Source of the DNA: Minisyncoccota bacterium | GTDB taxonomy: Bacteria; Patescibacteriota; Minisyncoccia; JAHIHE01; JAGLIN01 | DNA: 64,000 bases | Assembly (NCBI GenBank): GCA_041661265.1 | Contig: JBAZUT010000002.1 | Coordinates: 12,316 to 76,315 of the forward strand | Direction: 5' to 3' | Shown here: one piece after another, positions 1 to 64,000 of the stretch | Layout of the letters: every line of letters starts with the position of its first letter | How positions within the stretch are numbered: position 1 is the first letter of the stretch | Made by a program: the position numbers and the translations under genes | The notes under the pieces: model-generated | The model's input: only the letters and a program-made list of their open reading frames with translations | Database searches by the model: none | What the model was told of the DNA's origin: nothing

Positions 1-2
1 AT

Positions 3-596
3 CAACCACCTCAACAATACAAAAATAAAAAATATTAAAATAGTTGCGTTGAGTGATGCATGATAATAAAGTGCCGTAAACAAGACCAAAAAAGACCAGA
101 AAAAAGCAACGTAATAATTCTTAAAACCTATATAATTCCTCGTCTTATTTTTAAAATATTCAGAATACATTATACCTGAAAATAGTAACAACAATCCAGC
201 ACTTGAAGAAACAACGTCATTGAAACTTATCAATATAGCCACTGTAACAATGATATAAAATATAATAATAGCTAAAAAATAATTACGATACTTACTTAAG
301 TGCATATTTCTGTTTGGATTTGAAATGTTATCGCTCTCATATTCTTTAATTCGATTATAGAAATATACAGTTTGTGCAATGAGATAAACAGATGTAATAA
401 ATTTAATATCAAAATAAAAGTTGTTTAACATCATAACAGATGCAACAATTCCTACAGCCCCCAACGACAACAAATGCCCGCCATAAACAAATTCGTCACG
501 AAAAAACCTCGAAACATTGATCGTTTTCATTTCTTTAATGCTTACAATAAAAAAACCCAAACAAATTGAGTTAAATAAAACACGGTTTCCGAACAT
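3..596 (-). CDS. Integral membrane protein, N-terminal ~198 codons (gene runs off the window start); possible UbiA-like prenyltransferase
   Basis: Hand translation of the minus strand from the ATG at 594-596 gives an uninterrupted reading frame to the window edge (MFGNRVLFNSICLGFFIVSIKEM...). The sequence is rich in hydrophobic TM segments. It is absent from the ORF track, probably because no stop codon lies inside the window. It has a weak N-x3-E-x3-D motif resembling the UbiA Asp-rich motif. Confidence 0.4.
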   Translation of the reverse strand, partial: MFGNRVLFNSICLGFFIVSIKEMKTINVSRFFRDEFVYGGHLLSLGAVGIVASVMMLNNFYFDIKFITSVYLIAQTVYFYNRIKEYESDNISNPNRNMHLSKYRNYFLAIIIFYIIVTVAILISFNDVVSSSAGLLLLFSGIMYSEYFKNKTRNYIGFKNYYVAFFWSFLVLFTALYYHASLNATILIFFIFVLLRWL

Positions 597-900
597 CGTT
601 TAAAGATACTCGAATCCTATAATAATTATTGGTTATTTTTTCTGTTTTTAGCATAATTGCGCTTGATTTTGGATCAAATCGTTCTTTTTGTTTTAACTCT
701 ACCATTATAACACAAAATCACGAAAAACAAAATAATTTGATGCTCAGTCGAGGTTCAGTCTCCTTACCCGAGGCCTGACCTTGATTTTAGCTCATTGCAG
801 ATTTAACAAAACAAACTGAAGCTCAAACGCGAACATACTGTGATACATCAATATGTCACAGCGTTGAGTAATCGGAGATGAACCAATCCTATAGAAATCA

Positions 901-945
901 TCCTAAAGCTTCGTTTTAGGAATTTCCTAAAACGAAGCTTTAGGA
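901..945. repeat. Perfect 21-bp inverted repeat with 3-nt spacer (tcctaaagcttcgttttagga-att-tcctaaaacgaagctttagga)
   Basis: Read directly in the sequence. No adjacent T-run, so not an obvious intrinsic terminator. Confidence 0.7.
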
Positions 946-1093
946 ATGACTCGGCTGCAAACTCAGACTTTAATGTCTTTCATTTCGATATTATAGAATA
1001 GAATCGTGTAAAAAATGCTGTAATTTATCTGCCTAGAAGACATCCGACGTCTAAAAACATTAACAGAGCTCATCCGAGGTCTCACCTCGACAA

Positions 1094-2824
1094 TTATTGA
1101 GATATATCAAGATATAATATATCGCATGATTTTCTGCCGCAATTTTCTTTGCACTTGGGAACAAGCAGATCTTTTGACATTCCGGTTTCACATGCATTTT
1201 CACAATAATCAGCTTGCTTTTCACAATCTTTCTCCTGTCTTTCTTGATATTGTTTCGCATAGTTTTCAATGTCATCGGAATGTTTCATCAAAGCCATTTC
1301 CGCTTTCATTTTTGAATAATTGAACGATCTCCAATCATTGTGTTTGTTTGCGTCTTCGATCAATTTTACGATCGGCCTATATTCACATTCGGATTTGCCA
1401 TAAGGCGGATATTTGCAGATGTGATTGAAATTAAAATTATATCTTCCATATAGGCTTATGGCGATTTCCTGCTTTGCCTCCTCCTTTGCAGCTGAGTCGA
1501 ATATCTTCACGATCTCAGGGATCGCATCTTGCGATAATGAAGTGATATAATTATAATCGACTTCTTTGCCCAGATCCAATCTCGCCACATTTGTTTTTGC
1601 GATAAACGAATCGGGATTGAGGATGTTGATAAACAGCCACAACCCTGCGGTTATCCAAAACATGCTATGATAAACAAACGCGCGCTTTTTTTCGAAAAAT
1701 ACCCTGGCGAGGAAGACTAGAAAAAGACATAAAATCCAAAACAGAAACATGATGACGATAAACCTCGGAAACGTCAGGCCATACCCGTCGACATAAAGTG
1801 CAAAACGCCTATATGCAGAAAATATGATTATCAGAATTTCAGAAACTATGACGGTCTCGGAGATCTTGAAGACCTTGATCTGCTTTGCGCTTTCCCTCTT
1901 CGCCGATCTTTCCAATGCATAGATCATCAAAAAGGAAACGGCCGAAACCAGAACGAGCTCGAAAAAACCTTTTCTTGCATAACTGGAATATGTGATCGTT
2001 TCGGTCAATCCCCAGACATAATCCCTGCCTCCGAAAAGATAAAAGAACTGGAAAATGATAAAAGCCAGAAAAAGCGCCTCCACAAGCGTCAGCACTGTCA
2101 GAGATTCAATAAAGCCCAGAGTCCTGTTTTCTTTTTCCTCCGCAGACAAGCTCTCGCTTTTTTCACCTGTGGCTATTCTCGCAAATACTCCTGCGAAAAA
2201 ACACGCTGCGACAAAAACAATAAGCAAGTGGAGAATTGACGTCAGATCAAGATCCACCCGTCCTATTTTCGACATATATGCCTGGATCACCGCATCAGAA
2301 GAATAAAGCAGCCATCCCAATATGACGAGGAACGGGATTGCGATCACGATGCCGCGAAAAATCCCAAAAAAACGGTTCGATCCGCGTTTGTTCTCTTTGT
2401 TCATGAATAGGAAATTCTTGGCAACATATTTTTCCGCTGCAACAAACGATCCCAGGATAGAAAACAACGGAAACAAAATATAATCCAATAATTTGAAATT
2501 ACTGAACCCGCTTTTGAAAAATATCGCAAACAGCAGAGAAAAGAGATAAAGAACTGCGGCAACATCAAAAAGAATCAAAAATCCGCTCAATCTCGAAATT
2601 ATTGCGAAAGAAAACAGTATAATAAAGCTTACGATCAGTATCCGGTTCATTTCCGGCTTTATCTTGAATTCGAAAACCAGGACCAACAAGGAAAAGATCA
2701 CTGCCAGATTGAAAATAAAGAATGCTATCCCGCTCGTTTTTTTAAATAACAGATAATCTGTGAGAATCCCCAAAGCTAAAGCAAGGATCGCGATGAGAAC
2801 AGCTTTGTATTTTTCGCTTGGCAT
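1094..2824 (-). CDS. Polytopic integral membrane protein (576 aa) with C-terminal Cys-rich soluble domain; function unknown
   Basis: Long ORF with many hydrophobic helices in the N-terminal 400 aa. The C-terminal ~120 aa is cysteine-rich (CKYPPYGKSECEY...CEKQADYCENACETG...CKENCGRKSC). Confidence 0.6.
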   Translation of the reverse strand: MPSEKYKAVLIAILALALGILTDYLLFKKTSGIAFFIFNLAVIFSLLVLVFEFKIKPEMNRILIVSFIILFSFAIISRLSGFLILFDVAAVLYLFSLLFAIFFKSGFSNFKLLDYILFPLFSILGSFVAAEKYVAKNFLFMNKENKRGSNRFFGIFRGIVIAIPFLVILGWLLYSSDAVIQAYMSKIGRVDLDLTSILHLLIVFVAACFFAGVFARIATGEKSESLSAEEKENRTLGFIESLTVLTLVEALFLAFIIFQFFYLFGGRDYVWGLTETITYSSYARKGFFELVLVSAVSFLMIYALERSAKRESAKQIKVFKISETVIVSEILIIIFSAYRRFALYVDGYGLTFPRFIVIMFLFWILCLFLVFLARVFFEKKRAFVYHSMFWITAGLWLFINILNPDSFIAKTNVARLDLGKEVDYNYITSLSQDAIPEIVKIFDSAAKEEAKQEIAISLYGRYNFNFNHICKYPPYGKSECEYRPIVKLIEDANKHNDWRSFNYSKMKAEMALMKHSDDIENYAKQYQERQEKDCEKQADYCENACETGMSKDLLVPKCKENCGRKSCDILYLDISQ

Positions 2825-2940
2825 ATGATTATCGTTATAAGTTAAACCCGTGTATTACATTCTAGCACAAGACGCACATTTCTCAAGTAAGTTGCCGCTG
2901 ACAGCCCGCCTCGATCTCTGCGTCATATGGTCATCAGCAT

Positions 2941-2975
2941 AAAAACACCCTATCCGTGGACAGGGTGTTTTTATA
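2941..2975 (-). terminator. Rho-independent terminator downstream of rpsG (bidirectional hairpin with flanking A- and T-runs)
   Basis: aaaaaCACCCTatccgtggacAGGGTGttttt lies 18 bp after the rpsG stop. A GC-rich stem is followed by a T-run on the minus strand. Confidence 0.6.
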
Positions 2976-2992
2976 ATATTCCGAAATTGATA

Positions 2993-3460
2993 TTATGCAA
3001 AGTGTGCAAATGCTCTGTTCGCTTCGGCCATCTTCTGCACATCGTCTCTTTTCTTCATTGCAGAACCTGTGCCGTTCATGATCTCAAGCATTTCTTCGGC
3101 GATCTTTTTTGCCATAGGCTTTCCTTTTCTTGCATCGGCCGCGGTCACGATCCATCTGAATGCGAGCTGGATCCTTCTGTCTCCCCTGACTTCCATCGGA
3201 ACCTGATATGTTGCGCCTCCGATCCTTTTCGATTTCACTTCAAGTATCGGAGCGACTTTGTTGATCGCGCTCTCAAATGTCTCAAGGGGTTCTTTTTTCG
3301 TCTTTTCCTTGATCGCTTCAAGGCATCCATAGACCACCCTTGTGGCAATGCTCTTTTTGCCTTCTTTGGTGATATAGTTGATGAGCCTGGAGACCAGCAT
3401 GCTGTTATATTTTGAATCAGGCCTTATGCCTCTGTCTATTCTTTTTTTTCTTCGTCCCAT
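2993..3460 (-). CDS. rpsG: 30S ribosomal protein S7
   Basis: 155-aa ORF with the typical S7 sequence (MGRRKKRIDRGIRPDSKYNS...VPMEVRGDRR...). It follows rpsL as in the str operon. Confidence 0.95.
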   Translation of the reverse strand: MGRRKKRIDRGIRPDSKYNSMLVSRLINYITKEGKKSIATRVVYGCLEAIKEKTKKEPLETFESAINKVAPILEVKSKRIGGATYQVPMEVRGDRRIQLAFRWIVTAADARKGKPMAKKIAEEMLEIMNGTGSAMKKRDDVQKMAEANRAFAHFA

Positions 3461-3490
3461 AGTTTTTAAAGTTTAGAAATTGATTTTAAA

Positions 3491-3910
3491 TTATTGTTTG
3501 GGCTTCTTCATGCCGTACTTGCTTCTTTCCTGTCTTCTTCCTTCAACGCCGGTCGCATCCAGAACGCCTCGGACGATGTGATATCTCACGCCCGGAAGAT
3601 CTTTCACTCTTCCGCCCCTGATCACAACCACAGAGTGTTCCTGGAGGGTGTGTCCGATTCCCGGAATGTAGGCGGTAACCTCGACGCCATTCGTAAGCTT
3701 AACCCTTGCGATCTTTCGGAGGGCCGAATTCGGTTTCTTCGGGGTCATTGTTCCAACCTTCACGCAAACGCCTCGTTTGAAAGGATTGCCTTTCTTGCTG
3801 ATCGAAGGTTTGTTCTGTATATAATTAAAATTCTTCTGTAGCGCCGGAGTCTTTGATTTTCTGCGCACTTTCTTCCTCGGATGCCTAATCAATTGTTGTA
3901 TTGTTGACAT
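3491..3910 (-). CDS. rpsL: 30S ribosomal protein S12
   Basis: 139-aa ORF with the hallmark S12 sequence (...[58 protein letters not shown]...). Confidence 0.95.
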
Positions 3911-4102
3911 TTGATCTTGAATTAAATTTATTTAAGCTTATCCCAAAAATCGATTTTAAGTCAGAATGGATTTTCCGGATAGGTTCCGCATAAAGCATTT
4001 AAAATAACACAAAAGCAATATCGCTTTGTGGTATATTTGCCAAATTATGCTGTAATTACTACAGAATCAGCTTACCAAAGAATACCGATTATGTCAAGAA
4101 TC

Positions 4103-4762
4103 CTATGAACTCAGAATTACGAATAGAAGATCATGGCTTCCGGTGACAAACGCAAACAAATAAACCAACATGGGGACCACGATATAGTCAAACCCGAACA
4201 AGATGAAGGCGAAGAGAAGCAGCACATAATTTCTCTCCAGAAACTCCCTCACTTCATGCATTGAATATGGCATCAAATGAAAAAGTATTTTCGAACCGTC
4301 AAGAGGAGGGATGGGCATGAGATTAAAAAGCGCGAGAAGAATGTTATAGAGCACTATCACGCCGAAAAGCATCACGAACTTGTCATTGACCGCCGCGCCT
4401 TGAAGCAGGAATATCTTTATCACTATCCCGAAAATGAGGGCGATCAGAAGATTCGAACCGGGCCCCGCAAGCCCCACCAGCGCCGGACCGTTTTTCTGGT
4501 CTTTCAGGTTGTATGGATTATATGGAACCGGCTTCGCCCACCCCACCATAAAGCCCGTAGTGGCAAGAAGCAAGATGGGAACAACGACCGAACCCATCGG
4601 ATCAAGATGCGCGAGCGGGTTCAGGGTGAGCCTGCCCATATATCTGGCAGTCGGATCCCCAAGTTTGTCCGCCATCCAGCCATGCGCATATTCATGGATC
4701 ACTGCGGAAAAAATAAGCACGATTATTGAAAATATCTGAAGAGTCTCATTCATACTTGCCAA
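4103..4762 (-). CDS. Site-2 protease family (peptidase M50) membrane metalloprotease
   Basis: HEYAHG (HExxH) motif lies in a TM helix. The NLMPIPPLDG motif is typical of M50 proteases. Multiple TM helices. Confidence 0.8.
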   Translation of the reverse strand: MASMNETLQIFSIIVLIFSAVIHEYAHGWMADKLGDPTARYMGRLTLNPLAHLDPMGSVVVPILLLATTGFMVGWAKPVPYNPYNLKDQKNGPALVGLAGPGSNLLIALIFGIVIKIFLLQGAAVNDKFVMLFGVIVLYNILLALFNLMPIPPLDGSKILFHLMPYSMHEVREFLERNYVLLLFAFILFGFDYIVVPMLVYLFAFVTGSHDLLFVILSS

Positions 4763-4822
4763 AATTAATTATTTAGTATAATATACATACGTTGTTAACA
4801 AACTATTTTAATTATCACCTAT

Positions 4823-5002
4823 ATGAGCAGAGCATGTCAAGTTTGCGGCCGGGGCACAAGATCCAGCCAGTCAAGAAGCCATTCGAATATCGCAACAAAG
4901 AGAAAGCAATTCATCAATGTCCAAAAAAGAAGCATCGATGGCGAAACGATCAAGATCTGCACGAAATGCCTGAAAACAAAGTCAAAGAACAAGCTGCAAT
5001 AA
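4823..5002 (+). CDS. rpmB: 50S ribosomal protein L28 (59 aa), missed by the ORF track (<60 aa)
   Basis: Hand translation gives MSRACQVCGRGTRSSQSRSHSNIATKRKQFINVQKRSIDGETIKICTKCLKTKSKNKLQ. The L28 signatures (M-S-x-x-C-x-x-C-G-K/R, SHSN, TKR) are present. The overlapping 83-aa ORF 4792..5043 is in the wrong frame. Confidence 0.8.
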   Translation: MSRACQVCGRGTRSSQSRSHSNIATKRKQFINVQKRSIDGETIKICTKCLKTKSKNKLQ

Positions 5003-5074
5003 ATATTTCGGTTTTAACATTGCATAAAAAACAGGTTGAATAGGCCTGCTTTTTTATTGACGACTTTATTGCCG

Positions 5075-5347
5075 CTATTTTTTGCCGAAATGTCTTTCAG
5101 CCTCATCCTCCATCTTCTCCAGACGCGTATAATAGTCCGGATATTCATTGAGATGAGCAAGCGCTATCTTCCCTGTCAGGACCGGGTCATCATCTGTGAC
5201 ATTGGTGCTCGGATCGACAAGGCCGTGTTCAAGCTCGACATCCATGCCCATTCTGAATTGCTCGACGTCGAACTTATCCCATTTTATCCCGATGGACCTC
5301 CCCACTCTTTCCGCCTCGTCAATAGAGAAATGTTTCTTCTCGCTCAT
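5075..5347 (-). CDS. Small acidic conserved hypothetical protein (90 aa)
   Basis: Intact ORF with a plausible start and a GMDVELEHG motif. No family recognised. Confidence 0.5.
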   Translation of the reverse strand: MSEKKHFSIDEAERVGRSIGIKWDKFDVEQFRMGMDVELEHGLVDPSTNVTDDDPVLTGKIALAHLNEYPDYYTRLEKMEDEAERHFGKK

Positions 5348-5484
5348 GATTTTGTATTAATTGCTAAATATTCTGAAATATGAACTGCATCAAGGCCTAT
5401 CATTCTATCTGCGGGCAGTTATATCTTCTAGTACAAAGCGACCGGCATATTAATTGCATCAAGTTGGATCATAGATATATCCCT

Positions 5485-5757
5485 TCACCCCGGCTGAAGG
5501 TCTTTTGCGTCTTTGACGTCCGATTCGGATTCAGAAGCATCCGGAATTGTTTCGATATATGAACTTGCATCGGTCGTGTTTCCATTTTCACCTCCCACAA
5601 TGACATCACTTGAGTCCGGATCATCATTTCTGCCATTTGTGATATCCACGCTCTCCGGCGACAACACGACATCCGTCTGCGTCATCCAAAAGCCTATGCA
5701 AACCGCAAAAGCGACCACAACCATAATAAAAACAAAAATGATCCTTTTTATCGACAT
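5485..5757 (-). CDS. Small membrane-anchored or secreted protein with acidic Ser/Asp-rich tail
   Basis: N-terminal hydrophobic helix (IIFVFIMVVVAFAVCIGFW) is followed by a low-complexity acidic region. Confidence 0.4.
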   Translation of the reverse strand: MSIKRIIFVFIMVVVAFAVCIGFWMTQTDVVLSPESVDITNGRNDDPDSSDVIVGGENGNTTDASSYIETIPDASESESDVKDAKDLQPG

Positions 5758-5795
5758 GCGTTTAATTAGTTTCTGTTGAAATGGTGGTATAATAT

Positions 5796-5836
5796 GTCAT
5801 TGCGAGGATCCGTCAGCTGACGGAGACGAAGCAATC
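5796..5836. repeat. Hairpin repeat, subfamily GTCATTGCGAG...GAAGCAATC with internal palindrome gatccgtcagctgacggag
   Basis: Seen in the sequence. The conserved ends are shared with the copy at 17724..17766. Confidence 0.7.
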
Positions 5837-6039
5837 CCAAAACCAAGCCAAAAAAACTGTATAATAAAATATAATTTGAATAGTATAGGGATTGCCACGG
5901 TTCTACTGAGCATCGCAATACCCGAAATCGCTACTATTTCATCGGGAACTAATTATGATCAGTGAACGCTTATAATCCCTTATGTATATTATATCACGCT
6001 TTCCGGTTTATTATTAATATCGATATCCACCGGCAATTC

Positions 6040-6185
6040 CTCTCTTGCCCTCCCCACGTATGCGGGGAGAGGGGCAAGGCGTGCGTCAATTTGCATTGAA
6101 TCTGTAGGGGCTGAAAATTTTCAGCTCCTATATATAGATTCCCCTCTTGAGAGGGGTGGGGGGTGGGGGGTGTGTGAATTATATA
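6040..6185. repeat. Cluster of GC-rich palindromes (REP-like), immediately 3' of the IS200/RayT-like transposase gene
   Basis: The palindromes include cccctctccccgcatacgtggggagggc, gctgaaaattttcagc and tcccctcttgagagggg followed by gggggtgggggg-tgtgtg. The last motif recurs at 16928-16966 and, interrupted, at 15488-15510. Confidence 0.55.
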
Positions 6186-6301
6186 TATCAGACAATTACA
6201 TATATCACTATCATAATTCATATTATCATAGTGCTCGAATTGTCTTACCTCAAAATAAAAAGAGGAATAATTATCTTTTAAAACGGGGTAAAGTCTTAAC
6301 A

Positions 6302-7237
6302 TTACACATTCCTGCAATAGTGTTCGATCTTCTCTAGCAATCTTTTAATATCCTTATCTTTTTGAGCCTCTTTGTTTAATCTACTAACCATCACGGCAAC
6401 AGCAGAGTAAGAAGGGCTTCCCAGAATCTCCCCTATCTCCTTAAGTCTTAGAGATGAATAACGCTTAAGCGCATAGGCAGTAAGTTTCTTCCTCATTTTT
6501 GTGTCCTGCGTAAGTTTTTCAAGATAATATTGCAATTCATTAAGTGAGAGCTGCTTTTGCGCTTTGGCAAGGCTTGGAATCTCGTGGTCTTTCTTTCCTC
6601 TAAGATAAGTCTCTTGGATATGGGAAATAAATTTGGAAGTTCCTAGGATAAATCCCTGGTAAGATTCTTTTTCCGGTGTCCACTCCTGGGCTAGGCCCTG
6701 CAGAGTAAAATGCTTAAATGATTTAATGGCCTTGGCTGAAGATTTATCAAATTGGGATAAAAGCCATTTGTTGTTTAAAAATTCAGGAACCTTCGCCTTC
6801 TTAATAAAGGACGCATAACTGGACCATCGATAACTTTCAGGCTTTTCCACTATTTTAGCCCTGACTGGATTTAGATGGATATATCTGGAAAGCTCCAAAG
6901 AGTAGCTATCCTTATCAACCACAACGGCTTTATACCGCCCCTGCATTAAGGGGCCCGCTCTATGATATCTATGATTGAAGGTTTGTGTATAAATACCATT
7001 TATTTGCCTCATGATCTTTGAAAGATTTGCGTAGGGGGTTTCCGCATACAAATGATAATGGTTAGGCATGAGGCAATAGCTATGGACAATTAAGCCATAT
7101 TTTAGATGCATTTGATCCAACAGGGAAAGAAAATACTGATAATCTTTTGGAGATTTAAAAATTTCCCGACGTTCCAGTCCTCGGTTGATTATGTGATAAA
7201 ATGCTCCTGGATATTCTATTCTAAGTGGTCTTGACAT
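6302..7237 (-). CDS. IS200/IS605-family HUH (Y1) transposase, RayT-like, with extended C-terminal HTH-like domain (311 aa)
   Basis: HUH motif MPNHYHLY and the conserved N-terminal YHIINRG are present. The protein is about twice the length of canonical IS200 TnpA. Its C-terminus (LKEIGEILGSPSYSAVAVMVSRL) resembles a DnaA-C/sigma-like HTH. Confidence 0.75.
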   Translation of the reverse strand: MSRPLRIEYPGAFYHIINRGLERREIFKSPKDYQYFLSLLDQMHLKYGLIVHSYCLMPNHYHLYAETPYANLSKIMRQINGIYTQTFNHRYHRAGPLMQGRYKAVVVDKDSYSLELSRYIHLNPVRAKIVEKPESYRWSSYASFIKKAKVPEFLNNKWLLSQFDKSSAKAIKSFKHFTLQGLAQEWTPEKESYQGFILGTSKFISHIQETYLRGKKDHEIPSLAKAQKQLSLNELQYYLEKLTQDTKMRKKLTAYALKRYSSLRLKEIGEILGSPSYSAVAVMVSRLNKEAQKDKDIKRLLEKIEHYCRNV

Positions 7238-7329
7238 ATTTCAATCTTAACAAATATCTTGTCGAATGTTAAGACTTGACCCCGTGAGTACTATTTTCTA
7301 CAGAGCATACCTGACACCTTTTCTTTCGC

Positions 7330-7382
7330 CTGAAACGGACAAAAGATTCCCATTGTCATCATAAGCATAATTTGCTGAACCG
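7330..7382. repeat. ~53-bp fragment nearly identical to an internal YD-repeat-coding segment of the rhs gene (9110-9165)
   Basis: cctgaaAcggAcaaaagattcccattgtcatcataagcAtaatttgctgaacc matches the intragenic sequence at 9110-9165 with 3 mismatches. Confidence 0.65.
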
Positions 7383-7499
7383 AAGTGCCGTCAACACTTA
7401 ACTATTCGCCTATTCCCTCCACCGGCGGGCAGGCGCGCGAATTAGAGATGGGTGTCTTGTTCAATGTCTCTGACTTGAACCAACCTGAGTCAATATGGT

Positions 7500-7931
7500 T
7501 TATTTAGAACACAAATATTTCGCATTCACTTCTTCCAAATCTTTAAGTAATTGGTCAAAGTTTATATCTAACTTTTTCTTTTCTAATTTTTTTCTGACAT
7601 CAAGAACAGCCTGTTTTGTAGTGTCGGCCAAAAGCTGTTTTTTCTGCTGATCCGACAAAGCAAGAAAATCTTCAGCCTTAACCCTAACGACCACACCGAT
7701 ATCGTTATTTTTTTTTGAATAATTTAAAACTTCTGGTTTAATTTCCTCATATTTACGAAATTTTCCAGAAATCCTATACCTAATGAGCAAAAGCTCTAAT
7801 CCCTTGCCATAATGCTTATTTCTTATATATTTTTTAATATATATATTTTTATATTCATCTATATACTTATCAAATATATTTCCAATTTCTGGACCCCATG
7901 TTTCAATAAAATATCCGATCATATTTAGCAA
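7500..7931 (-). CDS. Putative immunity protein for the upstream RHS C-terminal toxin tip (143 aa)
   Basis: Small ORF starting 9 bp after the rhs stop on the same strand, the canonical toxin-immunity position. The assignment rests on position only and no family was recognised. Confidence 0.5.
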   Translation of the reverse strand: MLNMIGYFIETWGPEIGNIFDKYIDEYKNIYIKKYIRNKHYGKGLELLLIRYRISGKFRKYEEIKPEVLNYSKKNNDIGVVVRVKAEDFLALSDQQKKQLLADTTKQAVLDVRKKLEKKKLDINFDQLLKDLEEVNAKYLCSK

Positions 7932-7939
7932 ATTAATAT

Positions 7940-10900
7940 TTAATGATTATTTTTTTGAAGTGGACCTCTTGGATTGTTTTTAATTATACTTGCCTCTTTT
8001 TGATACATTTCACGCCTACTTCCACTCCCTAAAACCTTCATGCTCTTATCTTCCATAAATTTATTCGTATATCTTTTTAAGGGATCTTCTTTTGAAGTTA
8101 TTCCGTACTTTAAATGACTCCCTTTGTTATCAAACAGCTCATACAGAAAAGTATTTTTAGGACTATCCAAACTGTTCCCATGGATCTTTTTAGTTTGACC
8201 TACAAATGTTTTTCCTATGTCATCCATTTTGCCAATAATTGGTTTTGAGATATTTGCAACCTCATCAACATTTTTCACCGCCTTCAATCCCAAAATCGGT
8301 ACGCCAGGAATTGCTGTTCCAGCAGCATCCATGGCAATATCACTGCGAAGATTATCCATACCTTGCACACCTTGAGATAGTTGAGCATCTCCTGCATTGA
8401 TTAACCTTTGATTATTCATTGCAGTACCGATACCGATGTTTACCGCACCTGCAGCTGCAACCATCATTCTTTCGCCATATCGGACAGTATCATAATAAGT
8501 CGTTGCCGCATCAATCACTGTGTCCCAGAATTGTCCGCTTTCATCGATATTTACGAGAGGATTATTCCTTGCGTAAGCATAGCTGTTCCAGCTTTGAGGA
8601 TCAACAAGCTGAATTTTGAGTTGAGATAAATTCAAGAATGCTGGATCTTGTGACACAAACTTCCCAATCCTCCCATTGTAATACCTCGCATTCATGTAAG
8701 AAAGCCCGGTGTCGGTATCATATTCATGGCCTGCATACTTTCGTTGTTCGTTGAATGAGCTTGCTTTCTCATCCAGACGTATATCGCCATAGGGATAATA
8801 ATCCATCGATTCTTCCACTGTTCCGCTGCTGTTTGTGACAATGTTTGAGCCTGTGAGATGATCCGTGGAAACTGAATAGACTTGTGCGCTTGCTCCTGTC
8901 CCTTTAATTGTAGCAACAAGCTGTCCTCCTGCAAAGACATGCTTGGTCGGCGTGCCGTCGGTGTTGTAATACCTGCTCGGATAAACCGTTGTGCTAGAGC
9001 CTGTTGCATATTTCACTCTCTGACCGGAAGCATCATATCCATACGTTACAGTCGTGGCTCCAACCACCGATTGCGTTATGCGGTTGCTATAGTCCCAAGT
9101 GTTGGTTAATCCGCCTGAAGCGGTCAAAAGATTCCCATTGTCATCATAAGCGTAATTTGCTGAACCCATGGAAGTAACAGCGTGAGGATTCGCTTTCCCC
9201 GTTTGAGAATAAGCATAATTTCCTTGGTCGGATTTGTTCGTGATGTTTCCAATGGCGTCATAAACATAGGTTTCCGTATAATTCTGGCTGCCGGAAGCCC
9301 CCGGTGAATTATATAAATCAAGAATCTCCTGGGAAGACAGGGTCCGGTTATAGATCCGCACCTCGTCCAGTTTCCCGTCGATATTGTTTCCGCTTCCGGG
9401 AACGATCGCGCCCATTCTCATCGGAGCGGTATTGTCATAAGTTGAAGTGGCATTGCCTCCGTAAGTTCCGGAAACTTCCTGGCCGTTTACATACAAACTT
9501 ACGTCGTTCAGGCCGCGCACGACTGCGGCGATGTGATACCAGGAACCGGTTGAAATCACTCCTCCGACGGAATCTTTTCCGGCAAGATTTGTACCATCGG
9601 CAAAAAATCCTCTCAGCGCGCCGTTGGGAAGGATCATCATGGCATAGGCCATCGTTTCCCAGCTTGTGTTCCACTTGCCAATAATGCCCCTGTTGCCGCT
9701 TAACGAATCTGGATTCACCCAGGCGCTCATGGTAATGGGTAGTGAAGGACTGAGGCTCAAAGAGTCGGAAACAATGATCTCATCATCTCCTCCGTCCAGA
9801 TCAAGCGCGTTGCCGGAAATCCCCGAAACCCAATTGGCATTCGTCATTCCGCCGGAAAGAGTGCCACTGTTTCCGTTTCCACTGGAATCACTCGCGACCT
9901 GGCCGGAACTTTCGTTGAAATTCCAGTAACCGGCGATACCGACATCACTTTGCGTGACACCTGTGGCGGTTGCAGAAAGCAATCGATTCAAGGAGTCATA
10001 GATGTAATCCGTGGTTTTCTTGGAATTCGTGGCGGAATTGTCGACAATTCTGGTAATGTTACCGTTCGCGTCATAAGCATACGCAAGGTCTTGTCCATGA
10101 CCTCCGCCTGCGATCGTCGTGACTTTCGAACTTAAGCGATAGAGCTTCATTGCATCATAGGTGTTCGTCGTGGAAACGCCGTTAGCATAAGTTTGAGTTG
10201 TGACTTTGCCCAATGGCGAATAATCGTAATTTGTTACCAGATCGGTGAAATTCGAGGACACAGATCCGCTCGGTTTCTGATAGAGCGCGAGAATTTCCGC
10301 ATCGGTCAGGACTTTGTTATATACCCTCGCTTCGTCTATTTTTCCATTGAAATAATCCTGGTAGTAGTTGCTCGTTCCGACAAGGGTTTTCACGGCCGGA
10401 TTATTTAAAGTGACATTATATATTCTGGATTGGATCAATACGCCGTTTGCATACAGCTTGTGTTCCTTGGTCGCATCATTGAATACGCCGACAAGGTGAG
10501 TCCAGGTTGATGTTGATAAAACATCATACGCCACAACATAATTCCCTCCACTTCCTCCATTAATAAAGAACGCGACATCATTACTGCCTTTCCACATGCT
10601 GTATTGGATTCCGGAAGGAGAATACCGGCTGATGACGTGTCCGCCGGATGTCAGCTCTGCGGGATTGATCCAAACCGAGACCGTTATCCCCTGGCCTGCG
10701 GGAACGTTTTCCATAATTCCCATATCAATCCTTTCATTTATTCCGTCAAAATTTAGAGCTGTTCCATTCACACCCTGCACCCAGTCGGAGCTCTCCATGT
10801 TTTCCAATGTCCCATTGTGGCCGCTTCCACTTGAATCACCCGCGGAGATTCCTGTTCCTTCATTGAAATTCCAAAAGCCGACGAGATCCGTGTTTGAAGG

Positions 10901-13900
10901 AAGTCCGGAACTTCCACTCTCCTTTGTTGAAACTTTTTCCAAAAGTCCGGCGGAATTATACTCATACTTGGTTTGTGAGCTGTCAGGATTTGTGAGGATA
11001 GTCTCGTTGCCCTGCCGGTCATATTCATACTCTGTGCGATAATTCGTCGAATCTATGGTTTTGGTTTCGGTCTTGATAAGTCCCAAAGGATCATATTCTT
11101 TCGTTTCACTGGAAGCGGAATTTATTACGGAGCACAATCGCCCCTTCCCGCCAATGCATGTGTCATACACATATGTCACTTCCATTCCGGTTTGCCCGGT
11201 GTAGTCTTCGGAAGTTTGGCGATTCAATGCGTCATAAACGTAATTGACGACCTGACCTTTCGGATCGGTCTTTGAGATCAGGTTGCCATTAGCGTCATAG
11301 GAATAACCATATGTTCCGAATGTCGGATCTGCCGGTGCGTGCAGATCTTCGGCGGAAAGCCTTCCTCCAAATGCGTCATAGGTGAAATTCCTGACGTTTC
11401 CAAGAGCATCAGTGATATTGAGCAGATTTCCTAATTTATCATAGGAATAATTGGTGGCATAGACATTGGCGCCATTATGTTCATCGACTCTAATCAGATT
11501 TCCATAAGCGTCTTTATAGAGCGTCTTTAGTGTTCCTTTGGCATCAGTCGTAGTGACTTTCCAATCGTCATAGGCACTCGTGATCGTTCCCACCGCATTC
11601 GTGGTGGAAGTCATTCTTTCAAGAGGATCGTAAACATAGGTCGAATAAAGCGCATTATCCGTTGTGGCAGAAGTTCTGGCCAAGCCAGTTGAAAAATACA
11701 GCAAGGATTCTTTTTGCAGAAGTCCTCTGTTGTTATATACCAAATCGCTTACCGAATACATATTGGCGCTTTCCGCTTCTTTTCTGGTTTGAATAACTCT
11801 TCCCAAACCGTCGAAATAGGAATAGGAATCAATACCATTGGTGGCGTCCAGATAATCCGTTTTTTTAATGCTTATTGTATTTGGCGTATCGGTATAAATA
11901 TATGAAGATTTCGTAACAAGCGTTGCAGGCACAGCTAGATCCGGTTGTTTTTCCTCGAGTACCCTGTCCAATCCGTCATATACAGTTTGGAAAACATACC
12001 CGTTCTGATCCGTCACTTGCTTGGGCTTTCCGAGGGAATAATCATGGGTGTATTGCGTGATCTGATTCAACGGATTCGTCACGCTCTCGGGATAGAGATT
12101 GTATGAATCATAGATATAACTTGTTGCGTTGTCCCTGGCGTCAGTTTCGGAAGTCACAAGGCCATAACTGTTATATGATTTTTGGGTGTTGATATAATTC
12201 GTACCGCTCTTCCACTTTTCTTCTTTGGTTTGATTTCCCTTGTTCACGCTTCCAAGGGCAAGAGTATCATAGTAATATTTCGACTCACTGACTTTATTCG
12301 CGCTTTGATCTGTTGTTATGTTCTGAGATGGAAGGCCAAAAATATTCAAGCTTGCGTTTGAAGCGTAGGAAATTGTTGTCATGAGCTTGTCCGTTCCCAC
12401 ATCCGTGAAAGTCCCGTCATCCGACCCCGTCACTTCTCCCCACTGCGTTTTGGTTGTGAGATTGCCGTTGATATCATCATAAGAAAATGTTTCCGCTTTA
12501 TCCCTATGGCTGGCATTGCCGTCAAAACTCGAATCGATTTTTTGCGTAAGCTTCACGAAATTCCTTCCTCCGCCGAGGTCATAGCTTTCCCATTTATTTA
12601 TCGTTTTGGAATAGATATTTCCGGCACTATCAGAAACTTCAGACCTATATGATCTTCCTATTTTGGAATAATTATCCAAATACTCACCTTGCGCTGAATT
12701 GGTCGCATCGCCCTGATGAAAATGCGTTGAGATTTTGTTTCCTGCGCCGTCAGTCTCTACAACTTTCGAAAAGCCTGAGAACTTGCGATCGAATGGATTT
12801 GCAGAGTCAAAGTAATATTTCCCGCCTTCATAGGAATATGTTTTTGAGAATGAATTTCCCAATCCGTCGTTGTTCGTGATCTGATAAACCGTATCGACAT
12901 TCAATGGAAGATTGGGATTAAGAAGATTATTGCCTGCGTCTTTGTATTGCGCGGATGGTTTATATGCAACATCCGTCAATCCGCCTTTAACATTAATAAT
13001 TCTTTTTGCAATTCCAATTTTTCCAATAGTATTATTCAGATAGATCATTGAAGAATAAGTTTCGGGGCTAGAAGTTTCTCTTTTTCCATAAATAAGATCC
13101 GAAAGTCCGTCACCATTCAGATCGGCGATGCGAGTGCCCGTGTCGAGATAATTCCTTCCATCGCTAAAATCCAACGACACCCAGATCGGCTTTTCCACCC
13201 ATCCGCTTCCGCTATTCATAAAGACTCTATGCAAGCCGTAATAGTCTAGAGACTGCATTAGATCGTTATAGCCGTCTCCATTAACATCGGCAACTCTCAC
13301 ACCGAGATCATCGACTCTCCCCCCATAGTTTTCGCCGTAAAAAAGAGTTGGCGGTGTATAATTAGTATCAATAGACCATCCCCCGTTTCCGTCATTGATA
13401 AATGCCCTTTGGTAAACGGTTGGAGAACTATAAAAAGAATAAGATTGCATGATGTCCTCCAAGCCGTCTCCGTTTATATCGACAAATACAACCCCCTGTT
13501 TCGTGTCAATCGGAAGAGTCCAATTCGTATCTTGAGACCAGCCTGAAGCACTATTCAGATAAATCATTGAGGAATAAGTCTCTGGATCGGATGTTTCTCT
13601 TTTTCCATATACAAGATCGGAAAGTCCGTCGCCGTTTAAATCGGCGATTCGGGAACCGGTATCTGAGCCGGTTTTGCCGTCGCTGAATTCAAGCGGAACC
13701 CAACCAGCCTGCACCATCCATCCGTTGCCGTTATTAATATATATTGTGCGCGGGCCATTATTGCCCATCGATTGAATAAGATCCATGAGTCCGTCGCCGT
13801 TCACATCAATCGGACGAACGCCTTGATCTTTAACGGCACCAAACTCATCATGAAAAAATGGAATGGGTGTCAGATTATTATTTTGAACCCAGCCGCCATT

Positions 13901-15301
13901 GCTATTATTAATAAATGCCCTTTTGAGCGTTCCCGTATTACTGCTGTAATAAGATTGCAAAATATCGGGAAAACCGTCGCCGTTTAAATCGGCAATTATT
14001 ATTCCTTCCCGAGTATCGACCGGAAGTGACCAAGAATAATCTCTGGTCCAGCCGTCAGTTCCGGTTCGATATTCGAAACTCGTTGCAGGAAGCGTCACGA
14101 CATTGCTACTTTCGTCCTGCCCTGATTCAGTAATTGAATAAAGCGTTGACCTTACAGTATTATCGCCCGTTGTATAAGCTAAAGCATATTTTTTTACCCA
14201 TATCCCGTTCGCTTTCGCCTGGATCTCATTAATCCTGTAGCTGGTTTTAACTTGGAATCCTGAAACGTAGCTTGTATTGGCATCGCTTCTTGTTTCCCTT
14301 ATGAATTCCACAGTGAAAATTCCGTCCGTTGCACCGTTTCCGGTGTAAATTATTCTTGAAGGATAAATTTGCCCCGCATCTTTGAAATATTCATAACGAA
14401 TGTAGTTATCATTCAGATCCCGCACCTCTTCGAGCATCCATTTGTAGACTTTCGCTGAATCATTGGGATTATCTTGTCTGGAGTTTGCATTCAATCCGAA
14501 CTTATATTTTGTTCCGGATTTATCGGTTACAGTCCAAGTGTTATTTGAAAACTCATACTTTAGGAAATCTCCATTTTCAATCTTCGCACTGTATTGCGTT
14601 CCACTTATGAAAACAAGTTCTCCTGAAATAGATGAGCTAAAATAGTTTTCCGTGTAAAGTTTATCCGTACCTTTTTTGTTGATTCTTTCAATATATGAGA
14701 TGTCGACACTCCATCCATAGCCCATTATATTATCATTACTTGCGTTCTGGCTATTATAGGAAAGGCCTAAGCTAGGCTGTATTCCATTTCTTCCAGGAGG
14801 CGTTTCAATGGAGTAGCTATATACAAGAGCCCCTGTTGCGGCATCTGATTCCGGAGTACTTACCCTTGTCTTTGAATTATTGTTATAATTTGAAGCGCCA
14901 TTATCATTCCCAGGATCGGACGGGTTGGAAGCGCTTTGAGCTCCAGTAAGACCGTCACCCGGCTTTTCCTTGTCTTTTGTTTTATCGGAATTATTATCAT
15001 TCGTTTTGTCTTTTGATTGAGCATTTTCAGGACTTGCAAGATCAATGATTTTAGAATCCTCCGAGAAAGAAGCCGTTTCGCCAGCACTTTCGGAACCGAA
15101 AAATGCCTCCACGGGGACACTATTTTCTATTGGATCGGCGGACGTATTATCCAATGGCACAGATTCAGAGACCGCTTGCGCGTTTGCATGAATCGATAAA
15201 ACTGGCGCAAAAGAAGAGAAGATAAACAAAAAAGCCAACGAAATAACCGCTGACTTCTTTGTCCAACTTCTTAGGCTTTTCTGCAATTTGTTGGAACGCA
15301 T
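7940..15301 (-). CDS. Giant RHS/YD-repeat protein (2453 aa): signal peptide, SpvB-like domain, FG-GAP/VCBS repeats, RHS repeats with two LamG-like insertions, RHS core, variable C-terminal toxin tip
   Basis: - N-terminal signal peptide.
- SpvB-like segment GIQPSLGLSYNSQ...GYGWSVDISY.
- Repeated DxNGDGxxDL FG-GAP motifs.
- Dozens of YD repeats (YxYDxxGNL).
- Two concanavalin/LamG-like segments (WNFNEGTG...RVYN, WNFNESSG...RIYN).
- Core end RYYNGRIGKFVSQDP...NSYAYARNNPLVNID.
- ~280 aa of unrelated C-terminal sequence. Confidence 0.9.
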   Translation of the reverse strand: MRSNKLQKSLRSWTKKSAVISLAFLFIFSSFAPVLSIHANAQAVSESVPLDNTSADPIENSVPVEAFFGSESAGETASFSEDSKIIDLASPENAQSKDKTNDNNSDKTKDKEKPGDGLTGAQSASNPSDPGNDNGASNYNNNSKTRVSTPESDAATGALVYSYSIETPPGRNGIQPSLGLSYNSQNASNDNIMGYGWSVDISYIERINKKGTDKLYTENYFSSSISGELVFISGTQYSAKIENGDFLKYEFSNNTWTVTDKSGTKYKFGLNANSRQDNPNDSAKVYKWMLEEVRDLNDNYIRYEYFKDAGQIYPSRIIYTGNGATDGIFTVEFIRETRSDANTSYVSGFQVKTSYRINEIQAKANGIWVKKYALAYTTGDNTVRSTLYSITESGQDESSNVVTLPATSFEYRTGTDGWTRDYSWSLPVDTREGIIIADLNGDGFPDILQSYYSSNTGTLKRAFINNSNGGWVQNNNLTPIPFFHDEFGAVKDQGVRPIDVNGDGLMDLIQSMGNNGPRTIYINNGNGWMVQAGWVPLEFSDGKTGSDTGSRIADLNGDGLSDLVYGKRETSDPETYSSMIYLNSASGWSQDTNWTLPIDTKQGVVFVDINGDGLEDIMQSYSFYSSPTVYQRAFINDGNGGWSIDTNYTPPTLFYGENYGGRVDDLGVRVADVNGDGYNDLMQSLDYYGLHRVFMNSGSGWVEKPIWVSLDFSDGRNYLDTGTRIADLNGDGLSDLIYGKRETSSPETYSSMIYLNNTIGKIGIAKRIINVKGGLTDVAYKPSAQYKDAGNNLLNPNLPLNVDTVYQITNNDGLGNSFSKTYSYEGGKYYFDSANPFDRKFSGFSKVVETDGAGNKISTHFHQGDATNSAQGEYLDNYSKIGRSYRSEVSDSAGNIYSKTINKWESYDLGGGRNFVKLTQKIDSSFDGNASHRDKAETFSYDDINGNLTTKTQWGEVTGSDDGTFTDVGTDKLMTTISYASNASLNIFGLPSQNITTDQSANKVSESKYYYDTLALGSVNKGNQTKEEKWKSGTNYINTQKSYNSYGLVTSETDARDNATSYIYDSYNLYPESVTNPLNQITQYTHDYSLGKPKQVTDQNGYVFQTVYDGLDRVLEEKQPDLAVPATLVTKSSYIYTDTPNTISIKKTDYLDATNGIDSYSYFDGLGRVIQTRKEAESANMYSVSDLVYNNRGLLQKESLLYFSTGLARTSATTDNALYSTYVYDPLERMTSTTNAVGTITSAYDDWKVTTTDAKGTLKTLYKDAYGNLIRVDEHNGANVYATNYSYDKLGNLLNITDALGNVRNFTYDAFGGRLSAEDLHAPADPTFGTYGYSYDANGNLISKTDPKGQVVNYVYDALNRQTSEDYTGQTGMEVTYVYDTCIGGKGRLCSVINSASSETKEYDPLGLIKTETKTIDSTNYRTEYEYDRQGNETILTNPDSSQTKYEYNSAGLLEKVSTKESGSSGLPSNTDLVGFWNFNEGTGISAGDSSGSGHNGTLENMESSDWVQGVNGTALNFDGINERIDMGIMENVPAGQGITVSVWINPAELTSGGHVISRYSPSGIQYSMWKGSNDVAFFINGGSGGNYVVAYDVLSTSTWTHLVGVFNDATKEHKLYANGVLIQSRIYNVTLNNPAVKTLVGTSNYYQDYFNGKIDEARVYNKVLTDAEILALYQKPSGSVSSNFTDLVTNYDYSPLGKVTTQTYANGVSTTNTYDAMKLYRLSSKVTTIAGGGHGQDLAYAYDANGNITRIVDNSATNSKKTTDYIYDSLNRLLSATATGVTQSDVGIAGYWNFNESSGQVASDSSGNGNSGTLSGGMTNANWVSGISGNALDLDGGDDEIIVSDSLSLSPSLPITMSAWVNPDSLSGNRGIIGKWNTSWETMAYAMMILPNGALRGFFADGTNLAGKDSVGGVISTGSWYHIAAVVRGLNDVSLYVNGQEVSGTYGGNATSTYDNTAPMRMGAIVPGSGNNIDGKLDEVRIYNRTLSSQEILDLYNSPGASGSQNYTETYVYDAIGNITNKSDQGNYAYSQTGKANPHAVTSMGSANYAYDDNGNLLTASGGLTNTWDYSNRITQSVVGATTVTYGYDASGQRVKYATGSSTTVYPSRYYNTDGTPTKHVFAGGQLVATIKGTGASAQVYSVSTDHLTGSNIVTNSSGTVEESMDYYPYGDIRLDEKASSFNEQRKYAGHEYDTDTGLSYMNARYYNGRIGKFVSQDPAFLNLSQLKIQLVDPQSWNSYAYARNNPLVNIDESGQFWDTVIDAATTYYDTVRYGERMMVAAAGAVNIGIGTAMNNQRLINAGDAQLSQGVQGMDNLRSDIAMDAAGTAIPGVPILGLKAVKNVDEVANISKPIIGKMDDIGKTFVGQTKKIHGNSLDSPKNTFLYELFDNKGSHLKYGITSKEDPLKRYTNKFMEDKSMKVLGSGSRREMYQKEASIIKNNPRGPLQKNNH

Positions 15302-15335
15302 TTTAGTGAAGGTTAATTAATAAATTAGGAATTGC

Positions 15336-15371
15336 GAGATTGCTTCTCCGCCCAGGGCGGATCGCAATGAC
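15336..15371. repeat. 36-bp hairpin repeat GAGATTGCTTCTCCGCCC(A/T)GGGCGGATCGCAATGAC (copy 1 of 3)
   Basis: Near-identical copies at 18074..18109 and 18281..18316. It contains the palindrome ccgccc-w-gggcgg and the terminal inverted repeats attgcga/tcgcaat. It produces the spurious peptide VIAIRPGRRSNL in two overlapping ORFs. Confidence 0.8.
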
Positions 15372-15516
15372 ATAAACGCATTTCCTATTAATTTTAAAAG
15401 TTCCCTCCCTACTTTTGATGAATTGTAGCAAGCCAATACTGATTGTCAATTGAAACATGAAAGATGTGTGGATAACTCTTCGCCGCTTCACACACCCCTG
15501 AATCCCCCCCTGATAA

Positions 15517-16741
15517 GCACGGCTGTATCACCCTATCAATTAACCCCATTTTGTGCTATTCTTAAGGTAATATTTATCAATTAAATAATATTACTCTATG
15601 AAAAACATAAAATCTAAAAAGAAAAATTTGTATGAACTATTGAATCAATTAGATGATTATCGAAGAAAACAAGGAAGGATGCACGAATTGAGATTTGCGC
15701 TTGTCTTAGCGATTATGTCCATCATGAGCGGTTTCTCCAGCTTGCGAGCAATGGGTGATTTTATCAAAAAAAATAAGAAGGAACTGATAAAAATATTTAA
15801 ACCGAAAAAAGACAGACTGCCGACATACTTAACGATTAATCGTGTTTTGCAAAATGTTGATTTTAATAAATTTACTCAAATCTTTCAAAAATGGGCTATC
15901 GGTTATGTAAAAATAGAAGATAACGAATGGGTATCGATTGATGGAAAAGCTATTGGCGGAACCGCAGACTGCTTGCAAGACAACAAACAAAAATTTATCA
16001 GTTTAGTGTCAGTATTTTTAAGCAAGAAAAAACAAGTGCTTCAAGCCGGTAAAATCGATAACGGGAAAGAAAGCGAGATACCGAAAGTCAGAGAGTTAAT
16101 TAAAATTTTAGATCTAGAAGGAGCTGTACTCACTATGGATGCTTTGCATTGCCAGAAAGAAACCGTGCAGGCAATCATCAAAAGCAATAATAATTATTGC
16201 ATAGGCGTAAAAGGAAATCAAAAGAAATTATACGAACAATTAAAAAAAACACAAAAACCGGCAAACCGATAAACACCGACAGAATAAAGGAAAAAAGCCG
16301 AAACAGAATGGAATTAAGGGTGGCGAATGTTTACAATAATCTTAACGGAATTAATTCAGGATGGATAGGATTGCAAAGCATTGTTAAAGTGAAAAGAACG
16401 ATCAGGTTTACAGGAGGGAAAAACAAAGATAAGGTTTTTAAAGAAATAGCTTATTTCATTTCCAGTCTGCCGTCTAACACCAAAGCTGGAACATTTAATC
16501 AAGGAATAAGGAGTCATTGGTCGATTGAAAATTCACTGCACTACATCAAAGATAAAACTTTCAGAGAAGACAGCTCCCGCATCAGAACAAAAAACGCTCC
16601 GGCAAATCTTTCACTTATTAGAAATATAGCGATTAATATTTTTAGAGAAAACAACTACTCGAATATCGCTCAAGCGATCAGGTTAATTTCAAATGATATA
16701 TCTAAAATGTTTGAGCTGATAGAAGGGTGACACAGCCGTGC
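15517..16741 (+). mobile_element. ISAs1-family insertion sequence (~1.2 kb) with 17-bp terminal inverted repeats GCACGGCTGT(A/G)TCACCC
   Basis: The inverted repeats lie at 15517-15533 and 16725-16741. The internal DDE transposase has ISAs1/H-repeat-associated-protein N- and C-terminal signatures. The element appears to interrupt a copy of the cacacacccc...cccctct-agagggga palindromic element. Confidence 0.7.
15598..16730 (+). pseudogene. ISAs1-family transposase split into two overlapping ORFs (15598..16272 and 16197..16730) by a frameshift at an A8 tract
   Basis: The N-terminal part (LDDYRRKQGRMHEL...SGFSSLRAMGDF...PTYLTINRVL) and the C-terminal part (HWSIENSLHYIKDKTFREDSSRIRTKNAPANLSLIRNIAINIF) match the ISAs1 transposase organisation. 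The frames switch around ttaaaaaaaacac (16245-16257). Confidence 0.7.
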
Positions 16742-16966
16742 CCTCTAGAGGGGATTTACATTGTATGTCATTCCTGCCCTGATATACATCAGGATAAACT
16801 CCAGCAGGGATCCAGAATGACAAAATACATGGATACCCGCGTTCGCGAGTATGACAAGATACATGGATTCCGTGTCCATCACAAAACCACAGAGCACTTT
16901 CAAGCATTATTGAGGTTCAACCTCGATAAAAACACACCCCTCATTCCCCTCTCAAGAGGGGACTTT
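16742..16966. repeat. Block of short palindromic repeats 3' of the IS
   Basis: - ccctctagaggg
- gtcattcctgcc-[cctgatatacatcagg]-ataaactccagcagggatccagaatgac
- the 28-mer ggatacccgcgttcgcgagtatgacaag (also at 19825-19852)
- acacacccctcattcccctctcaagagggga. Confidence 0.65.
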
Positions 16967-17570
16967 TAGCCTCTGCTGTTTTTTTCTTTTTCCAGAAATA
17001 TACGGCCAAAAAGACCAGCGAAAGGACAATCAGAACATCCAATCCGTTGAAAACTGCGATGATGTTCTTCCAATGCGGACCGAGCCAGAATCCGACATAG
17101 GCAAGAGCAAAACACCATGGGATCGATCCCACAAAACTGAAAATAATCAATTTCTTCACGTCATATTTTCCCATTCCCGCAGGAAGCGATATGAAAGTCC
17201 TGACAACAGGAAGAAGCCTTGAGAAAAACACCGCCCTGTCTCCATATTTGCGAAACCACTCCTCCGCGATCTCGAGATGATGATGATTCATGAAAATATA
17301 TTTTCCATATCTGTCTATGAACGGCCGGCCTCCCCACAGCCCGACATAATAGGAAACAACCGAGCCCGCCATACACCCCGCCGCACCCACAATGCTTATT
17401 AAAACCAGATCGAATATCCCCTGATAGGCAAGATATCCCGAAAAAGTCATGATCACTTCGCTCGGGATCGGAATCGCTGCACTTTCCAGGGCCATGAGAA
17501 TAAAGACTCCCGCATATCCTACAGCTGAAATAAAAGCTTCTACATAAGTTGAAACGAATTCGGCGATCAT
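16941..17570 (-). CDS. DedA/SNARE-associated (VTT domain) membrane protein
   Basis: 209 aa with a typical DedA core (MALESAAIPIPSEVIMTFSGYLA...GRPFIDRYGKY...FFSRLLPVVRTFISLPAGM). Confidence 0.8.
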   Translation of the reverse strand: MIAEFVSTYVEAFISAVGYAGVFILMALESAAIPIPSEVIMTFSGYLAYQGIFDLVLISIVGAAGCMAGSVVSYYVGLWGGRPFIDRYGKYIFMNHHHLEIAEEWFRKYGDRAVFFSRLLPVVRTFISLPAGMGKYDVKKLIIFSFVGSIPWCFALAYVGFWLGPHWKNIIAVFNGLDVLIVLSLVFLAVYFWKKKKTAEAKSPLLRGE

Positions 17571-17723
17571 GAAAAATATATTAATAGTAAAGTATAAATT
17601 AAAACATATTTGGCAATTGTAAACTATTTTCTAGAGATAAAATAATATTTCGCAATTTTCAATTTCTAATTTCTAATTTTTATTTAATGATTAATTATTA
17701 ATTTCTAGACTTTATTAATTATT

Positions 17724-17766
17724 GTCATTGCGAGAAAGCTTGTACTCAAGCTGACGAAGCAATCTC
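17724..17766. repeat. Hairpin repeat GTCATTGCGAG...GCTGACGAAGCAATCTC (same subfamily as 5796..5836)
   Basis: Seen in the sequence. It lies between the 3' end of GIY-YIG gene 1 and a run of aatttctaattt repeats. Confidence 0.7.
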
Positions 17767-17770
17767 TATG

Positions 17771-18058
17771 TTATTCCAGAGGCAAATCTCTAAACTCAGG
17801 ATTCATATTTTTAATCAAATTTATTTTCTTCTTTCTTGAGCCGCCTTTAATCTGCTTTTCTCTTGCGATGGCGTCATTTATATTATTATAGATCTCATAA
17901 TAAACCAGCTTAGTAATATTGTATCTACTCGTAAATCCCTTGATCGTTTTATTCTTATGTTCATAGACTCTTCTGGCCAGGTTGTTGGTAACACCCGTAT
18001 ATAGAACTGTATTAAATTTATTCGTCATTATATAAAGATAATATTGATTTGTTTTCAT
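17771..18058 (-). CDS. GIY-YIG nuclease-domain mini-protein (96 aa)
   Basis: MKTNQYYLYIMTNKFNTVLYTGVTNNLARRVYEHK matches the GIY-YIG fold (YxxYIM...YTGxTxNLxxRxxEH). The ORF-track start at 18229 reads through a 36-bp repeat (VIAIRPGRRSNL) and is rejected. The start was re-placed at the internal ATG at 18058. Confidence 0.75.
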   Translation of the reverse strand: MKTNQYYLYIMTNKFNTVLYTGVTNNLARRVYEHKNKTIKGFTSRYNITKLVYYEIYNNINDAIAREKQIKGGSRKKKINLIKNMNPEFRDLPLE

Positions 18059-18073
18059 AAAATAACAACTGAA

Positions 18074-18109
18074 GAGATTGCTTCTCCGCCCTGGGCGGAT
18101 CGCAATGAC
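18074..18109. repeat. 36-bp hairpin repeat GAGATTGCTTCTCCGCCCTGGGCGGATCGCAATGAC (copy 2)
   Basis: Identical to the copy at 18281..18316. One mismatch versus 15336..15371. Confidence 0.8.
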
Positions 18110-18280
18110 AGAGACGTGATAATCCGTATCACATGGAATAGATTGTCCACTTTCGACGGATCTGCCGGAGACATGACTTCCCTGCGTGCTGCCTCGCAAT
18201 GACAGAGTCTCGTCTGAGAATTGGCTCATTCAAAATTTAATAGAAATTAGAAATTGAAAATTAGAAATTTAAATAAAGTC

Positions 18281-18316
18281 GAGATTGCTTCTCCGCCCTG
18301 GGCGGATCGCAATGAC
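18281..18316. repeat. 36-bp hairpin repeat GAGATTGCTTCTCCGCCCTGGGCGGATCGCAATGAC (copy 3)
   Basis: Seen in the sequence. It is preceded by gaaattagaaattgaaaattagaaattt, which is inverted relative to aattttcaatttctaatttctaattt at 17655-17680. Confidence 0.8.
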
Positions 18317-18327
18317 AAACTGCGATA

Positions 18328-19581
18328 TTATTTCTGTCTATACGTTACTCGATAAACCACCCCCGCCCTATCGTCGGAAATATACAAAGTTCCGCCCGGA
18401 AGCGCGAGAATATCAACCGGACGTCCGAGCGCCCCATCGCTTGTCAGCCACCCTGCCATAAAGTCTTCTTCGCCAAGATACTTTCCATCCTTATCAAGCT
18501 TATATCTTACGATCTTATATCCCGCCGGAGTGCTCCGATTCCACGATCCGTGATATGCGACCAGAAGGTTATACCACATATCTTCGGGCCAGCCTTCCTC
18601 GGGAATATAGGCGAGCCCCAGCGGAGCGGAGTGCGCCGGAATGTCTATATATGATGGAGTCTCAAAAGGCTCCATGCATGGATTCCGGATATAGGTGTTC
18701 TTGTCGAAATCCGCGTCATGTATATTTTTTCCATAGCAAATAGGCCATCCGTAATTCTTGCCGTCTTCGATTATATTTATCTCATCCGGAGGAAGATCAT
18801 CTCCAAGAAAGTCCCTTCCCATTTCTGTCGCCCAAATTTTTCCGTTCACCGGATGAATTGCCATGAATACTGAATTACGAAGCCCGGTCGCAAAATCCTT
18901 GAGATCTTTTGTCCCCAGGTCATAAACCAATATTTTCGCCCGGTCCGCATTCTTTTCGACGCAGACATCGCACGAAGAACCGACGGATATCAGAAGCTTA
19001 TTCTCGTCGGGACTCGGCATGAACATGATCGTGCGGGTGATGTGCCGGCCGTCCGCGGGCAGATCAACGATCTTTTTCACGTTCGTCGCCGTCAAATTCG
19101 CTTTGTCGAAATCAAACTCTGAAACTTTGTCCGTCTCGGCAATATACATCTTGCATTTTTCATCTCCCCCTTCCGCCGCCTCGCACTTGAAAGCAAATCC
19201 ATGGGGATCGTTCAGATTTTCCGCAACGACACGATTCTCCTCCGCAACGCCGTCATTATTACCGTCGATCAGCGCGTATATCTTTCCCTTGCCCGGGACG
19301 CTGACAAAAAGCGATCCTCCCGGCGCGAATTGAAGCACTCTCGGGTCCCCAAGGTCTTTGGCATAGACCGATACGATTGATCCGTCTTTTATGGACAGGG
19401 GTTTCTTTCCCTCCTTTATGATATCAACGATATTCTCAGAAGGTCTTTTGACGATCGGCCAGACTCCGCTGAAATTTATCCATAGGAAAATTACGACATA
19501 CGACAAAACCACGACCAGAATAATGATCACCAAATACTTGATTGTCTTTCTGTTTATAATTTTCAGTTGGATTGGATCCAT
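18328..19581 (-). CDS. PQQ-dependent soluble sugar (glucose/sorbosone) dehydrogenase-like beta-propeller protein, membrane-anchored
   Basis: N-terminal TM helix. Motifs (HGFAF, GRPVDILALPGGTLYISDD, WPEDMW) are typical of the sGDH/YliI family. Confidence 0.6.
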   Translation of the reverse strand: MDPIQLKIINRKTIKYLVIIILVVVLSYVVIFLWINFSGVWPIVKRPSENIVDIIKEGKKPLSIKDGSIVSVYAKDLGDPRVLQFAPGGSLFVSVPGKGKIYALIDGNNDGVAEENRVVAENLNDPHGFAFKCEAAEGGDEKCKMYIAETDKVSEFDFDKANLTATNVKKIVDLPADGRHITRTIMFMPSPDENKLLISVGSSCDVCVEKNADRAKILVYDLGTKDLKDFATGLRNSVFMAIHPVNGKIWATEMGRDFLGDDLPPDEINIIEDGKNYGWPICYGKNIHDADFDKNTYIRNPCMEPFETPSYIDIPAHSAPLGLAYIPEEGWPEDMWYNLLVAYHGSWNRSTPAGYKIVRYKLDKDGKYLGEEDFMAGWLTSDGALGRPVDILALPGGTLYISDDRAGVVYRVTYRQK

Positions 19582-19673
19582 TGTCTCAATTTAATAAATT
19601 ATTTCATCCTGCTATTCGCCTGAAGCCCGCATGTCACAGGATAAACTCCAGCAGGAATCCAGAGCAGCAACGC

Positions 19674-19716
19674 TGTCATCCCTGACTTGCCTGTCCGCCT
19701 TTGGAGGAATCAGGGA
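19674..19716. repeat. 43-bp palindromic element gtcatccctgacttgcctgtccgcctttggaggaatcagggat (direct-repeat partner at 20204..20246)
   Basis: The two near-identical same-orientation copies bracket GIY-YIG gene 2 together with ~480 bp of hairpin-rich DNA. Confidence 0.75.
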
Positions 19717-19896
19717 TCCAGGGCCGTATTCTCGATTCCTGGATTCCGGCTCTTTGGCCGGAATGACTCGTGTTTGTCATTCCCGTGAAAACGGGAATCC
19801 AGGTTTCGTATTTAATCCAAGTTCTGGATACCCGCGTTCGCGAGTATGACAAGGTGGATAGATTCCGGCTCTTCGGCCGGAATAACACTTCTTGCA

Positions 19897-20187
19897 TCAT
19901 TCTAATAAATTCCGATATAGATCTTTCCATTCAGGATTTGACTTCTCGATCAATTCTATCTTCCATTTTCTTTTCCATTTCTTAAGAAGCTTTTCTCTTT
20001 CAATAGCACTTCCTATATCAATTGCATCTTCGTAATATACAAGATTATGAACAGAATATCTTTTTGTAAATCCATCTATTAAATTATTTTTGTGCTCGGA
20101 AATCCTTCGTATCAGATCATTCGTTATACCGATATACAAAGTTCCATTTCTTTTACTTGCAAGAATATAAATAAAATAACGTTTCAT
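19897..20187 (-). CDS. GIY-YIG nuclease-domain mini-protein (96 aa), paralog of 17771..18058
   Basis: MKRYFIYILASKRNGTLYIGITNDLIRRISEHK is the GIY-YIG motif. The ORF-track start at 20208 lies inside the 43-bp repeat, so the start was re-placed at the ATG at 20187. Confidence 0.7.
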   Translation of the reverse strand: MKRYFIYILASKRNGTLYIGITNDLIRRISEHKNNLIDGFTKRYSVHNLVYYEDAIDIGSAIEREKLLKKWKRKWKIELIEKSNPEWKDLYRNLLE

Positions 20188-20203
20188 GAATGTTTTTTTA
20201 TAT

Positions 20204-20246
20204 GTCATCCCTGACTTGCCTGTCCGCCTTTGGAGGAATCAGGGAC
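20204..20246. repeat. 43-bp palindromic element, second copy (tgtcatccctgacttgcctgtccgcctttggaggaatcagggac)
   Basis: Seen in the sequence. It is followed by further hairpins (attccgtgtcaagcacggaatgac and gtcattcctgccccgtatcagatacggg...ggaatgaca). Confidence 0.75.
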
Positions 20247-20403
20247 CCGCTCGATTCATGGATTCCGTGTCAAGCACGGAATGACAAAATAAACAAATAC
20301 CCTTTACTAGTAAGTGCAACATATCAGATTTGTCATTCCTGCCCCGTATCAGATACGGGATAAACTCCAGCAGGAATCCGGAATGACAAGATGCATGAAT
20401 GGA

Positions 20404-20844
20404 TCAAGATTCCCGACTCTCGCTCCTCCAAAATATTTTCTTATCCTTCAACCACTCCGCAACCGCTTTCTTCAACGATACCGGCAGAACTTTTTTCCCA
20501 GCGAATTCATCAAGGGAAAGCAGCTCGAACTCCAGATGATCTTCTCTGCTCTTGAACTCATACTGAAACACCTCGGCTTCGAAAACAAGATTTATTTCAT
20601 GATGTTCATATGAATCCCTGAAAATATTTTCCACCGCGCCAATGAATGCCGTTTTTCCGATCCTTGCTCCCAACTCTTCAAGGAATTCTCTCTTGAGAGC
20701 AATTTCCGTCCTCTCGCCTTTTTCAACATGCCCGCCCGGAAAAAAATAATGGCCTTTTTCCTTCGCCCTGCAAAGCAAGATCTTTCCGTTTTGGACAACG
20801 ACCGCCCTTGCGATCACTTCGAAATTTTCCGGATGTTCCGACAT
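20404..20844 (-). CDS. NUDIX hydrolase
   Basis: Nudix box GGHVEKGERTEIALKREFLEELG. Confidence 0.85.
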   Translation of the reverse strand: MSEHPENFEVIARAVVVQNGKILLCRAKEKGHYFFPGGHVEKGERTEIALKREFLEELGARIGKTAFIGAVENIFRDSYEHHEINLVFEAEVFQYEFKSREDHLEFELLSLDEFAGKKVLPVSLKKAVAEWLKDKKIFWRSESRES

Positions 20845-20845
20845 A

Positions 20846-21577
20846 TCATTTTAATTTATTTATTAGCTTTTCAAGATATTCTTTGGCCATAAGCTGTTCT
20901 TCTATGCTGTTTTCAAGTTCTATCGCCACAAAATCGGAAAAATACTTCCGCGGATAGTTCTTGAGGTAATCGAATTCAGATAGGTCTGCATATTCATGCG
21001 AATCATATCGGATGCTCAATCGGTCATATTTGCTTCCATCGTCGCTTCTAGTTTCTTTTTTAATTGCGCTCAAATGATTGCATCCGATACGGTATCTTTC
21101 CATAAGGTCTATATTATGCTTGTATTTCTCCTTGTACAATATCCTGTCGTTCTCAAGATGCGAGAAATCGACGCAGATCCCCGCGAACTTTTTGATCTCC
21201 TCTTCGTCCAAGGGATAATATATATTCTCGACATAGATCATCTGGGCATATTTGGAATAGTCAAATGCGAAAGGATATTCCCTGTTCGTATGCACATTGA
21301 ATACCCGGGTTTTGAATCTTTTTACAAGATATTCTATTTCCACAGGACCCATGTCACTCCTCAGGTGCACATATGGTATGCTTTTCACCGACGATCTCTC
21401 CAGTATCCCATAGACTTCCTTTCTTTTCACAGGATCAAGACACGTCGGAAAAAACGCAACCTCCTCAAGGGCTAGTCTGTTTATTTCGCCGATCTTATCC
21501 TTCCATTTCGATCCGGATATCGTCGTTATCGTGGGAAGCAGCTTCACAAGATGCCCGCTCCCTTCATTTTTTTTCAT
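20846..21577 (-). CDS. Hypothetical protein (243 aa)
   Basis: Intact ORF abutting the NUDIX gene with a 1-bp gap. No motif recognised. Confidence 0.5.
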   Translation of the reverse strand: MKKNEGSGHLVKLLPTITTISGSKWKDKIGEINRLALEEVAFFPTCLDPVKRKEVYGILERSSVKSIPYVHLRSDMGPVEIEYLVKRFKTRVFNVHTNREYPFAFDYSKYAQMIYVENIYYPLDEEEIKKFAGICVDFSHLENDRILYKEKYKHNIDLMERYRIGCNHLSAIKKETRSDDGSKYDRLSIRYDSHEYADLSEFDYLKNYPRKYFSDFVAIELENSIEEQLMAKEYLEKLINKLK

Positions 21578-22005
21578 TTGATATTTTCATTATTTTTAGG
21601 ACCGGCCTCAGCATTCCTGGCGATCACGCTCACACCGACCAAAAAAGAGATCACCGCGTATATGAATGCGAATATTTTCAATGTGAAAAGCCCCGAGACG
21701 TTGCTTAGGAAGAATATCGGATCAAGAACCGCCTTCGTCATCATCAGGGAACCGGCATTCATGCTCCCTCCTTGCGGTACAAAAAATATAAAATAGAATA
21801 TCAGCAGAGCGGGCAAAAGGAAAAACAGCACTGAAAACATTATAGCGACGATCCGAAGGAACAACGAATGATGCCCCGAATTCAAAAGACCTCTATACAT
21901 ATCCCCCTCCATGCGTATCGTTTGCATCGGATCAAAACTTCCGTTCGGGATCCCAAGTTCTTCGGGAGTAGGGATCTTTTCATCTTTGTTGATCTCTTCC
22001 GCCAT
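21574..22005 (-). CDS. Hypothetical membrane protein (143 aa)
   Basis: Two or three hydrophobic helices. Overlaps the downstream gene by 4 bp (operon-like). Confidence 0.5.
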   Translation of the reverse strand: MAEEINKDEKIPTPEELGIPNGSFDPMQTIRMEGDMYRGLLNSGHHSLFLRIVAIMFSVLFFLLPALLIFYFIFFVPQGGSMNAGSLMMTKAVLDPIFFLSNVSGLFTLKIFAFIYAVISFLVGVSVIARNAEAGPKNNENIK

Positions 22006-22009
22006 AATT

Positions 22010-22438
22010 TTAATTCCTTAAAAGGCTTATTCCCAGACCCGAGATCTTGCTTCCGGCATATATCAGAATGAAAATGAATATGGACCAGCTCGAAAGATTC
22101 ATCAGTTTCGGGATCAGGTCCGCCGGAACCAATTTATCAAATTGCTCGCTTATGCTGTTTTGGACCATGGCCTGAGTTTGAGCTTGCTGCTGCGCCTGAA
22201 GATCCTTCAGCTGGGCCGGACTGAGATTCTGCAATTTTGACGGATCGATAGTTTCGATCTTGGAAGAATCCGCCGCCGCATTTTGCGCCTTCTCTGAAAC
22301 TGCCGGAGTTGCAAATATCTCCGGGGCCTTCGTTTTTCCCGTGAAAACCGAGTATGAGGAATATATTCCCCAGAAGATCACAGCCAGCCCCAGGCCAAGA
22401 AGCGCCCATCCGGCTATTTTGTTTTGCGCTGAATCCAT
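22010..22438 (-). CDS. Hypothetical membrane protein with Gln/Ala-rich segment (142 aa)
   Basis: N- and C-terminal hydrophobic helices flank the low-complexity segment QAQQQAQTQAMVQ. Confidence 0.5.
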   Translation of the reverse strand: MDSAQNKIAGWALLGLGLAVIFWGIYSSYSVFTGKTKAPEIFATPAVSEKAQNAAADSSKIETIDPSKLQNLSPAQLKDLQAQQQAQTQAMVQNSISEQFDKLVPADLIPKLMNLSSWSIFIFILIYAGSKISGLGISLLRN

Positions 22439-22454
22439 ATTTTTATGTTAATAT

Positions 22455-23207
22455 TTAATCTTCATATTTTGAAGCTTCTTTTCTGTATCTGCAATAATCG
22501 CAATCCTCGCCGGCCTCCGGCAACGATCTTCCAACAAGACAGAGATGCGCGTCTGTTATTGCCTGTTCGATCCAATCTCCGCTACCGGTATATGGGATGA
22601 TCTTTATGTCGAATTCCAGTTTGGCATCAAAAGCCTCTTTATCCGCATCGCCGTTGCAATATACGAAATATCCCGTATCGGAAACCTTGAAACCGTTCTT
22701 TTTGAAAAGCCACTGATAGACCTCCATCTGGCGCTTATATCCGATCTGCCAGGGCGCATCCAGATTCACTTCCTCCGTTTTTGAAGTGGCCTTGTAGTCA
22801 ACGATGATAAGCTCTCCGTCCCGGTTCGCCCAGACATCGTCAACTCCTCCCGTGATCAGGAAATTCGTCGGCTTGTGATGATATTGGATCCCCCTTCGGA
22901 GCGAATCTCTCCATTCATCCATCTTTTCGTGCCGGAATGGGACCGCATCGATGCCGTATGCTTTCATAAGTGGATGCGCGGTTTGCTTTGCTCTGTGAAT
23001 GTCGAACTCCTTCTTCAGGAGCGAATCGACCGCCGAATTCAGGCTGAACGGGAATCCCGGAGGCTGAGCAACACCTAATCTCCGGTCAAGATAGAAACAC
23101 CTGGGACAATTCAAAAACAGATCGATCTTTGACCGGCTCAATCTGAACGGCTTGTCCGAATCCGGATCGAACGCGCCTTTTTTTCTTGGATTATAATATT
23201 TCGTCAT
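22455..23207 (-). CDS. PD-(D/E)XK nuclease with Cas4/RecB-like Cys cluster (250 aa)
   Basis: GGVDDVW...DGELIIVDYKAT fits a D...(D/E)xK active site. An N-terminal CPRC and a C-terminal C-x12-CDYC are consistent with the Cas4-type Fe-S arrangement. No CRISPR array or other cas genes are nearby. Confidence 0.6.
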   Translation of the reverse strand: MTKYYNPRKKGAFDPDSDKPFRLSRSKIDLFLNCPRCFYLDRRLGVAQPPGFPFSLNSAVDSLLKKEFDIHRAKQTAHPLMKAYGIDAVPFRHEKMDEWRDSLRRGIQYHHKPTNFLITGGVDDVWANRDGELIIVDYKATSKTEEVNLDAPWQIGYKRQMEVYQWLFKKNGFKVSDTGYFVYCNGDADKEAFDAKLEFDIKIIPYTGSGDWIEQAITDAHLCLVGRSLPEAGEDCDYCRYRKEASKYED

Positions 23208-23306
23208 AATAGTGCTGATTCGCTGGACTTGACCTTATTGAAATTATACCTTAAATGGTGATAAAATAAAAGTCGGCTAACTTATTAGCCGATATGGGTT
23301 TTGCTC

Positions 23307-23810
23307 TTATTTTTTGATCCAGGACTTCTTCATGATCTTTTCTTCGTGTCTCTGCTCGGATTCGATCTTCGGGAAAAATTCTCTCGCAACCTTGTCTCCA
23401 TAGATCGCTGCAAACATCTCCCTGACCACAGATTCGTTGTGGACATTGTAACCATCGGTTATCCACGCATTCTCATATAGAACGCCTTTCAATATTTCCC
23501 TGTCTTCTGCGACTCCGGAATCCTTGATCGGGATTTCCTCGATCTTATATTCCTCGCATATCACCTGTATGCCAAACGCTTTCCACATGAACGGTATCTT
23601 CGCGATGCCATACGATTCTATTGTCTCTTTGGTTTTCAATACTCTCACTATTTCTTTTTCGACAGTCATCGAAATGAATGGCTTGACGGACTCGATGACA
23701 CCCTCGATAAGAAAAGGGTTTCCTTCATAAACGACTTTCAGATTAAGCCTTTCCCCTTCTCTTTTACGAAGATCATCCATTCTTTCTTTCGAAAACGACC
23801 ATAGCGACAT
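23307..23810 (-). CDS. Hypothetical protein (167 aa)
   Basis: Intact ORF. No recognised motif. Confidence 0.45.
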   Translation of the reverse strand: MSLWSFSKERMDDLRKREGERLNLKVVYEGNPFLIEGVIESVKPFISMTVEKEIVRVLKTKETIESYGIAKIPFMWKAFGIQVICEEYKIEEIPIKDSGVAEDREILKGVLYENAWITDGYNVHNESVVREMFAAIYGDKVAREFFPKIESEQRHEEKIMKKSWIKK

Positions 23811-23918
23811 GTTTATCCCTCCGTTTTTACTGACTCAAATATAGCACAAACCTGAAAAATAAATCAAGGAGCTATTGATTTCCTGCCGGAAAAGAGTAGC
23901 ATTAATGAAGGTGATTAA

Positions 23919-24269
23919 ATGAGAAAAGGATATCTGAGCCTGATGGTCACCACAAGCATAATGCTCATGATAATATTGATCCGCACAATAAACAAAGCCG
24001 CATTGGAGGGAATATCCGTCTATATCGCATATTTGGCGGCGCTCTTGATCGCATTCATGGGCACAAAGATCAATAAAAAGAAAAAAATCGACGCGTCCGA
24101 CGGCAGAATAGCTGTTTTGTCCCTGAGCATGTTGCTCATGTCGTATATTGGCGCAACATACGCGCCATATCTCCTGGGATTTCCGGTCGCTTCCCTGTCC
24201 GCCGGCATAAACATAAAATATCTTGTGCACTCGCTCAAGAAAACAGTAAAAGAAAGTGAAGGCGATTAG
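23919..24269 (+). CDS. Small hypothetical membrane protein (116 aa)
   Basis: Three hydrophobic helices. Preferred over the overlapping antisense Cys/His-rich ORF 23835..24230. Confidence 0.4.
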   Translation: MRKGYLSLMVTTSIMLMIILIRTINKAALEGISVYIAYLAALLIAFMGTKINKKKKIDASDGRIAVLSLSMLLMSYIGATYAPYLLGFPVASLSAGINIKYLVHSLKKTVKESEGD

Positions 24270-24778
24270 CCTTTATTTTTTATTCCAGGAAGGAACATCG
24301 GAACTTCTTCCATATAGTCTTTATAATCCTTGCCAAACCTTTGAAGCAGAAACTTTTCTTCGATCTTCATCCAGCTCAAAAGAACTGCATCCATCCATAA
24401 TACACTGAGCAGGACAAAATAATCAGGATACAGGAAGAATACTCCCCATGAAAGAACGAGGTCAGCTGAATATATGGGATGCCGTACAGAAGAATATACT
24501 CCCGTCATTATCAGCTTCGTGATCCCGCTTACGCTTTTTGCAGCTTCTTTATGAACTCTTATCGCGCCCGTGAAAAAATATATCCAGTAAAACAGAGCCG
24601 GAACAAAGAAGATCTCTGTCATTTTGTTCTGAAATACGGGCTTTGATAGAATACTGCCGCCGTCCATGCCGTATTTTTTGAATAACACACTCAGGAACAT
24701 GATACCCGCGACAACGATCGCCCACATCAAAACAGGACTTGCCAGTTTTTGGGGATCAATTTTATATATCATTTTCAT
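24266..24778 (-). CDS. Isoprenylcysteine carboxyl methyltransferase (ICMT/Ste14)-family membrane methyltransferase
   Basis: Carries the RHPIY motif (SVRHPIYSADLV) and the downstream E...FG.DY..Y pattern in a multi-TM protein. Confidence 0.7.
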   Translation of the reverse strand: MKMIYKIDPQKLASPVLMWAIVVAGIMFLSVLFKKYGMDGGSILSKPVFQNKMTEIFFVPALFYWIYFFTGAIRVHKEAAKSVSGITKLIMTGVYSSVRHPIYSADLVLSWGVFFLYPDYFVLLSVLWMDAVLLSWMKIEEKFLLQRFGKDYKDYMEEVPMFLPGIKNKG

Positions 24779-25302
24779 ATGGCTGGTATTATGTATAAAA
24801 AAGCGGCTTTATTGCCGCCCTTCTTCCTTTGGATCTTCTCGGGTAATTTATTCAAAATTCCCTCGAAATCGAAAAAATCTTCATCGTCTATCATTTCCCT
24901 TTTGATCTCCAGAGGCCTCATCCGGTTCAGAGACTGCAGGTCTCCATTCGATCCGCTTTCGTTCTTCACCTCGATCAATTCGCGCTTCAGCTTGCAAAGC
25001 CTTATGGACCGATCCGTCTGGCCGGGAAACAGTATGATGAATTTTTTTCTGAACACAAGCCGTACATAATTTCCCTTGCCGGTCATCACAGGAGCCGTGC
25101 TATATCTCATCCCCTGAGATTCGAATTCTTTCGAGATGTCGCAAAGTTCATCCTCTATCGAGTAGCCTTTGCGCTCGTTGACGCTCGCCAGCAACTCGGA
25201 ATATTCCCTGTTCAGCTCCCGCATCGTTTCTTCCCGGAACAGATTTTGTATAATGTCCATTCCTCTTATCCTATCCTCGCTTCCGTTTATCCAATCATTC
25301 AT
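24775..25302 (-). CDS. Hypothetical protein (175 aa)
   Basis: Intact ORF overlapping the downstream gene by 4 bp. Confidence 0.45.
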   Translation of the reverse strand: MNDWINGSEDRIRGMDIIQNLFREETMRELNREYSELLASVNERKGYSIEDELCDISKEFESQGMRYSTAPVMTGKGNYVRLVFRKKFIILFPGQTDRSIRLCKLKRELIEVKNESGSNGDLQSLNRMRPLEIKREMIDDEDFFDFEGILNKLPEKIQRKKGGNKAAFLYIIPAI

Positions 25303-25381
25303 ATTTTTACTCCTCTTTCACAATGCTACACCCCGCATATTCTGAGTCAAAATATTTATCAACAGCCGTTTGGCCGACCGC

Positions 25382-26386
25382 TCACAAAAGCCACGAAGCA
25401 ACTGCGAAATAAATGACAACGCTCAAAGTATCCTGAATGATCGTTGCGATCGGACCGCTCGCATTGGCAGGATCGAATTTGAACTTTCCCAGCGAATATG
25501 GGATCACAAGTCCTGTAAAAAAAGATGAAAGTATAGCAACAAACAGAGCGATCCCGAGAACAACCCCCACCATCACATTGCCATACAGGATCAGGTTGAG
25601 CGCAAAAAGCGCCAAACTCGAAAGGACTGCGATCAAAAAAACCACCTTCAGATGTTTCAGAAAATATGAAAGAAAGTTGAAATTAGGCATTACGGCAAGA
25701 TCTCTGATTATGAATGCCTCCATCTGGGTTCCGACGGCATCGGCCATATAAACGATCAGAGGAATGAACGAAGCAAGTATGATATTCTTTTCGAGAGTAT
25801 CTTCAAAACCGGTGATTATCTTTGCCATAAGCACTCCGCCCAAAAGGCCGATAAAAAGCCACGGGAACCTGTGTTCAAAGGACCGGAAAACCGACAGATC
25901 GAATATATTGTCTATACCGACCTTCGATCTGTGGATACCGGCTATTTTCATGAAATCTTCCGTCGCCTCTCTGTGAACTATTGATGTTATCGCATCGTTG
26001 GAAACAACTCCCAAAAGATTATCATCCTTGTCCACAACCGGGATCGCCTTGATATTGTTCTTGAGTGCAAGATAAGCAACCCTTTCCTGGTGCGTATGGG
26101 GCCTCACGGTCACAAGCTCCGTCTTCATTATGTCTTTTACAAGCCTTTCTTTCGGTTGCCGGAAAATGTCCTTAATGCTCAACACGCCCCTTAGCTTTCT
26201 GTCTCTCCCGTCCACAACGTAAACATAGTTTATCGTTTCGAAATCCTTCATTTGCTTTTCCAAAAGCATTTCGACCTCCTTTACGGAAGAAGTGAGATTT
26301 ATGGTCGGGATCTTCGTTGTCATGATCCTGGCCGCAGAACTCGCCGTTATTTCATGATTGCCATTCCCATTTTTGCCTGTCCCCAT
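25382..26386 (-). CDS. mgtE: Magnesium transporter MgtE (CBS pair plus MgtE TM domain; short N-terminus)
   Basis: Tandem CBS domains are followed by a five-TM domain with the MgtE signature (MADAVGTQMEAFIIRDLA). Confidence 0.8.
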   Translation of the reverse strand: MGTGKNGNGNHEITASSAARIMTTKIPTINLTSSVKEVEMLLEKQMKDFETINYVYVVDGRDRKLRGVLSIKDIFRQPKERLVKDIMKTELVTVRPHTHQERVAYLALKNNIKAIPVVDKDDNLLGVVSNDAITSIVHREATEDFMKIAGIHRSKVGIDNIFDLSVFRSFEHRFPWLFIGLLGGVLMAKIITGFEDTLEKNIILASFIPLIVYMADAVGTQMEAFIIRDLAVMPNFNFLSYFLKHLKVVFLIAVLSSLALFALNLILYGNVMVGVVLGIALFVAILSSFFTGLVIPYSLGKFKFDPANASGPIATIIQDTLSVVIYFAVASWLL

Positions 26387-26619
26387 AGTTTTGAATAAAT
26401 ACTAATATATATGCTATTTTATTATACCAAATATATTTGCATTTTACCAAATAAAAAAAACAGCCTCAAAAAGCTGTTTTCAACTTTAATCCAAATCCAC
26501 CCCAACCCTCCTTTATCAAAGGAGGGAGCTGAATTCCGTAATCAATACTATCTGCCTTTAGCTTCACATTTTGAATTCCAGTTGCAAGTTTTAAATTATC
26601 AGTTATACGTTTTGGGTTG

Positions 26620-26700
26620 TTGTCGGTTTGGGCGGGAATTTTGGAGAATTGGGAGAGAATCGAGGAGAAATTGGAGAGAGCGGAGAGATTGATAAAACCT
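26620..26700. repeat. ~80-bp GGAGAG-rich repeat (ggtttgggcgggaattttggRgaattgggagag...ggagagattgataa), copy 1
   Basis: ~85% identical to 28385..28460. Each copy is preceded by a tgcaagtttt/tacaag...gtttca motif and a tgtcgg tRNA-3'-end-like segment. Confidence 0.7.
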
Positions 26701-26789
26701 TTTCTTGCAGCAATTCCATGAATTCTGTCAAAATTAGAAAAAACAGCATTCACATATGCTGTTTAATCACACAACATTAACCACTCACA

Positions 26790-27332
26790 TCAACTAACAA
26801 AACATTTAAATAACGATTCTATATTATACCAAGATCCAATAAATATCCAATAAGATAAAAATGTAAGATAAGGTGAAAATATAAAAATAAACTTATCAGA
26901 TAAAGATATTTTAAGCATCGAAAACAAGAATATAGAGATACCAGCTATTATTAGCGAGGCATAAAATGAAAAGAGAATAAAAATAAATGGCGTGACAAGT
27001 GCAAGAATCATTGCCATTGCAAGCATTAATCTTTCACGATTACCCATTCTTCCTATTTCAAATAGATACATTATAACAACGGCAATTAGAGATACAACTA
27101 TCAAAGCAAAAACAGCATTGAATAAAGAATCATAAAACTTCATTCCCATAGGTAATTGCACTATTTCGTTACATTTGCTTGAATCTCCAGTTTTATCAAA
27201 TTCCTGTATTAAATTGGAATTATTTCTACCAACATCGCTTCTGTTATAATTTTCTATAAATGCAAATAATAGAATACTTGTCAGAAGCGATAGCAGTACC
27301 AGCCCGATAGCTATTAATTTAATCTTTTTCAT
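26790..27332 (-). CDS. Hypothetical polytopic membrane protein (180 aa)
   Basis: Four or five hydrophobic helices in an AT-rich region. Confidence 0.5.
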   Translation of the reverse strand: MKKIKLIAIGLVLLSLLTSILLFAFIENYNRSDVGRNNSNLIQEFDKTGDSSKCNEIVQLPMGMKFYDSLFNAVFALIVVSLIAVVIMYLFEIGRMGNRERLMLAMAMILALVTPFIFILFSFYASLIIAGISIFLFSMLKISLSDKFIFIFSPYLTFLSYWIFIGSWYNIESLFKCFVS

Positions 27333-27428
27333 TGTTATTAAATATTATGACAATTTAATTATATTCGAATAGATCTTGAACAAATAAATTTTAGAGAAAA
27401 GAGTTTTTTGGCTCTTTTCTCTTTTCAT

Positions 27429-27887
27429 TTACATTATATTATAAGGCACCTCCCAGAACTTCAGATCTTTGTAGAAATATTCGATATCTACTTTTGATTT
27501 GCCCCATTTGGCATGCATCAGAATTTCCATTCTGACTGACTGATAAGTCCTTTGTTTATACCACTCGGGCGCATTCATTACAGAATATGCCATATCGTCC
27601 AAAAGATATGTATTCCCTGCTGCTATACTTTTTCGACCCTCATCGGTATAATAAAATCTTACTCCGAACCCGCATGGCCCAGAATTATATTTCAGATCAT
27701 ATTCTACGTAATCGACATACTTTTGCATGCTCGATGCAATTTCGCTATGTTCATAACGAACTGCGGTGTGTTCGCATGATGTTCCCTTGCTTACTGTATA
27801 GTATGTCTTTGCCTCAACTGGCATCACTGCCATTGCAATCATTACGAAGAGCAATATTGCTATTATTCCCATTCTTTTTAAGTTCAT
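27429..27887 (-). CDS. Hypothetical secreted protein with signal peptide (152 aa)
   Basis: N-terminal MNLKRMGIIAILLFVMIAMAVMPVEA is followed by a soluble Tyr/Cys-containing domain. Confidence 0.5.
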   Translation of the reverse strand: MNLKRMGIIAILLFVMIAMAVMPVEAKTYYTVSKGTSCEHTAVRYEHSEIASSMQKYVDYVEYDLKYNSGPCGFGVRFYYTDEGRKSIAAGNTYLLDDMAYSVMNAPEWYKQRTYQSVRMEILMHAKWGKSKVDIEYFYKDLKFWEVPYNIM

Positions 27888-28384
27888 CTTATCACCTTTT
27901 GTTTGCTTTGTCCTTTCTTTCTGATTTATTTTATGATTTTTTGATACTTATCATTTTACTATCATTTTTGAGCTATCCGACCTGTGTTTTTGTTTTGTCT
28001 TCGTTTTTAATGTGCTTCATTTTGATTCCTCCCGTTCTCAGCTTGAACTTTATTGATCCAATCTGATAAAATGAATTATATATATATATATATGCTGTCA
28101 ATAGTTTTCCGGGTTTATTGCATAAAGGACAGTCCTTCGGCCAAGGACTGTCCTTTTTCTGCAAAATATGATCTTGTGCGAATGCTTTTTTAATCAACAC
28201 CTTTCAAAAAGCTTCCTTCACTTTGAAACTCCCAAGTATCAAAGTGATTTATCCAAATCAAAAAAACAGCTTTAGAAAAGCCATCTTCTTCATGCTTCAT
28301 GCTTCGTGCTACAAGCTCCATATTTCATGCTCCATGTTTCATGTGCGTGTCGGGGCGACGGGATACAGCTCCGAACAATTTCAG

Positions 28385-28460
28385 TGCGGTTTGGGCGGGA
28401 ATTTTGGGGAATTGGGAGAGGGTTGAGGGGAAGTTGGAGAGGGTGGAGAGATTGATAAGT
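28385..28460. repeat. ~80-bp GGAGAG-rich repeat, copy 2
   Basis: See 26620..26700. Confidence 0.7.
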
Positions 28461-28529
28461 AACAAGATGGAGAAAATAAAATAAAAAAGATAAGTAAAAC
28501 ATTACCTATCCCTGAATAAACACTCTGGT

Positions 28530-29066
28530 TTATTGCCTTGAAGACATCATTTGATGTCTTTTTGTTGTAATACAGCTTTTCCTTGAGCAAGAATCTCTCT
28601 CAGGATCATCTGTCTGAAAAGGTTCTCCACAGATACTGCATATTTTTGTAATTTTTTGTTTTCCTTCTGCCAATTTAACAAATTCAGCCATATGAATCAG
28701 TTGTTCTATATCATTATTTTTTTGAATTTGTTCTTTTGTATGTGCCTTTGTCCGCAACCTTCTATTTATTTCGTCTTGTCCGACTTTCCAGAGACATTGA
28801 CTGCAATGGAATACTTTCAGACCGCCTGAATGAGTATAACTGGTCGCTTTGGAGCCACATATCTCACAAGTTTTATCTTTTATCTCCGCCTCAAATTCCA
28901 GTGCTTCCTTTATTTCTTCTTTTGTCATCTCATGCATTTCATAATCTCTTTTTTTATAACTCCAGACTTCTTCGTATATTTTTCTATCCTTCAGCTTTAT
29001 CCCAGAAGAGATATCAACGATTTCTTCGTATTTACCTGTATTTTCGTCTTTTATGTAATTTGTCAT
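28530..29066 (-). CDS. Hypothetical zinc-ribbon protein (178 aa; CxxC...CxxC ×2)
   Basis: CEICGSK...HCSQC and CSICGE...CSRKSC cysteine pairs. Confidence 0.5.
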   Translation of the reverse strand: MTNYIKDENTGKYEEIVDISSGIKLKDRKIYEEVWSYKKRDYEMHEMTKEEIKEALEFEAEIKDKTCEICGSKATSYTHSGGLKVFHCSQCLWKVGQDEINRRLRTKAHTKEQIQKNNDIEQLIHMAEFVKLAEGKQKITKICSICGEPFQTDDPERDSCSRKSCITTKRHQMMSSRQ

Positions 29067-29324
29067 TTTATCCTCCTTTTATTCTATTTATTTTCTTCCT
29101 TGCGAAATAATTATAATAAATCATATTTATTACACTTGATCGGCAAGAAATATTTTTAAAGAACGATTTTCGACACGAATTATCATGACTGTACAATCTA
29201 GCAGCAATTATTGGCTTTGTCAAGGGCTTTATGCGAAAAATAAATGCGAAAAATAAAGCTCTAAATTCGTTCTCTGTACCAAAAATAACCTTTCAAATAA
29301 AAGGTTATCAATGCGGATGTATTT

Positions 29325-29420
29325 TTGTTTCATGCTACAAGTTCCATGTTTCACGTTGCGTAACTCAAGTTTTACGTTTTATGTTTCGTGTTTCATGTTA
29401 CAAGTTCCATGTTTCATAAT
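29325..29420. repeat. Two 28-bp direct repeats (tttcatgYtacaagttccatgtttcaYR) separated by a ~35-bp related spacer, followed by a tRNA-3'-end-like cttgtcggggcggcgaga
   Basis: Seen in the sequence. A related motif lies at 28296-28365 and next to the tRNA at 30076-30116. Confidence 0.65.
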
Positions 29421-30116
29421 CTTGTCGGGGCGGCGAGAATGTATTATGCATAATAAAAAAAACCGGAAATTGGTTTTTTCCAATCCGGTTTAATTAATAG
29501 GGAAACACCCTACCAAACTGCACCAACCGGCTATCAGCCAATTAGCAATTAGACCTATAATCAGGAAGGCAATAAAAAGCCAAAACAATTCCCAAAATGT
29601 GGGCATGGGGTAATAACCCACACCAGGTCTTGTATGAGGAGCTTCTTCGCGGCACCGACATTTACAATTATCCCTTGACATATCTACTCCTTCTTGTAAT
29701 TTGTGCTTTGATAATGCTATTTTCAAATTCGATCCAGTTTAGATTATTATCTCTATTTTCAATGAACTTCATTTTGATTCCCCCTCTTCTTAATAATCCT
29801 ATTAAGATTTTGTGTTTCAAATATACCACATTTCCGCTTTATGTCAATTACGGCAATTTTTATGAAACTCTATTTATTTTTCTAATTAAACTTATCCGCA
29901 AAGATAAAATGGTAATAGCATTCACAAAAAAACAGCCTTCAAAAGCCATTTTCTTATTGTCCCGTGTTTTACGTTTATTTTCGAATGTTGTAATTTTTCG
30001 ACAGTCGTCTGATATTTACAACAATAATATCCCATCACACGTCCCAATCCTCATCTCGGCAAGCTGATCTTGAATTCCTGTTACAAGTTTTAAGTTATAC
30101 GTTTTGAGTCTTTTCT

Positions 30117-30189
30117 GTCGGGGTGCCGAGATTCGAACTCGGAATCCCTTGGTCCCAAACCAAGTGCGATAGCCGTTACGCCACACCCC
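30117..30189 (-). tRNA. tRNA-Pro (anticodon TGG)
   Basis: Reverse complement CGGGGTGTGGCGTAACGGCTATCGCACTTGGTTTGGGACCAAGGGATTCCGAGTTCGAATCTCGGCACCCCGA folds as a cloverleaf. The acceptor stem CGGGGTG/CACCCCG is 7 bp. The anticodon loop TTTGGGA gives anticodon UGG. The T-loop is TTCGAAT. Confidence 0.85.
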
Positions 30190-30408
30190 GGGGTCATATA
30201 TTTATGTTAAGCAAGTACCTTCGGAACATTATCTGCAGTGTGATATAAGACATTACATCTATTTCTCAAATTTCCAATGTCTAATTTCAAATTTTTAATA
30301 AATGTCTAATGTTCTAATATCAAAATAATATTGAATCTCGCTTACCCATCAATTACTTTCTAATGATATATTAAAGCGAGAAAATGTCAATTATGAAAAG
30401 AGAAGGCA

Positions 30409-30687
30409 TTATTTGCCTTGCTCATTCAATTGAAACTCCTTTTCTTTCTGCTCGATCTCTCTGTCAAATTCCCTTAGCAAGGCCACTGAAAGATCAAGTT
30501 GAGCATCCGCCGCGACAAAAGCCGCAAGCAAAGCCGCACCGGCAAATGTATAAACCGCCGTTTTGTATACACCAGTGAAATAATTCAAACCTATCGCGGC
30601 CGCCACAAGCAGCAAAAATACGCACATCAATTTCTTCACCGTAGTTCTTGTTTCCTTTTCTTTCGCCTTATATTCCAGACTTATCAT
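30409..30687 (-). CDS. Small hypothetical membrane protein (92 aa)
   Basis: Two hydrophobic helices. Confidence 0.4.
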   Translation of the reverse strand: MISLEYKAKEKETRTTVKKLMCVFLLLVAAAIGLNYFTGVYKTAVYTFAGAALLAAFVAADAQLDLSVALLREFDREIEQKEKEFQLNEQGK

Positions 30688-30771
30688 GCAAACACCTCCG
30701 ATCTATATTTGCAACTTTATATTATACACAAAATACTGAAATTGTCAATGAAAAAAGACCGCCATGGCGGC

Positions 30772-31350
30772 CTAGCCTCGAAGGAGCATTTTGCCCTTCA
30801 TTCTCTCCATTGATACAGCTATTTCTTCCTCCATAAAACCCTCTTGCTTGAGTTTTTTTTCGATAGTTTCGATCCTGGGTTTCCTGCCTTTTTTTACGGC
30901 AGAATAAACTTTTAGAAGTCCTATGCATCTTCGGATCCTTGAGAGTTTTTCAAACTCTGCCGCGATACCGACAGCAGCGCCCGCCAAAAAAGGCTCCACT
31001 GATTCTTCTTTCACCAGCCTCCCGGCGATCTCTTCCATTCTTTCCCCTCTCGCAAGAGCTTCTCTGCACTTTCTGATCTGCATGTCTTGAGCATAGTTTA
31101 GCTTGCAATCGAAAAGATTGGACAGATCGCCCTTGAGCGTAAAAGGTATTTTCTTATGAAGATCGCTGAGGAACAGCTTTGTCGCGTTGCTTCCGAGAGA
31201 CAAAAATCTTTCGTCATCCAAATTCCTTAGAAGGTCCGAAAGAGAAAACTCCCTCCCTGACTTCCGAATAATATATTCAGAAGATCTTTTTATTGCGTGA
31301 TCCCAGTCGTCGCCCATGAATTCTTTTGATACCGTGATATTATTTTCCAT
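30772..31350 (-). CDS. Hypothetical protein (192 aa)
   Basis: Intact ORF. No recognised motif. Confidence 0.45.
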   Translation of the reverse strand: MENNITVSKEFMGDDWDHAIKRSSEYIIRKSGREFSLSDLLRNLDDERFLSLGSNATKLFLSDLHKKIPFTLKGDLSNLFDCKLNYAQDMQIRKCREALARGERMEEIAGRLVKEESVEPFLAGAAVGIAAEFEKLSRIRRCIGLLKVYSAVKKGRKPRIETIEKKLKQEGFMEEEIAVSMERMKGKMLLRG

Positions 31351-31496
31351 TTTCTATCTGCCTCCGATCTTTCCATGTCTTTTTGAATGATCATTCATTC
31401 TATATTTTATGTTAGCTTAATTTCCGCTGATGTCAATATTCCCCTTTTTTATGCCGATCATTTTACTATTAACATATAATGCTATAAAATACAGCT

Positions 31497-32024
31497 ATGG
31501 ACGACTATGTGAAATTAGCCAAGAATGCCATAGAAACACACATAAGAACCGGAAAGATAATTGAAGTGCCCAAGGGCCTGCCGGAAGAGTTTTATAATGT
31601 GCAAAAGGGAGTATTTGTCACGATATATACGAAAAAAGACAACGGAAAAGAACTGCGCGGCTGCATAGGCACCTTCCGGCCGACAAAAGACTGCGTTGCG
31701 CAAGAGATCATCGATAACGCCATTTCCTCGGCCATACACGACTACAGGTTCAGCCGGATATCCGCGGACGAACTTTCGGATCTTGAATATGAAATCAGTC
31801 TTCTAAACCCTCCGGAAGCGATCGACTCGACCAAACGCCTTGATCCGATTAAATATGGCGTGATTGTAAAAAGCAAAGACGGAAGGACAGGACTTCTTCT
31901 CCCGGATATAGACGGCGTCGAAACCCCCGAACATCAGATCTCCATCGCCTGCCAAAAAGCAGGAATTGATCCGGGATCAGAAAAGATACACTTATACAGA
32001 TTTACAGTTGAAAAACATAAATAG
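31497..32024 (+). CDS. AMMECR1-domain protein
   Basis: Hallmark RGCIGT motif (ELRGCIGTFRP). Length and the LLPDI motif are typical. Confidence 0.75.
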   Translation: MDDYVKLAKNAIETHIRTGKIIEVPKGLPEEFYNVQKGVFVTIYTKKDNGKELRGCIGTFRPTKDCVAQEIIDNAISSAIHDYRFSRISADELSDLEYEISLLNPPEAIDSTKRLDPIKYGVIVKSKDGRTGLLLPDIDGVETPEHQISIACQKAGIDPGSEKIHLYRFTVEKHK

Positions 32025-32029
32025 TAAAT

Positions 32030-32250
32030 TTGATATTGAATATTGGATATTAAATCTAGGACTTACGCGTTTGCTTCTTTTTGTCATTCTGAATGAAGCG
32101 AAGCGTAATGAAGAATCCCGTTGAATAGCAATATTCTTTTTAATGGACGAGATCCTTCGACTGCGCCCTGCTGGGCTTCGCTCAGGATGACATCAAACGC
32201 GTAAGTCCTAAAATCTTAATATTCAATTTCCAATATCCAATATTTTATAT
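32030..32250. repeat. MITE-like intergenic element with nested terminal inverted repeats
   Basis: - Outer repeats: attgaatattggatatt ... aatatccaatatt.
- Middle repeats: ggacttacgcgtttg ... caaacgcgtaagtcc.
- Inner repeats: gtcattctgaatgaagcgaagc ... gcttcgctcaggatgac. Confidence 0.7.
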
Positions 32251-32254
32251 TCGC

Positions 32255-34234
32255 ATGAAAGACAAAATTATAATCGCAGATGTCATTCCAGCCGCCAAAT
32301 TGCCGAAAGAAGTTTCGCAATTTTTTAGCTATGCGGTTCCCGCAGAGTTTGAAGGAAGGATCAAAAAAGGCTCGATCGTCAAAATACCCTTGCGCAAGAA
32401 AAATATCGCCGGGGTTGTTTTTGATCTTCACAAGAAAGATGCAACGGAGATAAAATATGCGTTAAAGGATATAAGCGGATTTTTCGAAGATTGCTCCGAG
32501 CTTCCGCCTCAGCTTATCGAGCTTTCGGAATATGTTTCATCATATTATCACTCGCCTATCAGCCTCATCATAAAAACGATACTTCCCGAAACCACGAAGA
32601 ACAAGTCCCGGAAAGATGTGCATCTGAACGGAAACGTGCACATAGATGGAATACCGGAGGATAAACTGAAAGGGATACCTTCCGATTTGAAATCCAAAAA
32701 CCTGCTGATCCATGATCAAGGCTCCGGACGGCATCGCCTGTACTTGGAGATCATAAGGAAGCTCAGGACGGAAAACGGACAAGCCCTTCTTCTGTTTCCT
32801 GAATATTTCGACATATATAATTTCTCTTCGTTCTATATAAACGCTCTTGGAAGGGAGAATGTTTCCATTCTCACAAGCGACATCACCGAAAATCTGTATT
32901 ATCAGGAATGGAAAAAGGTCATGGACGGCAAAGCGAAGCTCGTGATAGGAACGCGCCAGGCGGTTTTCGCGCCATTCAAAGACCTGCGCCTCGTGATCGC
33001 AGACAGCGAACACAGCTCAAGCTACAAGCAATGGGACATGAATCCGAGATACAATGCGACGAATGTTTGTGATAAGCTTTCCTCGATCTGGAACGCAACT
33101 CTCGTGCTTTCCTCCCCGTCGCCTTCAATCGAAACTTTTTATAAAACAAAGAATGGAAACCTTGCCGCAATAAATATCGCGGAAAATTCTCCTGAAAAAC
33201 AATACACTATCATCGACATGAAAATGGAACGTGAAAGAAAGAACTTTTCCGTTTTTTCGGAAAAATTGAAAGAGGATCTTTTGGACGCGATCTACAAGAG
33301 AAAACAGGCAGTGATATTCATACCGAAGTTGGGCCTTAATACGGTCACAAAATGCAAAGACTGCGAATATATGGCGCACTGCGAAGATTGCAAGACCCTT
33401 CTCTTGTCTTTCAAGGACAATCTCTATTGCTCGCACTGCAAGAAAAAATTCGACCTCATGAAGAAGTGCCCGAAATGCGGAGGTCAGAACATTTCATCTT
33501 TCGGCTATGCGATCGAAACGGTTGAAAAAGAGATCAGAAGCATGTTCTCGGATAAGAACATAAAGATATCCCGCCTCGACAGCACCACCGCGGAAAACAG
33601 ATCGCGGCAGAAAAAGATCTATGAAGATTTTACAGAGGGTAAGATCGAAATTCTCATCGGTACTCAAATGGCGATCAAGAATTGGAATCTTGAGAATCTC
33701 TCCCTTGTTGCGATCCTGTTTCCCGAGATCTTCTTCAATCAGCCGGACTTCAGATCGCGAGAAAGGTCCTTTCAATTCCTTTTGGGCCTGAAGAACGAAG
33801 CAAGCGCATCGCGCCAGATCGTCATCCAGACATTCAATAAGGAAAACGACGCATTCCTGACGCTAGAGGGCGATAACATTATGGATTTCTATGAAAAAGA
33901 ACTTCAATTCAGAAAAAGCGCATCGAAGATCGGATATCCCCCATTTTCAAGTCTTATAAAGCTCATATACAAAAATGAGGACAGGATCAGATGCAAAAAA
34001 GAAGCTTCGGAGCTTTTTGATTTGATCTATAAAAAAATAAACTCCGAAAAAGAGCTCAGCGATAATTTTGAAATCATCAGGCCTTATCCTGCGCAAAGCT
34101 TCAGAGAGCATGGCAAATTCAAATATTATATAGTGATAAAATGCGCTTCAGGCGACATCGCGAAAAGAGATATCGTTCTCAATGAAGTAAAAAAAGACTG
34201 GATCATTGATATTGATCCAGATAGCTTGCTATGA
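32255..34234 (+). CDS. priA: Primosomal protein N' (PriA)-like helicase with four CxxC zinc-binding motifs; divergent Walker A/B
   Basis: N-terminal 3'-DNA-binding-like segment, a helicase core and a CxxC...CxxC...CxxC...CxxC zinc-binding region. Walker A reads GSGRHR and Walker B reads DSEH, both non-canonical. Confidence 0.7.
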   Translation: MKDKIIIADVIPAAKLPKEVSQFFSYAVPAEFEGRIKKGSIVKIPLRKKNIAGVVFDLHKKDATEIKYALKDISGFFEDCSELPPQLIELSEYVSSYYHSPISLIIKTILPETTKNKSRKDVHLNGNVHIDGIPEDKLKGIPSDLKSKNLLIHDQGSGRHRLYLEIIRKLRTENGQALLLFPEYFDIYNFSSFYINALGRENVSILTSDITENLYYQEWKKVMDGKAKLVIGTRQAVFAPFKDLRLVIADSEHSSSYKQWDMNPRYNATNVCDKLSSIWNATLVLSSPSPSIETFYKTKNGNLAAINIAENSPEKQYTIIDMKMERERKNFSVFSEKLKEDLLDAIYKRKQAVIFIPKLGLNTVTKCKDCEYMAHCEDCKTLLLSFKDNLYCSHCKKKFDLMKKCPKCGGQNISSFGYAIETVEKEIRSMFSDKNIKISRLDSTTAENRSRQKKIYEDFTEGKIEILIGTQMAIKNWNLENLSLVAILFPEIFFNQPDFRSRERSFQFLLGLKNEASASRQIVIQTFNKENDAFLTLEGDNIMDFYEKELQFRKSASKIGYPPFSSLIKLIYKNEDRIRCKKEASELFDLIYKKINSEKELSDNFEIIRPYPAQSFREHGKFKYYIVIKCASGDIAKRDIVLNEVKKDWIIDIDPDSLL

Positions 34235-34386
34235 ATCGCGATGCGATTCCTTTTTATTTTTTATAAAAATTCCGATCGCAGACAATGCCAGCGCCGCTGC
34301 GATGAATTCATAAGGAAATGGATTCATCGTAAGCATCGATGCGGCAAAAAATGCCAGTGCCGTCAGATACAGCCTCTTCTTCAGCG

Positions 34387-35184
34387 TCATTGGCCGCCTT
34401 CCTGGCCGGGAATATTCAGATCCTGATTCGAAGCATAGTTCATATAAACGTGAACATGCGATTTCCTGACCCTGTCGCTTGTCCGAAGATTCGAAAGCAA
34501 TTCAAAATGCTTGTAAAATCTCTCATATCCTGGATAAAAAAAGAAGGTGTCCAAATATCTTACGATATTTTCTTTTTTTATGTTGAAATCTTTCATGAGA
34601 TCATTCGGAATTATCGGTTCATCGTTTTCTTTCAGTCTTGCTATTTTTCCAAGATCTACCCCTGAGACTGCGTCTCTTCCGCTGAATATCGAAACCATCG
34701 AGAACATATCGATTATATCGATCTTATAGCCATTCGTGAATTCCCGCTTGTTGTCCAATATCCAGTCGAGTTTTCTCAGCACTTCCATCGGAGTAAAATC
34801 GCCTGCGAAAACTTTGTTGTGGTTTTGATGCATGAAATTGGGCATTGAGATCACGAGATCGAAATCCATTTCGACCGAAACGCTTTTCAGCTTGTTTATT
34901 TGCGATTTATCACGCCCGTTCTTTATATAGATCTTCACTTGCGAAGACAAGGTTTGCGGAACGAAATGATGGCATCCTGTCCTTTCGAGGCTGATCCCGA
35001 CCTTTTGAAGCTTTTCGATATGCTTCAATGAAACGACATAGTACTTGATGTCTATATCATCCCTTTTTTCGACGTAATGTTCAATTTTTTCCGCCATTTC
35101 GGATCTGTTTCTGGAAACTATGATACACGCATAAAGGCGGTATCCATTTCTTGTAGAATTACCCTTTCCGTTTTCTTTCTTCAA
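34387..35184 (-). CDS. Hypothetical protein (265 aa)
   Basis: Intact ORF. No recognised motif. Confidence 0.45.
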   Translation of the reverse strand: MKKENGKGNSTRNGYRLYACIIVSRNRSEMAEKIEHYVEKRDDIDIKYYVVSLKHIEKLQKVGISLERTGCHHFVPQTLSSQVKIYIKNGRDKSQINKLKSVSVEMDFDLVISMPNFMHQNHNKVFAGDFTPMEVLRKLDWILDNKREFTNGYKIDIIDMFSMVSIFSGRDAVSGVDLGKIARLKENDEPIIPNDLMKDFNIKKENIVRYLDTFFFYPGYERFYKHFELLSNLRTSDRVRKSHVHVYMNYASNQDLNIPGQEGGQ

Positions 35185-35358
35185 GCAATTGCCTCCTTAA
35201 TGTATATTTTAAAAGAACAGGAAACATCCTCCTTGTTCTTTTGTTTTCTGATAATAAAAACTTTTTTGTTTTATGTTTATATTCTACCATTAGATATGAA
35301 AAAGTCAAAACCGGCCGGAAATATCCGGCCGGCGCTTTGCGAGTTTGCATGAAACGTT

Positions 35359-36462
35359 CTATCTTTCCCTTTTTCCCGCAATAAATTCTTCCAGCATCTC
35401 TCTGGCTTTCGCATCGGTGTATTGTTTGTAGGGAAATTTCATGAAATATGCACTGGCGGATTCCAGGACTCCGCCCACGCCCCTGTCCAATGCCAGCTTT
35501 GCGCACCTTATGGCATCAACAGCCACTCCGGTCGCGACAGACTTGTCTTCAACGTCCAGCTTCACATCAAGGAAGATCGGAACTTCTCCGAACGACCTTC
35601 CCTCGATCCTGATATTTGCGATCTTCCTGCTCTTCAGCCATGGCACATAATCGCTGGGGCCGATATGGATATTATCGTCTTCCAGCCTCTCCGACATCTG
35701 ACTCTGCACGGTCTCGGTTTTGCTGATCCTTTTGAACTTGAGCCTTGAATGTTCCAGCAGATTCAGGAAGTCGGTATTTCCTCCGAAGTTCAGCTGATAC
35801 ATTCTGTCCACTTTGCCTCCCCTTTCCTTGAAAAGATTCGCAAGCACTCTGCTAAGAATGGATGCGCCAAGCTGGCCCTTGTTGTCGTCTCCCATGATCG
35901 GAAGCCCCGCATCCTCGAATTTCTTGATCCAGCCGTCATCGGACGCTATGAATTCCGGAATAAAATTAATAAAAGCGCACTTGGCTTTTATGGCTGATTC
36001 CGCATAGAATCTTGATGCCTGAAAGCTTCCCACGGGAAGATAATTCAGGAGAATATCCACGTTGGCCTTTTTCAATTCCGACACTACATCGACATCTTTT
36101 TCTTTGGACACTTCAACCTTCGTTCCGAGATATTCGCCAATCCCGTCCAGCACGGGCGCTTTCTGCACCCTTATTCCCATCTCTTTGACATTCGCAATCC
36201 TGACGGTGTTTGTCGTATTCGGATCAAAGATGGCCCTGGACACATCCTTTCCGACCTTGTCCTTGTTTACGTCGAAAGCCGCCACGACCTTGATGTCGGA
36301 AATTTTATATCCGCCCAGATCAGGATGCATCAATCCGATATTTTTTTTCTTCTCTCTATAAAACTCAATGCCCTGAACGAGCATTGACGCGCAATTCCCC
36401 ACCCCGGCTATTGCGATCCTGATCTCTCTTTTGTCTTTCTGTTTTTTTGTTTTTGTTTTCAT
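35359..36462 (-). CDS. ino1: myo-Inositol-1-phosphate synthase (bacterial/archaeal short type)
   Basis: Rossmann N-terminus IAIAGVGNCASMLVQGIEFY. The length (367 aa) and central motifs fit the MIPS family. Confidence 0.75.
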   Translation of the reverse strand: MKTKTKKQKDKREIRIAIAGVGNCASMLVQGIEFYREKKKNIGLMHPDLGGYKISDIKVVAAFDVNKDKVGKDVSRAIFDPNTTNTVRIANVKEMGIRVQKAPVLDGIGEYLGTKVEVSKEKDVDVVSELKKANVDILLNYLPVGSFQASRFYAESAIKAKCAFINFIPEFIASDDGWIKKFEDAGLPIMGDDNKGQLGASILSRVLANLFKERGGKVDRMYQLNFGGNTDFLNLLEHSRLKFKRISKTETVQSQMSERLEDDNIHIGPSDYVPWLKSRKIANIRIEGRSFGEVPIFLDVKLDVEDKSVATGVAVDAIRCAKLALDRGVGGVLESASAYFMKFPYKQYTDAKAREMLEEFIAGKRER

Positions 36463-36974
36463 ATTATTTTATATAAAATATTGATTAGCCGCTGGAATAA
36501 TTATACATCAAAGTAATTTATGGAACAAACGGATCACTTATGCACAGCCAATTTCATAAAATGTATTGACTATATATTATTTTTCAGTAAAATGATGAAA
36601 GCACCTTAAATCGGCTTTACAAAATTAAAGCATTTTCGGTGTCAGAAAAGATACAAAAAGAGGAAATAACATGGCAAGAAATTTTACAGACGAAGAAGAA
36701 ACAGATAGACAAAAGAGAAACATATTTAGGTGTGCTCTATCGCACATCAGTGCGATCATTGTCGCGGCTGATGGTACGATGGGAGCTTTTATACACAAAG
36801 CATTCACTGGAAACAGTAATCCACCGCTGTATATTTCCTAAAGTGCGATATCTTTTCGGGAGGGGTCCAAAAAGACCTCCTCCTCAACTATTTTTTTTAT
36901 CAACGGCATGCGCTGTTTTTTTTGTTCGCCTTTGCCGGATAGTTCAGACATAAATACGGATGATATAAACAAAA

Positions 36975-37080
36975 GAAATAGCCCCGCAATGCCTCGGCTG
37001 AACAAGACGGGTTCGGGAAGAATTCCGCCGAGGCACCGCGAATGAACTCGCGGTGTTTCATTCATGAAAGAAATATTGCT
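36975..37080 (+). promoter_or_regulatory. Tandem hairpins upstream of the DsbD-like gene (possible leader or terminator structures)
   Basis: Hairpins gcctcggc...gccgaggc and caccgcga...tcgcggtg, then the palindrome tttcattcatgaaa. Another hairpin with a T-run (ggaggggtcc aaaaa gacctcctcc ...ttttttttatc) lies at 36862-36900. Confidence 0.3.
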
Positions 37081-37132
37081 TATTGATTGATAATAAGATA
37101 GTATTAAAAAGAACTAAATATATACACAAACT

Positions 37133-38353
37133 ATGAGAATCACGTCTTTATTATTCGCATTTCTGACCGTCTTCTCGCTTTTTATCGGAAACGGCGCCTC
37201 GGCCCAGCAAACCCCTGAGGCGCAAAAAACGCGGGTTGTATATTTTTATTCCGTCGATTGCCCGAAATGCCAGATCATAAAACCTTTCCTTGAGCAGGTC
37301 AAGAAAGATTATGCCGGCAGAATCGAGTTCCTTGAACATGACGTAAAGGAAAAAGAGGAATGCAGACAGCTTTTCTATAATTTCATACAAAAATATAACG
37401 TCCCGGATAAAGAAGCGGGAACCCCTATTGTTTTTGTCGGAAATAAATATTTCGCAGGACCTTCGGATATCGAAAATGGCCTTAATAACAAATTAGAGGA
37501 AGTGCTCAACAGTAAAGAAGATCTGCTTTTTGACTGCCATGAATTTCTGGACAAATGGCCGAATGTCCAGAAAATAGATTTTCTGGGCGGCGGCGGAGGC
37601 GGAGAAGTCTGCGGGATCGATTCTGAATTCTGCCCTATACAAAATAACGGCGCTCAGAAAAAAGTATCCCTGGCCATGATCGTCACGACCGCCGCAATAG
37701 ACTCGATCAATCCTTGCGCCATTGCCGTGCTTATTTTCTTGATTACCATTCTTGTCTCACTAAAAGCGACAAAAAAACGCATGGTCGTGATAGGTCTTTT
37801 CTATATAGGAGCAGTTTTTGTGACATACTATCTTGCGGGACTTGGAATAATGAGGATAATAACCCAGTTCAGCATTGCAAAAGAGATCGGTACTATTGCC
37901 GGATTGATCGTGCTCTTTGCAGGCTTTCTTGAAATAAAAGAAGGGCTGTTCCCCGCCGGAAAACAGCTCCTTCGCATTCCGGAAAACACAAAACCTATCT
38001 TCTCAAAGTTCCTGAAAAAAGGCACGATACCGTCAGTGATCATTGCCGGGATCCTGGTTTCGGCCTTCGAGCTGCCATGTACCGGCCAGGTCTATCTTGC
38101 GATCCTAAGCATGCTGAGCGGCGAAGAACTTCAGGCGCAAGGCTATTTCTATCTCTTTATCTATAATCTGATCTTCGTCCTCCCGCTCCTGGTCATCCTG
38201 CTTATTGCCGCCTGGGGTTTTGACATCAAAAAAATGGACAGCATGAGAAAGAACACCAGAATGCATATAAAACTTGCCATGGGAATTATCATGATAGTTT
38301 TGGGATTATTCCTGCTCTTCCAGGACAAGTTCTATTCCATGCTCGGGATATGA
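37133..38353 (+). CDS. Thiol:disulfide interchange protein, thioredoxin-like domain (CPKC) fused to CcdA/DsbD transmembrane domain
   Basis: Signal peptide and a thioredoxin-like domain with CPKC. The C-terminal 6-TM domain has the two conserved Cys (NPCAIAVL, ELPCTGQV) typical of CcdA/DsbD. Confidence 0.75.
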   Translation: MRITSLLFAFLTVFSLFIGNGASAQQTPEAQKTRVVYFYSVDCPKCQIIKPFLEQVKKDYAGRIEFLEHDVKEKEECRQLFYNFIQKYNVPDKEAGTPIVFVGNKYFAGPSDIENGLNNKLEEVLNSKEDLLFDCHEFLDKWPNVQKIDFLGGGGGGEVCGIDSEFCPIQNNGAQKKVSLAMIVTTAAIDSINPCAIAVLIFLITILVSLKATKKRMVVIGLFYIGAVFVTYYLAGLGIMRIITQFSIAKEIGTIAGLIVLFAGFLEIKEGLFPAGKQLLRIPENTKPIFSKFLKKGTIPSVIIAGILVSAFELPCTGQVYLAILSMLSGEELQAQGYFYLFIYNLIFVLPLLVILLIAAWGFDIKKMDSMRKNTRMHIKLAMGIIMIVLGLFLLFQDKFYSMLGI

Positions 38354-38366
38354 AAAAAAAGAGAAA

Positions 38367-38774
38367 TCAGCAGATCGCGTTTCTCTTCGGGTTCGTCCAT
38401 ATGGCGAAGTATGTGGTAATGATATACGACGCTGGAACTGCAAATAATATAGGCCATACTAACATCAAAACAGATGCAAAATCTCTCGCATAAAAAGCTG
38501 TCAGTATGCCTATAAGCGAAATTGCAAAAGTCATTGAGTTTATGGAATTCAATCCGCACAGACAGTGTTTCACAGCTGCAACGAATGTCTGTATAAGCAG
38601 AAACACAGTCGCGATAGCGAAAAACATCATTGCCATCGATATCGTTATCGTTTCAAAGCCCGCATTATATGCAAATCCGACAATAACATATGTTATTGCA
38701 AGCAGTATTGCAAAATATTTGGCCAGTCCATACTTCGATTCAAAAAACAATTTGATTTCTTGTATTTTACTCAT
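38367..38774 (-). CDS. Hypothetical membrane protein (135 aa)
   Basis: Four hydrophobic helices. Confidence 0.45.
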   Translation of the reverse strand: MSKIQEIKLFFESKYGLAKYFAILLAITYVIVGFAYNAGFETITISMAMMFFAIATVFLLIQTFVAAVKHCLCGLNSINSMTFAISLIGILTAFYARDFASVLMLVWPILFAVPASYIITTYFAIWTNPKRNAIC

Positions 38775-38867
38775 TTTATCCCTCTCTCGGATTCATATAC
38801 TAACCAAGCTGTATTTTAAGCTTAGCAAAACATAGTATCACATATTCACACAATTGTCAACAGATAA

Positions 38868-39278
38868 TTATTTTATGCATGCCGAGTGCGGAGAAAATCC
38901 CCCGCCCTCAGCCTCCTCTTTCGAAGAAAACCAGACTTTATTTTCTTCCTTTATTTTCAAGGCGGAGCTGCAGCTTGGAACGTGGAATATTTTGCTGTTT
39001 TTGCTTGCTACATAGGCCTTGACCTTGTTTTGGGACGATGTTACAGTACTATCCGGCTTGACGCTTTCCCCGGAAACAGCTGTCGCATTTTGCACTATTC
39101 CCGCATTGAACAGATCTTCACAATCAGCGCTTGGCTCTTCGACGGAAACTCCTCTCTCGCCGATACGATCCAACAAATAATAGTATCCCGAAAAGAATCC
39201 GAACATGAAAACCATCGCAAAACCGAACAATGAGATGATCGCTTCCCTGTTATTCTTGAAATATTCGGAGATGTCCAT
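38868..39278 (-). CDS. Membrane-anchored protein with C-terminal putative metal-binding HxPxC...C motif (136 aa)
   Basis: N-terminal TM helix. The C-terminus KIFHVPSCSSALKI...FSSKEEAEGGGFSPHSAC resembles small Ada-like zinc domains. Confidence 0.45.
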   Translation of the reverse strand: MDISEYFKNNREAIISLFGFAMVFMFGFFSGYYYLLDRIGERGVSVEEPSADCEDLFNAGIVQNATAVSGESVKPDSTVTSSQNKVKAYVASKNSKIFHVPSCSSALKIKEENKVWFSSKEEAEGGGFSPHSACIK

Positions 39279-39365
39279 ATTACCTGATTATTACATTTTT
39301 TATTTTTCGGCATCGTCATATCGCCGGATCGGCTTTGAGCAATATAACAATATAACAATCTATCT

Positions 39366-40610
39366 ATGAAATATATATTTTTCCTGGGGCGCATCGGGGA
39401 ACTTTCCTTTGCCGAAATTCATGCTATGTTTTTGAAATATCGGATCCCGTACAAGATCAGCCATCTTTCGAATAAGATACTTATAGCAGATGCGGAAAAT
39501 GCGATCAATGCGCCTGATATGCTCGTGCAGATGGGCGGAACCATCAAGATCTCGGAATATCTGGGAGAATTTGACGATTTTGAAGCTTCGATCGTTTCGA
39601 TAAGGTCCGTCATAGACGCCCTGTTCGAGACGAGAGCCGCCAAAAAGAATATAGGGTATAATATATATTTTAATGCAAGTGCCGAAAAAGATAAAGTTCG
39701 CGCTATAACGGACCGCATAAATGACCATTTTTCCGGCCTGAAGAAAGAGCTTGGCAAAGAATCAAGCATGCGCATAGTATATCCGGACAGAACCGGAGAA
39801 ATAAGCAGCGTCTCCATAATAAAAAATAAACTGCTGGCGAAAGGCGTGCTATTTGATCTCATATTCCTTCCCGATCGGGTCATACTGTCAAAAATTTCCG
39901 CCATACAGGATATCGAAAGCTATTCCCAGCGGGACTACAACCGGCCGAACCGCGACGCAAAAGTTGGAATGACTCCGCCGAAGCTCGCGCAGATCATGAT
40001 CAACCTTGCCGGGCTCAAAGACGGAGACACCGTCTATGATCCGTTCTGCGGAGTCGGAACGATCATGCAGGAAGCCCTCCTCAATGATTATCGCGCCATC
40101 GGCAGCGATGCGAATTCCGCGCAGGTCGAGAATTGCAAAAAGAATCTCGGCTGGATCTCAAAAAAGTATGTCCTCAAATATCCGGATTACAAGATCTTCC
40201 AGTCCGACAGCGCCCATGCTTATAAAAAGTTAAGGGAAAATTCCGTCAATGCGATAATCACCGAGACCACGCTTGGACCGATCTATAACAAAGCGCCTAA
40301 TAATCAGGAAATGAACCAGAATTTCAGGCAGATCGAAAAGATCTATCTCAGATTCTTCCAGAATTCAAAGATGATCCTTCGGAATAAGGCGAGAATCGTA
40401 TTTACGGTGCCGGCCTATCAGATAAAGCCTGATAAATATGTTCTGGCTCCATTTATTGACAATATTGAAAAAATAGGATATTCTATTGTAAGCCTTGCGG
40501 ATAAGAAGTTATTCTCCGCAAGTACAAGGATCACGGACAGAAATACCATCATTTACTCCAGGCCCGACCAGATCGTGGCCAGAGAAATAATCATGTTCGA
40601 AAAGAAATAA
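39366..40610 (+). CDS. SAM-dependent RNA methyltransferase, Trm11/RlmL (UPF0020)-like
   Basis: Methylase motif I VYDPFCGVGT, with a downstream IITETTLG catalytic-like motif. Confidence 0.65.
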   Translation: MKYIFFLGRIGELSFAEIHAMFLKYRIPYKISHLSNKILIADAENAINAPDMLVQMGGTIKISEYLGEFDDFEASIVSIRSVIDALFETRAAKKNIGYNIYFNASAEKDKVRAITDRINDHFSGLKKELGKESSMRIVYPDRTGEISSVSIIKNKLLAKGVLFDLIFLPDRVILSKISAIQDIESYSQRDYNRPNRDAKVGMTPPKLAQIMINLAGLKDGDTVYDPFCGVGTIMQEALLNDYRAIGSDANSAQVENCKKNLGWISKKYVLKYPDYKIFQSDSAHAYKKLRENSVNAIITETTLGPIYNKAPNNQEMNQNFRQIEKIYLRFFQNSKMILRNKARIVFTVPAYQIKPDKYVLAPFIDNIEKIGYSIVSLADKKLFSASTRITDRNTIIYSRPDQIVAREIIMFEKK

Positions 40611-40635
40611 CTGACATAATTATAATTTTTAAACC

Positions 40636-40938
40636 ATGGCACATAAGAAAGCGGGCGGTACAGCGTCCAACCTGAAAGACAGCAAGCCAAAGTATTTGGG
40701 CGTAAAGATATTCGGAAATCAGGCTGTAAAAAAAGGTAACATTATCATAAGACAAAGAGGTTTCAAATACAGGCCGGGAAAGGGTGTTCTGCACGGAAAA
40801 GACCACACTATCTTCGCCATAATGGACGGATTTGTGAAATTCACTGAAAAGAAGATCGTGAACTTTGATGGAAACAGAAAAAAGGTCAATTTCGTAAGCG
40901 TTGTGAAAGACAGAGTTTCCACGACCAACAAGAAATAG
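40636..40938 (+). CDS. rpmA: 50S ribosomal protein L27
   Basis: [24 protein letters not shown]...[23 protein letters not shown] is the canonical L27 sequence. Confidence 0.9.
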
Positions 40939-41084
40939 ATATTGCATCCTCAAGATAAAAACAGGACTTGGTCCTGTTTTTCGATGTCAAAATCAAAAAA
41001 ATAGTCTCGAACTTGAGGATCGAGACCTGTTTTATTTTCTGAACTAGAGCTTTTTCGCTTTATTTTTTTTCGGATTTTCAGAGA

Positions 41085-41681
41085 TCATTTGATTATCTCT
41101 TTTGCGACCTCTTGGTCGTATTTTTTCAGCTCCGCATCAAGAACCGCCTTTACCGAAGGATCGAATGTGTTGTTGTGATAGATCATCCTGGCGCCATCAA
41201 TGGTCTCCGACGCAATGATAATGGATGCGGCGAGAAATTTTCCCGCCTTTTCGATCCTCACGGATCTGTTGCTTATGATCTCTTCGAGCTCCGGCCTTTC
41301 CTTCAGCGAGCTCCATCTGACGACCATCCCTCCTTGATAAAGAGAATCTATCTGGGTGACGGCAACCATGGTAGTTCCGTGGGGATTGAATCCCAGTTGA
41401 TATTTGAAATCGTCCAGATAAAGCGCAATTACATATGCCAGCTCGGGCGGATAGCTCAGGAGAAGCATGGCAGTATCCACAAAATGCGCCGGATGATGAT
41501 CCTTGCTCAGCAGCCCCGTCATTGCCGCTATTCTCTTGGCCTCCGTTTCCTTCACGATCTTCAGCTGATTAGACTGTTCGCTGGCCCTGTGAACCGCCTT
41601 ATTTCTGAGCTCCAGGATTTTTTTGTTCAACGGCTCTTTTTTATTGCCGAATATCATATCTTTTATTCCCATTCTTTTCAC
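41085..41681 (-). CDS. Hypothetical protein (198 aa) downstream of the paralog array
   Basis: Intact ORF. No confident family assignment. Confidence 0.45.
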   Translation of the reverse strand: MKRMGIKDMIFGNKKEPLNKKILELRNKAVHRASEQSNQLKIVKETEAKRIAAMTGLLSKDHHPAHFVDTAMLLLSYPPELAYVIALYLDDFKYQLGFNPHGTTMVAVTQIDSLYQGGMVVRWSSLKERPELEEIISNRSVRIEKAGKFLAASIIIASETIDGARMIYHNNTFDPSVKAVLDAELKKYDQEVAKEIIK

Positions 41682-41753
41682 CTCTATTGTAAAGAACTTT
41701 TCTTCACTGAAAGTAAACTAGCATAATTTCCATAAAATATCAAACACGCGCGC

Positions 41754-41788
41754 ATAAAAAAATCCCGCTGAATTTTTCAGCAGGAATT
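41754..41788 (-). terminator. Rho-independent terminator ending the paralog-array transcription unit
   Basis: Minus strand aattCCTGCTGAAaaaTTCAGCGGGattttttt lies ~25 bp after the last array gene. Confidence 0.6.
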
Positions 41789-41809
41789 GTATGGTATATA
41801 TTTTCCACA

Positions 41810-42685
41810 CTAGCCGGATATCCACGTCATTCGAGGCCTTCGCGCGCCCTGTTCGTTTATTTTCCCATTATCTGACCCTCCGTTTTGAGTCAAAAATATT
41901 TGTCTTCCGCCTTTTTGTTTGCCTATTCCATATCCGTAGTGCGCCGGTTCAAAGAGTTCACTCTCCAATCTTCCGGATATTGTCAGACCGATAAAGAGCC
42001 TTCCGTCGCTCCCGATATATTGAGCGATCCCACACCCCTCAGGAGCAATAATGTTCATGCCTTTTGGCCCGGCCTTATCGCCCGTCGTCATTATCGTACA
42101 GCCTGCTTCCAGAAGCAGATCTTCAAAGCTTTTTGCTTCCTCTTTGCCCGACTCGTCACCGGCTGCGTCATTGTTCAATGCAGTTTCTTTACCACTGAGA
42201 CAGATTTCTCTTCCATTCATGAATATCCGGGTCTTTTCTTTGTCCGATCCATGGATCTCATTTTCATTTGAACCGGTTTCACCTTCGTCGTTTTCGCATT
42301 CTGTGCCCTTCTTTGTCCCCTTTTCTATCTCTTCCATTTTCCTTTCAGCCTTCTCAAGACTTGGTTTTTCTTGCCTTGAAAGCAGAACCTCCAAAACAGG
42401 CCACATGATCGAATCGATCTTGGGATATCCGTCAAGCTTGATGCTCCGGTCATTGTCCTCGCATCTTCCTGTGGCAAAGAGATATATCACCTTTCCCAGT
42501 TCATGCAATCCCTCTTCGAGGCTTGTTGCTGTTTCTCTGGATCCGAGATCGATCTCTTCAGTCAAAATATCCTGCTTCTGGAATATATAGTATTTTCCCT
42601 CTTCGGCTGCTTTTCCATACATCAAGAAAAGCCTCTCAAACGACTTTAGTAGCTCCTCGTCTTTCTCTTTTCCGATCTTTATCAT
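41810..42685 (-). CDS. Paralog-array member 10 (291 aa), type-B N-domain. C-terminus truncated or degenerate and lacks the family C-terminal NWYL(R/K)V domain
   Basis: The N-terminal 110 aa and leader are identical at DNA level to member 6 (45998..47272). It has an EGC(T) middle module. The sequence ends abruptly with GARRPRMTWISG. Confidence 0.7.
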   Translation of the reverse strand: MIKIGKEKDEELLKSFERLFLMYGKAAEEGKYYIFQKQDILTEEIDLGSRETATSLEEGLHELGKVIYLFATGRCEDNDRSIKLDGYPKIDSIMWPVLEVLLSRQEKPSLEKAERKMEEIEKGTKKGTECENDEGETGSNENEIHGSDKEKTRIFMNGREICLSGKETALNNDAAGDESGKEEAKSFEDLLLEAGCTIMTTGDKAGPKGMNIIAPEGCGIAQYIGSDGRLFIGLTISGRLESELFEPAHYGYGIGKQKGGRQIFLTQNGGSDNGKINEQGARRPRMTWISG

Positions 42686-42845
42686 ATCTTCGCTTCCTCC
42701 TTTTTCTTTGTGAGCATGATCAATACATTGATTTCAAGGTGCTTTCCTTTGAAGTCCCTCTCTGCCGTGCTGTTTATCTTAAACAGTATGGCGGAAAGAG
42801 AGGCAATGCCGGCTATTGTCGTTCAATAAGCGGGATTGCCGATGT
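42686..42845 (-). promoter_or_regulatory. Conserved array leader (copy 9): GGCAAT-loop-ATTGCC hairpin, CCTCTCTTTCCGCC...GGCAGAGAGGG hairpin, AAAGGAGGA RBS
   Basis: ~165-bp element repeated 9 times, immediately 5' of array genes. Confidence 0.55.
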
Positions 42846-43835
42846 TTAACTGATTACTAAGAACCAGCATTTTGACTTATCGCACACAGATACTATTCGT
42901 TTATCTTTTAGCTTTTCTTTCAGTTCACCTATGCCCTCTCCGCAAATATGTGATCCTTCCGGTGAGTACACCGTTTCTTTGTCATATTCATCTATAAACC
43001 CATTTTTCATAAGCGTTTCGCCACTTGAACAAAGCATATTCACAAGAGATGCTTCTGCATAATATTTCCAGCTGCAATGCTCGGAATCTATAGTTGCCAA
43101 TCCTTTGTTCAACCAAACAGACACCTCATCCAGATATTTTCCGGCATCTCTTCCGGCTATTTTTTTTCCTGTTTCAATATTAGACAAGATAACCGCATGG
43201 CCATAAACTACTTGGACCACTTTATATCCGAATTCTTTTAATGGAAATCGGGCATATGGCTTATCAGGGCTTCCTATGTGTATCTCGTCCCCGCCCTCCT
43301 TCGCCTTTGAGAATATATTTGTTCCTTCCGGAGCAAGAACGATCATGGATCCCGCTTCTATTCTCTTATTGGCGTCCTCTTCTCCTTCTTCCACTATATG
43401 CACAGTGCAGCCTTCGTCCAGCAGCAAGTCCTTCAAACTTTTTGCCTGTTTTATATTCTTGTCTGCGCCATCATGGACTTCTGTTATGCTCTTCTCAATT
43501 TCTTCAATGCTCGGAGCGTTTCCCTTCGAAAGCATTATCTGAAGTATCGGCCACATCATCGAATCGATCTTGGGATATCCGTCAAGCTTGATGCTCGGGT
43601 CGTTGTATTCCCAGATGCCGGTTGCGGCATAATAGATCACTCTTGCGAGTTCTCTCAGGCCTTCTTCCTCGCTTGATAGCGTTTCTCTTCCTTCAAGAGA
43701 TATGCCTTCCGCCACGATATCTTGGGGCAGGATCTTGTAATAGTTGCCTGCCTTGGCTCCTTTTTTGTACAGTTCAAGAAGCTCCCTCAGCGCTGCAAAA
43801 TAACCCTTATCTGTCTTTTCTTCGATCTTTATCAT
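42846..43835 (-). CDS. Paralog-array member 9 (329 aa), type-A N-domain (MIKIEEKTDKGYFAALRELLELYKKG...SIKLDGYPKIDSMMWP), EGC middle module, family C-terminal domain
   Basis: The N-domain is nearly identical to members 2, 4 and 5. The C-terminus reads ...GELKEKLKDKRIVSVCDKSKCWFLVIS. Confidence 0.75.
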   Translation of the reverse strand: MIKIEEKTDKGYFAALRELLELYKKGAKAGNYYKILPQDIVAEGISLEGRETLSSEEEGLRELARVIYYAATGIWEYNDPSIKLDGYPKIDSMMWPILQIMLSKGNAPSIEEIEKSITEVHDGADKNIKQAKSLKDLLLDEGCTVHIVEEGEEDANKRIEAGSMIVLAPEGTNIFSKAKEGGDEIHIGSPDKPYARFPLKEFGYKVVQVVYGHAVILSNIETGKKIAGRDAGKYLDEVSVWLNKGLATIDSEHCSWKYYAEASLVNMLCSSGETLMKNGFIDEYDKETVYSPEGSHICGEGIGELKEKLKDKRIVSVCDKSKCWFLVIS

Positions 43836-44003
43836 ATCTTCGCTTCCTCCTTTTTCCTTGTAAGCATGATCAATACATTGATTTCAAGGTGCTTTCCTTT
43901 GAAGTCCCTCTCTGCCATGCTGTTTATCTTAAACAGTATGGCGGAAAGAGAGGCAATCGGTCATCGTTTTTTTTCGATGGAATAATTGCCAAACATTTTA
44001 TTC
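43836..44003 (-). promoter_or_regulatory. Conserved array leader (copy 8); loop variant ggcaatcggtcatcgttttttttcgatggaataattgcc
   Basis: Identical to the leader at 52156..52323. Confidence 0.55.
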
Positions 44004-44861
44004 TTATTCGTAAACTTCTTTCAGGTACCACCTATTGGCGACTTTATCTTCTATAGATTCAATATCTCTATTGATGTTCTCCAACATAAATTTAAGCCTC
44101 TCTAATCCATGATTTTCTTTCGCTTTCTTATAGTTGAATTCTATTTTATCCAAACTCACTTTATGGATAAATCCCGCCTCGTCGCTTCCATGGTATATTG
44201 GAGTATTCATGTTAATCAGACATGTCGTCGGATCGAACAACCAGGTCCACTCACGAGAAAATATATAAGGCTCGCTTCCTTTTCGCGGCATTTTACTATT
44301 TCGATATTCGGTATTTATCCATTCAATTATTTCATTTATAAACCTTGCTCCATTTCTTATTTTTCTCCTTTCTTTTATTATTTCCGTCTCTACCTTTTCA
44401 ATTGTCGGCTTTTCTTCATTTGAAAGTAAGATTTTTAGCATTGGCCAGGAAATTGATTTTATCGGGATATAGCCATCTAGTTTAATACTGGGACAATTAT
44501 GTTCCCAATATCCGGTAATTTCAAAATATATCAGCTTTCCTAAGTTTTTTAATCCCTCCTCCACACTCTCTGCCCTATTTCTGCGCCGATAATTCGCAAT
44601 GGTCGAAATGAAATCTTCCGGTTTTCTTCTAAAATTGCTATGAAAAGGATCATCCGGCGAAAAAAGATACGCGGATTCCGGATCCCAATCGGCGCCATCA
44701 TATTTAGTTTTTTCTGCAAGATTAATCTTTTTCGTAAAAATATCTTCCCGCAAAAACAAAGGATATATCCCTTTTTCAGTTCCTTCACTAAACACTCTAA
44801 ATAGACTCTTCAATGCGACATGAATTCGCTCGTCATCTTTGTTTTCAATTTTCTTCACCAC
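44004..44861 (-). CDS. Paralog-array member 8 (285 aa), most divergent N-domain (with an inserted segment), different body
   Basis: Retains SIKLDGYIPIKSISWPMLKILLS and the tail NRWYLKEVYE. Confidence 0.65.
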   Translation of the reverse strand: MVKKIENKDDERIHVALKSLFRVFSEGTEKGIYPLFLREDIFTKKINLAEKTKYDGADWDPESAYLFSPDDPFHSNFRRKPEDFISTIANYRRRNRAESVEEGLKNLGKLIYFEITGYWEHNCPSIKLDGYIPIKSISWPMLKILLSNEEKPTIEKVETEIIKERRKIRNGARFINEIIEWINTEYRNSKMPRKGSEPYIFSREWTWLFDPTTCLINMNTPIYHGSDEAGFIHKVSLDKIEFNYKKAKENHGLERLKFMLENINRDIESIEDKVANRWYLKEVYE

Positions 44862-45016
44862 TGACTCCTCCTTCTTTTCAGATAAATATTCGCTATTTTG
44901 ATTTTAAGGTACTTTCCTATGAGTCCCTCGCTGTCATACTGTTCAGTCAAACAGTATGACGGAAAGAGAGGCAATTCCGTAAGTCTACTTTGCAACAAAC
45001 GGAATTGCCGATTTTT
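44862..45016 (-). promoter_or_regulatory. Conserved array leader (copy 7); perfect hairpin ggcaattccgt...acggaattgcc
   Basis: Seen in the sequence. Confidence 0.55.
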
Positions 45017-45823
45017 TTAGCACACTTTCAGATACCAAGACCCTGTATTATCCGTTATGGATATGGCCTTTTTGCCACTTAATTCGCTCTTCAGCTTTTC
45101 AAGGCCCATGATAAAACTTTTTGTATCGGTATATATCCAGAACCTGTTCCAGTCTTTCCCTATCTCCGCCACATCGCTTATGTCTATGAGTCCGTGCATT
45201 TGAAGAAAACCGATTCCGACTGAATTCCCCGGAAGCATCTTGAAAAGAGTATGATCTTCTTCCATGGACATCCAAACATATTTGCCCGACCCGAGTGACA
45301 CCGATTCTTCATAATGCTGCACAAGCCCTATAGCCGCCTGCAGAAGACTGTCGGCACCTGTCATGAAACAGCCTTTCTCGATCAGTAGATCCCATATGCT
45401 CTTTGTCTGCGTTCCGGTTATCTTCTCTACCGATACTTTTATGGGTGTACTTGTCACGCCATCCGCATCCTTGATCTTTTTTTCGATCTCTTTGATATCA
45501 GGCGGCTTGTCCTTCGAAAGCATCATCTCCAGAACAGGCCACATCATCGAATCGATCTTGGGATATCCGTCGAGCTTGATGCTCGGGTCATTGTATTCCC
45601 AGATGCCGGTTGCGGCATAATAGATCACTCTTGCGAGTTCTCTCAGGCCTTCTTCCTCGCTTGATAGCGTTTCTCTTCCTTCAAAAGATATGCCTTCCGC
45701 CATGATATCTTGGGGCAGGATCTTGTAATACATGCCTTCCTTGGCTCCTTTTTTGTACAGTTCAAGAAGCTCCCTCAGCGCTGCAAAATAACCCTTATCT
45801 GTCTTTTCTTCGATCTTTATCAT
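45017..45823 (-). CDS. Paralog-array member 7 (268 aa), type-A N-domain, body shared with member 1, C-terminal ...GKKAISITDNTGSWYLKVC
   Basis: Family N- and C-domains present. Confidence 0.75.
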   Translation of the reverse strand: MIKIEEKTDKGYFAALRELLELYKKGAKEGMYYKILPQDIMAEGISFEGRETLSSEEEGLRELARVIYYAATGIWEYNDPSIKLDGYPKIDSMMWPVLEMMLSKDKPPDIKEIEKKIKDADGVTSTPIKVSVEKITGTQTKSIWDLLIEKGCFMTGADSLLQAAIGLVQHYEESVSLGSGKYVWMSMEEDHTLFKMLPGNSVGIGFLQMHGLIDISDVAEIGKDWNRFWIYTDTKSFIMGLEKLKSELSGKKAISITDNTGSWYLKVC

Positions 45824-45997
45824 ATCTTCACTTCCTCCTTTTTCCTTGTAAGCATGATCAATACATTGATTTCAAGGTGCTTTCCTTTGAAGTCCCTCGC
45901 TGTCATGCTGTTTATCTTAAACAGCATGGCGGAAAGAGAGGCAATTCCGGCTATTGTCTTTCAATAAGCGGGATTGCCAAATATTATTTTCACTGGA
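45824..45997 (-). promoter_or_regulatory. Conserved array leader (copy 6)
   Basis: Seen in the sequence. Confidence 0.55.
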
Positions 45998-47272
45998 TCA
46001 GATTATCCGTACAGCCGTGCGAACGCCATATTTTTCATCAGTGTTTGACATCAGATGACTCACATGCATGTACACAAGACGGCTATTTTCGTGAAATCCC
46101 AAAGAATAAACGGAATCAGGCGAGTTTTTTCCGACAATACCCAAAATATATGGAGTATGCATACCGCCGATATGGGCATCTATCAATTCATTCGTGTTTT
46201 CCAGATGGATAATAGCAAGAGTGATCTGGTCCTCTGCGGATATTCCATCTTCTCCCTGATATGCGTCTGCCAAAAGAGATCCTAAATATCTCTTTGGACT
46301 CATCCCGCACTCAAGCTGCTTTCGTCCGCCAATAGTCTGACCGCCGCCCTTTGCCGGAAGGCACGCAAGATCCTCAACCAGAAGAACATTGAATGCGGAG
46401 CCGCTTGCCAATAACTCTTTTTTGGTTTTATTGGAACCGCCTCTTTGGCGATAGCTCACATTGCCATTCATATCCGCTTCTCTTTCAGTGCTCCAGATAA
46501 GAATCGGCTTTTCTGAATCAATATATAGTTTCCGGTTCTGTTCATCGTGATTTTGTTTGGCTCCGAACAATATTTCATTTGCGTCATGCCGCAGGATCAA
46601 TCTCCCGAATATCTCGACAAGATCGTTGAATTTCATGCCAAATGGAACGATCAGCAATTTGTTGAATCCCTGATCCCACTTAAACTTGAAAAAATCCCCG
46701 TTTTCTTTTATCATATCCGCTATTTCTTCAAATTCCGGGAAAGAGTATTCCTTTCCATCTATGCCCTTTATGCCCGATTCTCCGTTTGAGAGTATTCTGA
46801 TCACTCCCGTCTTTCGGAATATTTCCTTTTGGTTCTCATATTGCCGTTTCAGCTCTTCATAGCCGAACTCCGTAGTCTTTACAGACGTTTCTTCAGTTAT
46901 TCTCTTTTGCGTCAGCTCATTTAATATTTTTTCCGCTGCTTTAAGATTTGGAGATTCTCTCCTTGAAAGCAACAGTTCGAGTATCGGCCACATGATCGAA
47001 TCGATCTTGGGATATCCGTCAAGCTTGATGCTCCGGTCATTGTCCTCGCATCTTCCTGTGGCAAAGAGATATATCACCTTTCCCAGTTCATGCAATCCCT
47101 CTTCGAGGCTTGTTGCTGTTTCTCTGGATCCGAGATCGATCTCTTCAGTCAAAATATCCTGCTTCTGGAATATATAGTATTTTCCCTCTTCGGCTGCTTT
47201 TCCATACATCAAGAAAAGCCTCTCAAACGACTTTAGTAGCTCCTCGTCTTTCTCTTTTCCGATCTTTATCAT
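45998..47272 (-). CDS. Paralog-array member 6 (424 aa), type-B N-domain fused to a distinct ~300-aa C-terminal region, possibly enzymatic (Gly-rich LPAKGGGQTIGG, HIGGMHTPY)
   Basis: The N-domain and leader are identical to member 10. The rest is unrelated to the other members, and the family C-terminal tail is absent. Confidence 0.7.
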   Translation of the reverse strand: MIKIGKEKDEELLKSFERLFLMYGKAAEEGKYYIFQKQDILTEEIDLGSRETATSLEEGLHELGKVIYLFATGRCEDNDRSIKLDGYPKIDSIMWPILELLLSRRESPNLKAAEKILNELTQKRITEETSVKTTEFGYEELKRQYENQKEIFRKTGVIRILSNGESGIKGIDGKEYSFPEFEEIADMIKENGDFFKFKWDQGFNKLLIVPFGMKFNDLVEIFGRLILRHDANEILFGAKQNHDEQNRKLYIDSEKPILIWSTEREADMNGNVSYRQRGGSNKTKKELLASGSAFNVLLVEDLACLPAKGGGQTIGGRKQLECGMSPKRYLGSLLADAYQGEDGISAEDQITLAIIHLENTNELIDAHIGGMHTPYILGIVGKNSPDSVYSLGFHENSRLVYMHVSHLMSNTDEKYGVRTAVRII

Positions 47273-47436
47273 ATCTTCGCTTCCTCCTTTTTCTTTGTGA
47301 GCATGATCAATACATTGATTTCAAGGTGCTTTCCTTTGAAGTCCCTCTCTGCCGTGCTGTTTATCTTAAACAGTATGGCGGAAAGAGAGGCAATGCCGGC
47401 TGCATTATTTGCAGAACAAATTGCCTGATATGTAAT
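47273..47436 (-). promoter_or_regulatory. Conserved array leader (copy 5)
   Basis: Identical over its length to the leader at 42686..42845 except for the GGCAAT-hairpin loop. Confidence 0.55.
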
Positions 47437-48819
47437 TTACAGCACTCTTAGGAACCAGCCATTTTTTGATCCGTCATATACGGATTCTACGCGCCTGCCT
47501 TTCAGCTTTTCCCTTAATTCTCCTATTTTCTTTCCGGAAAAAGCGCTGACGCTCCATGTGAATAGCTCCGTCCATGGGACATGCACCCTGCTCTTCTTGT
47601 CCACCAATCCGGCCTCTTTGAACGGGTTGATATTCTTGACATCAAGATAAACCAAACCTTTTTTAGGATGATATTTCCAATGCAGCTGTTTAATATCTTC
47701 TGTCCAGATTATAATCTCCAGATCATCCAGAAATTTTCCAGCCTCTGTTCCTATCTGCATGTCGCGAGGCGCAATTCGTTTCAGATAGCATTTCTTCGAG
47801 CTTCCTGATCCGTTTGCACTATATCCATATTTTTTCGGCTCATATAGCTCTTCTCCGATCAGCTCTCCATATTTTTCCAGCGCTATCAATTGCCTGCCAT
47901 CACTGCCGACGTAATGAGCTATTCTGCATGCATTCGGTGCAATAACGATCAGATCGTCACCGTCCATTTCGATCTCACATCCCTCGCCAATAAGAAGATC
48001 TTCCAGCGATACTGCTTTTTTTTCTTCGACCTGTTTTTCGGTTACATCATTGGAATTGCCTGAATCTTTCTCGGCCTCGATTATCTTTGTCTCAATGTCC
48101 GGTTCAATTTTCCGCAAACGGATTTCATTTCCGCTTTCTCCGCTTATCTTATATCCATGCTGCATTAATGGATAGATGGCATATGTTTCATTGTCTGGTC
48201 TTGTAAATAAGATCTCATGCCCCGCATCTTTATACTGTCCGGACACTTTATTACCCACGGGTGGAACAACGATAACATCTGCCGCCCTTATATCCCGATG
48301 CGGATCTTCCTCTCCCGCTTTAACATTCGATAAAGTACAACCCTCTTGTAACAACAGGCATATAAGCCTTTCCGATTGTTCTTTGCCGGTTTCCTTAACA
48401 TTCAACGTCTCTGTGTCCTTCTTCTGTTCATCTTTGGTTTTGTTTTGACCGCCTTCTATTTGCCTGATCTCTGTCTCAACCATCTCAATACTTGGCATCG
48501 CTCCGCCTCTGGAAAGCATAATTTCGAGCACCGGCCAGAAGAACACTTTGATCGGCGGATATCCATCAAGCTTGATGCTCGGGTCGTTGTATTCCCAATT
48601 TCCGGTCATGGCATAATAGATAGCCTTTCCAAGTTCTCTCAGGCCTTCTTCCTCGCTTGATAGCGTTTCTCTTCCTTCAAGAGATATGCTTTCTGCCACG
48701 ATATCTTGGGGCAGGATCCTGTAATAGTTGCCTTCCTTGGCTCCTTTTTTGTACAGTTCAAGAAGCTCCCTCAGCGCTGCAAAATAACCCTTATCTGTCT
48801 TTTCATCGATCTTTATCAT
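47437..48819 (-). CDS. Paralog-array member 5 (460 aa), type-A N-domain, two tandem EGC middle modules, family C-terminal domain
   Basis: The middle module is duplicated (LLQEGCTLSNV... and LLIGEGCEIEMD...). The C-terminus reads ...GKKIGELREKLKGRRVESVYDGSKNGWFLRVL. Confidence 0.75.
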   Translation of the reverse strand: MIKIDEKTDKGYFAALRELLELYKKGAKEGNYYRILPQDIVAESISLEGRETLSSEEEGLRELGKAIYYAMTGNWEYNDPSIKLDGYPPIKVFFWPVLEIMLSRGGAMPSIEMVETEIRQIEGGQNKTKDEQKKDTETLNVKETGKEQSERLICLLLQEGCTLSNVKAGEEDPHRDIRAADVIVVPPVGNKVSGQYKDAGHEILFTRPDNETYAIYPLMQHGYKISGESGNEIRLRKIEPDIETKIIEAEKDSGNSNDVTEKQVEEKKAVSLEDLLIGEGCEIEMDGDDLIVIAPNACRIAHYVGSDGRQLIALEKYGELIGEELYEPKKYGYSANGSGSSKKCYLKRIAPRDMQIGTEAGKFLDDLEIIIWTEDIKQLHWKYHPKKGLVYLDVKNINPFKEAGLVDKKSRVHVPWTELFTWSVSAFSGKKIGELREKLKGRRVESVYDGSKNGWFLRVL

Positions 48820-48983
48820 ATCTTCACTTCCTCCTTTTTCTTTGTGAGCATGATCAATACATTGATTTCAAGGTGCTTTCCTTTGAAGCCCCTCTCTGCC
48901 ATGCTGTTTATCTTAAACAGTATGGCGGAAAGAGAGGCAATTCCGGCTATTGTCTTTCAATAAGCGGGATTGCCAAAATGTTT
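48820..48983 (-). promoter_or_regulatory. Conserved array leader (copy 4)
   Basis: Seen in the sequence. Confidence 0.55.
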
Positions 48984-49823
48984 TTATTCGCAAATCCTTA
49001 AATACCAGTTTTCCTCATTTTCATCATATACCGACACTATGCGCCTGCCATTCAATATTTTTTTCAAATCGTATATGTCACAGGATTTATCGGCGTTCGC
49101 CGGAAATGATATTTTTTCCGTCACATCGATAAACCCGCCATCCCTGAAAATATTCGCATCTCCTCTTGCATGCATGTCCACCAGACAACTTTTGACATCA
49201 TATGACCATTTCCAGTCAACTTCGTCCTTGAATCCTGTACGCTCTCGCATCCATGCAAAAACCTTGTCAAGAAATTCCCCGGCATCTCTTGTTTCTATAC
49301 TTGCATAGTGAAAGCACACAGGATATATCATCTTTCTGGCTTCCATCACCGTTTCTTCAAAAACACTTTCATCCAAACCGCCGAACATCAGGACAAGCTC
49401 TTTCAACAGCTGTTCTTTGTTCTTTTTTCCGCCTTCTGCCGTCTTTTCGCCCCTACCTTTTTTTTCCCCGGCCTCTTTTATTTTCTCTTCTATTCTGTCG
49501 ATGTCCGGAGCCTCTTGCCTGGACAGCATCATTTCCAGAACAGGCCACATCATCGAATCGATCTTGGGATATCCGTCGAGCTTGATGCTCCGGTCGTTGT
49601 CTTCGCAAATTCCGGTGACTGCGCGATAGGCGATCTTTCCCAATTCATGCAATCCGTCTTCAATGCTTGCTGCAGTTTGCCTGGATCCGGGATCGATCCT
49701 CTTCGCCACAAAATCTTCCGGTAAGAATTTATAATATTTCCCGTCTTTGGCTCCGTTTTTATACAACTCAAACAAATTCTTGAGCGATCTGAATATTTCA
49801 TCATCCGTCTTCTTTTCGGTCAT
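48984..49823 (-). CDS. Paralog-array member 4 (279 aa), divergent N-domain, family C-terminal domain. Translationally coupled to member 3 (18-bp gap, own RBS, no leader copy)
   Basis: MTEKKTDDEIFRSLKNLFELYKNG...SIKLDGYPKIDSMMWPVLEMMLS. The C-terminus reads ...GRRIVSVYDENEENWYLRICE. Confidence 0.7.
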   Translation of the reverse strand: MTEKKTDDEIFRSLKNLFELYKNGAKDGKYYKFLPEDFVAKRIDPGSRQTAASIEDGLHELGKIAYRAVTGICEDNDRSIKLDGYPKIDSMMWPVLEMMLSRQEAPDIDRIEEKIKEAGEKKGRGEKTAEGGKKNKEQLLKELVLMFGGLDESVFEETVMEARKMIYPVCFHYASIETRDAGEFLDKVFAWMRERTGFKDEVDWKWSYDVKSCLVDMHARGDANIFRDGGFIDVTEKISFPANADKSCDIYDLKKILNGRRIVSVYDENEENWYLRICE

Positions 49824-49841
49824 TATCCTGCCTCCTCAAAT

Positions 49842-50921
49842 TCATTCCTCGCATACTCGCAAATACCAATTGCCCCTTCTGTCCAGCACGGACAGAACTT
49901 TTTTTCCTTTCAGCTCCTCTTTTAACCCGTTCATACCATAGGCGAAGCCTTCTATCGAATAGTATGCCCTGCCTGTTACCGTCGTGATATTCTTGAATTC
50001 AACCGCTTCTTTTTCATCTATGAAACCGCCATTTTCGAATAATGCAACGCCTGCATGATCATTCGGTATCATTTTTATGAGATTCTTTTCTCTGTTGGAA
50101 GCCCATAATATCATGCCCGTCACATTATCAAATTTCAGTTCTCTCGCATATGCCTTCGCAAAATTTATCACTTCATCGATGAATTTTTCCGCATCTCTTT
50201 GGGCTGATCGGTCATGTCCGGCCTCAATCCTTCTCAGATGGACTTCGTTTCCGTGATATTTGTTTCTTATTTTGTAGCCGAATTCTTTTAACAGGTATTC
50301 ATAAAATATCCTATCCGGCCTTTCTATGCGGATCCTTACTCCATCATCTTTGCATAAAGCAAGTATTTTGCATCCTTCCGGCGCGATCACGATCAAGTCG
50401 CCCGCCTTGATGTCCTTGCTTGGATTCTTGCTTTCTTGCCTTAATGTCAGCACGGTACAGCCTATGTTGATCAATATACCCTTCAGGTCTTTTGTTTGCG
50501 CTATATTCGACCACTTTCCGGATATCTCAGCTTCGGATCCCCTTGCCCCCGTGTCAGCTTGAGCCGACCCGAATATTTCTTCGATCCTTCCGATGCTTGG
50601 CGCTTCTGCCTTTGAAAGCAGAACCTCAAGCGCGGGCCAAAAGAATATCTTGATAGGCGGATAGCCGTCTATCTTGATGCTTGGATCGTTGTGCTCCCAG
50701 GTACCGGTCGCATAAAAATAGATCGCTTTCCCAAGCTCTCTAAGCCCCTCTTCGGCGCTTGCTGCGGTTTTTCTGGATGCGAAAGAAATATTCTCTGCCA
50801 GAACATCATCCTGCAGAAATAAGTAATATCTTCCCTCCCCAGCTTCTCTCGCATACAGTTCAAAAAGTTTCTTGAACGATTTGAACAGTTCTTCGTCCGT
50901 TTTCTTTCCGATCTTCATCAT
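49842..50921 (-). CDS. Paralog-array member 3 (359 aa), divergent N-domain, EGC-type middle module, family C-terminal domain
   Basis: MMKIGKKTDEELFKSFKKLFELY...SIKIDGYPPIKIFFWPALEVLLS. The C-terminus reads ...GKKVLSVLDRRGNWYLRVCEE. Confidence 0.75.
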   Translation of the reverse strand: MMKIGKKTDEELFKSFKKLFELYAREAGEGRYYLFLQDDVLAENISFASRKTAASAEEGLRELGKAIYFYATGTWEHNDPSIKIDGYPPIKIFFWPALEVLLSKAEAPSIGRIEEIFGSAQADTGARGSEAEISGKWSNIAQTKDLKGILINIGCTVLTLRQESKNPSKDIKAGDLIVIAPEGCKILALCKDDGVRIRIERPDRIFYEYLLKEFGYKIRNKYHGNEVHLRRIEAGHDRSAQRDAEKFIDEVINFAKAYARELKFDNVTGMILWASNREKNLIKMIPNDHAGVALFENGGFIDEKEAVEFKNITTVTGRAYYSIEGFAYGMNGLKEELKGKKVLSVLDRRGNWYLRVCEE

Positions 50922-51081
50922 CTCTGTTTCCTCCTTCTTCTTCCATGAACAAAACTGATACTTTTGATTTCAAGGTGCTTTCCAAAAAGTCCCTCGCTGT
51001 CATGCTGTTTGGTTGAACAGTATGACGGAAAGAGAGGCAATACCGCTTGTTTTTTTCACAAAAGGGATTGCCGATATTTAT
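50922..51081 (-). promoter_or_regulatory. Conserved array leader (copy 3)
   Basis: Seen in the sequence. Confidence 0.55.
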
Positions 51082-52155
51082 TCAGCAAACTTTCAAAAAC
51101 CATCCATTATTCGATCCATCATATACAGATAATATGCGCTTGCCCCAAAGCTTTTCTTCCAATTCGCTGACGCTTTTTCCCGTATCTGAAAATAAGCCCC
51201 AGGAAACTATATTCAGCAAAGAAACTTTCACTCTTTCTTTTTTGTCAATGAATCCGGCTTCTGTCAGCCCCTTGGTGTCCTTAAACTCGATATATACCAA
51301 AGCTTTTTTGGCATTATATGTCCAATACAGGTCTCCTTTGAATCCCCGTTGCCCCCACAGAAATAATTCCAGATCATGCAGGAACTCTTTTGCGTCCCAA
51401 GTTTGAAGTTTGTGCAAACGGATCTCCTTTTCGTTGATCTCTTCTGATATTTCGTACTCGTCTCCTCCAACATAATATTCAACATTTGTCCCATTTGATC
51501 TAAAGATAATTATTCCAATCCCATGGATCGAAACCAATTTGAATATTTTTCCTCCGCTAGGAGCCAGCACGCTCAGGTCTTCCTCCGCATTGCTTCTTCT
51601 CGGATGATCTTTTCCTTTTATAGCATTTATCCGGCACCCTTCATTGGTCAAAAAATATGTCAAGGCATTATTCGGCACTTTTCTGGTTTTATTTTCAAGC
51701 ACCGGCTCGACTATTTTTTCCTCTTTGCCCGTTTCTCCGTCTATAACCTTCTCTGTTTCAACGGGAGCTATTTCGTCTTCTTTTGCGCCCTTTTCAATTT
51801 CTTTTATCTTTGCCTCGATATCATCAACGCCCTGTATTTTTGTTTTCGAAAAAATGATCTCCAGAACAGGCCACATCATCGAATCGATCTTGGGATATCC
51901 GTCGAGCTTGATGCTCCGGTCGTTGTATTCCCAGATGCCGGTTGCGGCATAATAGATCACTCTTGCGAGTTCTCTCAGGCCTTCTTCCTCGCTTGATAGC
52001 GTTTCTCTTCCTTCAAGAGATATGCCTTCCGCCACGATATCTTGGGGCAGGATCTTGTAATAGTTGCCTGCCTTGGCTCCTTTTTTGTACAGTTCAAGAA
52101 GCTCCCTCAGCGCTGCAAAATAACCCTTATCTGTCTTTTCTTCGATCTTTATCAT
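51082..52155 (-). CDS. Paralog-array member 2 (357 aa), type-A N-domain, EGC middle module, family C-terminal domain
   Basis: N-domain nearly identical to member 9. The C-terminus reads ...GKRILSVYDGSNNGWFLKVC. Confidence 0.75.
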   Translation of the reverse strand: MIKIEEKTDKGYFAALRELLELYKKGAKAGNYYKILPQDIVAEGISLEGRETLSSEEEGLRELARVIYYAATGIWEYNDRSIKLDGYPKIDSMMWPVLEIIFSKTKIQGVDDIEAKIKEIEKGAKEDEIAPVETEKVIDGETGKEEKIVEPVLENKTRKVPNNALTYFLTNEGCRINAIKGKDHPRRSNAEEDLSVLAPSGGKIFKLVSIHGIGIIIFRSNGTNVEYYVGGDEYEISEEINEKEIRLHKLQTWDAKEFLHDLELFLWGQRGFKGDLYWTYNAKKALVYIEFKDTKGLTEAGFIDKKERVKVSLLNIVSWGLFSDTGKSVSELEEKLWGKRILSVYDGSNNGWFLKVC

Positions 52156-52323
52156 ATCTTCGCTTCCTCCTTTTTCCTTGTAAGCATGATCAATACATTG
52201 ATTTCAAGGTGCTTTCCTTTGAAGTCCCTCTCTGCCATGCTGTTTATCTTAAACAGTATGGCGGAAAGAGAGGCAATCGGTCATCGTTTTTTTTCGATGG
52301 AATAATTGCCATTACATTGTTAT
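52156..52323 (-). promoter_or_regulatory. Conserved array leader (copy 2)
   Basis: Identical to 43836..44003. Confidence 0.55.
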
Positions 52324-53181
52324 TCACACCACTTTCAAATACCAGTTACCTTTTTTGTCCAATATGGACATGATCTTCTTTCCACTCAATTCGGTCTTCA
52401 GCTTTTCAAGCCCGTATATAAAGCTTTTTTTATCCGAATAAATGATGATCCTATCCCATTTTTCAATGATCTCCGGAATCTGGCTTTTCTCGATCAAGAA
52501 GCCTGTCTTTTCAAGCATCTCGATCAATCTGGCATTATCCGGGATCATTTTATAAAGAGTCCGGTCTTTCTGTGCCGATACCCATACCCACTTATAGATC
52601 CCGATTCCCAATGCTTCCTCGTGGGCATTTGCGTTTTTTATAACCAAGCCGAGTATCGCTCCGGAATCCATAACGGTGCAGCCCTGTACGAGCGACCGGT
52701 CGAATGAAATATCCGATCGGATGTCATTTATTTTTATTACGGGTATGCTTTCGACTTTCTTCTTGTCTTCTTCGATCTCGTTGATCTTCCTGTTGATCTC
52801 CTTGATCTTCCTGCCGATCTTTTCAATTTCAACTTTTTTGTCCTTCGAAAGCATCATCTCCAGAACCGGCCAGGTCATTGATTCGATCGGCGGATAGCCG
52901 TCGATCTTGATGCTCGGGTCGTTATATTCCCAAAACCCGGTAGCCGCGAAATAAACGGCTTTTCCCAATTGACTCAGTCCATCTTCAAGGCTCATCGCAG
53001 TTTCTCTGGATCCGGCATCAACCTTTTCCGCCAAAATATCATTTGGTAAAAAGATGTAATATTTCCCATTCTTGGCTCCTTTAACATATTTCTCAAAGAG
53101 ATTGCTCAGTCCCTTAAACAGATTGGCATCTTTTTTCTTTTCGATCTTCAACATCGCATATTCCTCCTCTGTCTTTTCCAA
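52324..53181 (-). CDS. Paralog-array member 1 (285 aa), divergent N-domain, body related to member 7, family C-terminal tail
   Basis: ...SIKIDGYPPIESMTWPVLEMMLS. The C-terminus reads ...GKKIMSILDKKGNWYLKVV. Confidence 0.75.
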   Translation of the reverse strand: MEKTEEEYAMLKIEKKKDANLFKGLSNLFEKYVKGAKNGKYYIFLPNDILAEKVDAGSRETAMSLEDGLSQLGKAVYFAATGFWEYNDPSIKIDGYPPIESMTWPVLEMMLSKDKKVEIEKIGRKIKEINRKINEIEEDKKKVESIPVIKINDIRSDISFDRSLVQGCTVMDSGAILGLVIKNANAHEEALGIGIYKWVWVSAQKDRTLYKMIPDNARLIEMLEKTGFLIEKSQIPEIIEKWDRIIIYSDKKSFIYGLEKLKTELSGKKIMSILDKKGNWYLKVV

Positions 53182-53354
53182 TAGTCTGAACTAGTATCTT
53201 CATTTCAAGGTGCTTTCCAAAAGTCCCTCGCTGTCATACTGTTCGCTCTGAACGGTCTGACGGAAAGAGAGGCAATGCCGGACGCCGCTTTCATGGCTGA
53301 CCGGAATTGCCGAAATGTTCTATATATTTTCTTTTTAAGCTCAGAATGAGCATT
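53182..53354 (-). promoter_or_regulatory. Conserved array leader (copy 1), between the AAA+ ATPase gene and the first array gene
   Basis: Contains the ggcaatgccggacgccgctttcatggctgaccggaattgcc hairpin variant. Confidence 0.55.
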
Positions 53355-55172
53355 TTATGTTTTCACTCCCGAGCCTGCACCATTCAACTCGGCTTCTGCA
53401 TCATTCAATATCTTCTCCCAATTCTCCGGCCGAAGATGCTTTGAGCTTCCTCTGATCGCAAGCACGATCTGCTTGTTTATTTCCTGCGGATCAAGGCTTC
53501 TTTCCCATTCCTCAATGGCCTGGTAAAGATTCGCTTCTCTTACGGAAGCGCCTCCTTCTCTGGCGGATATCCTATCCGCTTCAAGGACCATCCATTCCAC
53601 ATCCGCTCCGGTAACATATTTCTTTTCCACCAGCAGACGGGCAAATTTCGAAAAGTCCCTGATCTCGGTCGGGATCCCGTATCGTGCGAACATCACGCTG
53701 AATATGTTCGGATATTCGTTCTCGATCGGCAAACCGAACGGAATTATTTCATCGGATCTGCCTTTTCTCTTATAGGCCGGATCGACAAGATCGGGCCGGT
53801 TGGTGATCCTCACCCAGATAACCTTTCCTCTTATGTCAGGCCTGGAACAGAATTCGAATTTCTTCTGCCTCAGGCGGTTGGAAACTCCGGAATCGCCGTT
53901 ATAAGCGTCGCGGCCTCCTTCCGACTGGTCGGCTTCGTCCTCGACGACGATCACCGGCGCAAGGTCTTCCAGGCAGGCAAGTATCATCTGCATATACCTT
54001 TCGGACTCTCCGACATACATATTGCGTGGATTTTGTATCTCAACGAAATTGAATCCGCATTCAAATGCCCAGCACTCGAATAGGAAGGTCTTTCCGGTTC
54101 CCGGAGGACCCGCCGCAAGTATGCCCATCGGAACACGCCTCATCATCCCTGCCAGAATATTGTCATTCACTTCGCGAAGATACCTCTTGACGTTTTCTTT
54201 TCCGCCGAAATAATTGAATCCCCACTTGGGAATCTTAATTTTTACGCGGTCACCGAATTCTTTTTCAAGGATCGTCTTTTTTTCCTCCTTTATCAGGTCC
54301 AGGCTCAAAGGGACCTTGCTGTAGGAAGCTTGCTCATAAATGCCTTTGATCTGTTTTACGGACAAGCCCGACGTGCAGATGCCCAGCATTTGCGCGTTTA
54401 CATTGCTTTCCACATTTATCCTTTTTTGCCCGATAAGTTCCTGCCAAAGCTTGACTCTTTCCTCCATATTGGGTTTTGGGATCCGAATGGCGGGGATATC
54501 TGTCTGAGTGGACCTCAATGGTTCGGCCAGATCACCTATATTCGGCGTGATCAATATCATAGTGTTCCCTGTCGCGCCAACATCCCTGTCCTGAGCCAAT
54601 CGCTCCAAAGTTTCCACGACCAGACGGTCCTGAATGCTCTGATGAGCCGATGCGGCCGGAACCAGGTTGTGGGCGAAAGATATTATCACGACTTTTTTCA
54701 GGATATTTCCTGAAATATCAAGTTTTTCCGCCGTCTTCTTTTCGATCCTTGAAACCAGAAGATTGTCCCTCATGATCCTGGCAAGCAGCGGCAAAACGAT
54801 CTCCGGCGTCTTTCCTCCGATCAATTCGTCGATGGAAAGCTCATTCGCGGATCTTTGCTGCACTCCGATCGCCTTATTTTGCGCTGCGGTTGTCCGGGGC
54901 GCCATGCTTTGATCTTCGAGCAGATATTGCTGCCTGAATATTTTCTCCATATCTTCATTGGGAAATCGTATCCCTGTCGAAATGGAATAGAGAATAACCA
55001 TCCTCTGCCTGAAATATTCCTCTGCAAGCTCCTGATCCAGGGTGACATAGTCGCCCTTCATGTTCTTCTGAAAATCTCCTGTATTCCCCCATATAACAAG
55101 AAGGTTTGTTCCGAGAGCTAAATTTCTCATCAGCTCATCTTGCCACACCATAACATCATCTCCTTTTTGCAT
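53355..55172 (-). CDS. Classical-clade AAA+ ATPase (605 aa) with ~330-aa N-terminal domain of unknown function
   Basis: Walker A GPPGTGKT, Walker B VIVVEDEADQ, and a second region of homology ITNRPDLVDPAYKRKGRSD carrying Arg fingers. Confidence 0.85.
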   Translation of the reverse strand: MQKGDDVMVWQDELMRNLALGTNLLVIWGNTGDFQKNMKGDYVTLDQELAEEYFRQRMVILYSISTGIRFPNEDMEKIFRQQYLLEDQSMAPRTTAAQNKAIGVQQRSANELSIDELIGGKTPEIVLPLLARIMRDNLLVSRIEKKTAEKLDISGNILKKVVIISFAHNLVPAASAHQSIQDRLVVETLERLAQDRDVGATGNTMILITPNIGDLAEPLRSTQTDIPAIRIPKPNMEERVKLWQELIGQKRINVESNVNAQMLGICTSGLSVKQIKGIYEQASYSKVPLSLDLIKEEKKTILEKEFGDRVKIKIPKWGFNYFGGKENVKRYLREVNDNILAGMMRRVPMGILAAGPPGTGKTFLFECWAFECGFNFVEIQNPRNMYVGESERYMQMILACLEDLAPVIVVEDEADQSEGGRDAYNGDSGVSNRLRQKKFEFCSRPDIRGKVIWVRITNRPDLVDPAYKRKGRSDEIIPFGLPIENEYPNIFSVMFARYGIPTEIRDFSKFARLLVEKKYVTGADVEWMVLEADRISAREGGASVREANLYQAIEEWERSLDPQEINKQIVLAIRGSSKHLRPENWEKILNDAEAELNGAGSGVKT

Positions 55173-55190
55173 TTTTTTTCTTTCCTTCCA

Positions 55191-55322
55191 TTATCCGCAC
55201 ATCCCTTCATAGTTCACCTTCACTTCTATCCCGACTGCCTGCAAGATATCCCGCAGAAAATGAGAATCGTCATGAGAGCTGGCATTGATCTCTACGCGTC
55301 CTTCAAAAACACTGACGCTCAT
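55191..55322 (-). CDS. Tiny protein (43 aa), FEG...LQAVGIEV motif, paralog of the adjacent 69-aa gene (DUF2997-like?)
   Basis: The internal ATG at 55322 lies right after the stop of the upstream 69-aa gene. The ORF-track 85-aa version overlaps that gene in another frame, so its N-terminus is rejected. Confidence 0.35.
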   Translation of the reverse strand: MSVSVFEGRVEINASSHDDSHFLRDILQAVGIEVKVNYEGMCG

Positions 55323-55326
55323 AAAT

Positions 55327-55536
55327 TCACGCGCGGATCTTTTCTTTTCCGACGACAGGTTCTTTTTCTTTTTCTTTTCTTCTTCCGTTCTGGACATCTG
55401 TTTCAACTCCCATTTTTTCAAGCAATGACCTGATTTTAAGCTCTTCATAGTCGCACGTTTTGTTCGGAAATCCTTCGAAATCCATCTCGATCTTCCCGTC
55501 TTTTAGCCTGATAGCAACCTTTCTCATTTCATTCAC
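55327..55536 (-). CDS. Small protein (69 aa), DUF2997-like pattern (IRLKDGKIEMDFEGFPNKTCDYEELKIRSLLEKMGV)
   Basis: Overlaps the upstream 170-aa gene by 8 nt, suggesting translational coupling. The assignment to DUF2997 is from memory of that family's consensus. Confidence 0.45.
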   Translation of the reverse strand: MNEMRKVAIRLKDGKIEMDFEGFPNKTCDYEELKIRSLLEKMGVETDVQNGRRKEKEKEPVVGKEKIRA

Positions 55537-56041
55537 CAGCTTTCATCCCGACGACATTGAAGCTTTGTCTGCCGTCGCCTATCGAATATTTCTCAGTCGG
55601 TTCGATCCTGTATCCGAGAATTTCAAGAGCGGCTTTCGCGGCTTCGAGAAGATATGCATCCGTGAACATCTTCTTGAGGCGCATTATCTCTTCTTTCCAT
55701 TCGCTCCTGTATTCGTCAGCAGCGAACCGGACCACTCCGTTCTTCATTGTTATTCCCAAACCATTTGGAAGCTTTGAAGTTTTCAGCGCGCCGATGATCT
55801 TCTGACCGCCAAAGGACTTGGTTTCATTGCGGCCAAAGTCGCAAATATGGTCCGTGATCTCGACTCCCTGGCTTTCCAAGGTTTTGAAAGCGCCCTGTAT
55901 GCATTCCTCGATGACATCATCAAGCTCCAGATCTTCTATGATCTTTGCGAATTTGGGGTCTTTCAGCCGAAGCTCGTTCAGCATTTCATTCATGTTCTCC
56001 GTTGCGCTCAATTGAGCGTTCATCCATACGATCTTACTCAT
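55529..56041 (-). CDS. Hypothetical protein (170 aa) coupled to the DUF2997-like gene (possibly DUF1257-like partner)
   Basis: Intact ORF. Its C-terminal AAKAALEILGYRIEP weakly resembles DUF1257/Ycf35. Weak inference. Confidence 0.45.
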   Translation of the reverse strand: MSKIVWMNAQLSATENMNEMLNELRLKDPKFAKIIEDLELDDVIEECIQGAFKTLESQGVEITDHICDFGRNETKSFGGQKIIGALKTSKLPNGLGITMKNGVVRFAADEYRSEWKEEIMRLKKMFTDAYLLEAAKAALEILGYRIEPTEKYSIGDGRQSFNVVGMKAGE

Positions 56042-56361
56042 AAATCCTTCCTCCTGTAAACGTTCCTTGTTTGCCGGTTTTTAAAGTGCAATTTCGATTG
56101 CGCGATGTTTTGAATATCGCCTGATATGCCAATGGTGCTTGGCATGCGAAAAATTCCAGACTAAACCGGCTGTTTTTCGCTTTGTTAAAGTTAAACTTTA
56201 ACTAAACAAACTAGCATTATTTGAATAAATTGTCAATAATCGGCAGGACTGGCAATAAATGCTCGCCTTTTTTAAAATATCACAAGGCGATATCAGGGAA
56301 AACGAAAGATCGATAATGCCTGAAAACCGCTATTTTAATAAAAAAATCCCCTATTTCAGTT

Positions 56362-57729
56362 TTACTGCAATAGGGGCCTAAGTTCAACCTTATCTTCGGC
56401 TTTTTCGCCATAAGATGCGATCGCTATTTTAATCTTTAATTCACTTTCTAGAAAGTGTATATATTCAGCTTTTTTCACCGTTTGGTAGATCGGTCTGCAT
56501 AACTTGAGAAGTTCTGCGAGTTTGCCTTGGTGTTCGGAAGAGGTCTTTGCGGGAAAATTAATATTTTTTATCATTATTTTTCCACTTGTTTCTTCGAACT
56601 CGAAGTATTCCTGCAGCGATGCATCTTTTTTTCCGCAGTATTCATAGGCCTCGCACACCCTGATCTTTTCAAAATCAAGACGGTCAAGGTTTGTAAGTGC
56701 GACACAATTAATTTTTCCTGCTACCCTCAGAGCATACCTTGACGCCACCAGATCAAACCATCCGATGCGAAATTCACCCTGCCATTCATTTGTGATGTTA
56801 TGCGTGTCCGGTATCTTTCCGGTCAGCCATTTATTGTATGTTACAAACGGACCTGCGCCATGCCGGGTGCTATACGCCCGGATAACTCCGATCTTGACGA
56901 CCTTCCCTTGAAGTCCCATGGACCCGATCAGCTCTTCTGCATTGGCGAAAGTAGTGCACGAATGCGTTATGTGAGGATAGAATCCCCTTTTTTCATCAAG
57001 GAGAACTCCCTGCGCCCCTTCGAAGACGACACTTCCGGAAATTTCAGCTCCTTTTTTCTTGCCGATTTTCAGCGCTTTAGAAAAACTGGAGTAATACGAG
57101 GCTAGTCTTCCGACGTATTTTTCATCTTTCAGATTCCCCAGAAGCTCCTGCAGTTTTGAATTTTCCGGCTGCTCGGAAGCAATTTGCTCCGCAATATCTG
57201 TCTTCATGCGCCATAGAAAATCCAGCTTTGTCTGAAGTGTTTCCGGATCCGAAAGGTCCTTCGCCCGAAGAGCCATTTCTCCATAATTTCTTCCGTCCTT
57301 CACCGCCTCGCCGACTCCGAATCCGCAGCTTCCGTGTTTCTTATTGCCTCTTGAAATTTCCAGCATCTGATTGATAATGCCGTGAAATGGTGTCACTATG
57401 AGACAATCGGGATCGATCGAAACTAGCCACAAAGGACGTTTTACGCCTTTTTTCGCAAGTGAATTGGCTTCGTGTCCGAGCCGTACCGGATCAACCATCA
57501 CTTTATCGAAGAGATATGTACTTGCTCCTGAAAAAGTTCCTGATCCGTACTGCGCGAAACAATGAAGATATCCGTCGGAATTCACCACGTAATGCGCCGC
57601 TTGCGGCCCGCCATTATAACGGACAATTGATTTTATGTCATATCGTCTCGCAAGATAATCCACAATAGAACCCTTTCCTTCATCGCCGAAGCCCAAGCCC
57701 GCTACAATGAAGATCCTTTCTTCTTTCAT
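56362..57729 (-). CDS. Adenylosuccinate synthetase (PurA)-family enzyme, divergent
   Basis: GDEGKGS P-loop, GGPQAAH in place of GGHNAGH, and FEGAQG are present. Several other conserved PurA segments are strongly diverged. Confidence 0.7.
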   Translation of the reverse strand: MKEERIFIVAGLGFGDEGKGSIVDYLARRYDIKSIVRYNGGPQAAHYVVNSDGYLHCFAQYGSGTFSGASTYLFDKVMVDPVRLGHEANSLAKKGVKRPLWLVSIDPDCLIVTPFHGIINQMLEISRGNKKHGSCGFGVGEAVKDGRNYGEMALRAKDLSDPETLQTKLDFLWRMKTDIAEQIASEQPENSKLQELLGNLKDEKYVGRLASYYSSFSKALKIGKKKGAEISGSVVFEGAQGVLLDEKRGFYPHITHSCTTFANAEELIGSMGLQGKVVKIGVIRAYSTRHGAGPFVTYNKWLTGKIPDTHNITNEWQGEFRIGWFDLVASRYALRVAGKINCVALTNLDRLDFEKIRVCEAYEYCGKKDASLQEYFEFEETSGKIMIKNINFPAKTSSEHQGKLAELLKLCRPIYQTVKKAEYIHFLESELKIKIAIASYGEKAEDKVELRPLLQ

Positions 57730-57853
57730 ATCGCACCTCCGATTCGATCCGATATTCGATATATATTTTGTTCCTTATTCCATTCATCATTCCATAAAAA
57801 GTTATGCGGGGTTAAGCGCGAGCTCAACCCCGGCATGTTCTCATTTCAGTTCT

Positions 57854-59413
57854 TTATTGCAGTTTTGATGATTTGCTCTTTCTCTTTGTTCCTCCTCCGG
57901 GAACCAGCCGGTTTGAATCTATTTTCACAAGCTCCATACCCGTGCTCACCACGCCGGCAAGAGCCTTCCGGGTCTGGCTTCGTCTCAACTCTGTCTGGCC
58001 TCGTCCTTCCATATCCACGAGATACCCCTCGAGATCGACGTTTCCTTCCGCGATCGCAAGCGCACCCAGCATGACATCGACGATCCCTTTTGGATCTTCG
58101 CACATAAGGATGTTTTCCGCAGAGATCACATCGGCCCATTGAGCTTTTATAAGCTCATCGTTATAGCCCGCATACTTATCGGCGTCATTCTTCCTTTCTC
58201 TGGCCTTGCTCGGGTCAAAGTCGAATTCATGGACCTGGACATTGCTTGAAGAACCACTAAGCCCATCCGGAGTTCTTCCTTCAAAGTGCATGATGTCGTC
58301 GCCGACCTGCACCTCTACGCGAAATTCCGTTCCTTCAAGGCTCCGCTCATGAAAGGCGTAATTCTGGACATATATCTTATAATGTCCTTTCGGCGCCTTT
58401 CCCCTTGGCCATCTTACGTTTTCAACCGGCTTATCCGTATTGAAAGCGTCATTCTTATAGCCCTGAACGTTCATGTCCACATCAAGGAATCCTCCGCAAG
58501 GAGCCGGAGAATGGTTGTTCCGTTTGCAGTGCGAGCCATAAAAGATATGATGTCCGCATGGATCTATGATATGGATATCGAGGTCATTTCTCTTATTCCA
58601 GAGAAGTGATGCGCGTATATCCACATCGGCTGCATCATACATTCCGCCCGCTTCCTTGACCCGCTTTTCCATTTCCGCATCAATATCGGCCCTCCTCTCA
58701 TTCCACTTTTTCTGCGGGAATATGAGGAAAACATGATATTTTTGCTGCAGTTCCGCAAAGATCTGCTTCGAGTCGATATCCTCAGGCAGGTCATCTCCGA
58801 TCCATTTCTTCACCTGTTCCCTGGAAACTTTCGGATAGAATCCTTCGTCTCCCAGGAAGAACAGATAACCTTTCTTGCCTCGCTTGTTGGCATCCAGGAT
58901 CGTGTGTCGTGCGGCAAAATATGCCATTAGTTCATATGATTCCTGTCCTGTTCCGCCTCCGCCTTCTTCAAGCCATATCTTCGCCAGATTCTGATCAAGC
59001 CTGTTATCAGACTCAAACTGTCCGACCTGGATCGGCGCTTTATCGCAAGGGATCCCATTGGCCACGCTCGCATCGCCTACCGCTCCAAAACAGATCGTAG
59101 GATGAGAAACATAGTTCCTCATTATGGCCTGTCCGATGAACATCGGCAATTTTGCATATATGACCTTTGTGTCATCTCCTCGTGAACGCGTCACGTCAAA
59201 CGCCACGAATATCCCTGTAGTTTCGGGATGCTCGGGGCTGTCCCGGCATTCCCTGTTTTTCTTCTTTATATTCAGATCCTTATGGCATTCCCTTTTTGCA
59301 GGGTTCCGGGCAGCTTCGGAATCTCCGCCTTCATAACCCTCATAGGTGAACACCCTTCTTTCCGTAGATCTGGCTCTTTCGCCTACATCTCCGTTATAAT
59401 CTCCGCCTCCCAT
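57854..59413 (-). CDS. vWA (MIDAS: DVTRS ... T ... LGDEG) domain protein with C-terminal Cys/His-containing domain (519 aa)
   Basis: MIDAS-like pattern FVAFDVTRSRGDD...GGGGTGQESYELM...YLFFLGDEG. The C-terminal half is uncharacterised (DPCGHHIFYGSHC). The start overlaps the upstream kinase-like gene with a 4-bp gap. Confidence 0.55.
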   Translation of the reverse strand: MGGGDYNGDVGERARSTERRVFTYEGYEGGDSEAARNPAKRECHKDLNIKKKNRECRDSPEHPETTGIFVAFDVTRSRGDDTKVIYAKLPMFIGQAIMRNYVSHPTICFGAVGDASVANGIPCDKAPIQVGQFESDNRLDQNLAKIWLEEGGGGTGQESYELMAYFAARHTILDANKRGKKGYLFFLGDEGFYPKVSREQVKKWIGDDLPEDIDSKQIFAELQQKYHVFLIFPQKKWNERRADIDAEMEKRVKEAGGMYDAADVDIRASLLWNKRNDLDIHIIDPCGHHIFYGSHCKRNNHSPAPCGGFLDVDMNVQGYKNDAFNTDKPVENVRWPRGKAPKGHYKIYVQNYAFHERSLEGTEFRVEVQVGDDIMHFEGRTPDGLSGSSSNVQVHEFDFDPSKARERKNDADKYAGYNDELIKAQWADVISAENILMCEDPKGIVDVMLGALAIAEGNVDLEGYLVDMEGRGQTELRRSQTRKALAGVVSTGMELVKIDSNRLVPGGGTKRKSKSSKLQ

Positions 59414-59417
59414 ATTC

Positions 59418-60557
59418 TTACCTCCATTGTATTATTTTTTTCTTCATTTTCAATTCCTCAAATCTTTCCGATCCCCAGATCTTTTTCCGAAGATCTCTCA
59501 ATTGCGCATGCATTTCCCAGGCATCATTGGCCCTCTGAATGGGGCTTTCCATTACAAAGAACCTGATGAACCTCTGGAATCTCTCATCCACCGAGCCGGG
59601 CATGGTATTCGTCCTGATGTCTCCACCAAGCGCATATATCATGCATTTTCCGATGGAATAAAGATCAGATGACGGGGTAGGACGCTTTCCCTGTTTCACT
59701 TCCGGAGCGCTATAGTCTTCATCATAATATTTGAAGCTTTCTCCGGTATGGAAAGGATCTCGTGTCGCATAACTCCAGTCAACGATCATTACATTATCGT
59801 CTCGAGGACGCGACATTATGTGTGAAGGATTGATCTTGTTGTGAGTCCAATCCGTACTATGTGAATATCCGATAGCGCTTAGGGTCCTATCAAATATCCA
59901 CGCCACATGCCTCTGATGTATTCCGTTCTTATATTCCTCACGCATTGAGTAAAGATCGTATCCGTCGAAACTCTCCAGAATAAGGCCAGGTTTGTGATCA
60001 GTTGTTCTGAATTGGTCGATCAAAACCGGAAAATGCTTGCTTTGCTTGCTTCGTTGCGAATTAAGGAACTTTAATATCCTTACTTCGTTTTGCATCAAAA
60101 CATCATCGGCCGGATCTATGACCACCTTAAACTTGACGGGTATCGAAGCATTCTCACCTTTCACACAGATTCCTGAATAGATCAGCGAAATATCTCCTTC
60201 CGCCTCTTTCGGCAACTTCATATGATATTCACGATTCTGCCTCTTAAAGACAATTACTTCTTCTTCCGATGAGTCCTGTTCTGACGAACCGCCGTTTGCT
60301 TCCCGCTCGATCATTAGATCGGCTTCTTTCCGGAAAACGTTCAGCATCTTGAATGCTTCTTCTGCCATCTTGAAAACATTGTCGTTATATCTGAAATGGT
60401 CAGGAAAGACGAACTTCGTCTTTTCTACATAGATTTCCCTGACTTTTTTCAGACGGACGGCGACATCTTCGCCTGACAAATTTCCGAAAATATCTTCCGG
60501 AGACTTTGCACGTTGAAGTTCCGCATGTATAGCCTTCAATTCTTCCTCTTTGTTCAT
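59418..60557 (-). CDS. Eukaryotic-type Ser/Thr protein-kinase-fold protein with degenerate catalytic loop (predicted pseudokinase or atypical kinase)
   Basis: - Gly-rich-loop-like IYSGICVKG.
- Beta3 lysine VKFKV.
- APE motif (YSAPEV).
- Subdomain IX DLYSIGKCMIYALGG.
- HRDLKPxN is replaced by HNKINPSH and DFG by DWS. Confidence 0.6.
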   Translation of the reverse strand: MNKEEELKAIHAELQRAKSPEDIFGNLSGEDVAVRLKKVREIYVEKTKFVFPDHFRYNDNVFKMAEEAFKMLNVFRKEADLMIEREANGGSSEQDSSEEEVIVFKRQNREYHMKLPKEAEGDISLIYSGICVKGENASIPVKFKVVIDPADDVLMQNEVRILKFLNSQRSKQSKHFPVLIDQFRTTDHKPGLILESFDGYDLYSMREEYKNGIHQRHVAWIFDRTLSAIGYSHSTDWTHNKINPSHIMSRPRDDNVMIVDWSYATRDPFHTGESFKYYDEDYSAPEVKQGKRPTPSSDLYSIGKCMIYALGGDIRTNTMPGSVDERFQRFIRFFVMESPIQRANDAWEMHAQLRDLRKKIWGSERFEELKMKKKIIQWR

Positions 60558-60796
60558 TTTTTCACCTCTTCAACATTATTCATTTCTCTGATCCTTACAG
60601 AGCATATCTTTCTTTCTGTCACATCATTCTATACACCTCGAGTTGTTAAAGTACGTTCCTCAGGATAACATTGATCTTCGCTATCCTGCTGAAAGGCAAT
60701 CACGTTTACATTGATTATCTTTCAGCAATCAACGAGATCATAGATTGAAAAATATTTGGCGGAACAGTTCGTTCTGCTCCGCCGCCTGTTTGTTTC

Positions 60797-61453
60797 CTAA
60801 GCTTTTTTTCTTCTGTATAATTTATGTTCTTTTATATATTCGATCACTCTCGGATCAACCAGCCCGTCAATCGGCCTATCTTCCGAAACGAGCCGCCGTA
60901 TCAGAGTCCCCGAACCGACAAGACCCTCGATCTCGATCACCTCGGAATGCGGAGGCAAGTCGTCCGGCTTCGCTTCATATCCCGGTCTCATAATGATCAA
61001 AAAATTCAGATTGTTCCATATTTCCGGCCCCTTGTTCCAAGCGGCCTGAATTTCGGAATTATTCCTGCATCCTCCGGCTATCAGATCCTCGCCGATGAGA
61101 TGCCAGATCTCGGCATTGGGATGAAGTTCCTGATATTTTTCCTGAACAAGATATGTCGGCGTAAATATATTATTTTCCAGATCATCGAGATCAAGCCTGA
61201 CCCTGGGAATATTCTCAAACGCTATCTTCGCCATTTCCATCCTGTCATGGATCGAGGTCTCATTCGTTGTCGATTTGTCCTCGCGGAAACCGCATGGGAT
61301 CACATAGACAAAATCAAATAATTTTGTAAGTTCCATCGCGATTATCTGGTGCGGTATATGCGGAGGATTCATGCTTCCTCCGACGATCACCACCCTTTCT
61401 TTTCCTTTGCGTCTATACAATTCATTCACCTCTTTAATACACGATAAAATCAC
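60797..61453 (-). CDS. Nicotinate/nicotinamide mononucleotide adenylyltransferase (NadD/NMNAT)-family nucleotidyltransferase
   Basis: GGSMNPPHIPH matches the (H/T)xGH cytidylyltransferase-fold motif GGSFNPxHxxH. Length 218 aa. Confidence 0.7.
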   Translation of the reverse strand: MILSCIKEVNELYRRKGKERVVIVGGSMNPPHIPHQIIAMELTKLFDFVYVIPCGFREDKSTTNETSIHDRMEMAKIAFENIPRVRLDLDDLENNIFTPTYLVQEKYQELHPNAEIWHLIGEDLIAGGCRNNSEIQAAWNKGPEIWNNLNFLIIMRPGYEAKPDDLPPHSEVIEIEGLVGSGTLIRRLVSEDRPIDGLVDPRVIEYIKEHKLYRRKKA

Positions 61454-61647
61454 CTTTTAAAAGAACTTTTTTCTTCATTGCGCTTCCGACAATATCCGTT
61501 TAATGAATATTGACCTTCAAATATAGGACTTCTATCCTATATTGTCAAGCTCAAAAACGTCATCAGACACCCCTATTCCAAACCCCTGAAATAATGTGCT
61601 TTCATGGCTGATCCGGCCAATGAACATTTAAAAAAATCCGCTTGTTT

Positions 61648-62568
61648 TTAAGCAGGATTATTGTTTGTTCTGTTTTGATATTGTCTCATCACTGAAATAG
61701 CTCTTTCGAATATTGCCATCCTCGAGCTCAGACCGTCGCTCAGCATGAACGATCTGAAACCGATCGATTCAAGATAGCGAAGGCTCAAAAGGTCTTGCAT
61801 GGAAACTGTTTCGCTTCTTTCCAAAGAGGTCAGAATGCGGGACGCGGCTATCGCATCGGGATCGCTTTTGATGACAAGATCAAGTGCATCGAAAATTTCG
61901 GTCTTATCATCCCCGATGTTTATATATCCGTCATCAGACGCAAAGATCAATCTGACATTCCGCTTCAGTGCGGGATATTCCCTCCTGACGAATTCCAGGC
62001 CCTTCTGGGATTCTATTTTCAGATAGATCTCGGCCTTCGGATCGAGAGCCAGGACATCCGAAATATCGGACATCTCTTCGACAAAAGAAAGCATGTATTT
62101 ATGCACTCCAAGCTCCGCTGCCGCATTGATATATTCAACATCTTCCGGCGTCAGATATTCGAATATCTTCAGATTATTGCCATGTATGTTCACGGCCTGC
62201 CCTTCCCCAAGAGCTTCTCTCGGGTCCGGATCCACATAGATCACTTTTCCGGAGATGATCCTTATTTCCGACTCGTCGCCTCCCCGGAATATGATCTTTG
62301 CGGGAAGGTCCACACTGAACTCATGATTTAGTTCGATGTTCCCGAATGGAGGAATGGTCCACTTGGCAACGCGCAGCTGCCGTCCTTTCACATCGATAAA
62401 CAATGTCCTGTCGCCGATGATCGACAACACGGCCTCGATCGCTTCCTTTGCGCTTTTATATTGATTCTTTGCTCCGATATTCAACCTGACCCCATCCACA
62501 AGATCATCGCTCAAAACTCTTTCAACGAGATCCTCTTTATAGAGAGCCGGTAACGTTACTATTAGCAT
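61648..62568 (-). CDS. Pyruvate-kinase-like TIM-barrel (A-domain only, 306 aa)
   Basis: Aligns by eye to PK (MLIVTLP~KIVCTIGP, RLNIGAK~RLNFSHG, FIDVKG~LLDTKG, KIESQKGLE~KIENEEGV, ASDDGYINIGDD~AADGLMVARGDLG). It lacks the PK B-domain and C-terminal domain. Confidence 0.55.
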   Translation of the reverse strand: MLIVTLPALYKEDLVERVLSDDLVDGVRLNIGAKNQYKSAKEAIEAVLSIIGDRTLFIDVKGRQLRVAKWTIPPFGNIELNHEFSVDLPAKIIFRGGDESEIRIISGKVIYVDPDPREALGEGQAVNIHGNNLKIFEYLTPEDVEYINAAAELGVHKYMLSFVEEMSDISDVLALDPKAEIYLKIESQKGLEFVRREYPALKRNVRLIFASDDGYINIGDDKTEIFDALDLVIKSDPDAIAASRILTSLERSETVSMQDLLSLRYLESIGFRSFMLSDGLSSRMAIFERAISVMRQYQNRTNNNPA

Positions 62569-62701
62569 ATCATCACCTCACAAAATTTTTCAATGTTCAC
62601 TTTCAAAGCTGATTCCCGCTTTGACAGATAATAATATATAAGTTCAATGCGGATGTCAAATATGCCGAGCCCGGACTTCCATTGACAGATATGCAAAAAG
62701 T

Positions 62702-62968
62702 ATGTTAGATTTCGCGTCATGGAGGAATGAGATGCAATATCTTATACAAACACTGAATTCGCTCTATGGATTGAAAATAGAAAAAGGCAAATTCACCATA
62801 GGCAAACTGATGAAGATAAACGAATCTCCGGCTGTTGACGTCGGAGACACCAAACAGGGAGACGAAATGGTCTTCGATCCGCACGGATGCATCAGCATCT
62901 TCAATAAAGGAGAATTCCAGCTTAGGACGAGCCCCGTAATAAACATGAATTTAGTTCAAACAAAATAA
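62702..62968 (+). CDS. Hypothetical protein (88 aa)
   Basis: ORF on the opposite strand, followed by a hairpin-plus-T-run element. Confidence 0.35.
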   Translation: MLDFASWRNEMQYLIQTLNSLYGLKIEKGKFTIGKLMKINESPAVDVGDTKQGDEMVFDPHGCISIFNKGEFQLRTSPVINMNLVQTK

Positions 62969-62997
62969 AGCGCCGGCAAACGGCACTTTTTTTAAAT
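62965..62997. terminator. Terminator-like repeat ataaagcgccgRcaaacggcactttttttaaat (copy 1; copy 2 at 63733..63764)
   Basis: Two near-identical 33-bp elements, each a short GC hairpin followed by T7. They flank the 63070..63669 gene. Confidence 0.5.
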
Positions 62998-63069
62998 TCA
63001 CGAGGTCCTTTTTTTCGATACGATCCAGGGTCAAACAATGCCATAAAAAAATAAGGAAAGTTCATTTCC

Positions 63070-63669
63070 TTACTGCGAAGCGGATGCTTCCTTTATTCTC
63101 GCTTTATAGATGTGCCATTTAGCAAATACAAAGATAATTATTCCAAATGCCGCCAATGTTTCTATCGATGTCACAAGCGCAGGCTTCAAGGTCTCAATTA
63201 CGACAGAGAATGCTATCCCCATGATTGCCAGCAAGGGAACTTCTCTTAATATTTTTTCAGAAACCTTCCTTCCCCGGATCTCAAGCACAGCAGGTACGAG
63301 CGCGATCAAGCTTATGGCGATCATGATTTGCTGCATTGAAGAAATATTTATTTCCCGATTGGCTATTATCTTCACAATATAGACCACCAGCAATATTACC
63401 GGAATCTCAATAGCCAGGTCGCTGCGCAGATTTGATAGGGGTATTTTTACACGCTGACTTCTGGAAATAAATTTTTTCTCCAGTCGTTCAAATTCACTCT
63501 TACCCTGAAGAGATGCGGGCAGTGCTCCGTGTCTTTTCTGAAAACACGTTCTCAGAACCTCTTTGTTATACTTCTCAATGAAAGTTTCCCTGCCTGCAAA
63601 CCATAACCCTATAACCGTAATAATTGCTATGGCTGCCAGTATATATCCGATCATATAAACTACCTCCAT
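63070..63669 (-). CDS. Hypothetical membrane protein (199 aa)
   Basis: Four or five hydrophobic helices. Confidence 0.5.
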   Translation of the reverse strand: MEVVYMIGYILAAIAIITVIGLWFAGRETFIEKYNKEVLRTCFQKRHGALPASLQGKSEFERLEKKFISRSQRVKIPLSNLRSDLAIEIPVILLVVYIVKIIANREINISSMQQIMIAISLIALVPAVLEIRGRKVSEKILREVPLLAIMGIAFSVVIETLKPALVTSIETLAAFGIIIFVFAKWHIYKARIKEASASQ

Positions 63670-63732
63670 TGTTTATATACCATATTTATTACATAATGTC
63701 AAGATTTCAAGACCCAAAGCAACATCACAAAA

Positions 63733-63764
63733 TAAAGCGCCGACAAACGGCACTTTTTTTAAAT
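63733..63764. terminator. Terminator-like repeat (copy 2)
   Basis: See 62965..62997. Confidence 0.5.
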
Positions 63765-63813
63765 ATAGTCCGGCATCCCCAACCCGCCGGCATACACTAT
63801 GACATCCATCAAA

Positions 63814-63996
63814 CTATTGATCTCTTTTCTTCAATGCTTCCTCGACCTTGTTCTTATAAGCCTCGTCTATCTTTTTCCTCTGCTCATCAAGCTTTCTCTC
63901 ATTGATCCTTTCCAAAAGGCCTTCAAAAAGCTCGTTCTGCCTTTTGAAAAGCGCATCCATTTTTTTTATGAATCCATCAAACGCCTTTTTTGCCAA
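63814..63996 (-). CDS. Charged coiled-coil-like protein, C-terminal part (gene likely extends beyond the window end)
   Basis: The ORF begins at an ATG 4 nt from the window edge, so the true start may lie outside. Confidence 0.3.
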   Translation of the reverse strand: MAKKAFDGFIKKMDALFKRQNELFEGLLERINERKLDEQRKKIDEAYKNKVEEALKKRDQ

Positions 63997-64000
63997 ATTT

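Follow-up and report, generated by a model that had tools for sequence, protein, structure and literature searches.

A two-hairpin intercistronic spacer, possibly punctuating mRNA, in a paralog array of a CPR bacterium

Stable hairpins lying between cistrons can reshape the expression of an operon, either as protective 3' hairpins, as at malE-malF and puf, or as 5' hairpins left after endonuclease action, as in papBA (PMC5927463). The malE-malF REP of E. coli, puf of Rhodobacter capsulatus and papBA all form such structures without a U-run (PMC5927463), and so does the element described here, a conserved spacer of about 155 bases that separates, in 9 copies, the members of an array of ten paralogs in a genome of the candidate phyla radiation (CPR; Paceibacterota). 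As in the known cases, one hairpin sits just past a stop codon, another heads the next message, and the structure is conserved more than the sequence of the stems. Here, however, a 3'-type hairpin is joined directly to a 5'-type one, nine such pairs occur in a single array and co-evolve by gene conversion, and each comes with 15 nt of invariant sequence and with a further conserved box. REP and BIME sequences, for their part, are dispersed through the genome, often together with a RAYT (a Y1 transposase) flanked by copies. In the window, the 64-kb stretch of DNA that was analysed, 9 of 9 copies lie in the array, and no hairpins of this kind adjoin the one recombinase-like gene detected (6302-7237), which encodes an IS200-like Y1 transposase (Y1_Tnp).

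The 64 kb contain exactly nine copies of the element, all of them on the minus (coding) strand and all within 42686-53311. The pattern GGCAAT-N15-35-ATTGCC gives 9 matches (0.13 expected), CCTCTCTTTCCGCC, with two mismatches allowed, is matched 9 times in the array (0.66 expected), a covariance model of the second hairpin recovers the nine copies at 65-74 bits with no other match in the window, and the nine can be aligned across the entire leader, all of which bears out the number and location reported in the initial annotation. Four parts follow one another: hairpin 1 (H1), hairpin 2 (H2), a box and a GGAGG ribosome-binding site. H1 has a constant GGCAAT/ATTGCC base and a variable interior that pairs with itself in every copy; this interior, first described as a loop of 15-27 nt, is actually 25-29 nt long and contains a stem of its own. 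H2 adjoins H1 directly. The box (15 bases, consensus AAAG[CT]ACCTT[GA]AAAT) lies 3' of H2, and an AU-rich stretch and the strong GGAGG Shine-Dalgarno sequence (SD) are found downstream of it. From GGCAAT to the start codon, the copies span 148-157 nt. As had been noticed for the coupled member of the array, a single junction, m8/m7 (49823/49842), is devoid of the element, and its downstream gene is translationally coupled. The first array gene, m10, starts at ATG 53154, which corrects TTG 53181. The array is not an assembly artefact, since two independent metagenome contigs (L003 and L006) reproduce parts of it base for base. The copies and related sites are as follows.

42686..42840 (-): m1 leader; H1 42802-42840, H2 42755-42801, box 42731-42745, SD 42696-42701; m1 gene 41810-42685
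43836..43990 (-): m2 leader; H1 43952-43990, H2 43905-43951, box 43881-43895, SD 43846-43851; m2 gene 42846-43835
44862..45009 (-): m3 leader, diverged; H1 44970-45009 with a perfect 11-bp base, H2 44924-44969, box 44901-44915 reading AAAGTACCTTAAAAT, SD 44867-44872; m3 gene 44004-44861, GTG start
45824..45978 (-): m4 leader; H1 45940-45978, H2 45893-45939, box 45869-45883, SD 45834-45839; m4 gene 45017-45823
47273..47425 (-): m5 leader; H1 47389-47425, H2 47342-47388, box 47318-47332, SD 47283-47288; m5 gene 45998-47272
48820..48974 (-): m6 leader; H1 48936-48974, H2 48889-48935, box 48865-48879, SD 48830-48835; m6 gene 47437-48819
50922..51072 (-): m8 leader, diverged; H1 51036-51072, H2 50990-51035, box 50967-50981, SD 50930-50935; m8 gene 49842-50921, after which comes the m7 gene (48984-49823), at the coupled junction and with no leader
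52156..52310 (-): m9 leader; H1 52272-52310, H2 52225-52271, box 52201-52215, SD 52166-52171; m9 gene 51082-52155
53155..53311 (-): m10 leader, diverged, between the AAA-ATPase gene (53355-55172) and m10; H1 53271-53311, H2 53224-53270, box 53202-53216, SD 53163-53169; m10 gene 52324-53154
41761..41787 (-): canonical intrinsic terminator closing the array, ATTCCTGCTGAAAAATTCAGCGGGATT then TTTTTAT
56205..56233 (-): promoter-like site, TTGACA-17-TAGTTT, read from the sequence
36598..36611 (+): tenth copy of the box, AAAGCACCTTAAAT, outside the array and with neither H1 nor H2

The promoter-like site at 56205..56233 stands just past a canonical terminator (56348-56376) and upstream of a 170-aa gene, two small ORFs, the AAA ATPase gene and the array. 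No canonical terminator was found on the minus strand from 56348 to 41787, though this genome uses them often, and a sigma-70 scan revealed no promoter-like site common to the leaders. The site is likely the start of a 14.5-kb unit lacking internal canonical terminators, and the AAA-ATPase operon and the ten array genes look like one transcription unit. The scanned neighbours of the array comprise the AAA ATPase, a kinase and a PurA-like gene, with no recombinase among them. The array proteins have no sequence match in Pfam, NCBIfam or the PDB, and a confident AlphaFold model (pLDDT 87.5) has no significant fold match in the PDB.

H1 starts 5-25 nt past each upstream stop codon and folds with an energy of -11 to -22 kcal/mol. 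All 16 H1 variants fold (z-scores of -1.5 to -7.3), with unrelated interior stems. Like an intrinsic terminator, H1 is thus a stable stem-loop located soon after a stop codon, with an A-rich loop and a base containing GC. The unbroken U-run of such terminators is, however, missing: canonical terminators of the window have T5-T7 runs, whereas UCUCUUUC takes their place after internal H1 and the second hairpin follows at once. The sequence found there, TCTCTTTCC, is invariant. That neither hairpin is a classic terminator, as first proposed, holds, while the accompanying statement that there is no U-tract needs qualifying, H1 being followed by TCTCTTTC, an interrupted pyrimidine tract with 5 T in 8 in which U is not wholly absent. 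At the end of the array (41761-41787), an H1-like hairpin (CAATTCC...GGGATT) has retained its T-run; contig L020 has a terminator-like hairpin with a T-run after its last gene; and L021, which carries a solitary gene of the family, has on the 3' side a GGCAAT...GGATTGC hairpin then TTTTTTATTT. Judged by these resemblances, H1 belongs to the upstream gene as its 3' hairpin and is homologous to the intrinsic terminator of the family. The element, initially taken for one single leader, thus has to be divided, with H1 assigned to the upstream gene and only H2, the box and the ribosome-binding site to the 5' leader. Termination at internal H1 would be weak or absent, since the U-run is swapped for the invariant UCUCUUUCC. 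Across genomes whose proteins are merely 35-45% identical, ATTGCCTCTCTTTCC does not vary; this invariance exceeds the needs of a stabiliser hairpin and, against the reading favoured below, suggests a sequence-specific recognition for which that reading does not provide.

Our preferred interpretation, held tentatively and at somewhat less than even chances, is that the element is a composite intercistronic spacer that punctuates the mRNA by means of 3'- and 5'-protective hairpins. H1 would mainly mark and protect the 3' end of the upstream message, and H2 would open the 5' leader of the next gene. We infer that the ten array genes are co-transcribed mainly as one long unit with the AAA-ATPase operon, that the hairpins protect the ends and that, through read-through or any cleavage at each junction, messages would arise with H2 at their 5' end and H1 at their 3' end, giving each paralog its own stability and translation rate. 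H2 is reminiscent of the RNase III sites of the phage T7 early mRNA, with its helix of about 20 bp, its small internal bulges and its position between the cistrons of a polycistronic RNA, although there is no sequence relationship and the likeness is one of predicted form only. There is, in addition, a slim chance that the invariant ATTGCC-UCUCUUUCC core, flanked by the two covarying hairpins, is the recognition site of a putative dedicated factor cutting or gating each junction; this could be a nuclease or an RNA-binding protein, perhaps linked to the adjacent AAA-ATPase module. Were this so, the cassettes of the array would each be dosed individually or be expressed in alternation, and the AAAGYACCUUGAAAU box would mark a small CPR-specific regulon extending beyond the array to the copy at 36598.

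The covariation of H2 was assessed on 17 distinct copies, some from the window, the others from six foreign contigs. The helix is 17-20 bp long, 94.1% of its cells are paired in the 17 copies, and 10 of 17 pairs show change on both sides. The covariation score is 0.319, compared to 0.141 in shuffles (0 of 500 reach it) and at most 0.125 in slid controls. In L019, L020 and L022 the stems have entirely different sequences, and RNAalifold independently predicts the same hairpin. H2 therefore displays what is looked for in structured RNAs generally, that is, compensatory changes in independent lineages. Together with the pairing of the H1 variants, these data support the earlier view of the element as structured, both hairpins being conserved structures with compensatory change, and the fold recovered by RNAalifold and the score above 500 of 500 shuffles speak against the refuting case named with it, a fold lacking covariation support. 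The outer part of H2, however, pairs better in a register shifted by 2 bases from the one first drawn, UCUCUU.C with G.GAGGGA, U·G pairs included. This register was taken from the consensus; the alternative CCUCUCU/AGAGAGG has a U·C mismatch in 12 of the 17 copies and was abandoned for that of RNAalifold. A pairing of CUUUCC with GGAAAG of the box was also discarded: diverged copies keep CUUUCC but not the GG, with no compensation.

In the outer helix, 99.2% of cells pair on the coding strand against 70.6% on the opposite strand, a difference that arises from conserved U·G pairs and from purine-to-purine changes opposite U. In the inner stem, A·C departures are as many as G·U, and the opposite strand pairs slightly better (94.7% vs 90.6%), so that the strand assignment depends on the outer helix, for which the consensus set the register; its conserved U·G pairs indicate that H2 acts in the coding-strand RNA. 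Within the window clade, the plus strand gives the better fold of H2 in every copy (sum of -308 vs -245 kcal/mol), with 96% vs 87% of cells paired; with the diverged copies added, independent wobble events number about 6 vs 4. An RNA made from the antisense strand was rejected as unsupported, the outer helix being coding-strand-specific.

The 5' tract of H2 lends itself to another model, in which the element would be a translational riboregulator: the pyrimidine tract CCUCUCUUUCC, a mimic of the anti-SD, would pair either with the GAGGGA of H2, leaving the SD free, or with GGAGG, hiding it, and would in this way set or switch the translation of each paralog. Pairing between the tract and the SD appears in the minimum-energy folds of six whole leaders (W4, W8, W10, L001a, L001c and L020a), the SD is predicted to be unpaired with a probability that varies by copy from 0.09 to 0.91, and both tract and SD are invariant. 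This very invariance of the partners, which lie about 110 nt apart, means that covariation provides no test of the long-range pairing, and the compensatory changes in the local outer helix and its nearly complete pairing indicate that the tract is normally held in H2. There is, moreover, neither an evident ligand-binding core nor an Rfam match, and we consider this model improbable. The related proposal of a riboswitch or attenuator finds no echo in the leaders: at the gathering score Rfam gives no match, the sole match with E<1 being a snoRNA-type model far below threshold, and we found no U-run terminator or terminator/antiterminator pair and no conserved upstream ORF or leader peptide.

As far as can be told from its occurrences, the box is a separate signal, conserved more widely than the rest of the element, and H2 and the box are both 5'-UTR parts of the next gene. 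Ahead of the solitary gene of L021, a canonical promoter, TTGACA-17-TAATTT, is followed by a relic of H2 (model match, E = 0.05) and by the box. The box at 36598 comes 4 nt after the -10 of a canonical promoter that begins at 36566 (TTGACT-16-TAAAAT), and it precedes a 56-codon ORF (36673-36843) by 75 nt. These occurrences bear on the possibility, which we judge unlikely but deserving of attention, that the array genes are transcribed as separate units, H1 being a leaky terminator, the box a -35 (TTGAAA) or the operator of a shared regulator, and H2 an insulator. Indeed, the box contains TTGAAA, TTAAAA or TTGCAA, and in some copies -10-like hexamers are found 16-18 nt past its TTGAAA, plausible ones at 16-17 nt being TAACAT in L002, TATCAT in L022a and TATGAA in L020b. 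In L023, the box is 55 nt past a canonical terminator, so that the promoter must be near it; there, as at 36598, it stands 4 nt past a -10-like hexamer, a classic operator position. The box is also the most widely conserved part of the element, and it occurs without H1 or H2. In the six main copies of the window, however, the hexamer 18 nt past TTGAAA is TCACAA or TTACAA, which lack the essential A2 and T6, and the promoter scan shows nothing common to the leaders. The SD of L019 and L023 is only about 31 nt past the TT of the box, too close for the latter to be the -35 of a message containing that SD, and the canonical promoter of L021 is 110 nt upstream of its box. Finally, own promoters would leave the covariation of H2 unexplained, and the box is not palindromic. 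An operator for a common regulator had been among the roles first suggested, but no palindrome is conserved; the candidate ATCAATGTATTGAT was set aside, as no copies other than the six near-identical ones and L001b have it.

In the window, the element sits inside a longer unit made of the leader and about 280 nt of N-terminal coding sequence, and gene conversion, to judge from the pattern of identities, keeps this unit uniform. The m2 and m9 leaders are identical, m5 is identical to m1 from -120 to +280, and between m1 and m2 the identity is 98% in the leaders but about 55% in the adjoining coding DNA. The leaders are mosaics in which H1 types, H2-box leaders and N-terminal coding types are found in differing combinations, with conversion tracts starting at GGCAAT or at ATTGCC; the suggestion that the repeats are crossover points is thus visibly right for gene conversion. 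Could the element then have no function of its own and be passively carried in recent tandem duplications? It is embedded in a longer window repeat (families D1 and D2; 186 + 300 nt), six copies share 84-100% identity, and in the databases scanned the motif is confined to contigs of the array family. Diverged relatives in other metagenomes nevertheless keep it, even where the N-terminal domains are merely 31-41% identical, and there the stems have been rewritten and still pair. Between orthologous parts of the window and L001, identity is 93-97% in H2 and the box and only 67% in the H1 interior, against a background of about 87%; the element is more conserved than the flanking coding DNA. A longer duplicated or converted unit does exist in the window, as the initial annotation had considered, but the element is conserved beyond recent duplicates and does not reduce to this unit. 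By these measures it is under selection beyond duplication alone, and passive carriage, already contradicted by the covariation and the cross-genome conservation, has a very remote chance of being correct.

The same mosaics could be expected if the hairpins were DNA-level recombination signals, attC-like or template-switch sites, for the exchange of whole cassettes. The W9 leader is that of W2 rather than that of its orthologue L001b, and relatives differ in array content. With integron attC sites the element also shares an imperfectly palindromic form, in which the base is conserved and the centre varies, and a location between cassettes of the same orientation in an array. The base is here GGCAAT...ATTGCC, however, without the R''/R' cores (RYYYAAC...GTTRRRY, with extrahelical bases) or any AAC/GTT; no attI was found, nor any integrase among the ORFs scanned; and the cassettes are paralogs, each with its own SD, and not unrelated promoterless genes. 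An exchange hot-spot of the integron type is not supported, none of the attC features being present. Ordinary homologous gene conversion between repeats yields such a mosaic, and the conserved U·G pairs indicate an RNA. We regard DNA-level signals as very improbable.

Apart from chance matches in coding DNA, the motif is absent from 185,579 GTDB species genomes and from the IMG/VR viral contigs, and scans of genomes and viral contigs with protein patterns gave no match. In 241 million metagenome records, real copies were found on contigs of the array family only. The search beyond the array thus succeeded in relatives, while the 64 kb hold no further full copy.

Gene-expression signals are almost unstudied in CPR bacteria, since these organisms are uncultured. 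The spacer adds a clean, covariation-supported structured RNA that is not in Rfam. Its probable history shows how a terminator may be disarmed, the U-run giving way to a fixed C/U tract, and be joined to the leader of the next gene as a family expands into an array, and the box is a starting point for tracing a possible regulon. In practice the gain is modest and consists of better annotation, an array flagged as a probable long operon and a testable motif for metatranscriptomes. In one relative, the annotated gene extends wrongly at its N-terminal side across the whole leader.

An array of ten paralogs, named m1 to m10 starting at its 3' end, occupies positions 41810-53181 of the minus strand, directly 3' of a gene encoding a 605-residue AAA ATPase (53355-55172). 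Their products (public locus tags WC788_01760 to WC788_01800, Candidatus Paceibacterota MAG) share an N-terminal domain of about 105 residues and a short C-terminal ...WYLKV tail, have variable middles, and match nothing in Pfam, NCBIfam or PDB sequences. The same spacer of about 155 nt stands at nine of the ten junctions upstream of these genes; the junction without it, m8 to m7 (49823/49842), is translationally coupled. This spacer, hereafter the element, is real, conserved and structured, and the best-supported view of its function is that it would serve as punctuation between cistrons.

An AAA ATPase gene lies directly upstream of a gene with the N-terminal domain in every relative with enough flanking DNA. 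The pairing is found at:

53355-56233, minus strand, in the window
8001-9827, in the metagenome contig L018
5476-7827, in the metagenome contig L023

The ATPase-paired genes include a distant class, encoding proteins of 450-535 residues with hydrophobic stretches that resemble membrane segments. The motifs LG..Y...TG..E, DGYP and WP..E.LLS of the N-terminal domain (window 42846-43835, minus strand, and paralogs) resemble a protein kinase C-lobe; the matches of a confident AlphaFold model (pLDDT 87.5) to kinases and pseudokinases (GAK, PAN3, LRRK2) were weak and non-significant. A Pkinase-domain gene lies near the array at 59418-60557.

On the coding strand, the upstream stop codon is followed after 5-25 nt by a first hairpin (H1), a second hairpin (H2), a box (AAAG[CT]ACCTT[GA]AAAT), the SD and the start codon. 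H1 is 37-41 nt long; its base, GGCAAT/ATTGCC, is fixed, and its interior varies from copy to copy, yet always forms its own stem of 4-7 bp with an A-rich loop. Directly after each internal H1 comes UCUCUUUCC, in place of a U-run. H2 joins H1 without a linker and is made of an outer helix, in which UCUCUU.C pairs with G.GAGGGA, and an inner helix of 10-13 bp with a loop of 3-5 nt. The box begins 5-8 nt past H2 and leads, through about 30 AU-rich nt, to GGAGG and the start codon. A core 14-mer occurs nine times in the array (0.66 expected), the H1 pattern also nine times (0.13 expected), and a covariance model of H2 finds precisely the nine sites, at 65-74 bits, with no other match in the window. 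The initial annotation, which had described nine structured copies, was essentially right in this. The repeats are no assembly artefact, since two independent metagenome contigs (L003 and L006) are identical to portions of the array. Two start codons need correction: the longest ORF of m10 begins at TTG 53181, the start being ATG 53154 instead, and the public call of protein P0003 on contig L001 (1163-2320) begins at an ATG within the 3' arm of H2 and reads in frame across the leader, which adds 28 spurious residues to a protein whose true start is at L001 1247.

Inside the window, the element is in part a segment of longer, apparently recent duplicates. About 300 nt of coding sequence is included in the repeat families: m1 and m5 have the same sequence over -120 to +280, as do m2 and m9 over about -155 to +280. 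The leaders of m1-type and m2-type genes are 98% identical, versus only about 55% for their coding DNA from +20 to +220, and three types of H1 occur in free combination with two N-terminal types; the pattern is a mosaic. Gene conversion has been recent, since the leader before m9 equals that before m2 and differs from the leader at the orthologous junction of L001, a close relative. The conversion tracts begin at GGCAAT or ATTGCC.

The initial annotation had allowed that the element might simply belong to such a duplicated unit and be conserved only among recent duplicates; this holds in part for the window, but not beyond it. Searching 1.84 billion representatives with a profile of the N-terminal domain yielded 52 proteins, whose contigs were retrieved. 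On five of these contigs (L002, L018, L019, L020 and L022), where even the best N-terminal match to m2 reaches only 31-41% identity, all the parts persist: H1, H2, the box and the invariant pyrimidine tract CCTCTCTTTCC. The H2 stems have been rewritten yet remain paired, for example with GTCATCCTTA/TAAGGCTGAC and ATCTTTCTATTT/AAATAGAGAGAT in place of GCCATACTGTTTA/TAAACAGCATGGC. Only about 19 copies were available, and 17 distinct ones served for the structure tests. RNAalifold predicts for them one extended H2 hairpin, in which 94.1% of cells pair and both sides have changed in 10 of 17 pairs. For covariation this hairpin scores 0.319, versus 0.141 for shuffles (0/500 as high) and no more than 0.125 with the partners slid, which supports the paired structure proposed initially. 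All 16 H1 variants fold well, and for 15 of the 16 at most one in 200 shuffles equals the fold. Against a background identity of about 87% between the window and its orthologous region in L001, H2 and the box reach 93-97%, the interior of H1 only 67%; thus sequence is under constraint in H2 and the box, and in H1 only shape is. The distribution of the element is very narrow: scans of 185,579 species genomes and of IMG/VR did not find the motif, whose metagenome occurrences are confined to contigs with the array family.

The structure belongs, with moderate confidence, to the RNA of the coding strand. An antisense RNA was suspected because, in the window clade, A·C mismatches of the H2 inner stem on the coding strand would be G·U on the opposite one; once the diverged copies were added, the independent events came to about 6 versus 4, which is uninformative. 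In the RNAalifold register, 99.2% of outer-helix cells pair on the coding strand, as against 70.6% on the opposite one, a difference due to two conserved U·G pairs and to purine-to-purine changes opposite U. The A-rich loops of the hairpins are also like those of this genome's terminators.

H1 is a terminator stem. The hairpin that closes the array (41761-41787), ATTCCTGCTGAAAAATTCAGCGGGATT followed by TTTTTAT, reads as an H1 with its T-run retained. A family gene that stands alone on L021, 3' of a ribosomal-protein gene read as rplL, has GGCAATTCTGCC...GGATTGC at its 3' side, with TTTTTTATTT after it, and a hairpin with a T7 run follows the last gene of L020. Within arrays, the invariant TCTCTTTCC stands where the T-run was and doubles as the 5' arm of H2. 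Canonical terminators are frequent in this genome, yet the minus strand has none from 56348 to 41787. A TTGACA-17-TAGTTT site at about 56233 precedes a 170-residue gene, two small ORFs, the ATPase gene and the array, and the leaders share no sigma-70-like site. The simplest reading is a single operon of 14.5 kb, in which the nine spacers would be internal. A promoter scan also gave TTGGCA-16-GACAAT inside the type-A H1, in two copies only (48949-48976 and 45953-45980, minus strand), which is probably fortuitous.

H2 and the box belong to the downstream gene. No H1 is found upstream of the solitary gene of L021, where an H2 relic (model match, E = 0.05) and the box both lie 3' of a canonical TTGACA-17-TAATTT promoter. 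The single leader of the initial annotation has to be divided: H2 and the box form a 5' leader, as proposed, while H1 is the 3' hairpin of the upstream gene. The box is the most widely retained part of the element. On L023 it stands before a distant family member of the membrane type, immediately 3' of the terminator of its AAA-ATPase gene, and the window holds one box outside the array:

36598-36611, plus strand: tenth box, AAAGCACCTTAAAT

Within 36566-36843 (plus strand), it lies 4 nt past the -10 of a canonical TTGACT-16-TAAAAT promoter and 75 nt upstream of an unrelated 56-codon ORF, with terminators beyond; this ORF and the array genes may be under common regulation. The box is always in sense orientation, 50-95 nt upstream of a start codon, and may be read either in the RNA or in the DNA, where it would be an operator or a promoter element of a special kind.

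As intercistronic punctuation, the element would work from both ends of its junction. H1, a disarmed terminator, would mark and protect the 3' end of the upstream message, while H2 would head and protect the next one, the junction itself being either read through or cut. This agrees with the precedent of protective 3' hairpins in malE-malF and puf, and of 5' hairpins after cleavage in papBA (Dar and Sorek, PMC5927463). There is also room for a translational component: folds of whole leaders also let the pyrimidine tract pair with the SD instead, whose predicted accessibility ranges from 0.09 to 0.91 across copies; both partners of this pairing are invariant and so give no covariation.

The element falls in the class of structured intercistronic or UTR RNA elements, and no Rfam family matches it. 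It differs from a classic terminator in having no U-run, from attC sites in lacking core sites, in having paralogs as cassettes and in that no integrase was found among the ORFs scanned, and from REP/BIME elements in being neither dispersed nor linked to the Y1 transposase (6302-7237). The ideas of a riboswitch, an operator or a recombination site are unsupported as primary roles.

The transposase gene (minus strand) encodes a 311-residue protein with an IS200-like Y1 domain, of a family that includes REP-associated transposases, and the gene has no neighbouring hairpins of the H1 or H2 kind. A 2453-residue protein (7940-15301, minus strand) is a Tc/RHS-type toxin-like giant, judging from its SpvB, TcdB middle/N, FG-GAP, RHS-repeat and Laminin_G_3 domains. 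The interval from the kinase gene to the ATPase operon contains, on the minus strand, an adenylosuccinate-synthetase-like gene (56362-57729) and a gene for a 519-residue protein (57854-59413) with no Pfam or NCBIfam match. Finally, two near-identical bidirectional terminator hairpins about 770 nt apart (62965-62991 and 63735-63755) consist of AAGCGCCG[G/A]CAAACGGCACTT between T-runs on both strands.

Follow-up and report, generated by a model that had tools for sequence, protein, structure and literature searches.

A vWA/PurA-like gene cassette with a broad horizontal distribution probably adjoins an independent AAA+/array module in a CPR genome

Five minus-strand genes, encoding a pyruvate kinase (PK)-like enzyme, a NadD-like nucleotidyltransferase, a kinase-fold protein, a vWA protein and a PurA-like enzyme (PurA-X), lie upstream of three small ORFs, an AAA+ ATPase and an array of paralogous genes in the 64,000-nucleotide stretch of DNA analysed here (the window). 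Do these genes form one system, and are the five upstream genes housekeeping genes? A preliminary description of the locus had offered two answers, namely that the five are ordinary salvage and central-metabolism genes or that they are the signal-generating or sensing module for the ATPase and the array. The host genome is that of a CPR bacterium (Ca. Paceibacterota).

Results

All of the flagged ORFs were confirmed on the minus strand at the coordinates first assigned to them, and independent gene callers predicted the same ORFs on two metagenome contigs. Two independent modules probably meet in the flagged stretch. Module A (56,362-62,568) comprises the PK-like enzyme, the NadD-like enzyme, a J-domain pseudokinase, a vWA-YfaP protein and the PurA-like enzyme. 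The head of module B (55,191-56,041) comprises p170 and two tiny proteins, and this AAA+/array island runs on to about 41.8 kb; PurA-X and p170 are separated by 320 nt. Terminator-like hairpins 3' of the vWA gene (57807..57832, minus strand) and of the NadD-like gene (60758-60783), as well as promoter-like sites at 62631-62659 and 61520-61548, were located by consensus scan only. Given these elements, the PK-like gene, the NadD-like gene, the kinase-vWA pair and PurA-X may each be transcribed separately in the source genome.

Module A is a conserved cassette that has spread horizontally. Among the 80 species-representative loci of our survey, the kinase was present in 66 (directly adjacent in 64), the PurA-like gene in 57, the PK-like gene in 26, the NadD-like gene in 20 and all five genes in 16. 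The obligate core is the vWA protein and PurA-X, with the J-domain/kinase-fold protein lacking the catalytic Asp usually upstream of them; the PK-like and NadD-like enzymes join this core in about a third of bacterial loci, and the 26 PK-like homologues adjoin vWA/PurA-like genes. The set was found in at least nine bacterial phyla, with a patchy distribution and 45–65% identity across phyla, and it also occurs in genomes of 9-13 Mb (Uabimicrobium, Nannocystis-type Myxococcota), Acidobacteria, Clostridia and phages. A two-pattern scan, which gives a lower bound, detected a vWA relative in at least 129 GTDB species genomes. The order kinase-vWA-PurA-like is common to mycobacteriophage Colt (gp251-253), Planctomycetota, CPR and other genomes. 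The vWA/PurA-like pair is carried by about 200 cluster C mycobacteriophages, and in IMG/VR the PurA-like gene lies directly 3' of the vWA gene in 36 of 37 vWA-domain loci. No earlier description of the cassette was found in the literature searched.

The neighbours of bacterial cassettes include a NadE-NadD fusion, a PRK-family kinase, PncA, PncB, NrtR, NAPRTase and ADP-ribosylglycohydrolase. ADP-ribosylglycohydrolase and Nudix genes lie within the cassette in loci L019 and L095, a LOG/SLOG gene is present at the L011 cassette locus, and a SLFN/AlbA_2 ATPase gene lies near the cassette in a Uabimicrobium-like locus. In CPR loci the cassette sits amid bona fide NAD salvage genes (NrtR, PncA, NAPRTase, NAD kinase and NadE). 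The association with NAD genes is limited to about a quarter of bacterial loci, and such genes are absent from the viral vWA/PurA-like loci sampled in IMG/VR; part of it could stem from the way operons adjoin one another in small CPR genomes.

This distribution leaves some room, albeit limited, for module A being a conflict system in its own right, in which phage copies would serve counter-defence by restoring the adenine-nucleotide or NAD pools that NADase or deaminase defences of the host deplete, and bacterial copies would form a mirror-image protective or immune module. The frequency of the core pair in large viral contigs and cluster C mycobacteriophages, its patchy and divergent spread across phyla and the SLFN/AlbA_2 neighbour would fit such a role. 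The NrtR, ADP-ribosylglycohydrolase and Nudix neighbours resemble the ARG/NrtR/vWA systems that Iyer et al. 2022 predicted (PMC9503650), and NAD-restoring phage pathways are established (PMC13464706). The proposal proceeds by analogy with NARP pathways or ARG-centred anti-ADP-ribosylation systems. However, PADLOC matched only a generic kinase and AAA, the core has no effector or toxin domain, the viral loci carry no NAD genes, and the cassette in locus L093, from a Paceibacterota relative, is syntenic (vertically inherited) rather than placed in a variable island.

PurA-X (56362..57729, minus strand; 455 aa) was assigned to the adenylosuccinate synthetase superfamily from its Pfam match and residue signature. 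It scored 236 bits against Pfam Adenylsucc_synt (PF00709), fell under every NCBIfam PurA equivalog cut-off (207 vs 402 bits) and reached 40 bits against the NCBIfam PurZ model (cut-off 300). In the alignment with E. coli PurA, equivalents of D13, K16, H41, Q224, T239 and D333 are retained and the IMP-phosphate and Asp-loop residues are altered, the window protein having N38Q, T129C, V273H, T300W, T301Q, a deletion of R303, R305F and K331N. Across the family, [WFY]-Q-G-x-[FLM]-R stands in place of T300-T301-G-R303-R304-R305, one residue having been lost, and the other changes are N38Q, T129C/V, K331 to N/C/H and V273H, the last a new invariant His. This signature is present in 61 bacterial/phage and 35 IMG/VR homologues, and the Asp-binding loop is replaced in all 96 of the 96 homologues examined. 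Because the L-aspartate loop is replaced family-wide, PurA-X is neither a housekeeping PurA nor a PurZ; judged from these residues, it is a neofunctionalised member of the superfamily. Its original description as a PurA-family protein with diverged conserved segments is thus borne out. With the Asp13 equivalent retained and the Asp loop gone, the analogy with PurZ does not hold.

The vWA protein (57854..59413, minus strand; 519 aa) combines a vWA domain bearing a MIDAS with a YfaP/DUF2135-like beta-sandwich and a helical domain. It had no Pfam match, and Foldseek matched its AF2 model (pLDDT 79) to the vWA domains of integrin beta-I, SpaC, Sec24 and Ku80. The family, with at least 1758 relatives at 90% clustering and 911 representative clusters at E<=1e-30, conserves an N-terminal MGGGxY, the MIDAS motif DVTRS and a basic C-terminal tail ending in ...RL. 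The vWA start codon lies 4 nt past the kinase stop codon, in agreement with the tight coupling of the two genes noted at the outset. The kinase gene (59418..60557, minus strand; 379 aa; Pkinase, 44.7 bits) encodes a degenerate J-domain and a kinase fold that, as first proposed, lacks the catalytic Asp: alignment of the window protein with PDB kinases gave HNK in place of HRD, and 65 of 69 relatives have HGN[IV][ED]P[AS]H as their catalytic loop. The family keeps K144, E158, the DFG-Asp and APE. Pfam DnaJ gave weak matches on the kinase relatives; a true HPD occurs in at least 25 of the 69, the phage Colt homologue included, and the window has FPD. With NadE missing, FPD for HPD and HNK for HGN, the window copy of cassette A may be partly degenerate.

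The PK-like phosphotransferase (61648..62568, minus strand; 306 aa) consists of an A barrel and a shortened B-domain remnant. It scored 19.5 bits against Pfam PK, under the GA of 30, and 30 bits against TIGR01064 (cut-off 306). The PDB matches of its family profile (A2, 23 sequences) were pyruvate kinases only (E 5.6e-12), and equivalents of PykF R32, N34, D66, K220, E222 and D246 are invariant, with T278 replaced by an invariant Ser. It had been taken for an A domain without B and C domains; the absence of the C domain stands, and that of the B domain does not, since the remnant aligns with PykF residues 132-168. The NadD-like gene (60797..61453, minus strand; 218-aa ORF, 207 aa per gene callers) indeed encodes an NadD/NMNAT-type adenylyltransferase, with 36.7 bits against CTP_transf_like and about 90 bits against the NadD equivalog models (cut-offs 112-150). 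Its family carries the motifs GGSFNPP[CG]xHH and GSGTxIR, and 13 of 20 loci encode it as a fusion with NadE (CN_hydrolase + NAD_synthase). One Moraniibacteriota cassette locus has, next to NAPRTase, a second and more divergent NadD-like gene.

That the enzymes are the housekeeping purA, nadD and pyk set of a small CPR genome, clustered by chance with a kinase and a vWA protein and serving normal AMP, NAD and ATP supply, would suit a host with reduced metabolism, the salvage genes around CPR cassettes and the intact residues for phosphotransfer in PurA-X and for catalysis in the PK-like enzyme; it is nonetheless very unlikely in view of the scores of all three enzymes far below NCBIfam equivalog cut-offs, the loop replacement throughout the PurA-X family, the cassettes in 9-13 Mb genomes, Acidobacteria, Clostridia and phages, the vWA relatives in 129 or more GTDB species genomes, and the second NadD-like gene of Moraniibacteriota. 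The five proteins are probably not ordinary housekeeping copies; they form a conserved functional unit tied to nucleotide metabolism and phages.

The closest relative, locus L093 (vWA protein 85% identical), has the same cassette and flanking genes without p170, the tiny proteins, the AAA+ gene or the array. By blastn, L093 positions 7989-13074 match window positions 61404-56338 and positions 13682-15259 match 40937-39366, and a 15.4-kb segment (40938..56337) is missing in this syntenic relative. The difference is either an insertion in the window or a deletion in L093; no convincing direct repeats were found at the flanks of the segment.

The first gene of the island encodes p170 (55529..56041, minus strand), an alpha+beta protein. 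The p69 gene (55327..55536, minus strand; WC788_01820 at NCBI, 66 aa) overlaps the p170 stop by 8 nt, and the second tiny ORF (55191..55448, minus strand; 85 aa, with 68 aa the probable length) lies in a different frame and overlaps p69 within a Lys/Glu-rich stretch. Gene callers gave 68 aa for the second tiny protein on L001 and L002, a homologous 58-aa ORF is present in L090 and L098, and it shares 46% identity with L090 p58 over its C-terminal 45 aa. p69 has 26 relatives, with 41–43% identity to L090 p67 and L092 p68. The three small ORFs are real; p170 and both tiny ORFs are conserved and syntenic in L090, L092, L096 and L098. A Pfam domain was found in none of the 26 p69 relatives, and the DUF1257/DUF2997 identity suggested for p170 and the tiny proteins had no Pfam support.

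The AAA+ ATPase (53355..55172, minus strand; 605 aa; Pfam AAA, 77.5 bits) is of the classical AAA clade and is 49% identical to the AAA proteins of L090 and L096, both in the same five-gene module; it groups with p170 and the tiny proteins rather than with cassette A. All-versus-all blastp delimited an array of 10 paralogous genes (41810..53181, minus strand), which gave no Pfam matches and, through their N-terminal domains, share homology with the DGR target protein found in related AAA modules (L090 p376, L096 p374). Modules of the p165-p67-p58-AAA-target type without the cassette adjoin DGRs in defence-island-like contexts, related AAA modules adjoin bAvd/RT, and mismatches in the DGR VR/TR pairs of related modules fall at TR adenines (13/15 and 15/16). 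The relatives of module B are coupled to diversity-generating retroelements.

A single conflict system, in which the five upstream genes make or sense a nucleotide signal and the AAA+ protein and paralog array are the output, would account for genes that are adjacent and co-directional in the window and for the defence-island-like contexts of AAA-module relatives, but we give it little credence: L093 has the cassette without the island, L090, L096 and L098 have the AAA module without the cassette, the ATPase is present in 2 and missing in 78 of the 80 cassette loci and missing in 37 of 37 viral loci, and the 320-nt gap and the hairpin 3' of the vWA gene also speak against it. In two CPR loci (L039, L068) a 31–34% identical AAA+ protein and a 234-236-aa partner sit between NadD and the kinase, so that the association arose at least twice, a residual hint of some functional link between modules A and B. 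On balance, we favour a local insertion of module B beside module A over conserved functional coupling.

Discussion

How might cassette A act? As the P-loop, the Asp13 base, the His41 acid, Gln224 and the guanine-specifying Asp333 are kept, PurA-X would still phosphorylate the 6-oxo group of a purine nucleotide using GTP. The Asp loop (T300, T301, R303, R305) has become aromatic-Gln-Gly-x-hydrophobic-Arg across the family; the displacing amine would probably not be aspartate, nor the product adenylosuccinate. These predictions of substrate, nucleophile and product are drawn from residue conservation alone. The PK-like enzyme, with its catalytic set retained, may regenerate NTP from PEP, and the NadD-like(/NadE) protein, together with the PncA, PncB, NrtR, Nudix and ADP-ribosylglycohydrolase neighbours, would tie the cassette to the NAD/ADP-ribose pool. 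The nucleotide-binding pseudokinase and the vWA protein could be a regulatory or substrate partner of PurA-X, and the J domain of the pseudokinase could recruit Hsp70.

PurA-X shares with PurA (EC 6.3.4.4) its superfamily, the P-loop GDEGKG and Asp13, His41, Gln224, Thr239 and Asp333, but differs in its replaced aspartate loop, its sub-equivalog scores and its obligate pairing with a vWA protein. Another PurA homologue that is carried by phages and has been neofunctionalised is PurZ/PurZ0 of the 2-aminoadenine pathway in Z-genome phages. Aspartate remains a substrate of PurZ, which has Ser in place of E. coli Asp13 (bioRxiv 10.1101/2025.10.22.683976), whereas PurA-X retains Asp13 and has no Asp loop; no DatZ- or MazZ-like family was matched among the window genes scanned. 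The PK-like enzyme resembles pyruvate kinase in its A-domain barrel and conserved K+/Mg2+/PEP ligands and differs in length (306 aa vs about 470), in having no C domain and a shortened B domain, and in lying immediately upstream of PurA-X in most loci (PK-like in 26/80).

Anantharaman, Iyer and Aravind reportedly linked the TerY-P triad and other regulatory pairs of vWA protein and Ser/Thr kinase to the synthesis of nucleoside-like metabolites. Cassette A likewise has vWA and kinase-fold genes side by side, with nucleotide-handling enzymes adjoining. TerY-P-type vWA-kinase pairs are mentioned in PMC7824862. Cassette A differs from them in that it has no PP2C phosphatase, its kinase has a J domain and no catalytic Asp, its vWA protein has a YfaP-like sandwich, and its enzymes are PurA-like, PK-like and NadD-like, not PRTase, ATP-grasp or HAD. 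NARP1-3 (PMC13464706) and ARG-centred systems (PMC9503650, section 3.8) share with cassette A an NMNAT-type transferase, NrtR, ADP-ribosylglycohydrolase, Nudix and a vWA 'chaperone', and are, like it, common to phages and bacteria. However, the window has no Adps/Namat, NadV, PnuC/NadR or ARG (ARG occurs in some relatives only), and the PurA-like enzyme, the PK-like enzyme and the pseudokinase are foreign to those systems.

PurZ/PurZ0 provides a precedent for a substrate change on the PurA fold. The role of module A would not be housekeeping purine synthesis; it may be an accessory one, the remodelling or restoring of nucleotide or NAD pools, common to bacteria and large phages.

Gene Organization of the Region

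From ~41.8 to 62.6 kb of the window, every predicted gene lies on the minus strand. The first five genes in transcription order, which we refer to as module A or cassette A, encode a 306-aa pyruvate kinase (PK)-like protein (61648-62568), a 218-aa NadD-like protein (60797-61453), a 379-aa kinase-fold protein (59418-60557), a 519-aa vWA protein (57854-59413; WC788_01835 at NCBI) whose start lies 4 nt past the kinase stop codon, and a 455-aa PurA-like protein (56362-57729), named PurA-X here. A 320-nt gap separates PurA-X from p170 (170 aa; 55529-56041), which is followed by two overlapping tiny ORFs (55327-55536 and 55191-55448; the 69-aa ORF is WC788_01820), a 605-aa AAA+ ATPase (53355-55172), and ten paralogous genes extending to 41810; p170 and the genes after it are referred to as module B. 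Two independent metagenome contigs showed the same gene order, with identical proteins called.

Positions 41000-64000 combine more than 22 kb of one-strand genes with long intergenic spacers (120-320 nt) and strongly negative GC and AT skew (GC approximately -0.14 to -0.26 from 42 kb onward). An Rfam scan of 40-64 kb returned no RNA family matches, and PADLOC gave no system-level match, reporting only generic kinase (MkoA, PD-T4-6) and AAA (IetA) entries. Elsewhere in the window are an IS200-like Y1 transposase (6302-7237) and a 2453-aa RHS/Tc-toxin-like protein (7940-15301; SpvB, TcdB_toxin_midN, FG-GAP, RHS repeats, and Laminin_G_3), a polymorphic toxin of notable size for a small-genome CPR (Paceibacterota) organism.

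PurA-X Keeps the Phosphotransfer Site and Replaces the Aspartate Loop

Residue numbers given for PurA-X follow its alignment with PurA of E. coli (1ade). The protein of the window retains D13, K16, H41, Q224, T239, and D333, and it carries the changes N38Q, T129C, R143E, V273H, T300W, T301Q, R305F, and K331N together with deletion of R303. We compared it with 61 homologues adjoining a vWA gene (bacteria and two phages) and with 35 viral homologues from IMG/VR. The GTP/phosphotransfer site (P-loop GDEGKG, Asp13, His41, and Gln224) is kept in the window protein, in at least 60 of the 61, and in all 35 viral proteins; position 224 is His instead of Gln in six homologues. The L-aspartate loop residues Thr300, Thr301, Arg303, and Arg305 are not conserved, and the family has an aromatic residue, Gln, a deletion, and a hydrophobic residue at these positions. 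All of the 61 homologues have the R303 deletion, 60 carry H273, 59 carry Q38, 53 carry Q301, and 51 carry W300; F, M, L, or V occupies position 305 in 60 of them. The viral set gave the same picture (H273 35/35, Q301 35/35, aromatic 300 33/35, and deletion 35/35). The ligands of the IMP 5'-phosphate are likewise not conserved (N38Q, T129C/V, and R143 variable), with T239 alone kept. These counts in the 61 and 35 homologues therefore indicate that the phosphotransfer machinery is conserved and that the aspartate-binding loop has been swapped for a conserved aromatic/hydrophobic one. Judged by sequence, the substitutions are properties of the family and not drift specific to the window.

PurA-X also falls below the NCBIfam PurA equivalog cut-offs, with a best score of 207.3 bits against 402 (NF002223) and 172 against 395 for TIGR00184. 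PurZ has Ser at the position of E. coli Asp13, which accommodates the 2-amino group, and still uses aspartate (bioRxiv 10.1101/2025.10.22.683976). We rejected an assignment of PurA-X to PurZ, since Asp13 is retained and the score for NCBIfam NF038379 is 40 bits against a cut-off of 300. No DatZ or MazZ family was matched among the window proteins scanned with Pfam. PurA-X is thus classed, from its residues and scores, as neither PurA nor PurZ.

The Kinase-fold and vWA Proteins

The kinase-fold protein aligns with eukaryotic-type kinases and possesses the beta3 Lys (K144, 69/69 in the family), the alphaC Glu (E158, 68/69), the DFG Asp (D260, 66/69), and the APE motif. The catalytic Asp of HRD is missing, the window protein having HNK and 65 of 69 relatives an HGN[IV][ED]P[AS]H loop, in which the Lys of the catalytic loop is replaced by E/D and the Asn by His. 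The N terminus is a J domain, with weak Pfam DnaJ matches on the relatives; at least 25 of the 69 relatives, including the homologue of phage Colt, have the HPD tripeptide, and FPD replaces it in the window, in its closest syntenic relative (L093), and in a Parcubacteria locus (L010). The window lineage shows HNK for HGN in the kinase loop and FPD for HPD in the J domain.

The 519-aa vWA protein has no Pfam VWA match. Its AlphaFold model (32 homologues, pLDDT 79) predicts a vWA fold at ~60-235, a beta-sandwich at 264-400, a helical domain, and disordered termini, and Foldseek matched the model to the vWA domains of integrin beta-I, SpaC, Sec24, and Ku80 with probability ~1.0. The MIDAS motif DVTRS is conserved in the family (S77 invariant; D73 and T75 in at least 90%). 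The preliminary description had reported a vWA (MIDAS) protein tightly coupled to a kinase fold lacking the catalytic Asp, as well as a PurA-family protein with diverged segments, and all three observations are borne out. The beta-sandwich may be related to YfaP/DUF2135: Pfam PF09906 scored 13.6 bits, under its gathering threshold of 22, and one homologue bears the NCBI name "YfaP family protein." At the N terminus, all 32 bacterial sequences share M1, G2, and Y6, and 35 of 37 viral vWA ORFs show the pattern MG[GSTYN][GS]x[WYF]. At the C terminus (57854-57900) the protein has a basic tail that is conserved, reading ...K/R-x-(R/K)-L in the bacterial proteins and ...RL, ...RF, or ...IL in those of phages; the tail resembles a docking tag. 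Among the best 150 representative clusters, no Rosetta-stone fusion of the vWA protein with kinase or PurA was found; the search returned only a shorter form (~320 aa) and unrelated proteins sharing the YfaP domain.

The PK-like and NadD-like Enzymes

Pfam and NCBIfam recognize the relationships to PurA, NadD, and PK, with all scores far under the curated equivalog cut-offs. A family profile of the PK-like protein (alignment A2, 23 homologues) matched only pyruvate kinases in the PDB. Its invariant residues R28, N30, D59, K184, E186, D213, and S243 (A2) align with R32, N34, D66, K220, E222, D246, and T278 of PykF, the K+/Mg2+/PEP ligands, so that the catalytic and metal ligands are present. 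The 306-aa protein departs from the full A+B+C architecture of pyruvate kinase and scores 30 bits against 306 for TIGR01064 and 19.5 against a gathering threshold of 30 for Pfam PK. It had been described as an A domain lacking both B and C; the C domain is indeed absent, but profile alignment to PykF reveals a shortened B domain. Apart from this remnant and the family labels given to the small proteins of module B, the earlier observations on these genes were largely correct.

The NadD-like protein of the window contains GGSMNPPHIPH and GSGTLIRR, to be compared with (H/T)xGH and ISSTxxR of NadD. The family consensus NPP[CG]xHH is a variant HIGH motif in which the final His is invariant, as is Arg186. 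Scores are 90.3 against 150 for NF000840 and 88.9 against 112.45 for TIGR00482.

Cassette A Is Found in Diverse Bacteria and Phages

The full-length vWA protein has at least 1758 relatives, with more than 50% identity between those of CPR, Planctomycetota, Spirochaetota, Acidobacteriota, and others. In loci from 80 GTDB species, the kinase was present in 66 (directly upstream in 64), and 57 had PurA-X no more than 10 kb away from the vWA gene; the PK-like gene was found in 26, the NadD-like gene in 20, and all five genes in 16. The Parcubacteria locus L010 has exactly the gene order of the window. Among IMG/VR loci with the vWA domain, many on contigs of 100-437 kb, PurA-X is directly downstream in 36 of 37. 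A tblastn search of GenBank phages with the vWA protein picked up its N-terminal vWA domain in some Vibrio phages and in cluster C mycobacteriophages, the latter numbering ~200. Many of the 493 matches (Ackermannviridae, Bacillus, Caulobacter, and other phages) cover the YfaP-like sandwich only and do not represent the cassette. In phage Colt, the order is gp251 (Ser/Thr kinase), gp252 (vWA homologue), and gp253 ("PurA-like adenylosuccinate synthetase").

Several loci depart from this arrangement. In many Myxococcota (L043-L050, L066, L073-L075, L079, L081, and L088), PurA-X is on the opposite strand ~4 kb upstream of kinase-vWA, and in 10 loci an ~850-aa double-zinc-ribbon and SPFH/Band7 protein is encoded nearby on the opposite strand. 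The longest-ORF caller produced spurious antisense ORFs in high-GC Myxococcota loci, and neighbor clusters there were kept only if confirmed by Pfam. In six Nannocystis genomes (L055-L057, L061, L062, and L065) the vWA gene is present, but neither a kinase nor PurA-X could be detected in the 10 kb around it. One Patescibacteria locus (L060, 16429-18720) carries a second, divergent vWA-like/PurA-like pair ~5 kb downstream of the first, which means that the two genes can be duplicated together.

Genes of NAD and ADP-ribose Metabolism Recur near Cassette A

Neighboring ORFs of the cassette loci were clustered, and cluster representatives were scanned. Thirteen of 20 loci carry the NadD-like domain as the C terminus of an ~820-aa fusion with glutamine-dependent NAD synthetase, the hosts including Clostridia, Acidobacteria, and Gammaproteobacteria MAGs. 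Recurrent neighbors were a PRK/uridine-kinase-family protein, a PncA-type isochorismatase, the NrtR regulator, NAPRTase, and Nudix. An ADP-ribosylglycohydrolase gene lies inside the cassette in two loci (L019 and L095) and a LOG/SLOG gene in another (L011). A Moraniibacteriota locus has a second, more distant NadD-like gene beside NAPRTase, and the cassette copy is therefore a paralogue. In L093, the interval between the PK-like and NadD-like genes (5785-7989) encodes a 630-aa NadE (CN_hydrolase and NAD_synthase); the window has only ~200 nt at this site (61454-61647), so NadE was lost from the cassette in the window lineage. On L095, a 224-kb metagenome contig with a short-vWA version of the cassette, two genes (2100-3754), one for a ThiF-type E1 and the other faintly ThiS/ubiquitin-like, directly precede the NadE-NadD fusion.

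Module B Is a Separate Island

Only three homologues of p170 were found among 5.8 billion proteins. The DUF1257/DUF2997 labels proposed for the small proteins are unsupported, as neither family (PF06868 and PF11211) was matched at Pfam E ≤ 10 in p170, in the tiny proteins p69 and p68, or in six homologues; 26 relatives of p69 likewise contained no Pfam domain. The tiny ORFs (55191-55536) share ~70-120 nt of a Lys/Glu- and purine-rich stretch, which each reads in a different frame, and their homologues p67 and p58 in L090 also overlap; the window ORFs may encode two separate proteins or a single product made by frameshifting.

In three module B relatives (L090, L096, and L098), p165-p67-(p58) occur in this order and no gene of cassette A accompanies them. 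L098 ends at p58, and L090 and L096 continue with an AAA+ protein (49% identical) and a 374-376-aa protein, followed by bAvd and reverse transcriptase (L090, 10001-15980; L096, 9507-15483). The last 119 nt of the 374-376-aa gene pair with a template repeat, and 13 of 15 and 15 of 16 mismatches are at template adenines. Given the template repeat and these adenine-specific mismatches, L090 and L096 carry bona fide DGRs. The N-terminal domain of the DGR target is homologous to the N termini of the ten window paralogs. A tblastn search of the window found no reverse transcriptase or Avd, and the window does not qualify as a DGR; it has ten paralogs with the N-terminal domain of the DGR target, as if the array substituted for DGR diversification.

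On both flanks of module B, L093 and the window are colinear (L093 7989-13074 with window 61404-56338, and L093 13682-15259 with window 40937-39366), and only ~600 bp separate its PurA-X and L27 genes. The 15.4 kb at 40,938-56,337 are therefore an indel. A search for direct repeats at its borders gave only a 13-nt match (E 0.009), which is not convincing. An AAA+ protein related to that of module B was found in only two cassette loci, both from CPR (L039 and L068; 31-34% identical), where it lies with a 234-236-aa partner, in divergent orientation, between NadD and the kinase. These results set the AAA+/paralog array apart as an inserted island of its own, akin to modules linked to DGRs.

DISCUSSION

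The genes upstream of the ATPase had been read either as salvage and central-metabolism genes or as the sensing or signal-generating module whose output is the ATPase-plus-array. Neither reading is right in full: these are not salvage genes of the ordinary kind, nor do they form the input module of the ATPase-plus-array. L093 has the cassette without the island, and a related AAA+ occurs in just two of the 80 cassette loci. The island status of the AAA+/paralog array changes how the finding of the array should be read.

The TerY-P triad consists of vWA, an active Ser/Thr kinase, and a PP2C phosphatase, whereas the kinase here lacks the catalytic Asp and neither the window region nor the set of recurrent neighbors yielded a PP2C. 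NARP1, NARP2, and NARP3 are defined by Adps and Namat, NadV and NMNAT, and PnuC and NadR, respectively (PMC13464706), whereas the window carries only an NMNAT/NadD-type transferase. PurZ, vWA-kinase pairs, NARP pathways, and ARG-centered systems are related concepts. Our full-text literature search found no description of the kinase-vWA-PurA-like unit; neither PurA nor adenylosuccinate appears in Iyer et al. 2022 and 2021 (PMC9503650 and PMC7824862).

The best-supported interpretation is that module A is an accessory cassette, common to phages and bacteria, whose central enzyme is a PurA-type ligase that depends on GTP but has given up aspartate as a substrate. We observed the residues, gene orders, and neighbor statistics and infer the chemistry. 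The vWA protein would be the obligate partner of PurA-X, and the J-domain pseudokinase would bind nucleotide; bacteria would often add a PEP-driven NTP-regenerating enzyme and their own steps from NaMN to NAD.

A more specific proposal, which we consider unlikely, is that PurA-X is a protein-directed purine-nucleotide ligase in which the N-terminal Gly of the vWA partner replaces L-aspartate as the nucleophile. A 6-oxopurine nucleotide would be activated with GTP, as in PurA, and attacked by the free alpha-amine of that Gly, giving a covalent N6-(protein)-adenylate-type adduct. Consistent with this proposal are the vWA N terminus MG[GS]Gx[WYF], which is conserved and predicted to be disordered, the replacement of the aspartate-carboxylate-binding arginines of PurA by aromatic or hydrophobic residues, and the proximity of vWA and PurA-X genes (adjacent in 36/37 viral loci; within 10 kb in 57/80 bacterial loci). 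The triad moreover contains no other enzyme because the kinase lacks a catalytic base. If true, this would be a previously unknown post-translational modification common to bacteria and jumbo phages.

For the accessory-cassette interpretation, the consequences concern PF00709 as a whole. Its members in phages and CPR are now read as PurA, for auxiliary purine synthesis, or as PurZ, for Z-genome synthesis. PurA-X would, on present sequence comparisons, constitute a third and widespread class that keeps the GTP-dependent activation chemistry and discards the aspartate site. Its gene would always come with one for a vWA partner of its own and usually with one for a J-domain pseudokinase; in bacteria, genes for the final steps to NAD and for a minimal form of pyruvate kinase would often join them. 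If this holds, some of the "adenylosuccinate synthase" and "pyruvate kinase" calls made when the metabolism of CPR bacteria and jumbo phages is reconstructed are wrong, and the cluster C mycobacteriophages (gp251-253, Colt/Bxz1-like) could be taken up at once for genetic work. At the NAD/purine interface, the site of many phage-host conflicts, a new product of nucleotide chemistry or a new modification of proteins may then await discovery.
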